Below, in pieces: positions 1-64,000 of a stretch of DNA of 64,000 bases. This stretch comes from Macrostomum lignano (lineage: Eukaryota): positions 190,777 through 254,776 of the forward strand of contig NIVC01001655.1 of assembly GCA_002269645.1 (NCBI GenBank), in the 5' to 3' direction. The notes under the pieces are model-generated. The model made no database searches, was not told the DNA's origin, and worked only from the letters and a program-made list of their open reading frames with translations. The position numbers and the translations under genes are program-made. Numbering within the stretch: position 1 is the first letter of the stretch; each line of letters begins with the position of its first letter.

Positions 1-119
1 GTCTGAAAGAGGTTTAGTAATCAATCTCACAAATATGCCACCAGCAACTGTTAACAGCATTTCGGCTGCTGCTGACCTGCAGTCCCACTCGTCATCTGTC
101 TAAGCATCGGCACCCACTG

Positions 120-1140
120 TCGCATTGTGCCAACGCTTTCCAAGTGTTTTACTTGGCATCGCCAACTACCAGACCGTTTCTGCTACAAAGAAGGGGGCCA
201 TTCAGACCTTCGTCAAAGGTCTGGGTTGCCCGGACCAAAACAATGTTAAGATCCGATATTTGTTGAAGACCTTCCGGCACGGAGCCCATAGGCGAAACCC
301 GAGCAGCGGACGCTAGTACGAACAAGATGGGTTCGCCACGCGCGCCGAGGATCGCCACAGAATTATCAAGAGAATAAAAGATCAAAATCAAAACCTCCTA
401 TCGGACACAGTCCAAAGACCATCATCATCTACGACCTTAACAGCTATCGACACAACAAGCGCGTGAAATGGAGCCCAATAAAAAAGAAAGCATTAATTGG
501 CAAGGCATGCACGATGCAGAAACAACGTTGAAAGTACGAGTAGAAATGGAGAAACGCCTTGAAATGATATAAGGGGCAACAATCAGCTCAAACATCCCAT
601 CGTCGAGGCAAGACCTGCAGTCGATCATAACCGAAAGTGCAAGAAAGATTTGCGGCACACGGAGAAAACAAGATGGGAAAGCCAACAATAAAATTGCAAT
701 GAGCCAACCGAGAACACGAAGCCCTCTAAGGAAAGCGCCGATTGCGACAGAGATCGACGACGACCACAGACGGCGACATACCCATGCGAGTACCCAGACT
801 GTGGCAAGATCTGCCGGAAAACTTTTAGACAGGAGGCTACGATGATCGGAGCGAGACAGAGGTGAACATCCAACAATGTGCAGTGCGTCAAATGCGACGC
901 TCTGGTGTAGAGTTCAAATCTGGCGCGGCACAGAAGAGCTAGCTTGTCAGGGGACGGCGGCAGGGGAAGAAGTCAGGCCGTGTAGACAGTGGCTAGGAAG
1001 TATCGCGCAGCAACAGCAACGTGCGAGGACTGCGGACGGGTGCCGTCCAAGACAAACATGGCCTGTCCAGACATCGGAGGACATGTCGAGGCGAGTGATG
1101 ACTACAGGTGTCGAATGCCCTATGGCACATAGAAGATGAC
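120..1140 (+). mobile_element. Degenerate non-LTR retrotransposon remnant (endonuclease/linker-like part plus C-terminal zinc-finger-like motifs)
   Basis: Broken frames give LQSIITESARKICGTRRK (resembles the EN-RT linker), YPCEYPDCGKIC (~780-810), VQCVKCDALV*SSNLARHRR (~880-935) and TCEDCGRV...HGLSRHRRTC (~1020-1090). Many stops and frameshifts; no RT core seen. Confidence 0.35.
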
Positions 1141-1424
1141 TGAAGAAAAGCGGGATGCCAGAGAAGAGAATCTCTGATTGAGTAAACTAAGTTTCTGGTA
1201 TGAAAATACAATATGGAAAAAATTAGACTTGATCATGGAAATTAAGTACGAGTGCAACTTCACTATACCAGGCTGTTTGTTTGTTTTTTGACACTGTTTT
1301 TTTCTAAAATCAACCCAACACACAAGGGTCACAATCACAGTCTTTTCATCTGATGACGGTCACATTGACGATCGACCGTTTTTTGACAGAAACTTTAATC
1401 TCATCAATCCAATCTTTATTTGGA

Positions 1425-2130
1425 TTAGGGATAATCTTATCTGAAATTGGGATTAGCGATAATCCTACCTGATTAGCGATAATCCTATCTGGATTTGGGA
1501 TTAGCGATAATTCTACCTGTATTTGGGATTAGCGATAATCCTATCTGGATTTGGGATTAGCGATAATCCTACCTGTATTTGGATTAGGGATAACCTTTTC
1601 TGAAATTGGGATTAGCGATAATCCTACCTGTATTGGGATTAGCGATAATCCTTTCTGGATTTGGGATTAGCGATAATTCTACCTGTATTTGGGATCATAC
1701 ATGCGCAACAGTCGGCCGAGTCGGCCGATCGGGCCGACCGATTTGGCGGCCAACCAAGGAAGTCGCAAAAATGCCCACCCGAAAAAACACCAAGTAGTAG
1801 TACTAAGTAGCTGACGAGGCATTTTGGCTTTATAAGACTGTTATAGTTACTCCTGCCGTTTACCCAAAGTTGCGTTAATTTTGCTTTCGGGTTTTTTACA
1901 TGTAAGTCGCATTTTTGGCCAAAAACTACGTCGCATTTTTGTTAAAACTAAGTCGCACGGCCGACCGAATTTTGGAGGTTGCGCATGTATGTTTGGGATT
2001 AGCGATAATCCAACCTGTATTTGGGATTAGCGATAATCCAACCTGTATTTGGGATTAGCGATAATCCTACCTGTATTTGGGATTAGCGATAATCCTATCT
2101 GGATTTTGGATTAGGGATAATCCTATCCCT
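1425..2130. repeat. ~28-bp minisatellite (GGGATTAGCGATAATCCTACCTGTATTT)n, interrupted by a MITE
   Basis: Tandem copies at ~1445-1695 and 1992-2130. Confidence 0.95.
1696..1991. mobile_element. 296-bp MITE with 14-bp TIR and 8-bp TSD (hAT-like)
   Basis: CATACATGCGCAAC at 1696; its exact reverse complement GTTGCGCATGTATG ends at 1991. TTTGGGAT is duplicated at 1688-1695 and 1992-1999. Confidence 0.85.
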
Positions 2131-4974
2131 AAGATGCGGAAGAATGCGGATAAGTACATAACTTTTGGGATTTAGAGTTATAATAAATTTTAAAATTGAC
2201 CTTTCGCTGCAGCGCCTCGATCTGCTGCCGGCTCCATGCCGCCTCCTGCTCCAAGTCGGCCACGTACTGAGCATTGTAGGCTGGCCGGGCGCGCTCTCGC
2301 ATCCTGGCGGCGAACAGGCAGCGCATCTCGGCAGCCTCGGCGTCCTTCTTCGCCAGCCGATCGCGAAGCTGAGCGACGCCTTGCTGCAGTTCAACGACGC
2401 GGAGCTCCGCTTTCACCCGACGATCTTCCAGTTCGGCGAACAGCGAGTTGCCGCGCTCCACCAGCTGGCGAGCGTCGCCAGCTTCAGCGTCCGTTGACAA
2501 GGCGTCGCCGTCGTTAGCTTCCGAGTTGGGCGCGCCGCCTGGACGACCCGCGGCGGCCGCTCGGAGTCTCTGCTCGTCGACCGCCAAGACGAGGGCCTCG
2601 GCCTCGGCTTCTCGTTCGGCGAGGCGGTCGCGCAGCAGCGAAGACTCTGCGCGGGCGGCGTCGGCGGCTTCTTCGGCATCGGCGAGGCGAACGGCCAGCT
2701 TGCGCAGCTCCGACTGGGGAAATTTAGAAGATATGATGATGGGATTTTGAGGATATGATGGGATTTTGAAGATATGATGGAATTTTGAGGATGATGATGG
2801 GATTTTGAGGATGATGATGGGATTTCGAGGATGATGATAATTGGATTTTTAGAATGATGATGGAATTTTATGGATGATGATGGGATTTTGAGGGTGATGA
2901 TGGGATTTCGAGGATGATGATGGGATTTCGAGGATGATGATAATGGGATTTTTAGAATGATGATGGAATTTTATGGATGATGATGGGATTTTGAGGGTGA
3001 TGATGGGATTTCGAGGATGATGATGGGATTTCGAGGATGATGATAATGGGATTTTTAGAATGATGATGGAATTTTATGGATGATGATGGGATTTTGAGGG
3101 TGATGATGGGATTTCGAGGATGATGATGGGATTTTGAGGATATGATGGGATTTCGAGGATGATGATAATGGGGTTTTGATAATACGATGGGATTTTGATA
3201 TGGGCGTGTCCTACGGTTTAGGCTACTGGTTTACTGGTTTCTTTTCAATTTGATTAATTTGAGCTCGGGAGACTCCGGGCTTAAAGCTGGAAGATTTTTT
3301 TAGCTACCTTAAATTGTATGAGTAGTCGTTACTATCTAGGCTATGTTGCTCTACTAATCTGCTATTACGTACTTTTATTTGGTAGGTCGCTGCCACAAGA
3401 CTAATGCCCCTTATAAATTAATGTTAAATTAAAATAAGTGAGACAAGAGTCAGTTTCATATAAGATTATTTAGATTAGATAAACAAAAGAAATATTATTA
3501 AACCAAATATGCAAAGACAGTACACAATTAATCCCTGTTTTAGCACTTCGGTAGACTCCGATTACTTATTTAGACCAATGGTAGACTCCTTTAGTCTTTT
3601 CTTATGTTACCTGATTTATAATCCTATTCTCGGTAGACTCCGTTTTTGACTAAGTGGTAGACTCCTTCTTAGCCTCCCTATTTTACCCCTTAGAATTTTA
3701 TCCTTAACTTACCCTTGATTTCTTTAAGCTTCTGTATTAAATTTTGAAAGGGAGACTCCCTTATTTTCTATTCTAGAATTGAGATCTTTGTCTCTATAAA
3801 TAATGTCCTGATGGACGGTCCTGAACGGATGCTTTTCCCGAGGCTAAACAGCCTTTTACTAATAGAGGAACCCGCTAATACTCGAATTCCCACAACTTCG
3901 ACTACTTTCCCGAGGGTGAACTACTATCAGTAGTGTAAAAGCAAAACTGCTTATTCTCGATTTTAAAAAGCTGAAGTAAAATGACTTGGCGAATCAGAAC
4001 CCTTGGCAAACGCCTTTAGCAAAACTGCTTGAACTAAACCCCCCTACTACAATTTTAATAATATGATGAGATTTTGAGGATAATGGTGATAAGATGTGAG
4101 GATTTATGATGTGATTTTGGGGATTGATGAGATTCTAAGGCAGGGGTCTGCAAATCCGGCCTGCTCAAGGTTTATCACTTTTCAGCTCTCTTCTCCATTC
4201 TCTCATCTCTGCCCTCTTTTTTCTTTTCTCCCTCTCCTCTCTAGCTACAAGATTATTATCGTACATACGCGACGCTTTAAAAAGTGATTTAATTTAGATT
4301 TGCTTTCTGTCCTAATACTAAATCTAAATAATCAGAGTATTAGTTTGGCAGCATTCGCTTTTACCCACCTTATAAGTCAGCTCCTGCTCATAGCGGTCTC
4401 GCAGTGCTTCCTCCTCTGCGTCGCGGGCAGCGGCCAGCGCCTCCTTGACCTCGGCCAGCTGCGAGCGGAGCAGCGACACCGTCGAGTCGGTTGCGGCTGT
4501 CGCCGAGGCTGGATTAGCCGCAGTCACCTGAGTTGTAGCAGATGCCGATGTGCTGGATGACGCGGCGACTGTCTCCTTGCCAGTCACGCTGGCTGACTCA
4601 GCCGGTGTTTGCGGCGAGCTGCCGGCGGAAGCGGCGGCGGCAGCAGCGGCAGCAGCGGCGGCAGCGTTGGCCTGTTTCAGCTCCGCAGCCAGCGCTTTCC
4701 GAGCTCGCTCGAGTTCGTCTAACTCGGAGGCGTAGTGCGACTCCATTTGGCGGGCAATTTTAAGGCCGCCATTTAGTTCGTGATTCTCCTGCTCAAGTGA
4801 GCAGCAGCGACCGTTCAGGTCGGCCAGCTGTCTCTGCAGGCGGCTGCAGACCGCCCGCTTGTGCTGCAGATTTTCCTCCAGCTCCTGGCGGCTCAAGCAG
4901 TCCGGGCTGCCTTTGTTTGGCGTGTCCGCCTCCAGTGGGGAAGGCAGCATCTCAGTGCTGGTTGCATCAATCAT
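2129..4974 (-). CDS. Coiled-coil, Ala-rich protein of unknown function (at least 2 coding exons)
   Basis: Exon 4974-4369 (MIDATSTEM...EQELTYK, donor aag|gtgggt) splices in frame to exon 2713-2201 (acceptor ttccccag|, SELRKLAVRLADAEE...QIEALQRK, donor aag|gtcaat). Heptad-like E/L/R/A composition. The downstream exon was not identified; without that splice the frame ends at 2129. Confidence 0.65.
2725..3200. repeat. ~17-20-bp intronic minisatellite (GATGATGATGGGATTTTGAG)n
   Basis: Starts just beyond the 2714 acceptor of the coiled-coil gene. Confidence 0.9.
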
Positions 4975-5319
4975 TATTGGACATGCAAGCTGTGCAAGAT
5001 ATCCAGACTTGAATGGCAAACTAAAAATATGCAATCTGACACCTTCGCTCTGTGGCCACTTGAGACTGGCAGAGATATCTACCATTGCTGTTTGCTTTCT
5101 AGCTGCTGTATAGCATCAAATGGTATACATGTATCTTATGTAGCTACGAATATGGCTACAGGAAGTTACAGTATACAGAGGTTTTTCAGCAAAGCATACA
5201 GATATGGATATCGTTACAGGTACTCATACTTCATATATTTAGTTCCCATCTAGCAATACCACTCAACTGAGAATTGAAAGACCACTAGAGCTATAGGGTT
5301 AAGGTAGTAGAAATCAATG

Positions 5320-5945
5320 AATTTTGCCAGTTTCAAAGTGAGAGGAACTTTTAAGTCCCTAGAATTGAGGATTAGGATAGAACAGGATGGAACATTCCAC
5401 ATTGCGGTTGGGTGGTATGGGCTAAAGTTAAAACAATTTTTTTCACTTTCAAATGAGAGCTCTTAGGTCCCTGCATGGATTTGGGGACTTAGCAACAGAA
5501 AGTTTTGGTGCCACATGCATGATATAGTTGGGTGGTGTAAGGGGGGGCTAATGTTAAGATGAATGTTTTCACTTTCAATGCAGGGAAGCTCTTAAGTCCC
5601 TGGGTTGGGGACTTAAACAATAGAGTTTTGATGTCACATGAACATTGGGATTGGGTGGTGGGGCTAAATTAAAGATGAATGTTTTCACTTTCAATGTGAA
5701 GGCTAAGGGGAGCTCTTTTTTAAGTTACTAGAATTAGGGACTTAAGCAACAAAGACAAATGTTTGACTCTATATGCATATTGAGGTTCAAATAAGGGGGG
5801 GGGGGGGGGGGTTATAGTTAAGATATGTTTTTACTTTCAATATAAAGGGAGCTTTAAGTCCCTGGGATCAGGGACTCAAACAACACATTTTTGACACCAT
5901 ATACACATTTTGGTTGGGATAGTAGGGGCTTAAGTTAAGATAAAT
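5320..5945. repeat. Degenerate ~120-bp tandem repeat, about 5 copies
   Basis: Recurring TTTTCACTTTCAA...CTCTTAAGTCCCT...GGGACTTA...GGGGCTAA..TTAAGAT blocks. Confidence 0.7.
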
Positions 5946-8900
5946 AAAGCCAATAAGGAAGCCACCTAGTATCTATCACTATCAAAAAGGCAAAATTGGA
6001 AAGGAGGCTTTTTGGAAACCAACTGATGAGTAGGTCATCGCCCTCGCAGAAGATCTTGGTAAAAATTGGAAGTTTTGTTATATAAGTTACTTAAACAATA
6101 TAAGAAAAGGAGAGGGAAAAGAAAGGAGAGAGAAAATAGTGAGAGGGAGAAAGAGAGGGGAGAGAGGAAGAAAGAGGGAAGAGGGGATAAAAGAAAAGAG
6201 AGAAAAATGATAGAAAAGGACATTTTCCCTTGGCTTCAACTAAGTAGTCTCTGCAACTTGAGTAGCAGCACTTTGTATAGTGGCTTAGGTTAGCAAGCCT
6301 CCAACTAGAGGATGTGACTAGCCAGTTAAAGTCATTGCTGCATTGCAGGTCAGAAATCCACATCAAGTGCACTTTTATATAAAGCATGGTATTGGTCTTA
6401 CTTACTGTCTAGACTAATTAATGCACACTCCAAAAAACTGCACACAACATAGCCATATATGCAGCATCTAGCTGGTCTCTTCTTGATTGATGTCTATCAA
6501 GGCCCAGGTCTTAGTGTTATACAATTATAGAAATTTTATTAGCTATAGATATAATAAAAAGGGCCTATCAACTTAAGCTCAAAAAGTCATAAAGTAGAGC
6601 CCAAAATGTAATCTATAATGTAATGTATATAAATTATATCACTCTTCTATCTATAGTGACACTAAGAAGCTAGATTTGGTAAAAAAATATAAACATTTGG
6701 ACTTAGGATAGAAAAAAGCAAACAAAGAAATAATTAAGTACTCTATTCTACCTTATAAGCTTAAGTTTATATAATAGTCCTTAATTGTCTCCTTGCTTAT
6801 TTTGTCCGATTTTAAGGTCCAAATTTTGTCATTTTTTGCCAAACTCAGCTTTTTACCCTACAGTTAGGATCATGACATGCCTGCCTGTGCCAGAACAAAT
6901 TCTATCAAAAAGTTTGCTTGTGTTGTATATTGTATTTTTTTAAAAATGCAAAAATCTGTCATTTTCATTGGAAAATAAGCCTACCAAATAAAACTTGTAT
7001 TTTAATCTGTTTCATAGAAAATGCAATCTTAATATAAATTAATTAAAAAAGCTATCAATATACTAGCAAACAAAAAGTGTTAAACCTAATAAAAAGAAGT
7101 TATATGCTAATTTTTTTATAGAAAATTTTGTCTTGGAAGTTTTTATCTTGCACTAAACCATACCAATTTTTTTATCTTGCACTATACTATGCTAGCGCAG
7201 CATATATCAAACCTTCTTTAATATCAGTATTTTCTATAAAAAAAGGCAATCTTCCTAACTATGGCTCTTAATTCATTTAAAATATAACTCTAGAGTCTAC
7301 TTATAGTTTTAGGCCTATATTTTCACAAATAAATTTTAACAAATTATACAAGCCTAAATTTTAACCAGGCTAGTGACTTAGTCATATATTTTAACAAATT
7401 GACAATATATTGACAATAGGCCTATATGCATAAAAAATATTGTGACTAGGGGCCTATTGCCTTTATAAATATAGCCTTTTTGATCTATCATCCTTTTGTT
7501 TTTAGTTTGACCTACATTATATATTGTCTTTCTAAAGAATTATAGGGCCTAAGGGCAGGGGCCGCCTAAGTATTTTAGAGCTCATTTGAAAAAAATTTGC
7601 CAGATGGCTTTTGAAAATCAACTTAAGGGCCTAAAAGGGGCCTACAGACAGACAGACAAACAAACAGCATAGAATTAGGCCTAGCCTAATTAATAGGGCC
7701 GATAATTAGACTACAATATAATGAGATTTTGAAAGTTAGACCTCTATTGACTATTTTAGTAATAGTAGGCTGGCCCTAGGCATACTTTTCATTCATTTTA
7801 TTTAATAAATCTCATTTGCCTAATAAAAAACCTTACTATAGAAAATAGGTCTAGTATAGTAATAAAAACCATGCTAGGCGGCTAAGCCGCCTATTGCTAC
7901 AATTCAAAAGGTTAGGTTAGGTGACCTCATAGTCACTGACATCGTCATCGACATGACTGACACACCTGACAGTGACAGACATTAAAAAAGAATGCCAGTA
8001 AATTCGAATAGGGGCCTAGGCCTACAGTATTCTACAGTATTCAGGCGATGGTTAAACTTTGAAATGTCCGTCTGCATAACAGCATAACTGTTGGCTGTTG
8101 GTCCGCGCTGGAAACCCAAACATTATTATGTTTATTAGGCTTGCCTTAATGTAGGCCTAGCTAGTGGAAAATTCTAGGACTAAGACTAAGAGCAGTGAGA
8201 AAAAAGACGCAATTTTAGTGAAATGTGATTATTTCTTTTAAAGAGCACGGCGAATTCGCAAACACATTAAATATTTTACATAATTTAGGACTTGGTCACT
8301 GAAGCCAGCTGCACTGCAGCTGAAAGTCCACTGTCTGGCAGTCATGATCTGCTGAAACTTGAAACCGAAAATATTTGCGCTTTAAAATAGAAGCAAAATT
8401 TAACAAATGCAGAGTAGGGCGAACTTAGGATCACGTTGGACAACCAACTTTGTTGTCGTGTAAAAACGATCAGCAAACTTGAAAAGATTAATTTTTCAGT
8501 AGACTAAGTTTCCTTTATTTCCTTATTCGTGAGTATTTCTTTGAAGCTTTGTGTAAATGTGTAGCATAGAACCTTGATACACTTTAATGATATAGCAAAA
8601 CTTATAACTTTTAAATCCTAAATATAATCTAAACAATATATTTCATGTTTTGCATGGGATAACCGTTCAATAATAAATAAATATTAGCTCAGGACACTTT
8701 TTTGGATCTGAAAGGTTATCTCTGGAAAGTTTTATAGTTTACCAAGACAATGTGACATGTCAATACTTTCTTAATGCTCAACAGGATCATATTTTCAGAA
8801 TTCAGAATTCTAGGCACTTAAGGTGAAGAATTTTGTTTCTTTCTTTAATGTTTGCCATTCCTCCAAGCTCTTTACAATACAAGCTAATCTTGGAAATCAA

Positions 8901-10024
8901 TCTTTGCTAAAAAACAGCTTTTGAATACGCTAATATAAACGTCATGATGAACTCTTACAAAGCGCACTAACTTAACTTTTTAGTTTTCTAAGAAGCCACA
9001 TCCTGGTAATTCATATCACGTTACACACTAATGTTTTGTAGTGTGAAGCGTTAGACAGAAATTGACATAAGGATATTACTGGATATATCCTATCCTGTAG
9101 ACTATTCATCTAAAAGTGTCCTTATGTGTCCTTGTTTTGTCCAGGCGCAACATTACCGGGCGTAGATATAAGTGTAAATACCAGTTTAAAAATCACATAA
9201 AAAGAAAGGCTGTTTTTCAACAATATAATTGATAAGGCCTATTGGCTATTATTCTATTGTTTTAGACTTTTAGTTTATAAGTTGTCTGAGTTGATAATTT
9301 AATTTATTGTTCGGTGAAATATATTTAAATTATATTTTTGGCGAAGTAGTTAATTTTTTCTAGGCTCTTGATGATCTTGATCTTAACAATAGTTTGATAG
9401 GAGCATGCCATTTTATTAGGTTGCAAGATAGTTGCTTGTGTTGTATATTGTTCGTAATAAATCTGCTTGAAAAGTCGTTTTTTTGTTTCCATAGGTCCCT
9501 TTACAAAGAGCCTACTGCATTGTTTAACTGTTTCTGCTTTATATTACTTCTAGTTCTAGTCATGTTTTCCTTTAAAAGCTTAGCTAAAATAATTTTTCAT
9601 AGTTTTTCACAGGTATAATATTAGTTATCAATGGGCTATATATATTATAATGTTTTTTATCACTGCAAAATTAGTTCAATTATACTTTCGTTTGTGGTTA
9701 ATTCACTTGTTCTATATTTTGTGTTATGTTTTCTAACTTTTAATGTTGCCAAATTATTATATCTAGTTGTTGCTAGTTATTTTATTGAGAAACACTGTTT
9801 TGTAGTTTATTTATTTTTTATCAATGTACAATTTAACAGCTTATTCAATATAAATTCATTTTCCTATTTCAAGAATAGAATAGTTTTAGGTATTTTTAAT
9901 CCATTGGGTACTGTTCACATGACAACCTAAATTTCGTAACTCTTGTGAATTCTACCTACTTTTAATTCATTCCAATTTTACTCATAGTAAGAACTGTACT
10001 ATAAATCTAGCTTTACTCCAATTC

Positions 10025-13000
10025 ATGGCATCTGTGCTATATCTACCGCGCATGGCATCTCAGAGATATATGTATCTGAAAGACATTCCTGCAAGGGATA
10101 TGTACCATCTGCAAACTGTTGTGAGCACCTCGGAGTCCACTGACCGCTTTGGCGCCTGGTTACTCCTGGCAAATTTTGCTGGTTTCCCTACCGAAACAAT
10201 CAACAGAATCAAAGCCATGGGCAGCAATAGAGTAGAATGGACAAAGACATTCTTTGACAATTGGCTGCAGCGGCTTCCAACTCTGGCCTCGGTTGCTCGC
10301 GCTGTCACCAAAGCATCCCTAGTTGAAGCTGTCAGAATCCTGGAGCCTCTGTGCCACGGCGAGGCTCTGCAGATCCTTCAGCAGTGGCAGCGAATGCAGG
10401 ATGAAGAGCTTCAGCTGCAGTTGCCGCCGCCGTCTCCAACCATGGGTGCACCGAGGCAGCAGCAGCAGCAGCAGCAGCAGCATGGCGAGTTCCAGCAATC
10501 AGCTGACAGTTTCGTTGTGCAGCATCGGGAAAACCCGCACGGCATCGAGGCCAACTCCGCCCCCACTGCGACTGACATGGAGACAGAAAATCAGGTGATT
10601 TGGTGAAATGATGGCCAGTTTCTTTGCACCGTTTTGTTTCCTATTGACGAAGTATTGACGTATTGAGCATTTTTTATTCAATTTCCTATACACGTACTTT
10701 TTCGCTTGCTTTATAAACCTTTCTACGTATTCTTTCTAATTCAGCATCGCAAAAATTTATGCTGGATAATAATCTTAACCGTGCCAACAAACAATTCCTG
10801 ACGACCCCCTCCCCCTTGCTATTCTACGCCAAGCCAACCAGCTGCCTCGCTGAGCTGCCCCAGACTCAGCCTGCTGCTACACCTGCAGCCCCCGTCGCAT
10901 TGAGACAACCGGCGCCCGCCGTCAGAACTCAGGTAAAAATAGCTTTGATCGCTTTTTTTTAATCTCTTGCCTTTCTTCCTCGTCTCCAATGCTTAATTTC
11001 TGTTCTCCTTCTCTGTGCCCAGGATTTAATTTTTTAATACATTTCTAGGAATCTCGGGGATGCTAGTTAAAGTCGTTACTCTGTTCCTTAATTCTTAATA
11101 AGATTCGTAAACGTTTTTTTTCTCTCATAAAATATTCCCAATCTCGAACAGTAGGAATCCCGATCTCTAAATTCTATTTCTGAAAAAATATTGGTATCGA
11201 TTTAATGTCTAAAAAGTCACATCCAATTTTTAAGAACCCTGATACACTTTCAAAGAATCCGTGATACACTTTCCAAGAATCCCTGATACACTTTCCAAGA
11301 ATCCCTGATACACTTTCCAAGAATCCGTGATACACTTTCCAAGAATCCCTCATACACTTTCCACGAATCCATGGAATCCATGATACACTTTTCAAGAATC
11401 CGTGATAGTCTTTCCAAGAATCCCTGATGCACTTTCCAAGAACTCCTGATACATTTTCCAAGAATCCCTGAATACATTTTCCAAGAACTCCAGATATATT
11501 TTCCAAGAAATTCAATCAAACTTCTAGGAAACCGGATAATTTCTAAGAATCATTTTTTCAATTCTAAGAAACCAGAGCCAACTTAAACAAAAGAATCCCT
11601 AATCTCCGAACTCCAACTCCGCTCACTCAGCTGCGCATCTCGTGGAGGATGGGCAGTTTCAACCGTCAGCCCGTGCGGCAGCTGCAGCTGGTGACCAACA
11701 CAGATGAGGCTTGGGCGGCCGCCAACCGGCTGCTGAGTTTCCATCGCCAACTCGCCCATCCGCACCTGGCACCGCTGCTTGGTTCGCAAAAGTTCTCTGG
11801 CAGTGTCGATTTGTACTTTCCCGTCTACCAGTGCACTTTAGAGGATGCTTATTGCTGTCGAATTATGACGAAATTTCGATGCCCATTGGACTTCGAGTCC
11901 CGGCTGCGGCTGCTGTTCGGCATCGCCAAGGCGCTGCTGTACCTGCATGGCGGCCAGCAGGCTGGGCAGAGCTTCGTGTTGGGCAACCTGGCTGCCAACT
12001 CTGTGAGTCCCAGTCCGGCCTTCAATTTTTGTAGGATTTAATTTGCTTTACTAAGAATCTCGATCTCTCATTCTAAGAATTTTGATCGCATTTCTAAGAA
12101 TCTTCATCTCATTTCTAAAATTCTGGATTTTTTATTTCAAGGAATCTCAATCTCATTTCGAAAAATATTATCCCGTTTTCTATGAAACCTGATCCCGTTT
12201 CTAAGAAACCCGATCCCATTTATAATAATATCGATCTCATTTCTAAGAATCTTGATCTCATTTCTAAGATTCCTGATTGCATGCTTAAGAACTCCGACCA
12301 TTTTTTAGGAATCCTTATCACTTTCTAGGAATCTAGACATCATTTCTATGAATCCCGAGGCCATTTATCTATTAAGAATCCCACTATGAAATTTTTAGAA
12401 TCGCAATGGGGCGGAGAGTCTGGAGCTCTTGTGCGCTTTATTAGTGATGTGGCGGAGAGTCTGGAGCTCTTGTGCGCTTTATTAGTGATGGGGCGGAGAG
12501 TCTGGAGCTCTTGTGCGCTTTATTAGTGATGGGGCGGAGAGTCTGGAGCTCTTGTGCGCTCCATTAGTGATGGGGCGGAGAGTCTGGAGCTCTTGTGCGC
12601 TTCATTTGTGATGGGGCGGAGGGTCTGGAGCTCTTGTGCGCTCAATTAGTGATGGGGCGGAGGGTCTGGAGCTCTTGTGCGCTTCATTAGTGATGGAGCG
12701 GAGGGTCTGGAGCTCTTGTGCGCTTCATTAGTGATGGAGCGGAGGGTCTGGAGCTCTTGTGCGCTTCATTAGTGATGGGGCGGAGGGTCTGGAGCTCTTG
12801 TGCGCTCAATTAGTGATGGGGCGGAGGGTCTGGAGCTCTTGTGCGCTTCATTAGTGATGGGGCGGAGGGTCTGGAGCTCTTGTGCGCTTCATTAGTGATG
12901 GGGCGGAGGGTCTGGAGCTCTTGTGCGCTCCATTAGTGATGGGGCGGAGAGTCTGGAGCTCTTGTGCGCTTCTTTAGTGATGGGGCGGAGAGTCTGGAGC

Positions 13001-13627
13001 TCTTGTGCGCTTCATTAGTGATGGGGCGGAGGGTCTGGAGCTCTTGTGCGCTCCATTAGTGATGGGGCGGAGGGTCTGGAGCTCTTGTGCGCTCAATTAG
13101 TGATGGGGCGGAGGGTCTGGAGCTCTTGTGCGCTCCATTAGTGATGGGGCGGAGAGTCTGGATTACATTTTCACTACAAAGCCACTGCCGTAACGCCGCA
13201 GGTAATGCTTGACAGTTTTTGGTGTCCAGCCATCTGCGACCTGACGGAACTGCGCGAGGCCGACGCCAACGAGAATTTCTCAGCAGACGTGTCGGCTTTC
13301 AAAACCGTTGCCATGGAGACCCTGACTGGCTGGTCCAGCCGCCAGGACAGGCGCAAATTCAACGAAGCAGTCAACAAAGTGGACGAGCTGCTGACACTGC
13401 AGCCCGATACTCGGGATCAGCTTGTGCTGGATAGCGAGTGCCTGATGCCGGACGAGATGAGGCCAGACGAGACTCAAGTTGATGAGGATGACATCAGCTT
13501 AATGTGCAGGCTCTATCAAAACTTTCTCATCTTGATGCACAAAACAGCTGGCATTGTCAGTATGCAAGACTTGGCAGAGGTTATGAGACAGCATCAGCAC
13601 TTTAACAGAATTTGGTACACGTTCTGA
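10025..13627 (+). CDS. Death-domain plus degenerate kinase domain (IRAK/Pelle-like pseudokinase)
   Basis: Exons 10025-10594, ~10834-10932 (acceptor uncertain), 11631-12002 and 13202-13627; the listed junctions are in phase 0. N-terminus has a death-domain pattern (YLKDIP...WLLLANFAGF...FFDNWLQR.PTLASVARAV...AVRIL). Kinase subdomains: HPHLAPLLG, PLDFESRLRLLFGIAKALLYLH, VLGNLAANS|VMLD, ICDLTELRE, ADVSAFKTVAMETLTG. Confidence 0.75.
11235..11510. repeat. 22-bp intronic minisatellite (GATACACTTTCCAAGAATCCCT)n
   Basis: About 12 tandem copies; explains the spurious ORFs at 11174-11519. Confidence 0.9.
12408..13161. repeat. 41-bp intronic minisatellite (ATTAGTGATGGGGCGGAGRGTCTGGAGCTCTTGTGCGCTYY)n, about 18 copies
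   Basis: Period of 41 (TGGAGCTC at 12421, 12462, ...); head-to-tail with no spacers. Confidence 0.95.
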
Positions 13628-13849
13628 CCGATCTGAGACTTGAAAATGCTGTATCCAAGTATTTTTAAACTAAGCAGCTTGTTTTAGTTTCTGTTTTTAA
13701 AATATTTTTTACAAGTAGGGAATTGCAAGCGTAATTTTTTGTGAGTTCTGAGATTTGTGAGCTCTGTAAACTTTTAGTTTGGAATACAGAGTTTAAGAGA
13801 TTTCGAACTCCGGATCGTTAGTATGAGATTTTGAACACCAAAGACACCA

Positions 13850-14270
13850 AAAACACCAAGGACCCACGGAATCTATGTGGGTCCTCGGTGTGAGATTTTG
13901 AATCTGTGTGGGTCTTTGTTACGAGATTTTGAATTTTTGTGGCTCTTTTATTGTGTGAGATTTTGAATCTCTGTGGCATTTTTGTGAGATTTTGAATCGG
14001 TGTGGGTCTTTAGTGTGAGATTTTGAATTTTTGTGGCTCTTTTGTGTGAGATTTTGAATTTTGTGGCTCTTTTGTGTGAGATTTTGAATCTGTATGGGTC
14101 TTTGGTGTGAGATTTTGAGCCTGTATGGGTCCTTGGTGTGAGATTTTGAATCTGTGGGTCCTTGGTGTGAGATTTTGAATCTGTGTGGGTCTTTGGTGTG
14201 AGATTTTGAATCTGTGTGGGTCTTTGGTGTGAGATTTTGAATCTGTGTGGGTCTTTGGTGTGAGATTTTG
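13850..14270. repeat. ~31-bp minisatellite (GTGAGATTTTGAATCTGTGTGGGTCTTTGGT)n
   Basis: Period of 31 (14167, 14198, ...). Confidence 0.9.
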
Positions 14271-14803
14271 TCGAAAATGTCTCAGTTTTAAGTCATTGAC
14301 AGACTTACCCTGTCGTATTCCTGATGGCGTTGGAAAATTATATTGCATGCAGCATTTTTACTACTTTTACGCACTTAACCAGTAGTAAAACCGTAACAGT
14401 TAATCAAGGCTCAGAAATATAGCTTTTCTAAATCGATAGATATGTATATTTAATTATCACGGTGGATTTAAGTGTCACCATATTTAAACAATTTTATGGT
14501 TTCGCAATATGAGCTAGAACATGTGATTCAATCCATTGATAGATACTCTTGGAAGTATTAAATTTTTGTGAAAAATATGTAATTTGTCTTGTACGTCAGG
14601 CTAAGATTATTTGTAATTATTATTTTGTTGTAATATTTAATTGTAATTTGCGCTGCGCTTTCGATTCGTCCAAAGTGATTTCAAATTCGTCAGCGCATGC
14701 AACACTATATAGCGCTCAAGAAGAAGAGAATTAATGTCTATGGTAGTTTTGTCGAGAGTTTCGATGGTCTTTCTAATCTTCGTCTAAGTGAGTTGAATTC
14801 GTC

Positions 14804-15520
14804 CAAAAAGTATTGAGGTCGCCTAGTATAGAGTGCCAATAAGGATGAAAATCTGAAGCCGATTTTTAGAATCCACCCACCCTCTCCGGTCACCAAGCTT
14901 TTTAGTCTATGGCACAAGTTGTGGCTAGAATGGTGTACAAAGCCGATGCTCAGAAATATACATAGAGTGCATGAGAAAAATACAAGTAGCTAATGTAGCT
15001 GGACGAATACCATGTATGCTTAAAACGTCCTCAAGACTTTATTTCTGTATCTATACTGTAACCGTACGTACGATCATTGCATTGTGTAAGGAGAAAAGGA
15101 AGTTGAGCAGGATTCTTGCAGCTGAGTCGGAAAGACAAAAACATAAGTGATAAGGCAGAGTGAAGGTCCTTGAAAGGCAGACGAAAGAAGGATACAGATG
15201 CACCAGAAACGCAGTTATTGCAATTAGCTACCGCGACTTTAGTGGCATGGCTGTTGTTGTTCAGACGTAAGGGCTATATGGCATGGCTGTTACGGAGTTG
15301 TGTATCGACGACGGCAACTGAGTCTGGTGACTGAGCAATGCAATTCTAGGTGTGAAATGTCTTATATTTCTGAGCATCGGCTTTGTACACCATTCTAGCC
15401 ACAACTTGTGCCATAGACTAAAAAGCTTGGTGACCGGAGGGGGTGGGTGGATTCTAAAAATCGGCTTCAGATTTTCATCCATGATTGGCACTCTATACTA
15501 GGCGACCTCAATACTCTTTG
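14804..15520. mobile_element. 717-bp non-autonomous TIR element with ~160-bp TIRs and 8-bp TSD (P- or hAT-superfamily)
   Basis: 14804-~14960 is the near-perfect reverse complement of ~15363-15520. Termini CAAAAAGTATT...AATACTCTTTG. AATTCGTC is duplicated at 14796-14803 and 15521-15528. Confidence 0.85.
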
Positions 15521-15885
15521 AATTCGTCCCTGCAACATGTGTATAAGTATAAGATATTCTATGGGTTTGAGGTCGGTATGTGATTAAATCCCGAGAGCCG
15601 AAGGCCGAGGGATTTAAGTGAAATACCGACCGAAAAACACATAGAATATCTTATTTAAACTACTTTAATTTTGCGGGATGTATTCAGATAAATCCCGGAG
15701 CCATACTTGTATGTCTATGGTTGAAGTTGGGGATGGGGTGTGGGGGCGAAGCCCCTGCTGGGGGTGTGGGGGCGAAGCCCCCACATTCTTACCATAGACA
15801 AGGACCATAGACCTAACTTATGCATTGTGAGGCAAGACAATTACATGTAGTCAGCAGGAGTAAAATGAACAAGTCTCCTCTCAGC

Positions 15886-17718
15886 CTACGAGTGCCAGGC
15901 TCGAAAGCAGTCAGGGATGCACAAGCTGGGCTGACCCGGGCACTGCTGACAGACGAAGACGGTACGTTTGGTGATGCCATTGCGATAGCAGACTCTGCAG
16001 TGACGTGCAGGCCGCTGGTTACCAGGTGTGGCAGGCAGCTTACTGGGCAAGTGAACAGCATCGGCAACAGGACGCGATGGGTGGTCGCACCGTCTTTTTC
16101 CAGGCCCTGAGCTGTCTATCAGGGCAACGATCAGTTGTTCCATGAACTTCAGAAAAGTCAGTGAGCCGCCGGAGTGCCGGAACAAAATCCAGGCATTGTG
16201 CGACAGCTGCAACAGAAAATAAACTCCGAGCCAGGGACTACTCAAACACCGGGACGGGAAACTAGGAATTTTTTACGAGGCTGGTCTTTTATCAGCAGTA
16301 GAAAATAACCATAGACAACAAAGTAACACAGCATCTCTCTAATGCAAATAATTGCCAGCCAGCCTCGTAAAAAATTTTAGTTTCCCGTCCCGGTGTTTGA
16401 GTAGTCCCTGCTCCGAGCTTCTGGTGCCAGCGGTACATTTTTCTGCTTGGGTGGTCGGGCTGCAGCGCAGAGTCAAGGCGATCGACACCACCCATGGACT
16501 TGGAGTAGTCCGTCACAGTCACCGGCTTTCGAACGACCTCCATTTGTCCACCTCGTCTGTACCGTTGTCGCGCAGAGCTCTGGGCCGTACCGAAGGTGTC
16601 AAGCAGGTAGACTGTCTTAATACCGCTTGCTTTTCTGTCTGTCAGCTTCACTGCCAAAACATCACCGCTTCGCATGTAGCAGTAGTGGGATGAAGGCACT
16701 GCTGGCATCTGCCGGAGCTCAACTGGAATGCCGCGGTCACAGCGAATGGTGCCTGTTAGTAAGGTATTGTGAGCTAGTAGAAACTCGACCAGTCGTCGGG
16801 AGGAGAAATAACTGTCAACAAACACCCTGTAGCCAAAATTTAGCAGGTCCTTTGACAGCTCCACCACTATTCGCTCGCTGACGGACAGGTTGCAGTCGAC
16901 GAATTTGCTGCCAAACTGCTGTTTTCCTCAGCTGTCTAATTAACGAGGACGTTTCATAAGTAACCGGTCTTAGAGTCACAAAGACAATAGGTCTTAATTC
17001 CATATCTAGCCCGCTTGCTGGGTATATTCTGTTTGAACGCTAGTCGTCCTTTGTGCTGAACAAGCTCCTCGTCAACAGCGATGTCCCTGTCAGGCTGAAA
17101 ATTCTGCTGACAAACTTCCTTTACTGAGTTCAAGAACGGGCGGATTTTGCGAAGCGGATCGTCATTATCACCAACGCGACAGTCGTAGAACCTCAGAAAA
17201 GATAAGATTTGCTGGAACCGGTTTCGAGACAGGCAGTTTTCACTCAGGAACAACTGGTTGTCATAAAACTTACCAGTGGCCCAGTTTATCTCTGGCTTGC
17301 GCACGATTCCCATGTAAAATATTATTGCGATGGTCTTTCTTATCTCATCATCTGCACAGTCTCTCCAATCGGTCAATCTCGGTGGCAGCTGCTGGTCATC
17401 CTCTTCGTTTCTCAAAGATTCGCAGCTCCTCCCATGCGCGAGCATTGGTGAATTCTTTCAAATGACTAATCATGTCCTTCGTGAATAAGTTGAAAAAGAG
17501 TAACGGCTCATTAGCTGGTGCCTGAACGCCAGGATTCCTACCGTGGACCCGAGATTAATCGAGATGTCATCTTCTCCGTCGTTGACAATTGTCCATTCGT
17601 TTTCCTCATCCTAAATCTCCAAAGTTGGCTCCTCATTTACTTCAATAACTGAGTCCTGATCTGACTCAGTCGATGAGCTGTTAGACTCGTCGCTTGTAAG
17701 AAGTTGATGAAGACTCAT
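15886..17718 (-). pseudogene. piggyBac (PGBD4-like, DDE_Tnp_1_7) transposase pseudogene
   Basis: Acidic N-terminus from ATG 17718; LSRNRFQQILSFLRF; IAVDEELV..KGRLAFKQNIPSKRARYGIK; VFVDSYFSS; GGVDRLD; C-terminal CRVC...CQQC...LC...CF..WH cysteine-rich domain. Contains stops, frameshifts and a MITE insertion. Confidence 0.92.
16232..16410. mobile_element. 179-bp hAT-type MITE inserted in the piggyBac ORF
   Basis: TIRs of ~53 bp, CAGGGACTACTCAAACACCGGG...CCCGGTGTTTGAGTAGTCCCTG. 8-bp TSD CTCCGAGC (16224-16231, 16411-16418). Removing the element and one TSD restores RWHQKLGVYFLLQLSHNAW in frame. Confidence 0.92.
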
Positions 17719-20700
17719 TATTACTTATCCGTCGAAATAGCAAATTATATGACAATTCTTCTTAAAATTAAGAGATAAACAATCTAGATTGAATGCAAAT
17801 GAGAAAAATCTTACTAGGTATAGTGATACAGTATGAGGAAGGAAGGGCAGAAGCAGTCCACAGTGATAGGTTCTGTGGCTGAAACCCCAAAGCAGGGACA
17901 GAGTGTTCCAAACACACTCTCTCAAGTAACGGGTTTTGGCGATGTTAAAGCAGCTCTATTATTTTACATAGCAGTAGTCTATGGTCAGCCCTGCTGACCA
18001 ATACGGGTTTTCGTTTAATGTAGAGAAAAAGCACGGTATGGCTCTCGGCTCTCGGGATCACAGATAATAAATACCTGTATTTAGTATCTGTGCTCGGGAT
18101 TTAATCACATACCGACCTCAAACCCACAGAATATCTTATACTTAAACCACTTTAAAGTTACTATTCCGGGCCATAGATTTTTATTTTGCGGGATTTAAGA
18201 GAACAAATTCCCGGATATATTACGGGATTGCTGCAAGTTAAACAAGTTAAACAAATAACACATGGTGACGCGAATTACGCAAAATTGCACAAAATTACGT
18301 GAGAAAATTGAAAAAAATTGGGCAAGAATTGCGCAATAATTGCACTCAAATTGTTCATTAAGTGCAATAAAATTACACGAAATCACGCTTAAAATTACAA
18401 TTTAATTGAGCATAAAATTGCAATTCAAGAGCTTAGAAATTGCCGTTGGAGTGGCACTTCAGAATATTGATACGCTCGTATTATAGTGCAGGTAAATTTT
18501 AAGACTTCCCAAATTTAGCACTCGATCTGCAATTTTCATTATATCTGCTCAGAATTGAACCCAGAAAAGTAATTAAGACACTAAAAACCACCGGTGTTAT
18601 TTCGGAATACATTAAATTTTGCAATTTTTCAATAAGATGTTATAATCATTTTTCAATCCAATACATTTCATTGTAATTTTTTATTTCACTTTACTACATA
18701 TTAAAAAATAAAACTACAAACAGATACTAAATATAAACCTTTATGGGCAAAAAACGATGCATAAGATACAAGAAAATACTTGCATAGATTAGTAAAAATT
18801 ATTATTATTAAAATATTACTATTTAACTATTTAGAAAAATTATTATTAAACCATTAATAAGCACACTGAACATTGAAACTAATTGAAAAATTCTTTTACA
18901 TTTGAAGTGCAAAAGCGTTCTAAATAAACATAATTTATTAGTTAAATAATATTTTAACTTTCAGGGGTGCTGGCTGCATCAGCATGTTTATCTAAGCAGT
19001 TAAAACTTTAAAGATGAAGCCTTTTACACATCTATGATGAAGCTTTTGGATACTTTTAAGTTCAAAACCTTTCTAGATTCCGAAATGAGACTTTCTAAGA
19101 ACCCACAGGTAATTATTTTGTAGAATTGAATATTTAAAAAAAGATCCCAGATAAAGTTAGGATTCACTTTTCGCTTATTTATAATTTTTTATCGCCTTTC
19201 CATGATCTTACTTAGACATTACTTTTTAAGGCTACCCAACATTGCCAGCCTGAAGCTCGTTAGAGCTTCCAGAAGTCAATTACAGTGATTACCTTGCAGT
19301 GATTTAGTGATTGCTTATTTAATGTTATTCCTATAGGCTATAACTGATACTTAATGGTTTCCAGTATTGTCTTTCTTACGCTTGCCAGAAATGTCACGAA
19401 ACATTTGATTTAACGATGCTCGCACAGATCTCCAGTTGTAGGCTGCAAACCATTCGGACAAAACAGCTCAAAGCTCCTCGACAGATTGCTCGTCCATCGC
19501 AATGCGCTCCGTTAAGCCATTCAGCTCAATAATTGCAGAAATGCAATACTCCTCACCGAAGCGTCAAAGAACGTACTTTATGTACATTGGAGTTTATGTA
19601 CATTGGCCCGCTATGAGAATTCGATTTAGGAAACTATAGAAGCACAAACTCGAAAGGCAATGGTTGGTCAAATTTGTCTGCAGCATGCCTTCGCTTTTGT
19701 GTGTTCATTTCTTGGCATGAAGAGAAACACAATTGAGTATTGAGTTGAAGTTGCACTGCTTTATAATTATAAAAGAGTATTATATTATAAATAATAATTA
19801 TAAAATAATGATATAATTAATAATTATAAAATAATTATATAATTAATAATTATAAAATAATTATAAAATTAATAATTATAAAATAATTATAATAGATTAT
19901 AAAAACAAAGTAGCTTTTTGAGCCACTTATTTTATTTATTTATATAGATTTCATTTTAGAATTTTGGCATACCATTAATTTGTATATGGAATCATAAAAT
20001 ATTATTTTGAAAACTTGCAACCAAGATTTTCATAAAACAATCTAGATATAGTGATATGATATATAGTCTAACAGACAATATATCAATAGAAGCCAAAATA
20101 TTAAATACCTTAAAATAGTAGCTAATTAGTAAACAGAAGCTATACAAATGATTATACGCTCATAGCTAGGCCTAGTCATTAAGTCATTGATTAAGTTAGT
20201 AATCTAGTATATACCTACTTACTCAACTATCTTTTGCATATATTATGCTGTACCATTTAATAACCTGATAAGCTTCAGTTTGACTTTTAGACAATACATC
20301 AATTAATTTAATTAGAAAAAAGTAAATGTTTTTAAAATAGCTATAGGCCTAGCTACTAAGCTACATTAATTAAAAACCTATTTGTAGGCCTAGCTAATTG
20401 CCTATTAAACAATGATGTTCAATTTCATGCTTCACTAATTTAATTTAATGTATAGCTCCTATAAATAGTAGAGCTACTAAAATAATTTTGAATTGAAATA
20501 CATAATGTAATGACCAATGACAATGTAATTACAATTAAAGTATAACTTATTAATACAAAATTTTAGTCTACAAAGTGCCACTGCAGTATTAAAATTAATT
20601 GTATGCACTTGCCTGATACTGAGAGAGCTCTAGTCCTAGATATAAGAAAATGATAGAAAAGTATAATTACATGTATGAAACTAAAAAATAAAGTTCAAAT

Positions 20701-22039
20701 ACAGAGTTGACAAAACATTAACAATGACATAGTACATAGACAATTGGTAGCTTTTAGTATTTTATAAAAGGAGCTATGAAAAATGAATTGGACAAACTCC
20801 AATAATGCTAGCTAGACTAGTCAATACTTATTAGTAATAGCTAGCAATAATAGGACTAGAATTAGATAAACTAAAAAACTTTTTTTGAGTTTTACAATCT
20901 TAAGTCAAGACTACAAGAGTAAATAGCAAGGCTAAGTTCTTGTCATTTACGATAAGTGAAAAGCAAGTGGCATTACTAGCCTTCAATTTCAATTACAATG
21001 ATAAAAAAAGCTAGTAAAAACAACAAAGGAGAAGGCAACAACAACAAGCAAGAGCAAGAAAGCAGCAATACGTCGACCAATATGGAGCAATAAGGCGCGC
21101 TGCTTTTTAAATTTAGCAAAGTTGTTACACTTTTAAACAAAAAATTCCTAAAATGGTAGATACACTTTCTATTGAATATACAAAGCAGATAGATTTCTAA
21201 GAAAAATCAATTTTATTTGTTTGTAAGAATTTAGAACACTTTAAATTTGTTCAGGGAGTCGTGAAAATGCAGTCATGTAAGTACAACTTATTTTGTGCAT
21301 ATTTGCAGCTTATATAAATCATTTTATACCTCAATTTCGAAGACTTTGTCTATACTATGCTTCAATATATTGCAATTCATTTTCTGTACTCGTCAGAATC
21401 TGCATGTAATCGTTAAAAAATAATTTCTTTTGGCAATCTACATGTAATAGATGCGATGTAAATGTACCAGTAGCAAGGATATTTTTTATCTACTACTATA
21501 CAAGTAATATTTAAAGCATATTTGAAATTGAAAAAATTGCAATATTCTTTGCAATGCGATTGCAAGAATTTCACTTTCTTGATATGTCTTTAACACTACT
21601 TACATAAGCATCTAAAGCGCACATGAAAGTTGAGAAAATTGCAAGTTCTATGAGAAAGAAATTGCAATTAAGTCAATTATTGTGAATAAAATTGCAAGTT
21701 TCAAATTTTTTCCTCAATTTCGGGTATCATGTGAACTTTAGCCATAGAAAAAAATCAAATAGGTAGACATAGAAAATCGCTAAATTAGTTTAGTACATTA
21801 TAAATGCACTTCAGCTATAGATTTCGTCAGGAGTCTGAAGCTCTTGTGCGTTCCATTAGTGATGGGGCGGAGATTCTGGAGCTCTTGTGCGCTAAATTAG
21901 TTTAGTGCAATATAGCTTGCACTCCAGTTATTTATTTCGTTCCTAGAGCAATCGTTAGTGCATACCCAAATTATTTGTTGATGGTTACAGTGCAGTCCTT
22001 GAAATTGAAATTAATCGATTGGGCTGGGCCCATATTATT

Positions 22040-23205
22040 ATTATGAATGACGTTCTCCAAACGTTTTTTCGATTTGGACATCTGACGTTTATTTGTAGGA
22101 TCGCAGTGAAGTTATACTTCGATGTCCACTGTTCTCTCCATGATGGGTTTTTCATCCACGTCTGTCTGGTACAAACGATTGGCACATTTTGCACGCAGGC
22201 TGTGATTTAGTCACTCGACGTCCACCGATTCCTGCCTTGGTGCCCATTTCACTCATGAATCCGCAAAACGTGTTTTTGCCGTCTATGGGTTTTTCAGTCG
22301 GTATTACACTTGAATCCCGAGAGCCTATTTCCATCAGCCTAGTGCAGCTACAATAGATCTTGGTCTAAGATAAAATTTTATGTCATGATGGTCAGTCGGA
22401 AAATGTGATGTCCATGTCCATGTCTTGTTTTTTGTTAATTTTCTATGGTACTTGCATTCCGACCAGTTGCTCATAGTTTCAGAGTAGTGACAGTTGAGAA
22501 AACTTTCAAAGAATATTTTAAAGACATTGGATATTGTCATAATTTTTAGGGCATGCCTGCATTTTCAGGCCATCAATGTGGCAATTCTTGTCTCGAATGG
22601 TCTATGACATTTTTATTTCAGTAGACGGAACACAAACAAGCAACAGAACAAAACATGCGCATACAATGTGTTTTTAAAGACAAGTTAGTCAACAGTTAGT
22701 CAATTGAGTTGCCGTTAATGCGCCAATCGTCCATTGTTCATCGTTCATTATCAGACATTGGGTCCGCTAGTTGTTCAGGCCTTTAAAATCAAACGTAAAA
22801 TTTTGAAATGGGCCAGAAAAATTGACACTGGTTTAGACAGAAGAAGCGATGCAGTACTGCTCGAATGCAGATCAGACTTGCTAGAGCATAGTACAGATTG
22901 TCCTTTGTTCTCGGTCTCAATAGAAGAAGAGCAAATAATTAGCCAAAATAGGCTTTGGAATTAGTAATAGATAAGTTGACAGCTTGTTATCTTCCAGAAA
23001 TCTCTTAAAAACGGTTTATATTGTCCTCCATCTGCCGAACAGAAGAATCGCGTATACCATCGCGTTCATTTAGGTCTTCAATCACGTCGTCTGGAATGTC
23101 GAGAATCTCTTCTGATTCGATCTTGTCCGGGAATTCCTTGCTCAATTCCTCCAAATACCGCCTGTTTGACTCCGCTGAAATCCAGGCCAGCTCTTCGGTC
23201 GACAT
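22040..23205 (-). pseudogene. Crypton-type tyrosine recombinase (DUF3504-like) remnant
   Basis: Frameshifted pieces read DIPDDVIEDLNE...SSVRQMEDNINRF-KRFLE...LANYLLFFY-LRPRTKDNLYYALASLICIRAVLHRFF, then FYLRP, GKNTFCGFMSEMGTKAGIGGRRVT-NHSLRA...RLY...DEKPIMERT-GHRSITSLRSY. These include the HxxR, GH and Tyr catalytic motifs. Confidence 0.8.
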
Positions 23206-23431
23206 ACCAGATACAACTTATCCAGGCAAATTTGAACAATTGATTAAGTGATTGATCATGTTTGAAGCATGGTGAGAGCATGCGAACAAATTAAAATTTA
23301 TCCTGACATTCTTTTTCCTTTTACAGTGAATCTAAGCCCATAAATACCTATGCCTATATGTCTATGGTACTAAAATTGACAAATGAGGAGAAAGAATGGC
23401 CATAGACACTTAAAACTTCTTGTATGTTACA

Positions 23432-24020
23432 ACCAAGGACCACTAGAAGAAGAAGGACGGCGGGACACTTCGTTTCTTGGAAAATTTATTAAAGGCTAAT
23501 TTTCACGGAAAAATGCACTAGCGAGATAGGAACTTTTCACTTTTTTCACTTTAAAATTGTGATAGCTTTTTATTGGAAGCAGATACAAAGCTCTTCTTTT
23601 GATATAACTTACAAGAAATGTTGCTTTAACAGATTTTATAAAGATTTTTTAACAATTAATTGATCTTCATATTATTTTAGTTACTAGCTATATCATGTAG
23701 CAATTATAGTTTAAAGCTAACTAGTGACTAACTTGAATTTTACAACATCTTTTTAATCGAATGCATCTATTTATTAGCAATATATCATTAAAAAACAGTT
23801 GGCTATAATTATATGCATAGCTAGTATAGCTAAGGTATAGCTACATAATTAAATGCTTATTTTAGCTATATGAAAAGTATAAAACTAAAATGAATAAGCA
23901 GTGAATTGGGCATATAATTATAGCCAGCTATCTCGCAAGTGCATTTTCCGTGAAAATCAGCCTTTATAAATTTTCCAAGAAACGAAGTGTCCCGTCCTTC
24001 TTCTTCTAGTGGTCCTTGGT
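23432..24020. mobile_element. 589-bp non-autonomous TIR element with ~95-bp TIRs and putative 4-bp TSD TACA
   Basis: ACCAAGGACCACTAGAAGAAGAAGGAC... at 23432 mirrors ...GTCCTTCTTCTTCTAGTGGTCCTTGGT ending at 24020. TACA lies at 23428-23431 and 24021-24024. Confidence 0.8.
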
Positions 24021-24624
24021 TACAACACAGAGCCCGGAATTTTCGACATTGACGCCCGGACTTTTCTCACATTATGACAATATTATAAACATTAATTACT
24101 TTTGCTATATAATGTTATATTCTACATGTAAATCCACTGAATATTATAGACACTGAGTGTTCTAAAGACACGGAATATTCTATAGACACTGAATATTCTA
24201 AAAATATGAACAAATTCTTCGCAATTTGTAATAAGATCGAAGTACGAAGCATATGTAATTAAGATCCTAAATTTCAATATCAAGGAGGTTTAATAAAATT
24301 GAAGAAATAATTTCATTCCAAATTTACATTAAAAATTTGAATTTACTTGACGTACATGTAGCTATTTCTTAAAAAGCAGTGGTTTGGGCAACTTACTGCA
24401 GAAACAAATGGATGAGGTTACAAGAAAAATTTAACGATTTTTGTGTGTGAGAGAGAGAGAGAGAGAGCAATATTTGGTGGGGTGATTGCAGCGGCCGGGG
24501 CGGGGCGCCACCGTGTAAAAAAAATAGAAAACTTTTTTGTCTCGCCAATTCTTTTTGCTTGGGTTTTCCAGGATTTTTCAGCATAGTGTCCTTTCACATC
24601 ATCCGGCCATTGTCCGTGCACTGC

Positions 24625-32733
<8,109 letters not shown>

Positions 32734-33302
32734 AATAACCAAAAAGTTATTTCAGAGTTGAAGCTTGAGCACAGTGTCACAGCTTTATTTACTTGAGTTG
32801 TTTTTGTGGTATTTTTTATGGTATTACCAATTGAGCAAACAATCCACCCCTGTGATCAGACCGTTTGCCCGTCTGTCTGAGAGTTTTATTTCGCCGCGTC
32901 GAGCTGTTGTGACGTAAAGGCTAAATTTACCACTCGAATTAAATGCCGTCTCAACACATGCTGCTATGTATATGCACAGCTTGGCCTAGCAGTGTTTGCC
33001 TATTTCTACCAAGTGCTGCTTCGATTTTTTATTCATCTGAGCTGATAACGCGAGCTGTAGGCAAAAAAAGCAAGCAAAGGATTTTTCTCTCGCCGCTGAT
33101 AAAACAGCATTTGTTATCGGCTGCACTAAGAAACAGCCGCCGTAGCTAGCCGAGCAATTTACATGCAGTTGGCATGCATGTAACATGAGCTTTAACTGTT
33201 CGTCTAAATCGTCGGGTATCGTAGCTTTTCAAGTAACTTACTGCAACTTTTCTGCCCCCCCCCCCCAGCAAGGGAGATTAGTACAAATCAGAGTGTGTGC
33301 AC

Positions 33303-34880
33303 TTGACTTACTTAACTTACTGACTTAGGTACAGGGGGCTCCGTGCATCCGGATTCAGCGAGGAGGCGTTGCCGCCCATTCGGTTAACCTCTGGCAACCA
33401 CGGGCAGCTGGTGCTGCGGTGTCGTGAAGAGAGATCCGGTGGTGCCGGTGTCCGTAGCGCGGTCCCCCTCTGGAGATTCCAGAAGGTGGAGTGGATGGTC
33501 GCTAGCCCGGTAGCCCGGTAGACGAGCTGGTAACTTAGATTCTCAGGCCTGAAAATGTCGGAGAGGTCCGGGTTTGGGCCGAGATAGGTGAGCCTGTCCT
33601 GAGTAAAAACGGGGCATTCACAGATGTAGTGCTCCGCATTCTCGACACCGGAGAGGCAGAATGGGCATTCCGCGCTACGGATATTTCCCTTTTCGCTACC
33701 GACTATGGCCTCTTGCCAGGCTTTTGCCTTGTACCCGAGGGTAATGCTGGCCTTAAAGAGGTTGCAAAGGAGGCTGAGAAACCCGTCATTTTTAACTGCA
33801 TCATGGAGGAAGGCAGGATAAATGTTTTCAGGTCCCGGTGACTTGAAGGGAGAGAAGGATTTTGCGGCGCGAGCCGTCCTCTCTCTGGAAATGATGGTCA
33901 AAGCCAGGATCAGTCCAGTTGTCCAGTGGGCCTAGCTGCGGTGCGGTACGTGGGAAAGAGCTCGTAAGCATGATGTCCAGCGATTCCCCGGGGTTCTCAG
34001 CGAGCCGGCCATCCGGTCTTTTAATGACTGAGAGCTTTGGGGCCGCCACCGGGGCGACATTCTCACTCTCGGCCTGGTTTTCCGAGGGGGGGGGGCGCAG
34101 TGGTGACACTAGGCTGGGGGTTGTTGCGGTTGTTGGCCTTGGCGGTGTCCAGCAGCTGCTTCGCGCGCTGAGTCAGACCAGAGCGGATAGTGTTCAGACA
34201 AGGATTTCTCTATAACTAGAACCTTTTTCTAGAACCTTAGTTCTAGTTATAGAGAAATCCTTGGTTCAGAGCGGGTTTCCGGCCCTTTCTCCACGTCCGC
34301 CTGTTTCTGCAGCTTTCGCGGCTTTTCCCCTAACGATGTTCACATCCTCGGAGGGGTTTGACGAACGGGGGCTTTTTTTCTAGGTCGTTTCCGCCCTGCA
34401 TAGCTCCCACTCCCCCACTTACGCTTCTCCCCCACTTAGCTGAAGGTTTGAATCTGCATCAGCCCCACAGAGATTAAGGACATGTGCGCTTGGGACTTAA
34501 TCTGTCCGGCTTAGAAAAACCAGAGACCGAACCAAAGGTCCATCAGCGGGTACTACACTGGGGCCTTGAGGGAGGACAAAAGGCTGTCTTCGGAGCCTGC
34601 GAACTGGCCGCATACCCTGCTAAAGTCAGGGGGTGATACCTGCTCCCCAGAGCCGTGGCCAGAGGTACCTGATACACACAGGTTCACTAACGGGCAGAAC
34701 TCGCACCCAAAGCGGCCAAGACAGAAGCCAAAGCCACGGATGGGTTGCCGCCGCCGGAGCCCAGTCAGTCCAGCAGCCCCAGAGCTGCCTTGAACACATG
34801 CGGGACTTGAACCCCTAGGTCGGCTTGTGAGTCCGCTTGTAGCGAGTTCTCCTGCCATTCCTGCAACCAGAATAGAGGGG
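33303..34880 (-). mobile_element. Internally deleted non-LTR retrotransposon (I-group, LOA/R1-like)
   Basis: KRPDGRLAENPGESLDIMLTSSFP (pre-RT linker); SFSPFKSPGPENIYPAFL...LFKASITLGY..KAWQEAIV (RT region 0) fused directly to CPFC...ENAEHYICEC (CCHC knuckle). TAAG-type repeat tail at ~33303-33328. The 5' boundary is approximate. Confidence 0.7.
34199..34263. mobile_element. 65-bp mini-MITE with 24-bp perfect TIR and 7-bp TSD (P-superfamily-like)
   Basis: CAAGGATTTCTCTATAACTAGAAC...GTTCTAGTTATAGAGAAATCCTTG. GTTCAGA lies at 34192-34198 and 34264-34270. Confidence 0.8.
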
Positions 34881-35685
34881 GTGCAGGTGTGTAGGATCGC
34901 AGACCTTAGCTCGTAAGCCTGATCTGACTAGCTCATGCTACACAGGCGTGCTGAGCCCACCATTGCATGCGAGTGTGTGCGTGCCGAGTGTGCAGAGTGG
35001 ATGCAGAGTAGTCGCAGAGTATATGCAAAAGGCCTGGCAGAGCATGTGTCAGAGAGCAGGAAGAGTGACCATGCACTCTCTAAGTCATCAAATTTTCTGA
35101 ACAGGAAACGACCTTCAATTCAGCGGTAGACGCAGAGAGTCAAAGCCACTGTACACTCTGCATGAGCGCGTGCATGAGTACAGTATTCGCGCACTCTTAT
35201 GTGCTGAGGAGTCAGCCGAAAGGGCAGAAGAATTTCTCAGCGCAGTCCTGGCAAACGCATGCTATAATAAGGTGATGGTCGCATATAGGTTTGTTTGCAT
35301 AAATTTAGCCTCTCTGTGCGCATTGTACGTCCAATGCTAAAAGAGATTCGACGGAGTACGTTTTTGTTCAACTTTTTTCTGCTACTTTGCTCACCTTTTT
35401 CTGGGCACTTAATTCACAGGCTGTGCGTGCTCTGAGAGCGCGGTGGAAACAATAATGCTGCTACATCGTATAGTCGGGTTTACTGGCATCTGGGAATGTC
35501 CCGCCAAGTTTGAGAGCAATTTTGTCAAGCCGTTCGTTCATCTGCCCGAAAAAAGTATTTAAAAAGTTTTTTTCAAGCTTCCACCTGCTACTGCCTATAC
35601 TACTCCATCTATCAAAGCGCAGATATGTGCAAAATTACGTGGGCTCAGCTCTTGCTAATTATACTGATTCTTTAATGTGTTACAG

Positions 35686-36779
35686 TCTGTTTTATTACCC
35701 TGCGATCGTGGCATCCAAGCTCAGATGGCAAGGTGCAACAGTACCATACGACTGCGAGTGCAGAAGTTACAGCAGAAACTCCGTACAGTGACGACTTCTC
35801 CGCCTCATTATCGCGCGTGCTGCAGCGACAGCGATCAAACAGCTGCTTGTACACGTTCAACTCTAGTCTGCAGTTGCCGTTGCTGCGACTTGACTCCCCG
35901 GCCGAACTGGATCAGAAGAATCGAGTCCAGGCCGCAGCAGCCTGGCTGTGCTCGTCTGTTGACGTCGTGTTCGCCGCCTCGGTGCGCAACGCCATGCGTG
36001 GCCTGCCCAGCACGGCCCAGCAGATGCAGCGCCTGGCCCAGAGCTTTCGCAGCGCCGCATTTGTCTTCGTAGAGAACGACAGTTCGGACGGGACGCGACA
36101 CTTCCTAGCCAACTGGCGCCGGAACGACTCCCGCGTGCACCTGCTGGGCTGCGGTGGCACGGACGCCCCGTGCCGCATGAACATCAGTTACTCCTCCGGC
36201 CGCGCGCACCACCAGGGCTGGTCGATGCGGCGCAGTGAAGCGAAGAAAATCGAACGAAGCGTCGTGATGTCCGCCCTGAGGAACATCTACCTGCGATACA
36301 TTTACCGGCATTTCTACCAGCCTGATCGAGAGACGCTGCTGATCGTTGTTGATGCAGATATAACCTTCCATGCCTGGGATCTGGACGCTATCCTGCAGGG
36401 CTTACACTACTTTCGTGACAGACCAACGCTACAGTCCGTGTGCGCCCACACTAGGCACTATATCTACGGCTACGACATGTGTACTCTGGCGTTTCACCCC
36501 GACAAGGTCTTCTCCGAGGCCCCCAAGGAGTCGCCTGTGATTAAGAGCTTCCGCACCAAGTCACCACCGCCTGGCCTCCCTCCCGTGAAGGTATTCGGCT
36601 GCTTCCAGGCCGTCACCGCGTACCGGCTTAGCCACCTTGCCAAGAACCGGATCGAGTACGGACCAGCCCATGGAGAGAGCACCTGCGAGCACCTGACACT
36701 GTCGAAGCAGCTGACTGAGAACTACCTAGATTTGAACATGAAGCTTTCTGTCTTCAAGCAGAACGAAGGCAACTACTAG
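35686..36779 (+). CDS. GT-A fold glycosyltransferase (GT2/CAP59-like); catalytic region in a single exon, 5' exon uncertain
   Basis: VVFAASVRN; VFVENDSSDGT; MSALRNIYL; DxD motif IVVDAD; FGCFQAVTAY; CEH near the C-terminus. Probable acceptor gtgttacag| at 35685; AATAAA at ~36830. Confidence 0.7.
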
Positions 36780-39700
36780 CAGTTGTAATAGTATATGTAG
36801 TACAACGAAGACACGAACTATTAAATAACAATAAAAAAAAATTTTAATAATCTGCATTGCATGATTTTCTACGAGTAGCTACGATTTTCGTACGCTCCTT
36901 TTATACAATACTTTTATGCAGACGCATGCATATGCAGTGACTTGATTTTTGGTACATGTGTGTACTTCTAACACTTAAAACTGATTACAATCACACTGAT
37001 TAAGACAAATAAAGTATTTCAGGCACCGTGGGATCTTTGCAATTGAGATCTGAAATTGATGCAAAAAAATGCGTGAGCTATACTACGTGTATCTATAGGA
37101 GGACTCAAGGGGATCAGCTACATACGACCTTTCAAAGGGGAAACAGAGGTCTTATTCACTGGAAAAACCACCTGCGGCGCTAAGCTACAATTAAAAATTC
37201 GCCTGCAGCGTCAAACTATTACGGTCTGTGGGATAAGATGGGTTTCGGCCTTTTCGGCTTCTTGGAGAGGAAGCCTTCGGGCCTCAGGTCTCAGAAATAA
37301 ATCAATTAGAGTCCTGGCCCCCACTCCTGTCAGATGGTCAGCCCCATGGTAGCTTGATCTGTGGCGAGCAGTCAGAAGGACAGCGAGAGAGACAAGCAGG
37401 GAAATTTTTGAAGGTAGAGATCAGCTAATCCGCAGATTAACTAACCCGCTGCCACCAGCCCGTGCGTTCTGGCTCACCAAACCGGGACTTTCGAAATCGG
37501 GCTTCCGACTAGAGGGGCTTTGCACTTACCTGCCAACTAGTGTCTTTTTGCTGTCTATCTCGAAGTCATAGCCGATGATAAGGGACACTGCTGGGACTTA
37601 TCGCATTGGCTATACAGGTACAGAGGGGACTTGTGCAGGGGATTCTTGCAGTGGCGAGACTATGGGGTAGCTACATGTACTATTACATTGCTAAATACGA
37701 AGAATTGTACTTTTGGCCTTCAAAGCGCCAACCAGCCTCTCGTAGCGCTGATGATAGACTAACTCGAACTTCGGAGACCGCATGACTCACTACCCGAGCC
37801 GCTTGGCTAACCTAGAGTGCACAGAGTACATCTCTAGCGCCGATTTTGCACTCTTGGCAATTTTGCTAACTGATTTGATAGTTGATCGATTGAGAACTGC
37901 CTTGTCATTGGTCCACTGTGACCGGTGCCTATACTAGCTTAGCTACTCATCTGAGCCATCGGCGAACAAAGAAATAAAACCGATAAAAATAACTGTCAGA
38001 TAACCTTCTCACTTCTCACTTCAGATTGAATTGGATTAATGAGATTACTAGCAGTATTATTGAATGATTTCTGCCTCAATAACAGCACTACTGAACAAAA
38101 TGAGCAAAAGTGTGCGCCTAATCCAGCTACTGAAATAGTGGACAGATAAGGAATCACCCAATCAAGCAAGTCTAGGTAGCCTCTCACTCAACCAATCAGA
38201 AACTCAACAGCCGGAGACCAGGTAATCCACAGTGACCGAATCGGCTTAGTGCTTCGCAGCTGGAGGCCCAGGATGTTGGTGTCACCGTCTTTGCTGATAG
38301 CTAGCAGGTGATGATCCTAACCTCGATGATTGATGCCGTCGACCGGGGGGATTTGTCCTTGATGATGAGGGGGTTGTCGCAATCCGGGGAACAAGAGACG
38401 ACGGTCGTGACTCCGGAATAGGCCGAGTCACGGGAGTCCAAAGTACAATAGGTTCCGAGGCGCCAAAAGGAGTGAGTCCGAGCGGGCCAAAAACATCGGT
38501 TTATACGCCAACTGGACCGCAATTAGTTATAATGTAACACTTCGACGCTGATTGGCGGAGCCGATTTGCTATAACTGACGTCGAATTTTCTGATTGGCTG
38601 AGCTTGTTGCCACCCAAACTCACGTGACCAAAAGATCCTATCAGTTCCCTCGGGGCCATAAAAATACGCCAGGTACGTGTCACCATAAATCACTCAAAAT
38701 CGCTACATAATGATTTACGACTTTTCGCGTAGGAATTACAGAAATAAATGAGAAAATGTGCATTAGAAAGATCTTATTAAGCAGAAGGTGAAGATGGTGA
38801 AGAGAAATCGCTAATCGCTAATCCCAAAGTACTTTTAGGGGGAAAACGCATAGCTGTCAGAGCTGTCAAACGCTTGAGTAAACACGAACAATAGGCCCTG
38901 ACCTCATAAATCTGATGGCCTGTCAAAATAAATGATTGAGAAAAAAGAATTTGAGAAAAAATCCTCTCAGACCATCTGGCGCCAGCCTCAACACTGAGTG
39001 AGGCGCAGGTGTCTGTCAGACAAGCTCACAAGTAATGATTTATGACACCAAAAGTAGCGAAAACCGCCCCTATGTTATAATGACCACAGGTATGGCAAAA
39101 TGAAATAGTAGGCCTAGTTACAAAATCCTACTAGTACGAATTCTAAGAAAATTACATAAAAAGAAGAAAAATGCCCATAGCCTGCTGTTAGCAGGCTACC
39201 AAGTTCGGAACCCATGTGCGAGCGTGAAATTTGGAAAAAAGTGCGTCCTCATCATGTAGCTCGGAACGAAAAAACCTCTAAAATTGACAAATACCCCCTC
39301 TTTGTCTTTGCTTAATGTAAGGAATTTAACAACACCGAAATTATTGTCTATAAAAAAGCGTGACTTTACAAGAGCGTAACGCCACAACGCCGAATATGAT
39401 AGCATCGACTATATGAAGTGAAAATTCACTCTTGTAGTAAATATAGCAATTAATGAGTAATCCCTTCAGTTGTCAATTTCTTTGTCCTTCAAAAAATATA
39501 ATAAGTCAAAAAAATGCTTTGAGTTAAAGTAGAATTTTGTATTTTGCTGTCTAAGCTTTTCTACATGTACGTAGTGTTACTCCTTGAATTTTTTGTTAAG
39601 CTTCGTAGTTTGTACGGAAGTTCCAAGAAAAAAAGCTGGGTGACGGCCATGAGTCGACTACTACTTTAGATATATTAGAAAGTTCGTCTTTTGCAAAGCG

Positions 39701-40043
39701 CAATTTGTAGACCGTACGTAGGCCTAGTTTTAGGGAGTCTTAGGCCTGATTAGTAATTGTAACAGTATATTTTATTTAACAGTGGTTTTTTGTTCAAATA
39801 GTATTCGAAATAAACTATTAATCGACCAGTTCGAAATTTTGAACAGCAATCGAAAAAAGGACTCGCTCGGACAGTATTTCTTTGGTTTGGTAGGCCTAGG
39901 CTTAGTAATGATATGCTTAGGCCTAGTAATAGGCCTATATTAATAATAATAACTGACTAGCTGGCGTATCCACAATGCTGACACATGTCAAGTGAAGTAG
40001 CTGGGGGCCAGGGCAGGGCCAATCACCATATTCAATTTTGTCA

Positions 40044-43000
40044 ATGGATGCATCTTCACTTATTACTCAAGTTAAAAAGCCAGAGTCAGGCAATGCTGAA
40101 GCCAGTGAAGGAAATTTAGACTGTTTAGTAGGCCTAAGTGAAGCCAAATCTAAAAATGAACAAATTACAGATATAAGTGTGCCTGAAAATACAGCTACAG
40201 AAATACATTCTAAGAATTTTCCAAATGACTATAGAAAGAGTGACTGCAAGAAAACTAGGCCTAAGAAACAAAAGTCAAATAAAGAATTTTCTGCTGGTAA
40301 GTTTTTTTATTCGAATTTAATTTTTTGAGCTTAGGTCTTTTTTGTAACTTGATTTAGGCATTATAAAGCTTAAGCCTTAGTTATCGACTTATCGTTGAAT
40401 AAATAGGCCTATAGACCTAGTTAGTTTATAAATATTAATAGGCCTATCACTATAGACCATAGGCATAGGCCATAGATTAAAAGAAACTTAATTAAAAGTA
40501 GTTAAGCCCCCTAAAGCTTTAGTCCAAAGACAAAAAAGAATTTATTAAAATATAGTCTTATAGTTAGGCCTACCTATTTAGGATTAGGCCTACCTATTTA
40601 GGATTAGGCCTATAGGGCCTAGGCCCTAGTCATTTTGGTGATAAGACATTTTGGTGACAAACAAGTGACAAGTCATTTTGGTAACAACTATTGTGCTTTC
40701 AAGTATAGAATTATATTGCCAATCTTAATTTAATGAAGCCTAAAATTTCATATTACTAAAATGGTAGGCCTAAAGTGTTTATTTGGGATCAAAATGGCTA
40801 CACCCATAATGGCCAAAAATTGCCTTCAAGGATAATACAAGCTCAATTTATTAATCTCCTATGTTTTTAGTGATAATTTTGTATAAATGGTTTTGGAAAA
40901 GTATATGCTTGAAAATTGAACTTTTTTAGAATCTTAACTTCCAAATGTATATATTTTCCAAAATAAATTTATTCTAAAAAACATTTAAAGGATTTGAATA
41001 TTAATTTCAATAAACAGTGTCTATTCAAATTTTATTTACTCATTTTTTATTGCAGCAACAGTGCTATGTCAGTTTAGTATTTTAAAAAAAATGCTTATTC
41101 AAGGTTTGCTACCTATCTTTTACCTTCCCGCTTTTGATTCACTGTTATTCTCTTATCATTGTGACTAAGCTGTATATTCTTGACCTGTTTACCTATACTA
41201 ATTTCTACTAATCTGCATTGTCTCTATTCTGAAAGTAACTATAACTGCTGATATGAGTTAGTTTTGATAGAATTATAATTTTATCAGGTGTTTGATAACT
41301 TGCTGAATTTTTAATTTAAGTTTCATTGAAATTTTCCCTTAGGACACCTCTCTCCCCAACCTGTCTCAGAATTTATCTACCTAATCTTCAATAGACCCCC
41401 ATGCCTCTATTGAAGTTTAGATAAATTCAATCCCCATGAAAACTCTTCCTACCCTAAAACCCCCTATTCCCCATGCCCCAGTTGTTGGTGGTTGTCAGCC
41501 CCCCCCCCCTGCAACCTGCCCTACCTCCCCTGAGACTCGCCCCCCCCCCTCAGTCTTGGAATTTATCTATCTAATATTCAATAGACCCCCATGCTTCTAT
41601 TAAAGTTTAGGTATATAAATTCAATCCCCATGAAGACTCTTCCTACCCTAAGACCCCCTATTCCCGATGTCTATGAAATAATGAAGCTCAAATTTGAAAT
41701 TAGCACCATCAAAAACCTATATTGAGACAAAATTGTGATCCTATCAAAACTGCAACTATTTTATCTACCTAAAGTTCAAGAAGTCCAACTATTTTTGTCA
41801 TACCACATGGTATTTGACTTTCTAGTTGGTATTTTTCTGCTTTTAAGCAGAAAATCTGCTTAAAAGCAGAACTCTGCTTTCTGCTTTTCTGCTTAATGCT
41901 TTTTTCTTTATTCTTTATTACTGTTACTGCTTTATGCTCTATTCCTAGTACTGGTCAGTTTGATATTTTTTGTTAATTTAATTTACCAGGCTCGCCCAGC
42001 AGCAGCTTTGGCAGCAGGCTTCTAGCCCAGTTATTCTGCTGTTTCGGCCTGGGTCACGTGCCCGACTATAACTTGGCAAGCAGCGCCGATGAAGAAGTGA
42101 TTGTGAATCATAGCAAGCTGTTGCCAGCTGAAGAGGATGAGGCTGCTGATCCCCAGTCTGAGTTAGTGAAGCTGGACATTGAAGAGCAGCCCGAGGACGA
42201 TCTGTTTGCATTCTCCGATCTTGGCGGCCTGTTGCCGGCTGAGGTGCCAGACTTCAGTGGCAGAATTTGCGCCGTCATCGACTTGGACGAGACTCTGGTG
42301 CACAGCTCGTTTCAGGTTGGCGATTGGTCATGCCCGTTTTGGTGACTCACACTGGTACATGTCATGAGTCATGTACACTGTGAATCGCAGGGTGCTGACC
42401 CGATTTTTAATTAGTCTTAAAATTAATAGATTAATATATAATCTATTATAAGCGTATGTACTTAGCAAAACTACTTTCTACTTTCAGTTCAGTAGCAATG
42501 ATAAATACATAAGCTATTTTATGAGAATAAAGGCAGCTGAAATGACTTTGATAAGTCTCGAAATCAAGCTTGCAGAGGTAAACAGCTTGCTAGTTATAAT
42601 GTACATTAGCCAGTCCACTCAAATGTACATGGCAGCTTTAGGCTGGACCGCTGGAGCATCTGAAGAAGGTAATAAAAATTGAGTGACGGGGCAGGGGTAG
42701 AGGTTTAGTGTAGAGTCTGAGGGTTTAAGCTTGGCTCTTTATTGGTAAGAGCCAATAGATAAGTCTTGACTTAAAAAATAAATTAAAATGCTTCAGTTTT
42801 TCTTACTACTGAACTGAAAGTAGCTTACACGCACTTGTGCTGAGTGGCCCATCTAGTTCTTCTAGCATCTGGGTTAGGCTTAAGGTCTAAATTCATTTCT
42901 CCCGCACACCACTCTTTTGGAAACGGATTGGCAGTGCCCAGACGAGCCAGACTTCAGCATCGAAGTGGAAGTGGAAGGCGTGCAGCACCAGATCTACGTG

Positions 43001-44334
43001 TTGAAGCGGCCATTTGTCGATGAATTTCTTCATCGAGTCGGTCAGCTGTTCGAGTGCGTCCTGTTCACTGCCAGTATGGGAAAGGTGAGAGAAGTCGAAG
43101 GCTTTAATTAACTAGATTCCGTTAGCGTGGCTTTAAATTCTACTTATATAAAAGTACATTTTCTACTTTTAGTACGCCGACCCCGTGTGCGACGCTCTGG
43201 ATCCGAACGGTTCCATTCATCATCGACTGTTTCGCGAGGCCTGCGTTTACCATTGCGACAGCTACGTGAAAGATTTGGCCACTCTGGGCAGGCCCGTTGA
43301 TCGATGCTTCATCATGGACAATTCGCCAGCCTCCTACATGTTCAATGTGGACAATGCGGTACGTGAACACGAGAGAATCCTCGTTGAAGGGATTTGTGTA
43401 GATTGGGTGTAGGGGAATCTTGAGTGATTTGCGTTCGGAAATTCCCGTGATTTGCGTAGGTAGATAAGGGAATCCCAACTAATTTGCGTAGGAGTGTAGG
43501 AAATCCCAAGTGATTTGTTTAGGGGACATAGGGGAATCCCAAGTGATTTGTGTAGGTGGGCTGCAGGGGAATCCCAAGTGATTTGTGTAGTGGGTGTAGG
43601 AGAATCCCAAGTGATTTGCGTAGGTGGGGTGTAGGGAAATCCCAAGTGATTTATGTAGGCTGATGGAGTAGAATCCCAAGTGATTTGTGTAGGTGGGGTG
43701 TAGGGGAATCCCAAGTGATTGTGTAGGTGTGGTGTAGGGGAATCCCAAGGGATTTGTGTAGGCTGATGGAGGGGAATCCCAAGTGATTTGTGTAGGTGGG
43801 ATGTAGGGGAATCCCAAGTGATTTGTGTAGGTGGGGTGTAGGGGAATCCCAAGTGATTGTGTAGGTGTGGTGTAGGGGAATCCCAAGGGATTTGTGTAGG
43901 CTGATGGAGGGGAATCCCAAGTGATTTGTGTAGGGAGTGTAGGGGAATCCCAGTGATTTGTGTAGGTGGGGTGTAGGGAATCCCAAGTGATTTGTGTAGG
44001 TGGGATGTAGGGGAATCCCAAGTGATTTGTGTAGGTGGGATGTAGGGGAATCCCAAGTCATTTGTGTAAAGGGGGTGTTCCTTAGGCTAATGCTAAGGGG
44101 AACTGCCTTTAATTCCTGTGGTCCTGCGTCCCTCCGCAGATCCATGTCAACACCTGGACAGGCGAGCCTGATGACACGGAGCTTCGCGATCTGATTCCGT
44201 ACTTGGATCGTCTGGCCAGTTCCGACTCGGTTGCGGAGTTCTTGCGCAACAATCCTTCGCCAACTGGCGCCCCAGTTTCTATGGCCCAATTTGCTGTTGC
44301 CATGCGGATGCATTCTTTTTCGAGTGAATCCTAG
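40044..44334 (+). CDS. CTDSP: CTD small phosphatase (SCP/NIF family, HAD DLDET motif)
   Basis: Exons 40044-40296, 41990-42315, 42935-43084, 43173-43358, 44140-44334. [10 protein letters not shown]; LFCC; [15 protein letters not shown]; [12 protein letters not shown]; [18 protein letters not shown]; RLFREAC; YVKDL..LGR; IMDNSPASY; [10 protein letters not shown]. Confidence 0.93.
43395..44065. repeat. ~35-bp minisatellite (GTAGGGGAATCCCAAGTGATTTGTGTAGGTGGGGT)n in the last CTDSP intron
   Basis: About 18 variant copies. Confidence 0.92.
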
Positions 44335-44399
44335 CTAGTTATATTTCCCGGTTGTGACTTCACGTGTCAGCTTATCTCCATGCTGTACAGGGTTTTGGG

Positions 44400-44680
44400 T
44401 GTTACAAAAGTACATCAAAATGGTTTGGGGCTCAGCAAAAGTGCATCAAAATGGTTTGGGGCTCAGCAAAAGTGCATCAAAATGGTTTGGGGCTCTGCAA
44501 AAAGTACAAAGTGGTTGATTCGCAGCTAAAGTACATCAAAAGGGGTTGGGGCTCTGCAAAAAGTACAAAGTGGTTGATTCGCAGCTAAAGTACATCAAAA
44601 TGGTTTGGGGCTCTGCAAAAAGTACAAAGTGGTTGATTCGCAGCTAAAGTACATCAAAAGGGTTTGAGGCGCAGCAAAAG
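44400..44680. repeat. Short tandem array of ~31/62-bp units (AAAGTACATCAAAATGGTTTGGGGGCTC...)
   Basis: Repeated blocks downstream of the CTDSP stop codon. Confidence 0.8.
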
Positions 44681-45662
44681 TCCATGCAACAAATAATATC
44701 TTAGTGCACTTAACAACAATCTACAATTAATAGTTCATCTTTGAATTAACAGTGTTCTGCATCATCAAAGCAAAGTCTATTATTAGTAAGCTCAAGACCC
44801 TGATATAATTTAGTGTTACTAAAATCCACCTGTAAGATCACTTCTGTAGAAGAGGAACCAGATTCGAGACAAATATAAATGCCAAAATATTCAGTGCTGC
44901 AAATCGCTTTATTAAGTATTTTTTAAGCTTCATACTTCACTTAGTTTTACATTTTTTACTAATTTGGCCAAGTATTTCAAGTTTTTTTTATAAATATTCA
45001 TACCACTGAAATAGTATGAGTTAGGTTAGTAATAAACTGCTTCAAGGGATTAATCATTATGTCGGCCTTGAGTTATAAAATTAGCTATCGCGTCTTCCAG
45101 ATGTATTCCACTTTGCAAACCCTTCATTTCTTTGTTTTGAAATTGCGGCTCTATTTTTGTGTAAAATATGTTTCATAAATATTCTATTAACCAAATTTGA
45201 TGTACCCTAGCTTTCTTCTTTATCAATGCTCATTAATAAATCTTGTATTTTCTGGCCAGGATCTTTGCTATTTGATAAAGTTTAGACTGAGTTTTGAGTT
45301 TGATTGTGTAAATTTTTTGTCAATATATTTAATCTATGTTTTTTGATTGTTTAAGAATTGGAAAAAAAGCAAAAATAATTTGTTGTTTGTTAATATCTTC
45401 ATCATTATTTACATATAAATAACGATAATGTTTAGTGAGACAATCAACAAGGTTCGATTCCCTTGAGCACGCGAATTGGCCTGGGATAGAGTACACGCCT
45501 GACGTTTAGAAAGCCAGGGCCGCTGTACACTCCCTGTTGTGAACTTTCGCCACGGTGCCGACAACTTGTACAACTGTAGTCAGCTGATTTGGGACAAAAA
45601 ATCTCATAATGTTAGCTTTCGTCTTTTCTTCAGTCAAAGTGCAACAAAAAGCTTCTAAACAA

Positions 45663-46565
45663 ATGAAAGGCGACCCGGATGTTACCAGCTGCGCCGATGG
45701 CGGCGGCAGCTCAGCTAGTGCCCCGAGAACGCAGCAGAGTTGCCCAGGATGCGACCTGCTGCGACAAGAGAACGGCGTCTTGGCCGCCAAGCTGGAACAG
45801 TCCAGGCGTGAGGCGGCCAATTACAGCAGCGCGTCCAACGAATTACAGAGCAGAAATCTTCAACTGTCCATGGAAGTTGCGGAGCTGCAGTGCCGTCTGC
45901 GCACAGCCCAGCAGCGTCTGTTGAGCGTCGCCAGCGTAGCCCAGAGCATGGCAACGCAAGGCCAGTTGCTGTCGACGCTGTTGAACGATAGCACGGATTC
46001 GCATCGGTCTGACTGTCCGACCTCGACAGACCAGCAGCAGGTTAGCGGCAGTCGTGGAATAGTTCTAGCTCCAGAGCTTACCGCTAGGGAAGACGTCCTG
46101 ACCATCAGTGACGACAACAACAACACGGAATATCAGCAGCTGCTGGATGTTGAAATTGTTTCGCCTCCAACTGGCGGATGCTCTTCGGCTAACGCGAACG
46201 AGCTGGTTCCGCTGACGCCGGAGTCGCCGGACATCAAAGTGACTATGAACGCCGCCTCGGACATCAAGTCGCTGCTGGACGCCTATCTGGCCGACCGGGT
46301 GGACGCCAATCTTGACAGGCTGGTCAGGCGCATCATCCGAGCCCTGTTCAGCCCCTACGAGCTGGCGCACACCTCCTGGTCTGGCCGGACTACGGTGAAC
46401 GGCGCGAATCGACCGGAGGCTGATCCGGCTAAAAAGTTGGCTTTGATCAACTTTCTTAGAAATACTGGCGTGCCTTGCGATATTTCTCAGCTCTCCCGCT
46501 GCTATCGTTGCATCAGCTGCCTGCAACGGCGCACAGCTCGAGCTCATGCTAGCAAAGGAAACTAG
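45663..46565 (+). CDS. Coiled-coil plus BEN-domain-like protein, 300 aa, single coding exon
   Basis: ATG at 45663 follows an acceptor ttcttcag|. Cys-x2-Cys then a heptad region. The C-terminus RLVRRIIRALFSPYELAHTSWSG...ADPAKKLALINFL fits the BEN pattern. Confidence 0.6.
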   Translation: MKGDPDVTSCADGGGSSASAPRTQQSCPGCDLLRQENGVLAAKLEQSRREAANYSSASNELQSRNLQLSMEVAELQCRLRTAQQRLLSVASVAQSMATQGQLLSTLLNDSTDSHRSDCPTSTDQQQVSGSRGIVLAPELTAREDVLTISDDNNNTEYQQLLDVEIVSPPTGGCSSANANELVPLTPESPDIKVTMNAASDIKSLLDAYLADRVDANLDRLVRRIIRALFSPYELAHTSWSGRTTVNGANRPEADPAKKLALINFLRNTGVPCDISQLSRCYRCISCLQRRTARAHASKGN

Positions 46566-46827
46566 ATTTAATATACATTGATGTACTGGAGGGAAATATC
46601 TTCAGTTGGTCATATTTCATAGTCTAGCCGCAATAAAGCGCGACATTGAACACATTTGATTCGTGATTTCAGGTGCTAATCCTGTAAACTTTACACCATA
46701 GTTAAAATTAAGTAATTGAGTTTGAGAATTGGTTTCCAGATTAATCGACGATAAATTGACGATTTAATTTTTCAGGAAGCTTAAAAGACAAGTATTATCA
46801 AAGTTCCTTGAAGTATTTTTGGGGGAA

Positions 46828-47183
46828 CCAGTTAATTAGGCGACAGGTTGACTCGGTGACAACCAATTCAGTGACTTTGGCTTTGGCTTCCAAAAAAACG
46901 GTATACTCGTCTTAAGTCTGTTGCTTCATTCGACTGGAAGTGCAAGCAGTAGAAAAAATGCACTCGCTCCGAGTCCGAGACTCCAAGGGGGCGTACACGC
47001 ACCTCTTTGAAAACGTGTTATTCAGCATGATTAAAACAAAATTACCTTACTTGAATGGCAAAGACTAGCAATATTTTAAATTTTAACGAGAGTCGTATAT
47101 AGCTTTCTATATACGACATTATATAAACTTCAGTATTCGCCGAATCGACTGTCGCCGAACTGACTTGTCGCCGAATTAACTGG
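46828..47183. mobile_element. Possible MITE with imperfect ~18-bp TIR
   Basis: CCAGTTAATTAGGCGACA versus TGTCGCCGAATTAACTGG; no clear TSD. Confidence 0.45.
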
Positions 47184-48237
47184 AAGCCATTTTTGGTATG
47201 CTTTACCTTTCGCTTTTTATGATGTTAAGAGAAAAACATTATTTTCAAAATTTTGCGATAAATTTGATGTTTAATATACTAGTGCTAAAGTTATTTTTTA
47301 TAGTCGCCACTTCATTATTACAACTTCATCATGTTATCCTTGCGTAGAAAGCTTAATTGAGCTGCATTTTGCTTAATAAGAAATTTTTTGCTTTTCTAAA
47401 AAGTCACTGCATTCTTTTACTAAACATTGCCTTGTAACTTTCAAGCAACTTATGAAACTTTCAACTTTGTGAATTTTTGAAACGAAAGGGCTTCTATTTG
47501 TTTTGAAATGCATGTTTTGAAGTACAGCTAATACAGCCTAGGGTGTGTGTGTGCGTTTGAGTTTCTTTTACGTTTTCCGAATCGTAATTCTTGTTATTTA
47601 TTTATAGCTCGAAGCTTAATAGAAAAAAATATTGCAATAATTACAGGGCTGTGGGGGGGGGCAGCGCTGATGGCGATCCTGCCCAACTTCCGCTGACTCC
47701 TGTGCACATGCACAATGTGAGAATCGATTGGTCTTTTAAAACTTTGCTTGTCTGCTTGTCCTTTATAGTCTATGGCTCAAAGACTAGGCTGGACGCAGCT
47801 AGGCCCTTCGTATTCAGCGTAGGCAGGATTCTCACTTTGGATGGCTTTTTATCACTTTGCTTGTCCTTTATTGTCTATGGCCCATAGACTAAGGCTGCAC
47901 GCAGCCAGGCCCTTCGCAGTCAGCGTAGGCAGGATTCTCACTTTGGATGGCTTTATTCTCAGTTAGGCTGACAAAACCAATAGTTTTATATTGATATTAT
48001 AAACCGATATTAATAGATGCGTACGCTCCGTTAAGCAGACACCAGACTCCTAGGATTTGGTGATATCTAATTGTGTAAAATTTAAATTTATCGCCATCAT
48101 CAAGCACATTGTTGAGTGAAAAAAAATGCAGTTTGGATAAATTCAATTCAATTACAAAAGAAAAATATTTGGGTCAATTTGACTTTCAGAAATTTTCACT
48201 GACCCTCTTACAGACGTGTTGGCAGCATCCAGAGAAT

Positions 48238-49383
48238 ATGGATTACAAAGAAATTTTAATCCGCCTGTTCAATCTTAACATTGATAACAATGAGTCCACA
48301 GACAGCATCGAAGAGGTTGGCGGCGAGATGACGGGAGACACCGGATTCCTCAGCTTCAGGCGAAGGCTCAAGATTAAGAAAGGTGATTCGATGAAGCGCG
48401 TTTTTCTTAAATTTAACGATACAAGCCGAACAGACCTCGGTGACCTGAAGCAGCTCAGTGAGGTGGCCAATGCTCGCGAGTGCCTGTTCTACGGCACCTT
48501 CGCACCCTTGCTGGAGCGGACTGCCTCTCAGATGGGCTTGGGAAGCGTCGGCCTGCCCACCGTCCACCTGGAGATGGTGCTGCCCACAGGAACTCTCATT
48601 GTGATGGAGGATCTCGGCGAGGCTGGCTTCGAGCTGGCTCCAGCTAAAATGAACGTCGCTGAAGCTCGCTGCGTGCTGAGCAGTCTGGCTCGAGTCCAGG
48701 CAGCGTTCTTGCTGACGAAAGCTCGACTGGGCAGTCCGGCTTCGGGTCTGTTCGGACCGCAGTCGCCTCTGTCCGGCGGTTTCAAATCGACTGATGTTGC
48801 TGGTTTCGACTTTGCCGAAATGCTGCCTGGCTGCTTTGAAGCGTTTGTTCGCGAGTTTCCAAAGTATTTGAAGTGCGAGAAGCGTGTGGCCGCAATTAAT
48901 TCGTACCTTAATGACGACTTTGTTGCTAAAGCTCAGAGGTACATGAAGACGAATGTGACAGAGAAGGAGGGGATCGGGGTGACACACTGCGATCTTTGGT
49001 ACAACAACTGCATGCTGAGTAGGGACTCTAGCGGGCATCCGGTGGCGTGTCGCATTATTGACTGGCAAGTTTTTGGCATCGGCTCCCTAGCTCACGATTT
49101 CGGGCTGCTGTGGCTGTCGAGTATCGATAACTCCATCGTTATTGAGCAGTTTTTTCCATTCGTGAAATATTATTATGACACTATCCGGCGGTTTTTTGGC
49201 GACTCAAGTGTTCAAGTCGACGAGTTTCCGGTCTCTCTAGAGCGAATGAAACAGCTAGCCGTCGAGTCGGTGCTGGATGCCATCATCATGACTGTTGTAT
49301 CGGTTGAAATTCTGCCTGCAATTGCCAAACCAGACAACTGGCTAGCAAATATGGCTGACTTGATCCAGTGCTTCAAGTTATAA
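48238..49383 (+). CDS. EcKinase/choline-kinase-like small-molecule kinase, copy 1 (381 aa, intronless)
   Basis: RECLFY; IVMEDL; LSSLARVQA; Brenner motif THCDLWYNNCM; IIDWQ; DFG.L.LSS. Confidence 0.85.
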   Translation: MDYKEILIRLFNLNIDNNESTDSIEEVGGEMTGDTGFLSFRRRLKIKKGDSMKRVFLKFNDTSRTDLGDLKQLSEVANARECLFYGTFAPLLERTASQMGLGSVGLPTVHLEMVLPTGTLIVMEDLGEAGFELAPAKMNVAEARCVLSSLARVQAAFLLTKARLGSPASGLFGPQSPLSGGFKSTDVAGFDFAEMLPGCFEAFVREFPKYLKCEKRVAAINSYLNDDFVAKAQRYMKTNVTEKEGIGVTHCDLWYNNCMLSRDSSGHPVACRIIDWQVFGIGSLAHDFGLLWLSSIDNSIVIEQFFPFVKYYYDTIRRFFGDSSVQVDEFPVSLERMKQLAVESVLDAIIMTVVSVEILPAIAKPDNWLANMADLIQCFKL

Positions 49384-50588
49384 TTAGCTGGATTTCTTGT
49401 CGTAACTTTATAAAGTCTTCTATATGAGTAGCTAATCTGGTGAAATGAATTAAAAGAAAAACTTGATTTAGCTATTCAATTTCTTTTAGATTTTTAGATT
49501 GTATTTTAAACACACTGTGATTCTTGTGTGTATTGTCAGCGTTTTTTCTACTGTTTTAACGACTAACCGAAATTTACGCCCTTTCACACTTTTTTACGGT
49601 ATGGAACGATGTGCCATGAACAATTCCCCAAGAGTGAATAAGCGGGGACTTGTGAGGGTCCTAGCTATTGACTGTATTTAGTGTTTACTGTCGGTAGGTA
49701 TAGTAAAGGTTTTTGTTTTATTCTTTAATATTGCATAGCTAGTCTTTCTTTTTTACTTCATAAAATTCTTGGCTTCATTTCATCCCATAGCAGTCTGCGA
49801 AGGTGTAACTTTGACAAGGACCTTGACAAGTCCAAAGATCCTTGGACTTTCATTGCTGTAGTCTTTTAACTATAGACCAAAAATTTTAACTGTCTGGAAC
49901 TAAAGCCGCGGAATTTCACATAATCGTGCCTAGTGGTGTGGCTCGGCGCTCTGATGTGCCAGCGGCTCGATTTCAAGTGCAGTCACATTAATATTGAAGC
50001 TAAATATTGGAATCTCGGCTTGGCTCTGCTCGGGAAATTAACGCCCTTGAGGGCCAACCTCAATGGCACAGTGAAGTGTACATGCCTAACGATAAAATAA
50101 AGTTAGGGCCGCTGTACACTCCTGTGCGTGTGCCTGTCCGGAATCGGCAGTAATCGCCAGTTGTGTTGTTGACAATGTCGCTTAAAGTACATGTGCGCCA
50201 GGGTGCATGCAGCCCCTGCTTGTCGGTACTGATTCTGCGTCTGTGCATGTTTTTTAGTATTTAGTTCCTTAAATATCCTTGTTTAGTTTGATTTGAATTA
50301 TGAATCAATATTGTTGGCTTGATAGTTTGTGAAAATGATTTTTCATTGATATCTAAACGAGTACGTAAAACAAACAGCAGATCAGAGCTCATCACGTGGC
50401 TTCTGAAAGCATATCTTGCAAAAGTTGTCAACAAAGCAGAGAGAGACAAAAATTTTGGTCCCTAAAGTCAAACAAAATGTATACTTCACCATTAACATAC
50501 TCAAGTGCTCATAAACTTGCTCTTCTTATTTTTCAGTGTGTTCAGAAAACAGCTTATGGGATTTTCTATTCAATTAGAACTGAACTAA

Positions 50589-51722
50589 ATGGATTTTAAA
50601 TCGATATTGACACGACTTTTCAACCTCGGATATGATGGATTAGAAGACAGCATCGAAGAAATTGGCGGTGAGATGACTGGAGACACCGGATTCCTCAGCT
50701 TCAGGCGCCGACTGAAGATTAAAAAGGGTGATGCGGTCAGAAAGGTTTTTCTCAAATTCAGTGACAAAAGCCGACCAGATCTTGGCCAACTGAAAGAGCT
50801 CAGTGAGCAGGTGAACGAACGAGAGTGCCTGTTCTACGGCACCTTCGCACCCTTGCTGGAGCGGACTGCCTCTCAGTTGGGCTTGGGAAGCATCGGCCTG
50901 CCTACCGTCCACCTGGAGATGGTGCTGCCTACAGGAACTCTCATTGTGATGGAGGATCTCGGCGAGGCTGGCTTCGAGCTGGCTCCAGCTAAAATGAACG
51001 TTGCTGAAGCTCGCTGCGTGTTGAGCAGTCTGGCTCGAGTTCAGGCGGCGTTCTGGCTGACGAAAGCTCGACTGGGCAGTCCGGCTTCGGGTCTGTTCGG
51101 TCCTCAATCGCCTCTGTCGGACGGTTTCAGATCGACTGATGCTGCTGGTGTTGGCTTTGATGGCATGTTGTCAGGCTGCTTTGAAAGATTTCGTAGCAAT
51201 TTTCCAACGTACCTGAAGTGCGAGAAGCGTGTTGCTATCATTAATGCTTACCTTGACGACAGCTTTCTTGAAAAATCTCGGGAAGTCATGAACTCTAGCA
51301 AAAGTGAGCAAGAAACCATAGGTGTTACTCACTCTGAGCTGTGATACAACAATTTTATGATCAGCAGGGACTCCTGTGGGAATCCAGTCCAATGCTGTCT
51401 CATCGACTGGCAGTTCTTCGGCATCGGCTGGCTGACCTACGACCTGGGCCCGCTCTGGATATCCAGCATTGACAATGCCATCGTCACGGAAGAGTTTCTG
51501 CCTTGCGTGGACTTTTATCATCACGCTGTCCAGTCCGCTTACGAGGGCGCGATAGGGGAGAAGTTCCCAGTCTCCCAGGAGCAGATGAGGGAGCAGGCTG
51601 TGAAGTCGTTGGTCTACGGCGTCGCTTGGATTGTCCTTCAGGCGGATTTTCTCGGCGTGTTCGTGCGTATCGACAATATTCTGGCTAATGTTGCTGACCT
51701 AATTGCTTTCTTCAAGCTGTGA
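50589..51722 (+). pseudogene. EcKinase-like copy 2 with an in-frame TGA in the catalytic loop
   Basis: 1134-nt colinear paralog. It reads HSEL*YNNFM (TGA at 51342-51344) where the others have H(C/S)DLWYNNCM. Confidence 0.82.
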
Positions 51723-53064
51723 CGTAACACTGAGTTACGTTAGGACACGTGACTTTGTAAATAATTTTTATGATTACAATTTATCGCTCTTCAATTTGCA
51801 ATTGTTCCAATCCGCTTTTAATCTTGTAGTTGCTACTTTAAAGTACTGATTTAATTTGATTTTGGTTGTCACTCTTTGTAGAATTTTGTCATGGTCTTAA
51901 ATGCTTCATTTTTAATACGTTGCATTGCGATATACATATGTCACGATTATTGACGTAGTGGCTATGGCTATGACCCTTAAAAGGGCCGTTTTGACGAGAG
52001 TTGCCGTAAGTCGTAGTCCCAAAATGAATCGAAGTCAATTCTTATAAAGCGGATTGTGTAGCGGAGCACTTGGCGATAAAGGCAGGAAACTGCCGTGGTT
52101 GTTTATTGTCGAGATCAATATTAAAACTCGGTTACTAATGTCAATGCAAGCTTATAGCGTTCTGGGCACTGGCGGCTGCAACAATGGTTTTGAAAGCAAT
52201 AGAATATGAAGTCAGTGGCAGACGAAGGATTCGATGGCGACGCAGTGTGATGAGCAATGGCGATGAGCACGGTGAAGGCAGTGAGTAGCAGTAGGTAGGC
52301 AGATGAGTAGTGGCGAGATTGGCGTTAGCCGTGGCAGCACACAGTGAAGTAGTGTGTAAACAGGCTGGCCCAGACAGAGGGGCCGTGGCGAGAGATAAGG
52401 AGGCTCGAGGCAGCCAGACAAGAGAAGGAAAACAAGACGCCAAGAGGAGAGACAAGCCTAAAAGCCTAGAAGCCTAGAAGCCTAGAAGCCTAGAAGTGAG
52501 GAGGCCCTCAGACCGCCAGGCAGGGGTTGATAAAGGAACGCAGAGGGGGGTAGCGCGAAGCACGAGCGGTTTTCATTGGCTGGCTAAAGAACTTAAAATT
52601 ATCGATCGTGCCAGTTTTCTACGGTCGCATGAAAGGATAGCAAAACGCGCAGTGAATTAGCAATAGGCACAGATTCGTTGGGCACTACTACAAGTAAACG
52701 TTAAAATAAACGATTGGAGAAATTGTAGAGGAGCTACAGTCCAACGGCCCCTCTCGGGACCACTTTAAACTGGCAACGTCACAACATACAATATGTAGAA
52801 TCCTATTATTACTGTTATTATTAGTTGGTCGTTCGCATCGATTTATGCCTTTGTAGCGAAATTAGCTTGCCCGATGAAACGGTAAACAGGCCAAGAAGCG
52901 TCCCAGAGTCACTTGCGTAGCCACATAAAGGATCGTTACTGGTAAAATTGGTAAAATAGGAAAGAAGTGACTCTAGACGACTCTGGAACGACGAGAGGTC
53001 ACGGTAAAAGTCGCCCAAAAATCGTTGAAACTTGAGGTGTTTTTATTGTCTTCGGCTCTGAAGC

Positions 53065-53777
53065 GTGTTGGCCTGGTGGTCAACACGCAGAAGACCGTCG
53101 TGCTATGCGTGCCGGACGACACCGAGGCTACAATCTTCTGCCGAGGCGCTGACGGACAGGCGAGTGAGCTTCCAAGATGTCAGCAGTTCGTCTACCTCGG
53201 CGGTCTGGTTCCCGACGTCCGCGAGGATCTGCGGCGTCGCCGTGGACTTGCTTGGGCTGCCTTTCGTTCTATAAGGTCAGTCCTGCAGTCCGAGGCCCTA
53301 CCGGACCGCCAGAGGGCGGCGCTGTTCCAGGCGGTGATCGAGACCGTCCTGTTATACAACGCCGAGACCTGGACGCTGACAGACTCGCTCGAGGCTCAAG
53401 TCGACGCGGCGCACGCTGGCCTGCTGCGCGCCGCCTTCAAGATCGGCAACGAGCGAGTCACCAACACGGCGCTCTATCATCGCGCCGGCCTGGCCCGTCC
53501 TAGCGATCTGCTGCGCCGTCGGCAACTCCAGCTAGCAGGCCACGTCATCCGCGCCGAGGCCTACTGTCCGGAGCCGGTGCAGGAGGTGCTGCTACTTACG
53601 TTGCAGGCACCCTACCGGCGGGGACAGGCGAGGACTCGGCGCTACGTCGACTGTCTGCTGGCTGACGCCGGCGCCCCGAACTCTGCCGGCGGTGCGGCTT
53701 TTGTTCGCGCCCAAGCTTTGAAGCGCGCCATCTGACGCTGCTTTTGTGAACTGGCAGCGTACTCTGTTGTTGTTGTT
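53065..53777 (+). mobile_element. 5'-truncated RTE-like LINE with (TTG)n tail
   Basis: GLVVNTQKT, FVYLG, ETVLLYNAETWTL, RRQLQLAGHV.R (RT domains 6-7 and C-terminus). Tail TGTTGTTGTTGTT. Candidate 10-bp TSD GCTCTGAAGC at 53055-53064 and 53778-53787. Confidence 0.88.
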
Positions 53778-54510
53778 GCTCTGAAGCTAATCTGAGCAAA
53801 CGCAAGTGACTCTGAGGCGCTTCTTCTAGATTGGCTCTGGGGCCGCAGAGTCGTATCTGAGGCGTGCTATCGAGTCGCTTTAGAATTACTGAGTTGCGTC
53901 TAAATTACATCCGCGTTACTTTATAAATGAATTAGAATCGTTTTATTTAGAGTAGCACAACTCTATTCAGTCTACTTGAGTTAGTGGATAGTTAAGCACA
54001 AGCACAACGACTCTTGGATGACTTTCTTTCGACTCTTTTACAGTTTTATACAACTCCCATGATGCGCTCGTGACTCAAAAGTTACCCAAAAGTCGTTAGT
54101 CACTGTACGGTAACGGTACAATAACGTTTTTAACGGGTTGATATTTTGCCAAATCATGCTCACTAGCTAAGACTCACGTAGAGAAGCTCTGAACGCCCTT
54201 TGACGACCGAAACCATAACCTTAGCTATAGGATTTTCGCAGCTCGAGTATACTTTAACTTCGACTGCAGATACATGCAGACACGACCAAGTCTTTGCCTG
54301 GCTGTTTGCCCTGTGTGGCTCGAATCAATATCAAAGTTTTTCTTATCTCAGCCTATATTTGTATTTTTACTTGTGCTTCGAGCGCGGCACAGCCGATCTA
54401 CTAGCTAGTAACAACGACAAGGGTTCAAACTTCGAAGTTTTTCGTTAAAAAACGAGCTAAAGCAGTGTACACGACAGACCAGAAAACTCTGCAATTCGAG
54501 AACTGACAAG

Positions 54511-55644
54511 ATGGACTTCAAACCTATTTTGCAGCGACTGTTCAACTTGGCACAGAATGAAACACACAGCAGTATTGAAGAAGTTGGCGAAGAGATGACT
54601 GGTGAAACGGGGTTCCTCAGCTTCAGGCGCAAGCTCAGGATCAAAAAAGGATACTCAACAATCAACATCTTTCTCAAGTTCAGCGACACCAGCCGGCAGG
54701 AGCTCGGAGAGTTGAAAGAATTCAGCGATCATTTTTGTCCGCGAGAGTGCCTGTTCTACGGCACCTTCGCACCCTTGCTGGAGCGGACTGCCTCTCAGCT
54801 GGGCTTGGGAAGCGTCGGCCTGCCCACCGTCCACCTGGAGATGGTGCTGCCCACAGGAACTCTCATTGTGATGGAGGATCTCGGCGAGGCTGGCTTCGAG
54901 CTGGCTCCAGCCACAATGAACGTTGCTGAAGCTCGCTGCGTGTTGAGCAGTCTGGCTCGAGTCCAGGCGGCGTTCTGGCTGACGAAAGCTCGACTGGGCA
55001 GTCCGGCTTCGGGTCTGTTCGGTCCGGAGTCGCCTTTTAGCGACCCTTTGAAATCCCTTACTGGCACTGCTGTCAACTTTGACGCCTTCCTCGAACAGGG
55101 CTTTGAAGAGTTCCGTCACAAGTTTGACAATTATCTAAAATGCGAGAAGCGAGCAGCCATTGTCAATGCCTACTTAGAGGATGGATTTCTCGAGAAAACT
55201 CGAAAGGTCTTGAAAGTAAATCAGGAGAAGAGCGAAGTCGTAGGCGTGATTCACTGTGACTTGTGGTACAATAACTGCATGATCAGCAGGGACTCCCGAG
55301 GTCAGCCAATTGAGTGTCGTCTCATCGACTGGCAGTTCTTCGGCATCGGCTGGCTGACCTACGACCTGGGCCCGCTCTGGATATCCAGCATTGACAATGC
55401 CATCGTCACGCAAGAGTTCCTGCCTTGCGTGGACTTTTATCATCACGCTGTCCAGTCCGCGTACGAGAGCGCGATAGGGGAGAAGTTCCCAGTCTCCCAG
55501 GAGCAGATGAGGCAACAGGCTGTGCAGTCGTTGGTCTACGGCATCGGTTGGGTCATACTGTCTGCGGATACGCTGTGGGCGTTCCAGTCGGTTAGCAACG
55601 TGCTTGCCAACATAGCCGACGTGATCGAACACTTCAAGCTCTGA
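54511..55644 (+). CDS. EcKinase-like copy 3 (377 aa, intronless)
   Basis: IHCDLWYNNCM and LIDWQ intact. Confidence 0.87.
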   Translation: MDFKPILQRLFNLAQNETHSSIEEVGEEMTGETGFLSFRRKLRIKKGYSTINIFLKFSDTSRQELGELKEFSDHFCPRECLFYGTFAPLLERTASQLGLGSVGLPTVHLEMVLPTGTLIVMEDLGEAGFELAPATMNVAEARCVLSSLARVQAAFWLTKARLGSPASGLFGPESPFSDPLKSLTGTAVNFDAFLEQGFEEFRHKFDNYLKCEKRAAIVNAYLEDGFLEKTRKVLKVNQEKSEVVGVIHCDLWYNNCMISRDSRGQPIECRLIDWQFFGIGWLTYDLGPLWISSIDNAIVTQEFLPCVDFYHHAVQSAYESAIGEKFPVSQEQMRQQAVQSLVYGIGWVILSADTLWAFQSVSNVLANIADVIEHFKL

Positions 55645-56239
55645 TGTCTGCGTCATGTTAACCGGCTTCGATAAGTTAAAACTTTATTAAAATCTAAAAT
55701 TAGATCTTTATTTTCTATGTTAGCTTAAGTTACAGTTAGAAGTTGTAATTGAATCACAAGCGATTCGAAATGAGCATGCGACAAAGTTTCCTATGACATT
55801 TTTCCATACGAGCGTACTTTTGACTAAAAGAGCGCCAATTTTATTTATTCATTTACGCGTTTTAGGCTATCTATGAATAAAACAAATAAAAGAAAAGAAA
55901 AAACAAAGCCTCATGTTTTGATTTAATGAGCTTTTTCCAGTGGTAATTAAAACATTTTCTAAGTTGCTTCCAAATGTTTTATTGATTTTCACGACCAGAT
56001 AATTTTGATTTTGTCAGTTAAGTTGATCATGGCTTTACTTTTTATGGGGCCAGGGGTTGTAGCTTATAGATGGTTAGAGCGTCGTGGGTAGAAGTAAATA
56101 ACTAGAAGAGACGGGACTATGATATTGCTCATGTAATTCTATTTTCTAGTTTTTCGTTTCTGCTGCTAAAAGAAGCAATAGGAGCTTCCTGCTCAAGCGC
56201 AGGGATGCTGACTAACGACTGAGCACAGTCGATCGCGAT

Positions 56240-57373
56240 CTACAGACCGAAATGCTCAATCAAATCAGCGACATTGTTGAGTACATTGTCAATCCGACGA
56301 AGCACTGGAATCATCTCGGCGAACGTGACCAGCCAGGTGATGCCCCAGTTGAGCGACTGGACAGCCTGCTGCCTTATCGTCTCCTTGGAGACCGGGAACT
56401 CTTGCTGCAGCCCCGTCTTGTACAGAGATCGAATGGTCTCGTCGTACAACTCCACACACGGCAGGTATTGCTCCACGGCGATGGCGTTGTCAATGCTGGA
56501 TATCCAGAACGGCCCCAGGTCGAAGGTCAGCCGACCAATTCCGAACACCTGCCAGTCGATCAGGCGGCACTCGACAGGCTGTCCGCTGGCGTCTCTGCTG
56601 AGCATGCAGTTGTTGTACCACAGGTCCGAGTGCGTTATGCCCACTACTTCACGCTCCTCTTGGCCCGACTTGATCACCTGCTGAGCCTTCTTAAGATAGT
56701 CCCTATCCAGGTAGCCGTTGATGATGGCTATTCGCTTGTCGCACGTCATGTACTTTGCGAATTCGCGGCGGAACAACTCGAAACCGGCCGGTAGGAGCTC
56801 GTCCATGCTCTTCTTGGTTGCGGACAGGGCAAAGAAACCGTCGGACAGAGGCGACTGCGGTCCGAACAGACCCGAAGCCGGACTGCCCAGTCGAGCTTTC
56901 GTCAGCCAGAACGCCGCCTGAACTCGAGCCAGACTGCTAAGCACGCAGCGAGCTTCAGCAACGTTCATTGTGGCTGGAGCCAGCTCGAAGCCAGCCTCGC
57001 CGAGATCCTCCATCACAATGAGAGTTCCTGTAGGCAGCACCATCTCCAGGTGGACTGTGGGCAGGCCGATGCTTCCCAAGCCCAGCTGAGAGGCAGTCCG
57101 CTCCAGCAAGGGTGCGAAGGTGCCGTAGAACAAGCACTCTCTCGGACAGAAGCAGTCCATCAATTCCTTCAGCTCGCCCGAGTCCTGTCGGGTTGTGTCG
57201 CTGAACTTGAGAAACACATTGATGGTTGAGTCGCCCTTCTTAACCTTGAGCCGGCGCCGGTAGCTGAGGAACCCAGTTTCTCCCGTCATCTCCTCGCCCG
57301 CCGACGCGATGCACCGGTCGGCCTCGTCCTCAGTCAGGCTGAACAGTCGAGACAAAATCGCCCTAAAGTCCAT
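56240..57373 (-). CDS. EcKinase-like copy 4 (377 aa from MDF; alternative ATG at 57391), inverted
   Basis: THSDLWYNNCM and LIDWQ intact; convergent with copy 3. Confidence 0.87.
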   Translation of the reverse strand: MDFRAILSRLFSLTEDEADRCIASAGEEMTGETGFLSYRRRLKVKKGDSTINVFLKFSDTTRQDSGELKELMDCFCPRECLFYGTFAPLLERTASQLGLGSIGLPTVHLEMVLPTGTLIVMEDLGEAGFELAPATMNVAEARCVLSSLARVQAAFWLTKARLGSPASGLFGPQSPLSDGFFALSATKKSMDELLPAGFELFRREFAKYMTCDKRIAIINGYLDRDYLKKAQQVIKSGQEEREVVGITHSDLWYNNCMLSRDASGQPVECRLIDWQVFGIGRLTFDLGPFWISSIDNAIAVEQYLPCVELYDETIRSLYKTGLQQEFPVSKETIRQQAVQSLNWGITWLVTFAEMIPVLRRIDNVLNNVADLIEHFGL

Positions 57374-58519
57374 TTGTCCGTTTGTTTCCATTTTTTCCTT
57401 TCCTTTCACGCAGTTTTATTCACGGTAGAACTGCCTATATAGACAGCAGGGTTTTGCGAAGTGTTTGTACACTGAGTGTTTTTCTCTCCCAGGGTAGAGC
57501 GACCGAGTGCAGAGTTTACCCAGAAACTGTCTGTCACACCCCAGCTAAAAGTTTGGCCGTCATTTTGATAGCAAAGGGTAGAGAATAAATTGGGGTTGAG
57601 CGGCAGGAGAGTACATTCATTATTGAGAGTGCACTCGGATAAGATCTCTAACCCCCATACCAATGAACTGCGAGCTGCATGTACGAGTAAGATGTTTGTT
57701 GTTAAACGAGGGTCCTAGTGGGCTGGCCAAACCACTGAGAATAGTGGGGTGGGTCCTTAGAGTTTATGTGCTACTAACAGTAGCGCTATATGGACTTTCG
57801 TTCAATTCCTACAAAGACGGTCTAGTTTTTTATAATTTAACCATTATCTATCTCGTACTAGCTATCTCAACTACATTCAGCTATCTCAACTACATTTAGC
57901 TCCCTTAGTGGCTCCTCCCTTGAGGTGCAAATGTACCTCCATGGCCCGCTCCCACCATGACCCTTCCATCGGTTTTCGATTTCGCTATGACCTTCAATCT
58001 ATTAAAATCTTTATTTCGCAAATTTTTAGTCAGCCCAAGTACACAGCAGCCTTCAGTCCAGGACTACCAAGTGCTGCTGTGTGGTTAAAAAATTGCGTGA
58101 ACCGAAAAAGTTAAAAGTGAGTGCATTGCAACACGAACACTCCAGCCTCTCAGCTACATCAGCTTTAGTGCTGCTGCTATATAGCGTTTTAGTGTTTCGC
58201 TTCTTTTCCTCGAAAGAAGGACGAGAAAATGTTGAACGAAGCGTTGCACTTCAGGGTTCGTCAGCTGTTGCTGCAATTAAGTTTTTAATATTCGGGGATT
58301 TCTCGAGCGTTCGAAACATTTTCCCCGGAGATGTCCGCAGGGGGAAGTTCGAAATGAATAAGCCGAGGAAAAGTTCAAGTGCTGGGGCAGAGGTCAGTTC
58401 TAACGAGGGGAAATGCTCACGACTCGACTTTGAATAATCGCGTCCTTATTGTAACAAAATCTGTTCTATTATTTGAGTTTACGAATGTTAAATATTTCTA
58501 TATTAATTTCCCAAGATTT

Positions 58520-59970
58520 GCATAGAATTCTCTTGATCTGCATAGATTCTCTAGATCTGCAAAGGTTTCTATAGATCTGCATAAAAGTCTCTAGATCTGA
58601 ATAGATTTCCCTAGATCTGCATGGGTTTCTATAGATCTGCATAGGTTTCTCTAGATCTGCATAGATTCTCTAGATCTGCGTAGGTTTCTCTAGATCTGCA
58701 TAGATTCTCTAGATCTGCATAGATTCTCAAGATCTGCATAGATTCTCTAGATCTGCATAGATTTCTCTAGATCTGCATAGATTCTCTAGATCTGTGTAGG
58801 TTTTTCTATGCATAGATTCTCTAGATCTGTGTAGGTTTCTATGCATAGATTCTCTAGATCTGCATAGATTCTCAAGATCTGCATAGATTTCTCTAGATCT
58901 GCATAGATTTCTCTAGATCTGCAAAGGTTTCTATAGATCTGCAAAGGTTTCTATAGATCTGCATAGAAGTCTCTAGATCTGAATAGATTTCCCTAAATCT
59001 GCATGGGTTTCTATAGATCTACATAGGTTTCTCTAGATCTGCATAGATTTCTCTAGATCTGCATAGATTCTCTAGATCTGTGTAGGTTTCTCTAGATCTG
59101 CATAGGTTTCTCTAGATCTGCATAGATTTCTCTAGATCTGCATAGATTCTCTAGATCTGCATAGATTTCTTTAGATCTGCAAAGGTTTCTATAGATCTGC
59201 ATAGAAGTCTCTAGATCTGAATAGATTTCCCTAAATCTGCATGGCTTTCTATAGATCTACATAGGTTTCTCTAGATCTGCATAGATTTCTCTAGATCTGC
59301 ATAGATTCTCTAGATCTGTGTAGGTTTCTCTAGATCTGCATAGGTTTCTCTAGATCTGCATAGATTTCTCTAGATCTGCATAGATTCTCTAGATCTGCAT
59401 AGATTTCTTTAGATCTGCAAAGGTTTCTATAGATCTGCATAGAAGTCTCTAGATCTGAATAGATTTCCCTAGATCTGCATGGGTTTCTATAGATCTGCAT
59501 AGGTTTCTCTAGATCTGCATAGATTCTCTAGATCTGCGTAGGTTTCTCTAGATCTGCATAGATTTCTCTAGATCTGCAAAGGTTTCTATAGATCTGCATA
59601 GGTTTCTCTAGATCTGCATAGATTTCCCTAGATCTGCATGGGTTTCTATAGATCTGCATAGGTTTCTCTAGATCTGCATAGATTCTCTAGATCTGCGTAG
59701 GTTTCTCTAGATCTGCATAGATTTCTCTAGATCTGCAAATGTTTCTATAGATCTGCATAGGTTTCTCTAGATCTGCATAGATTTCTCTAGATCTGCAAAG
59801 GTTTCTATAGATCTGCATAGGTTTCTCTAGATCTGCATAGATTTCTCTAGATCTGCAAAGGTTTCTATAGATCTGCATAGAAGTCTCTAGATCTGAATAG
59901 ATTTCCCTAGATCTGCATAGATTTCTATAGATCTGCATAGGTTTCTCTAGATCTCCACAGATTTCTAGCT
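58520..59970. repeat. ~20-bp satellite (ATAGATTTCTCTAGATCTGC)n with 238-bp higher-order repeat
   Basis: About 70 monomers. The rare variant GAAGTCTC recurs at ~58966, 59204 and 59442. Confidence 0.93.
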
Positions 59971-60644
59971 GCATTGATCTGTTATGGATTTCTCAGTCAT
60001 CGGCTGTCTTGCAGCTAAAACATATTCTTATACCAATGGAATCTGTCTAGTGTGTGACATATGGCGTTTTTTATCCCTTAAGTGACTCTAGTCTAGATGT
60101 GTATCGAGACTGTGGGGGGTCTGAGTGATCCCCTAGCCATATAAAACACTCTCCCAAGAAACCGATAAACTGACTGCCATGCAATGAGATAAAAAGCTCT
60201 CTGACTGCACTGAGCTGCCAGCGAACTGGCAACGGACCATGGCGATACACGCGGATTTCCACACTTTACACAGCAACTTAAAGACAAGGAGTTGCCCTGC
60301 TGCGATGCAATATATAGCCCATGGTTTACACGCCGGCTCTGCGGCTGCGGACTGAGGCTGAAGACAGAACGGCCAACCGCTTTATGATGGAGAAAGTGCT
60401 GGAAGCTGCCCACTCCCCCCCCCAAGTTTCTGGCCCGTGTAGCCGACCGAAAATCAATTGAGGCCGGGATCGATTTAATGCGGGGCGACGAGGCGCGGGA
60501 CGGATAGGGGAGACCGCGGCTGCTGCTGGCGAGGGCTGGGAGAACCCGGCCAGAATCCATAATTTCAATCACTGGGCTCTGTTTTTGCTGCGACGCTCAG
60601 GCCTTTTAAAATGGCATTTTTAGCGCTTTGAACCTGCGATCGGC

Positions 60645-60646
<2 letters not shown>

Positions 60647-60690
<44 letters not shown>
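60647..60690. repeat. (CTAT)n microsatellite
   Basis: About 11 units directly before the AGTAGA putative terminus. Confidence 0.95.
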
Positions 60691-61159
60691 AGTAGAAGGC
60701 ATGAGGGGGCTTCTGGGACAAAATTTTTCACTTCCTCCATAATCCACCTAAATCCATCCATATAATCCCTGACAGAATCAGAAAAAAAGGGGGGTCGCAC
60801 CCGCTCACAAAACCTCCTCCATAATCCACCTAAATCCATCCATATTATCCCTGACAGAATCTTGAAAAAGGGGAGGGGTCGCACTTGCTCCGAAAACTTC
60901 GAACATAATCCTATTAAATCCATCCATATTATCCCTGACAGAATCAGAGCATAACCGGTGTCCTAATGTTATGCTCTGAGGGTTTATGCTCTAAGCATAA
61001 AAGCTCCAAATCCACCCATAGCATGTTCGAAACAATCAGAAAATAATCTGCATTCTTCTCCCCACATTCAATCCGAAGCGGCGAAACCAGATCCCCAAGA
61101 CTTTAAATCATCAGCGCAGGGTCCTCACCCTTTGAAAAAAATTAAATTCTCAATAAAAA

Positions 61160-61450
61160 ATGTTTCCAGTTGTCTCTCCAGGTTCTTATTATACTCAGCC
61201 CCATCCATTGTACAAATCCAAGTACCGATGCAAACTAGAATGCAGCGAGTACATGAGAAAATATTGGCCTGACGTTGATATCAATGGCCCTAATATTAAT
61301 CAAGCACTTAAATCTCACTGGTTTGAAAAACACGGAGTAGTCATTAACGATTATGACAGCTACTATAACTTTGCTGAAGTTATAAGGCAATTGAAGTGGC
61401 CAACTATAAGGTTGTACCTGGTGGCTTATATCGTAATTTTACAAGTCTGA
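61160..61450 (+). CDS. Small 96-aa ORF of unknown function in the Polinton-like element
   Basis: ATG in A-rich context (AATAAAAAATG); ends 7 bp from the convergent minor capsid stop; Tyr/Trp/His-rich. Confidence 0.5.
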   Translation: MFPVVSPGSYYTQPHPLYKSKYRCKLECSEYMRKYWPDVDINGPNINQALKSHWFEKHGVVINDYDSYYNFAEVIRQLKWPTIRLYLVAYIVILQV

Positions 61451-61457
61451 AGACGAC

Positions 61458-62315
61458 TCACATTCTCTCTATAACAATTGTTAGCACAAACTCTTCCCCG
61501 TTAAAATCGACACCAACTCCATCCTCTGTTTCAAACTGCAGAACGATTTCATGTATCTCTCTATTACTCAGAATCACTCTTTTCACGGGGTTTGGCTTTT
61601 GCACAAGCATTTTGCCACCAGCAACAGAGTTTGAAATGTTAAAAAGTATGTTGGTTCGTTTGCCTTTGAATATCCAATCATGGCTCAGATTGCTACGAAT
61701 TAATATATTCAAACCTTTGACAATGTCAGCGATATTTGGCGCCAAGTACATACCGGATATTAGCCGGGACACAGCAACAGTGCCAGGCGCCTGCAGCGGG
61801 CTTTGGTCTGTGGCGCCACCATAAACTCTCTTTTCAAATCCCAACTCGCGATACCAAGTGCCATCTTTAAACTCTACCTCTGCGTCCTTATGAACTTGCA
61901 AGATAACTCTCATGACAGTTAGATCATAAGTTAATCTAACAGGGAACAGTTTATTTTCTGGTTTGCTTTCATCCGGTATCTCAAAATGCTTTCGTTTAGT
62001 GAAGACGTTCTCCAAGAAGTAATTATAAGTATCCACGCTCTGTGTGCTGACAGGAAATATCACAACCTCTGTTGTAGTACGCTTCCATTTGTAATAAAAC
62101 TTGTTATTTTCCGCTGTCACATTGGGAACATTTGACCACCCAGTGAAATCATTGAGATAGACGTGGTAATTCGCCTCGGGATCCAAACGAAGTGGTTGCT
62201 CCAATTTTTGAATGAAGATTCCGTTTGACTCAGTAATGCGACCCGCTACAGTGATTGGAATGCTCTCCTTAGAGTGTGAAACAATGTTGTTTAGTCTTTC
62301 GGCTATGGCTTCCAT
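61458..62315 (-). CDS. Minor capsid protein (penton-like, single jelly roll), 285 aa
   Basis: PLRLD...YHVYLNDFTGWSNVPNVTAENNKFYY and C-terminal EIVLQFETEDGVGVDFNGEEFVLTIVI match the Polinton/adintovirus penton pattern. Lies immediately downstream of the major capsid. Confidence 0.78.
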   Translation of the reverse strand: MEAIAERLNNIVSHSKESIPITVAGRITESNGIFIQKLEQPLRLDPEANYHVYLNDFTGWSNVPNVTAENNKFYYKWKRTTTEVVIFPVSTQSVDTYNYFLENVFTKRKHFEIPDESKPENKLFPVRLTYDLTVMRVILQVHKDAEVEFKDGTWYRELGFEKRVYGGATDQSPLQAPGTVAVSRLISGMYLAPNIADIVKGLNILIRSNLSHDWIFKGKRTNILFNISNSVAGGKMLVQKPNPVKRVILSNREIHEIVLQFETEDGVGVDFNGEEFVLTIVIERM

Positions 62316-62337
62316 TTTTTTATTGAAAAAAAATTAT

Positions 62338-63634
62338 TCAAACTTTACTAGACGAGTTATTGATCATATTGACCTTGATCTTCCTCTCAAATGCATAGAT
62401 AATAAACAGATCAACAGCCGTTGCGGCACCAAATTCTTTCCGCTCGATATTAGTCACAATGTTAACAGGGCTATTGTCTGTAGGCATTTGTCTAGCAGTC
62501 ACATCAACACCAAATATTGGATATAGTTTTTTTATACTGCAAGGTTGTCAAAACAATACCGTTATTCTCTTTGACAGCCAGGTCCGACAGTTCATTGTAA
62601 AACTTACTAATCTTGTTCTCCGAGAAATTCCCATTTTGTGGCAATGCAGGGTATAAATTGTCACTGATCTCATGTTGAATCGATCGAATGTTTCCATGTA
62701 GATATCTACCTACATTAGTTGTATTCCTCATAGTGACAATAATGTACCTTGGATTGCTACAGGAGCCTTCTTTAATGCAAATATTGTGTCTTGCGTCATT
62801 CCGCTCATCTCTGCACATATAAGCTGTATAAGCAACATCAATGTCTTTCTCAATCGCCTTCAAGTATTCAGCTTTGAGTGCAGTCTTGGGCTCAATAATT
62901 TCTAAGTACAGCTCCACGCTAGTTAGCTTAATCTCCATCGATGTATGATTGGCCCCCGACCAAATTCCTCTGTTCCGATCATCTCTAGTCAGTCTAAATG
63001 TGTAGCTAAAGTTGCTTGTCAACCGATTGAAACTATTACAGAAACCACTCATAAACCTCAAAGGTACAAAAATATCTACAGACCTAAACAGCGGATTCTT
63101 AGCAGCATCGTTCTCACCAACAAGAGCATAGTTGTATCTCTCCTTTCTCTTTTTGTAACCAGGGTCATTCTCATCTCCTGTCTGTTCATTGGGGATGAAT
63201 CCAGCACCGCTCCCCATCTGAATAAAATCCGGGTTCTCAATCAAGCACTGGGTATCATAGACCACACCAAAGTTTGCTATTCTTTCCAATTCTGTACTTC
63301 CATTGGACACATTAAACTCTTTGAACATATAAGCCCAGAAATTACTGGTTAGTGCGACATCCGCATTGTGTAGATCATCATTAGCATGAGCGGCGTCTGC
63401 GCCTCCTTTAGTTTTGAATTGATACGTCATATAGAAGCCGCTCCTTAGACTGTGCACACTAACCAAATACGAACATCCATTGTATGTAAATGTCAGTGTT
63501 TGACCAGGACCAAGATTAGTTTCATTCTGATTTTCCTGACTGGGAACTCTTACCTGAGTCGCTTTGATTGTGCTATCATCACTCAAAATAGGCTTGTTAA
63601 TTTTGTAGAAAACTGGTGTCAGTGGGTCGTTCAT
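62338..63634 (-). CDS. Major capsid protein (double jelly roll), ~431 aa after correcting a 1-nt homopolymer frameshift
   Basis: ORF 63634-62504 has PILSDDSTIK, GQTLTF, VPLRFMSGFC, FRLTRD, PRYIIV, LYP. Dropping one A from the A7 run (62527-62533) continues YKKLYPIFGVDVTAR...IYAFERKIKV to TGA at 62338. Confidence 0.8.
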
Positions 63635-63664
63635 TTTTTAACTAAAAATAAAATAAAATAAGAA

Positions 63665-64000
63665 ATGAAGCGAAAAAGTACACAGCAGATATCTGAATTG
63701 GAGAAGCTAGCACAAGCAGAGAAACGAGTTACCGGGCTAATAAATAAGGAGCAACAATCCTACAATGAATTCGTCCAAGCAGCCACCGAATTTCACAAAC
63801 CCGGATACACAGAAGCGAAGAAAAACCTCGACACTGTGAAGGAAGCAGTTGATGATATTCAAGAGAGCCACTTGCAAAACACATTGGGTAAAATCCCATC
63901 TTCACCGGGACAACCACAGGCTCAGCAACCAGGACAACCAGTGCAGATGAATGTGAAGGATAACTTTTTGGCCCCGTATTGGATGATGGAAAATATATTT
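63665..64000 (+). CDS. Unknown ORF divergent from the major capsid, open to the window end (at least 112 aa)
   Basis: MKRKSTQQISELEKLAQAEKRV...PGQPQAQQPGQPVQMNVKDNFLAPYW...; no stop codon; ATG 30 bp from the capsid ATG. Missing from the ORF track because it is truncated. Confidence 0.65.
   Translation, partial: MKRKSTQQISELEKLAQAEKRVTGLINKEQQSYNEFVQAATEFHKPGYTEAKKNLDTVKEAVDDIQESHLQNTLGKIPSSPGQPQAQQPGQPVQMNVKDNFLAPYWMMENIF

Follow-up and report, generated by a model that had tools for sequence, protein, structure and literature searches.

Introduction

Globin and opsin genes, CYP21A2/CYP21A1P, RHD/RHCE and SIGLEC11/16 are classical cases of gene conversion. The process has also been described among paralogs of Caenorhabditis (PMC3966223) and in the three HMA4 copies of Arabidopsis halleri, which show mosaic divergence by interlocus conversion (bioRxiv 10.1101/2025.10.29.685298). 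In such systems, homogenised and diverged segments alternate because conversion is more effective in some parts of the gene than in others. Here, we analysed a window of 64,000 nucleotides from the terminal part of contig NIVC01001655.1 of the flatworm Macrostomum lignano, which holds four intronless EcKinase/CHK-like genes, three in direct and one in inverted orientation. As in the known systems of interlocus conversion, short and apparently non-reciprocal tracts, linked paralogs, shared variants and incongruent trees are found, and here too an inverted copy appears to convert and a damaged copy to participate. The M. lignano array differs from these systems in being extreme, with a synonymous difference (pS) of 0.47-0.82 over most of the gene and a single island of about 300 bp in all four copies, and in its host, a neopolyploid flatworm in which three probable subgenome versions of the array, known here from assembled contigs, serve as internal replicates. 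We regard the locus as a clean, fresh example of a well-known process and not as a new mechanism. What it offers is segment-limited concerted evolution with internal replication, in which an island of about 300 bp with a silent difference of about 0.08 adjoins saturated sequence, in direct and inverted copies as well as in one copy that is probably dead, and three versions by which one event or more can be placed after the split of the polyploidisation era.

The EcKL family has been treated as essentially arthropod (Tetraconata) (PMC10859841, PMC9387500), and a phylogenomic survey of the family in insects does not mention gene conversion (PMC10859841). The proteins of the array resemble the EcKL proteins of insects and crustaceans (PMC10859841, PMC9387500) in their domain matches (PF02958, PF07914 and PF01636), in the β3 Lys, the αC Glu and the HxDxxxxN and DxQ motifs, in a predicted choline-kinase/APH-like fold and in clustered lineage-specific duplication, but they are at most 31% identical to any protein outside the array. 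The locus indicates that EcKinase/CHK-like clusters are open to gene conversion.

Organisation of the array

The four genes and one further element were recognised from open reading frames and their translations at the following positions of the window:

48238..49383, + strand: copy 1 (c1), 381 amino acids from the ATG that is homologous to that of the other copies
50589..51722, + strand: copy 2 (c2), of the same kinase family
53025..53735, + strand: reverse transcriptase fragment of a non-LTR retrotransposon, in the spacer of copies 2 and 3
54511..55644, + strand: copy 3 (c3), 377 amino acids, intact; protein used for modelling
56240..57391, - strand: copy 4 (c4), inverted, tail-to-tail with copy 3; 383 amino acids from the ATG at 57391, with the homologous MDFR start at 57373

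Copy 1 has an intact catalytic loop (HCDLWYNN), is 62% identical to copy 3 (tblastn) and has syntenic gene models that match PF02958; the loop of copy 4 reads HSDLWYNN. The exact protein of copy 3 is encoded again on a second public contig (20-50 kb). In order to compare versions of the array, we aligned that of the window (W) with those on NIVC01000860.1 (A) and NIVC01002018.1 (B), and individual copies are referred to below by version and number. Non-coding identity among the three versions is 91-98.6% in aligned blocks, mostly at least 95%, and A and B are probably the other subgenomes; chimeric scaffolds account for about 36% of the assembly length (PMC10733133), which makes it harder to take W, A and B as clean subgenomes. 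In W, the spacer of copies 2 and 3 exceeds that of contig A by about 1 kb, as judged from spacer lengths and missing alignment. The reverse transcriptase fragment plays no part in the conversion and is included only as context.

Copy 2 carries an in-frame TGA at 51342-51344, where the syntenic copy A2 has TGG, and its catalytic loop (HSEL*YNNF) has the replacement Asp250->Glu in both versions seen (W2 and A2). As judged from these changes, copy 2 is probably inactive, or else a young pseudogene allele. Outside the core, pN/pS between W2 and A2 is 0.21, which suggests that the copy was under constraint until recently.

A homogeneous island within saturated genes

Pairwise alignment of the four genes delimits a tract of 278 bp, hereafter the core, which we interpret as a putative conversion island:

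48478..48755, + strand: island of copy 1; reaches about 48783 against copy 4
50823..51100, + strand: island of copy 2; reaches about 51118
54745..55022, + strand: island of copy 3; encodes residues 79-171
56862..57139, - strand: island of copy 4, inverted; reaches about 56834

Any two of the four copies differ at 7-12 of the 278 bases (7 for copies 1 and 3), and their cores differ at merely 1-4 residues. Identity in 50-bp windows is 92-100% in the core compared to 56-74% before and 46-82% directly after it. Depending on the pair, the homogeneous island is about 294-308 bp long (e.g. 48476-48783 against 57141-56834). Its 3' edge comes about 10-15 bp earlier in copy 3 than in the other copies, and the edges agree within about 15 bp across all copies and all three contigs. 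An independent repeat search returned the same tracts (D13, D17 and the inverted pairs I1-I3, 306-464 nt). Every coordinate of this tract in the original prediction could be reproduced, as could its count of seven differences between copies 1 and 3 and the abrupt fall of identity on either side.

The homogeneity extends to silent sites, as had also been claimed. Each of the six pairs has a pS of 0.07-0.11 for the core compared to 0.47-0.82 for the flanks, i.e. synonymous divergence is far from uniform along the genes. Among four-fold degenerate codons in which the four copies agree at positions one and two, they also agree at position three in 48 of 56 cases in the core versus 7 of 37 in the flanks (Fisher p = 9e-11). 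The core has a pN of about 0.01. Purifying selection on the protein as the sole cause was rejected, since 65 distant homologues are less conserved in the core (23% identity to copy 3) than in the catalytic region (29%); the catalytic region is saturated in pS between the paralogs despite this higher conservation.

Comparison of the three versions

In the coding sequence outside the core, the difference is 28-42% among paralogs and 1.6% among orthologous copies, while inside the core the respective values are 2.2-3.7% and 2.2%. Accordingly, the core has no fixed paralog differences, with 12 variants common to several paralogs and 9 private ones, versus 434 fixed paralog-specific differences at flank sites. 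Neighbour-joining (NJ) trees of the N-flank, the middle and the C-end each resolve four clean paralog clades, whereas the tree of the core is scrambled, with the groupings B3+A4, W1+A2 and W2+W4+B4. The clearest single case is A4, whose core has the state of B3 at 10 of 10 informative sites in columns 6-224 (at least 219 bp) and whose flanks have the copy 4 state at 281 of 286 sites. At the level of the assembled sequences, this shows a conversion from copy 3 into the inverted copy 4 on contig A that is younger than the split of W, A and B.

A second tract is common to copies 2 and 3 only, and was delimited by alignment, pS and permutation:

51391..51620, + strand: second putative conversion tract, copy 2 side
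55313..55542, + strand: second putative conversion tract, copy 3 side

Within the limits 51399-51620 and 55321-55542 named by the original prediction, we found the same 7 differences in 222 bp; the tract begins about 8 bp before these limits, at 51391/55313, which gives a total of about 230 bp. It spans from just past the catalytic loop over D273/Q275/D285 to the first C-terminal helices, and the block that separates it from the island is diverged as described (52-78% identity). In this tract, pS is 0.00-0.15, and concordant polymorphic sites form an uninterrupted run of up to 39, whereas 2000 column permutations reached at most 19 (p <= 0.0005). Copies 2 and 3 merge in one clade of the NJ tree of the tract, with A2 as sister to A3. 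Both A2 and A3 carry a 3-bp GGG insertion that W2, W3 and B3 lack, and they differ at 3 of 225 positions, compared to 9 each for A2-W2 and A3-W3. These data show an apparent exchange between copies 2 and 3 that is specific to contig A.

The collapse of silent divergence, the 0 versus 434 fixed differences, the incongruence of the trees and the A4 core together lend strong support to recurrent interlocus gene conversion including the inverted copy, as originally proposed. We consider it very probable that the array consists of old paralogs in which an island of about 280-306 bp was overwritten by short-tract, non-reciprocal interlocus gene conversion among all four genes, and a tract of about 230 bp in copies 2 and 3 only. 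Outside the converted tracts, the genes are saturated at silent sites. Since conversion requires near-identical pairing, flanks below the pairing threshold would allow heteroduplexes to form and to resolve only within the island, which could account for its persistence and for its sharp common edges; with heteroduplexes so confined once the flanks had diverged, the island would sustain itself. Purifying selection on the core protein segment would permit homogenisation, and the edges may become sharper still through selection against conversions into diverged parts. This proposal covers the persistence and the edges of the island, not the choice of the core over the more conserved catalytic segment.

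Predicted fold and position of the island in the protein

Precomputed Pfam matches, available for copy 3 and for syntenic and paralogous gene models, comprise PF02958 (EcKL) and also PF07914 and PF01636. Two alignments, one with 26 and one with 14 distant homologues, show K56, E79, H248, N255, D273, Q275 and D285 without exception and a conservation of at least 90% for D250; copies 1, 3 and 4 keep every catalytic signature residue, and copy 2 has D250E. The AF2 model of copy 3 (pLDDT 84, pTM 0.87) has its best Foldseek matches in PsiK (8zic, 9eto), choline kinase alpha (2cko, 7nb2) and APH(3')-Ia (4fev), with a probability of 1.00, E of about 1e-7 and TM of 0.45-0.57. With these enzymes the model shares a bilobal architecture and a helical substrate-binding subdomain, but the sequence identity is only 10-15%, and a search of the PDB by sequence alone gave nothing significant (E >= 0.35). 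On the basis of these models and motifs, the four genes encode predicted small-molecule kinases of the choline-kinase/APH fold. The best match outside the array is another CHK-like gene of M. lignano with 31% identity, followed by crustacean and insect proteins with 22-28%, and no orthology to characterised insect EcKLs was found among these arthropod matches. The original assignment as EcKinase-like is therefore upheld at the level of domain and fold, but the link to insect detoxification is not transferable at such low identity to relatives outside the array; an ecdysteroid or detoxification role for the flatworm proteins is not supported by their sequences.

In the model of copy 3, residues 79-171 of the island comprise the αC Glu79, β4-β5, the hinge (E122/D123) and helix 138-162, the first helix of the C-lobe. 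The island begins within helix 68-96. Its limits exclude the K56 strand, the catalytic segment H248-N255 and D273/Q275, which have saturated pS. Directly after the island, residues 172-243 form a helical insertion that is the most variable block, with a pN of 0.2-0.5 among paralogs and 9% identity in distant homologues. For residues 173-205, pN/pS is 0.44-1.47, which at 32 codons and near-saturated pS is no evidence of positive selection.

Alternative explanations

The original prediction read the array as a constant scaffold with variable substrate-contacting segments. Conversion would then be a tool of selection, which keeps one ATP-binding/hinge module the same in all copies and purges conversions into substrate-determining segments. 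Several features fit such a design, namely the content of the core, the variability of the helical insertion right behind it, the pN/pS values of residues 173-205 (with the restriction given above) and the agreement of the edges in all copies and on three contigs. A mechanical identity threshold alone, however, also predicts common sharp edges, and the island begins in the middle of a helix and not at a domain boundary, omits the invariant K56 strand, the catalytic loop and the Mg-binding D273, and is shared by copy 2 despite its Asp250->Glu replacement and, in W, its stop codon. In addition, no excess of replacement change is established in the variable blocks. The adaptive part of the prediction is only weakly supported, and we consider a design shaped by selection unlikely. 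Slightly less likely again, and needless for the data, is that the island is a selected common module whose identical ATP-binding/hinge half leaves the helical insertion and the C-terminal helices to diversify.

Silent sites could in principle also be frozen without any exchange, if the core had a second function as a structured RNA, antisense reading frame, small-RNA target or regulatory element. An antisense frame is open through the core in each copy, the folding of the antisense strand is slightly more stable than that of shuffled sequences (z = -1.9, 7/200), and an older gene model (P0005) joins copy 4 sense to copy 3 antisense. The cores of these two copies are convergent, 97.5% complementary over 278 bp and 1.8 kb apart, so that a read-through transcript could pair them; as a more speculative idea that the data do not need, a fold-back RNA of this kind might give rise to small RNAs that co-regulate the four copies. 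Antisense open frames are, however, frequent in GC-rich coding DNA, the structure of the sense strand is not unusual (z = -0.8), and no Rfam match was obtained. The orthologs argue against constraint on the nucleotides, since they are no closer in the core (2.16% divergence) than over the remaining gene sequence (1.61%). Such constraint cannot yield core variants that are common to paralogs and out of step with the trees of the flanks, and the tract of copies 2 and 3 bears the same signature without the other two copies, which makes this explanation very improbable. We give no more credit to an origin of the near-identical tracts in consensus collapse or in short-read polishing across copies. 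The genome is hexaploid-like and its assembly is redundant and partly chimeric (PMC5730564, PMC10733133), and Canu was run with an errorRate of 0.04 before polishing by Pilon with multi-mappable Illumina and RNA-seq reads (PMC5730564). Yet the same mosaic with the same edges occurs on three separately assembled contigs, where the copies are anchored by unique flanks with 30-40% divergence, and the second contig encoding the copy 3 protein and the older, independent model P0005, which has the same core peptide, point in the same direction. Cross-mapping also requires cores that are already about 95% or more identical; polishing could obscure a few variants, but it could not have made the island.

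Implications of the assembly and minor observations

The near-identical 278-bp tract is present in 11 copies, and since reads in such a tract multi-map, the assignment of core variants to individual copies may be partly artefactual. Cross-mapping could have shaped the pattern of shared variants and perhaps part of the A4 event, and the real divergence of the core could be somewhat above the measured value. In the genomics of M. lignano, trees of paralogs, dates derived from dS and the mapping or polishing of short reads cannot be relied upon within tracts of this kind.

The GC content of the core is 0.60-0.63 versus 0.44-0.58 elsewhere (0.44-0.57 if the tract of copies 2 and 3 is left out), which is compatible with GC-biased conversion; GC3 of copy 4 runs the other way, with 0.78 in the flanks and 0.67 in the core. 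A further patch of high identity joins copies 1 and 2:

48317..48365, partner 50662-50710, + strand: short patch of copies 1 and 2, 49 bp with 92% identity, over the nucleotide-loop motif EMTGDTGFLSFRR

With a pS of 0.25 and a permutation p of 0.016, this patch may be an older small tract or reflect plain amino-acid constraint.

Near-identical tracts within diverged kinase genes

The window, which is the final 64 kb of contig NIVC01001655.1 of assembly Mlig_3_7, carries four EcKinase/CHK-like kinase paralogs (c1 to c4), and pairwise counting delimits a near-identical tract (the core) in each of them.

Kinase genes of the array and their core tracts (window positions)
48238-49383, + strand: c1, intronless ORF
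50589-51722, + strand: c2, intronless ORF with an in-frame TGA
54511-55644, + strand: c3, intronless ORF
56240-57391, - strand: c4, intronless ORF
48478-48755, + strand: core tract of copy 1
50823-51100, + strand: core tract of copy 2
54745-55022, + strand: core tract of copy 3
56862-57139, - strand: core tract of copy 4

Over the 278 bp of the core, 7-12 bases differ per pair of copies (7 between c1 and c3), and c2 and c3 share a second tract of 222 bp (tract 2) with 7 differences; all coordinates and difference counts of the original prediction were thereby reproduced. An independent repeat search recovered these tracts as well, three inverted pairs involving copy 4 among them. In 50-bp windows of the four-way alignment, identity is 92-100% in the core, 46-82% directly 3' of it and 56-74% 5' of it, and the non-coding flanks of the four copies are unalignable. 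The copies agree on the left edge of the core within about 4-12 bp, and the right edge lies at alignment column ~291 in copy 3 and at columns ~298-306 in the other copies. The GC content of the core is 0.60-0.63 compared to 0.44-0.58 elsewhere, and GC3 support for biased conversion is not uniform across the copies.

Silent and replacement differences were estimated by the Nei-Gojobori method for each of the six pairings of the window copies. Silent divergence (pS) is far from uniform along the genes, as it should have been if the idea of conversion were wrong: it amounts to 0.07-0.11 in the core, with replacement divergence (pN) of 0.01-0.02, compared to 0.47-0.82 in the flanks (0.67-0.82 in the N-flank and 0.47-0.80 in the C-flank). 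For tract 2 of c2 and c3, pS is 0.00-0.15. To condition on amino-acid conservation, four-fold sites were considered only in codons that are invariant at positions one and two across the four copies; the third base is the same in all copies at 48/56 core sites versus 7/37 flank sites (p = 9e-11), a contrast that cannot be explained by amino-acid constraint. Applied to the four copies of the window, a Sawyer/GENECONV-type run test found the c2/c3 tract (p <= 0.0005) and did not detect the four-way core, since a site at which all copies agree is not polymorphic; for the core, this test was therefore replaced by the four-fold-site test and by a classification of fixed and shared variants in 11 copies.

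Three syntenic versions of the array

Two more syntenic arrays are present within the same assembly, on NIVC01000860.1 (contig A, L001; copies A1-A4) and on NIVC01002018.1 (contig B, L004; copies B1, B3 and B4, without copy 2 and with B1 interrupted by a LINE). Non-coding identity of both to the window array (W) is 91-98.6% in aligned blocks, mostly at least 95%. M. lignano DV1 has been described as having three subgenomes (S, L1 and L2) with an SNP divergence of 1.4-2.4% (PMC10733133), and W, A and B fit this description.

Outside the core, orthologous copies are 1.6% apart and paralogs 28-42%, whereas inside the core the respective values are 2.2% and 2.2-3.7%. Classification of every column of the 11-copy alignment gave 434 fixed paralog-specific differences in the flanks; the core has none, but 12 variants common to several paralogs and 9 private ones. 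Neighbour-joining trees built separately for the N-flank, the middle and the C-end all resolve four clean paralog clades, whereas the core tree is scrambled (B3+A4, W1+A2, W2+W4+B4) and the tract-2 tree unites copies 2 and 3 in a single clade with A2 as sister to A3.

Individual exchanges can be placed in time. At 10/10 informative sites of its core, over a stretch of at least 219 bp, A4 has the copy-3 (B3-like) base, and its flanks are copy-4-like at 281/286 sites; its core is thus the product of a conversion from copy 3 into the inverted copy 4, later than the split of A from W and B. In tract 2, a 3-bp insertion (GGG) unites A2 with A3 and is absent from W2, W3 and B3; A2 and A3 differ from each other at 3/225 positions, each having 9 differences from its own W orthologue. 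Hence, exchange was ongoing after the three versions had separated. Since pS between orthologous copies outside the core is 0.03-0.07, and the paralog values in the core are at or slightly above this, the last general homogenisation lies near the split of the versions.

The contig pair that is closest shifts along the array (window 48238-57391 versus L001 and L004): W is nearest to A in copy 1 (8 versus 15-17 differences), A is nearest to B in copy 3 (7 versus 14-18), and W is all but identical to B in copy 4 (1/856). The shift points either to exchange between subgenomes or to scaffold chimerism, which has been reported for 36% of the assembly length (PMC10733133).

Origin of the mosaic

We show that all four copies in the core, and c2 and c3 in tract 2, have undergone short-tract, non-reciprocal exchange. 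Recurrent conversion that includes the inverted copy, as claimed in the original prediction, is borne out by the collapse of silent divergence, the lack of fixed core differences, the scrambled tree and the A4 event. Constraint on the protein is rejected as the cause of core identity: contrary to what purifying selection alone would demand, the core is only moderately conserved in distant species, being 23% identical to c3 in 65 distant homologues compared to 29% for the catalytic region, and the latter, though more conserved there, is silent-site saturated between the paralogs. Purifying selection alone is thus ruled out by pS and distant conservation taken together. Constraint at the nucleotide level is disfavoured, as orthologous divergence of the core is not lowered and scrambled, paralog-shared variants are not its expected product. 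A structured RNA or known RNA family in the core is rejected: the fold z-scores of the core (-0.8 sense, -1.9 antisense) give no convincing RNA structure, and an Rfam search of 47000-58500 at E <= 1 returned no family except for two histone stem-loop matches below threshold, both lying outside the genes.

Unequal crossing-over would homogenise entire repeat units rather than an internal piece of 300 bp and is unable to act on an inverted copy, and we reject it as the homogeniser; the c3-c4 segment is collinear on the three contigs, and there was therefore no crossover inversion. An origin of copy 2 by simple crossover between c1 and c3 would agree with its 5' half being closer to c1 and its 3' half closer to c3, but duplication by unequal exchange predicts the opposite polarity, and similarity outside the tracts is only about 65-78%, so that this origin is not supported. 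Nor is an artefact of assembly, including collapse of the identical tracts: mosaic and edges repeat on three contigs, on which unique flanks with 30-40% divergence anchor the copies, and the exact c3 protein is also encoded on a second contig. Mlig_3_7 was polished by Pilon with short reads and RNA-seq (PMC5730564). As reads multi-map among the 11 near-identical copies of the core, the phase of single core variants may be partly wrong, and true core divergence could be somewhat above the measured value; polishing is unable to create the island, because cross-mapping needs an island that already exists.

The converted island may be self-sustaining. Homologous pairing and heteroduplex extension would require high identity and, the flanks having diverged, conversion would begin and end only within the island; so confined, it would keep the island identical and its edges common and sharp. 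Homogenisation would be tolerated by purifying selection on the core segment (pN ~0.01), and selection against overwriting of the diverged parts may contribute.

Mosaic divergence of linked paralogs through segment-limited interlocus gene conversion is a well-known phenomenon, with globin, opsin, CYP21 and RH as classical cases. It has also been described for A. halleri HMA4 (bioRxiv 10.1101/2025.10.29.685298) and Caenorhabditis paralogs (PMC3966223). Our literature search returned no report of gene conversion for EcKL/EcKinase-like genes, and nothing tying it to the M. lignano array or locus. The array is a clean, high-contrast and internally replicated case, unsurprising to the specialist.

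Kinase fold and the constant/variable reading

Close database relatives are M. lignano proteins only, with Pfam assignments PF02958 (EcKinase), PF07914 and PF01636. An exhaustive HMMER scan yielded just 110 cluster representatives at E <= 0.001; proteins outside the array are at most 31% identical. Further CHK-like genes of M. lignano are the nearest, and proteins of crustaceans and insects come next. A profile search of 5.8 billion proteins gave 19 proteins, usable for the AlphaFold2 alignment and too few for deep conservation analysis. K56, E79, H248, N255, D273, Q275 and D285 are invariant in the distant-homologue alignments, and D250 is kept in at least 90%; these residues make up the Lys, aC-Glu, HxDxxxxN and DxQ signature of choline-kinase/APH-type small-molecule kinases. 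The AlphaFold2 model of c3 (pLDDT 84, pTM 0.87) matches PsiK, choline kinase alpha and APH(3')-Ia in a fold search, and the PDB searched by sequence alone gave nothing significant. Because of signature residues, Pfam and fold matches, the label EcKinase-like with a choline-kinase fold holds at the domain level. The link to insect detoxification did not stand at such low identity: neither EcKL orthology nor a detoxification or ecdysteroid role follows for the array, and the EcKL family is regarded in its literature as essentially Tetraconatan (PMC10859841).

Mapped onto the model via secondary-structure elements and invariant residues, the core takes in residues 79-171: the latter half of the aC-like helix, starting at Glu79, the two strands 107-113 and 116-122, the hinge residues E122 and D123, and helix 138-162. 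Variation is highest in residues 172-243, a four-helix insertion which, together with the C-terminal helices, presumably lines the substrate pocket by analogy to APH and choline kinase. This placement is compatible with the original prediction of a homogenised scaffold with diverging substrate segments. However, the island starts in the middle of a helix and does not extend to the Lys56 strand, the catalytic loop or Asp273, which binds the metal; copy 2, with Asp250->Glu in W as well as in A and the stop codon in W, equally carries it; and the pN/pS of 0.44-1.47 for residues 173-205 comes from 32 codons with near-saturated pS. We thus regard an adaptive constant/variable array as improbable.

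Further observations on the locus

The state of copy 2 is polymorphic: the in-frame TGA of the window (51342-51344, within the catalytic loop) is TGG on contig A (L001:10001-11137), where the intact A2 departs from the catalytic-loop consensus solely by Asp250->Glu. The pN/pS of W2 versus A2 is still 0.21, and tblastn gave no trace of copy 2 on contig B (L004:17056-19849). In A4 (L001:15966-14832), a 1-bp insertion lengthens a G run (GGG->GGGG, alignment column 200) and disrupts the frame just upstream of the core; it could be a true frameshift or a PacBio homopolymer error.

Copy B1 is split by an insert of ~5.9 kb (L004:10718-16603), bounded by a 14-bp direct duplication (GGTACTTGAAGACG). 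An ORF1-like protein, an AP-endonuclease and a reverse transcriptase with a tail resembling RNase H are encoded in it by long, intact ORFs. It is apparently a full-length non-LTR retrotransposon, possibly inserted recently; GenBank models the split B1 as a single gene with a 7-kb 'intron'. An ORF in the c2-c3 spacer (53025-53735) encodes the C-terminal portion of a reverse transcriptase and represents a fragment of a non-LTR element; on contig A this spacer is ~1 kb shorter and 53025-53735 is unaligned.

An older gene model, UniProt A0A1I8GQF0 (57169-54655, - strand), joins copy 4 in sense to copy 3 in antisense (ORFs 55174-55656 and 54655-55119, both - strand). The fusion is probably an annotation artefact, and it poses the question of minus-strand read-through from c4 into c3. 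Directly upstream of the array, a 318-aa ORF (45609-46565, + strand) is conserved on both contig A and contig B, with nucleotide identity of ~97%, and synteny with contig B places a NIF/CTD-phosphatase-like gene (PF03031) at about 40.0-44.3 kb.

Long tandem-repeat arrays (window positions)
12283-13320: units of 41 bp
28942-30990: units of 8/16 bp
43525-44069: units of ~34 bp, within or beside the NIF gene region
58449-59974: units of ~20 bp, adjoining copy 4 downstream

These arrays fit the reported repeat-rich genome.

Follow-up and report, generated by a model that had tools for sequence, protein, structure and literature searches.

The very probable left end of a young Maverick/Polinton family with a divergent capsid gene in the flatworm Macrostomum lignano

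Introduction

A single animal group within the Polintoviricetes is taken to comprise the Mavericks, the Polintons and the adintoviruses (10.64898/2026.06.19.733378; PMC7805220; PMC8502044), and the Gosseviruses are described as a protist branch of the Polintoviricetes (10.64898/2026.06.19.733378). Polintons are reported to have terminal inverted repeats of 100–1,500 bp (PMC10748475), and a penton gene adjoining the gene of the major capsid protein (MCP) is regarded as the norm in these elements (PMC4028283). Short repeated motifs at the ends and target-site duplications of 5–8 bp are further marks of the group. The narrow-sense adintovirus is described by a polymerase B that bears an OTU-like domain at its N-terminus, an rve integrase with a chromodomain, and a hexon that is reciprocally recognisable by BLASTp with the Alpha and Beta references (PMC11071296). 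No description of a Macrostomum Polinton was found in the literature searched, which included the available text of PMC8502044, PMC12801592 and PMC6431247, with Repbase and Dfam outside the search.

Here we describe a segment at the end of a 64-kb window of Macrostomum lignano DNA (the whole stretch analysed, 64,000 nucleotides of contig NIVC01001655.1). It is very probably the left end of an integrated copy belonging to a Maverick/Polinton family (Polintoviricetes) that has recently amplified in the genome of this flatworm. The element resembles Mavericks and Polintons in its PF21738 double-jelly-roll capsid, adjacent penton, packed intronless genes and AG-start end. It is also integrated at modest copy number, as are the vertebrate Mavericks, for which a mean of 22 and a median of 8 copies are given (PMC8097293). 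The ends of the vertebrate elements are (AGT)2 and (AG)3 (PMC8097293), similar but not equal to the AGTAGA of this locus. The capsid module adjoins the end here and is transcribed towards it, whereas the modules of the vertebrate Mavericks are described as pointing to the centre.

Results and discussion

The element boundary and the terminal repeats

The element takes up the last 3.3 kb of the window (60,691–64,000) and consists of intronless, closely packed open reading frames (ORFs) behind a terminus with repeats (Table 1). The original prediction let the element start with AGTAGA. This hexamer is present at 60,691 and follows the (CTAT)n tract with no gap between them. Since AGTAGA occurs 14 times on the plus strand of the 64-kb window, the hexamer alone is a weak boundary mark. 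The boundary is supported independently of it by the depth of contigs from four public sequencing runs. In all four, the depth rises steeply from the bin 60,500–60,634 to the bin 60,770–60,904, which places the boundary at about 60,637–60,770. The composition also differs between the element and the host side, with a GC content of 40% versus 49% in the flank (54–58 kb) and a third-position GC of 0.40–0.45 in the four element ORFs versus 0.67–0.74 in two host genes. The host flank carries an EcKL gene (56,240–57,391), whose protein falls into one cluster, at 90% identity or more, with a protein named as M. lignano. The rest of the 64-kb window holds no further match to the element.

Reads are cut at the microsatellite (60,637–60,696), and the junction itself is bridged by none of the run contigs. 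A junction of this kind would also be seen if contaminant viral or protist DNA had been wrongly joined to the host contig. We consider such a misjoin exceedingly improbable, as half or more of the element's words are present in 20 of the 24 listed runs, which come from eight studies of 2015–2024 with a single organism label. Furthermore, the depth relative to the flank is similar (11–17x) in three runs of three studies, as for a genomic repeat.

The predicted subterminal repeats were recovered as three copies of about 80–83 nt, spaced by 82 and 84 nt, and a weaker fourth copy. Their 27-nt core is found twice in the window and in none of 100 shuffles. The summed contig depth at 61,175–61,309 is about 12–33x that at 61,445–61,579 in the four runs, the summed depths of the terminal segment being inflated by contig fragmentation. 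The window shows one end only, with a high-copy segment of about 600 bp, and no inverted partner of this segment was seen in the window. It is probably the terminal inverted repeat and/or an end common to further subfamilies. Because the terminal depth exceeds the twofold value expected of a terminal repeat, extra subfamilies or non-autonomous derivatives with the same end are the simplest reading of the excess.

Table 1. Features of the element and of its junction with the host DNA (positions in the window)
Feature	Position	Strand	Basis
(CTAT)n microsatellite	60647..60690	.	host side of junction
AGTAGA, presumed terminus	60691..60696	+	sequence; depth step of run contigs
Subterminal direct repeats, three copies of ~80 nt and a degenerate fourth	60700..61046	+	
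High-copy terminal segment	60691..61309	.	summed contig depth
Small ORF, 96 aa in the window copy	61160..61450	+	open reading frame
Penton (minor capsid protein) with a single jelly roll and an inserted domain	61458..62315	-	fold, homologs
Major capsid protein of the double-jelly-roll type (PF21738)	62338..63634	-	Pfam, fold, homologs
376-aa ORF of the major capsid	62,504-63,634	-	main part of broken frame
Major capsid tail, other frame	62,338-62,547	-	homolog match
Fourth ORF, runs off the window end	63665..64000	+	open reading frame

The capsid genes

The larger of the two minus-strand ORFs had been predicted to encode a double-jelly-roll major capsid protein. In the Pfam scan, the 376-aa ORF matched PF21738 at 29.4 bits, just over the cut-off of 27. 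This was its sole Pfam match, with the virophage and Aquintoviricetes polinton-like virus (PLV) group HMMs lying outside the comparison. The best match in a protein atlas was likewise a PF21738 cluster (score 0.97, recognition under the threshold of the tool). A sequence search of the PDB gave nothing meaningful, its one match having an E value of 0.59. The structure was modelled from a 9-sequence alignment with low confidence (pLDDT 46.6), and the second jelly roll was barely modelled. In the comparison of this model with VIA-align, all ten best rows were viral capsid or scaffold entries. The model matched the faustovirus MCP with Z 9.6 (rmsd 5.2, 257 residues aligned), two PBCV-1 chains with Z 9.4 and 8.8, the ASFV p72 with Z 8.3, the mavirus MCP with Z 8.2 and the Sputnik capsid with Z 8.1. 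Its matches in BFVD were mostly major capsids. On the Pfam and fold matches, the reading of the 376-aa ORF and its tail as a double-jelly-roll major capsid gene stands.

The prediction of a near-intact element goes beyond what 3.3 kb can show, and the major capsid ORF of the window copy is not whole as assembled. The full-length close homologs comprise 422–438 aa, compared with 376 aa in the window ORF, which tracks them to about residue 368. The last ~60 residues of the homologs match 62,338–62,547, with 68–75% identity to five close homologs and 33% to a sixth. These C-terminal residues sit in another frame, which puts a break of the capsid frame near 62,530, within a homopolymer run. All spanning contigs in the four runs differ from the window by an indel at this place, and one of them, 728 nt long, shows no substitution besides it. 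The disagreement of the contigs with the window speaks for a slip of the assembly or a change peculiar to this copy, although run contigs drop rare variants. The interruption appears more likely to be of this origin than a trait of the family.

The ORF next to the capsid gene is 285 aa long and had been predicted to be penton-like. It has 12 relatives among 608 candidates (54–64% identity); the Pfam scan gave no match and the atlas search only clusters without names. Its structure model, of low confidence as well (pLDDT 59.5), matched minor capsid or penton proteins of a Klosneuvirus (E 1.3e-9), a MELD virus (1.5e-7), mavirus (1.4e-6) and adomaviruses. Against the PDB, the first seven rows were viral capsid-type chains, among them the mavirus penton (Z 6.9), and one row only exceeded Z 8. 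Residues 65–196 match an adenovirus-derived domain (Z 6.4). Adintovirus pentons are described as having an inserted domain (PMC11071296), with which this match agrees. The reading of the ORF as a penton-type minor capsid gene stands.

The small and the fourth ORF

The predicted succession of four packed ORFs is found in the strands and positions given in Table 1, except that the capsid ORF is not whole. Codon 79 of the small ORF is a stop codon in the run contigs that cover it, and the length of 96 aa may be peculiar to the window copy. Loose contig ends at 61,191, 61,238 and 61,305 hold, as judged by eye, divergent in-frame variants of the small protein. These variants suggest that the small ORF is a real gene, present also in more distant subfamilies. 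The Pfam scan of the 96-aa ORF gave nothing above the cut-off, and an RNase T2 match was rejected at 18 bits against a cut-off of 26. The fourth ORF also gave nothing above the Pfam cut-off, and its helical matches, lying under it, were rejected. No longer homolog was found among 183 candidates for the 112-aa query, whose end is perhaps out of frame. An indel near 63,965 sets the contigs of three of the four runs apart from the window.

A thymine and two to six adenines stand right before the ATG at three of the four gene starts in the element and at seven of eight in L001, a related metagenomic locus treated below. TAAAT is described as the intermediate/late initiator of vaccinia virus, and TAAAN as that of yeast linear plasmids (PMC6211774). 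If this context is functional, it would point to a large DNA virus, co-infecting the flatworm, whose RNA polymerase transcribes the element. The motif looks significant against all ATGs, but that background is unfair; the starts of the host EcKL genes are also A-rich and one of three has TAAATG. With A-rich start contexts being ordinary, we regard the motif as a post-hoc lead of low odds. A term search of PMC11296320 yielded no promoter analysis.

Relatives of the capsid protein

The profile search with the capsid against 1.84 billion representatives gave 453 matches, of which the best 150 were taken further. Close relatives numbered eight among 1,761 candidates, seven with 66–76% identity and one with 45%. 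To all other relatives the window capsid is about 19–28% identical, which sets it, at the margin of PF21738, apart from the core of the Maverick/Polinton capsids. For the phylogeny, 93 of 157 proteins (search matches and query) with lengths of 370–520 aa were used in FastTree, with no named reference among them. The window capsid was set in a separate 9-member clade with a support of 100. Its sister is an 18-member clade of mostly 470–510 aa and about 21–28% identity, to which one long-branch row is added (joint support 99). The core PF21738 proteins lie further away, with about 22–24% identity where compared. They score 128–233 bits on PF21738, compared with 29–51 bits for the capsid described here. 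A comparison of the two alignments by hhalign was left out as circular, since they had one common member and a close relative. In this tree the capsid is a divergent branch of its own, and the new lineage that had been suspected is borne out to that extent; the branch lies inside the known PF21738 family. As the tree has no named references, it does not give a placement in group 1 or group 2.

None of the eight close and 16 further relatives has an informative name. They come from ENA, JGI/IMG, MetaClust and Logan assemblies. No relative of the window element was found in a first metagenome scan or in scans of viral contigs with the MCP alignment, the penton alignment and further single-protein queries. 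Three loci of unnamed metagenomic elements (L001–L003) carry capsids of the sister clade. L001 (8.8 kb) encodes an rve integrase (2.1e-13), a DUF5679 protein, an MCP with 25% identity to the window capsid and a Pox_A32 ATPase (5e-9), a set of genes as in Polintons. It shares the possession of a capsid gene with the window element and differs in gene order. No polymerase or protease was found on its 8.8 kb, and tblastn with the window penton, small ORF and fourth ORF gave no match in L001–L003. Elements of group 2 are reported to exchange replication modules (10.64898/2026.06.19.733378). Because of this exchange and of the 25% identity, the gene content of L001 need not transfer to the window element.

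The low PF21738 scores of the capsid and its nameless relatives from ENA, JGI/IMG, MetaClust and Logan assemblies would also suit a polinton-like virus from those branches of the Polintoviricetes that are associated with protists (Gossevirus/VC35-like), or a PLV of another kind, which would be integrated in the worm and have an integrase or replicase unlike those of canonical Mavericks. The Gosseviruses are indeed described as a third group of the Polintoviricetes (10.64898/2026.06.19.733378). This origin is improbable in our view, for the element has an AG-start end and belongs to a young, multi-copy family of an animal genome, and the sister locus L001 has an rve integrase. The virophages mavirus and Sputnik have similar folds in the capsid (Z 8.1–8.2) and in the penton (Z 6.3–6.9). 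These matches tie with those to giant-virus capsids, whereas the sequence family of the window capsid is PF21738. Mavirus integrates by an rve integrase.

Copy number, age and variation

The contigs of the family in the four public runs are mostly 98–100% identical to the window element. The long contigs differ from it at 0–16 positions per 120–920 nt, mostly under 2%. The single-contig depth of the capsid region relative to the flank was 13.8–15.6x, 10.6–13.2x and 10.7–16.9x in three runs of three studies; the fourth run had almost no flank cover and is thus absent from these ratios. As a rough guide, this corresponds to a dozen or more near-identical copies, contig depth being no true copy number. 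Still greater depth is seen in the fourth ORF and in the capsid gene's 5′ part. The prediction of a young element is supported by this identity and depth, and the element belongs to a recently amplified, multi-copy family in M. lignano.

Among 26 of the 40 displayed best-supported variant sites (87 more sites lie beyond these), the ratio of synonymous to non-synonymous variants is 3/2 in the penton, 3/3 in the MCP and 4/4 in the fourth ORF. The near equality of the two classes, the frame break near 62,530, the indel difference near 63,965 and the termini far deeper than the capsid region could indicate a defective family, mobilised in trans or inactive, in which the extra termini are non-autonomous and the capsid genes are decaying. 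This reading is possible, though doubtful. The spanning contigs of all four runs disagree with the window at the break, the substitution-free 728-nt contig included, and no stop-creating variant in the penton, MCP or fourth ORF was present among the tallied sites. In addition, a synonymous share of about a half, taken from few sites, exceeds the share of about one quarter that we estimate for the absence of selection. A defective family is a matter of activity and does not conflict with the assignment to the Polintons.

Assignment and proposed life cycle

We assign the element to the Polintons because of the PF21738 match, the capsid folds, the adjacent penton and the sister locus with integrase and ATPase. 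It has a double-jelly-roll MCP with a penton near it and is integrated, intronless and multi-copy in a eukaryote genome; with its subterminal repeats, this sustains the original prediction of a Polinton-type element. The polymerase, integrase, ATPase, protease and right end would lie beyond the window end at 64,000, and the assignment rests on the left 3.3 kb. The element adds a divergent member to the Maverick/Polinton group. Polintons are routine in animals and reported from flatworms as a group. The insertions of Orthopolintovirales reported from Rhabditophora (10.1101/2025.04.19.649669, Fig. 5e) belong to the same order and to the same host class. They may or may not be of the same family as the window element, the available text of that source naming no species.

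From the described life cycle of Polintons (PMC8097293; PMC10748475; PMC4028283) and from L001, we propose the following for the unseen part. It would encode an rve integrase, which would insert the element with a duplication of about 6 bp, and, for packaging, an ATPase of the A32/FtsK type. A protease for maturation is probable, and replication would fall to either a protein-primed polymerase B or a replicase of the helicase type. The 6-bp target-site duplication, if there is one, would sit at the end of the (CTAT)n tract. Copying would run through a linear form outside the chromosome, with priming at the AG-start termini, and the subterminal repeats are plausibly binding sites for replication or integration proteins at the origin. 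Trimers of the major capsid protein, with pentons at the vertices of an icosahedral shell, could package the linear form by means of the A32 ATPase. It is a long shot that the family is a still-active, particle-forming polintovirus with a capsid lineage of its own, which would live like a virophage in an animal and rely for transcription on the RNA polymerase of a large DNA virus co-infecting the flatworm.

Conclusions

To our knowledge, particle formation and viral spread of integrated animal Polintons have been little tested so far. An extracellular form of Polintons was stated to be undetected in 2021 (PMC7805220), and M. lignano is described as the sole flatworm with stable transgenesis (PMC8717057). 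As matters stand, the finding extends the list of animal Polintons by one family and one host, and its modest interest lies mainly in the youth of the family and in the use of this flatworm in the laboratory. A capsid clade otherwise made up of unnamed assembly fragments now has its first host, M. lignano. With its young family and divergent capsid, this flatworm would be a convenient place to look for Polinton particles.

Host genes and apparent transposon fragments in the window

The features annotated in the window and in L001, an 8.8-kb metagenomic locus encoding a sister-clade capsid, are listed below. The assignment of the clustered genes to the ecdysteroid-kinase-like family was confirmed by Pfam for two of them. 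The exons with the vWA-like domain, among which long (CTAT)n tracts and 15-nt repeat tracts are interspersed, were judged by eye from the sequence to belong to a putative CLCA-type host gene. Two further fragments were recognized by eye: one at 16,292-17,457 (-) resembles a broken piggyBac-type transposase, and one at 52,977-53,735 (+) looks like the C-terminal part of an ORF from a non-LTR retrotransposon.

Features of the window and of locus L001
Feature	Position	Strand	Remarks
vWA-like domain and HEWGH motif exons	window 24,451-31,121	-	by eye
Ecdysteroid-kinase-like (EcKL, PF02958) cluster	window 48,079-57,391	both	at least 4 host genes; long single ORFs
Minisatellite array	window 59,000-59,960		20-nt unit, >40 units; extends in from further left
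(CTAT)n microsatellite	window 60,647-60,690		directly abuts the element
Open ORF with rve integrase	L001 2-2713	-	>900 aa; integrase at residues 562-647

Coding features of L001 and the element

In the integrase ORF of L001, the rve domain is preceded by a long N-terminal part, for which no Pfam match was obtained. By eye, this part resembles a viral phospholipase A2 region. A fusion or a frame slip may account for the long ORF. The start codon lies in a T-A(n)-ATG context in seven of the eight L001 ORFs and in three of the four element ORFs (window 61,160, 62,315 and 63,634), which is reminiscent of the poxvirus late initiator; an A-rich context is common to host gene starts as well.

Contig depth of the element ends

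The flank is an imperfect single-copy yardstick, since two haplotypes differing by 18 substitutions and one 17-nt indel were found at window 60,154-60,467 in two runs. The summed contig depth of the terminal segment (window 60,691-61,309) is 12-33x higher than that of the penton region, far above the 2x predicted for a terminal repeat. This excess suggests that the ends of the element far outnumber the capsid modules. The surplus ends would then belong to non-autonomous copies or sister subfamilies.
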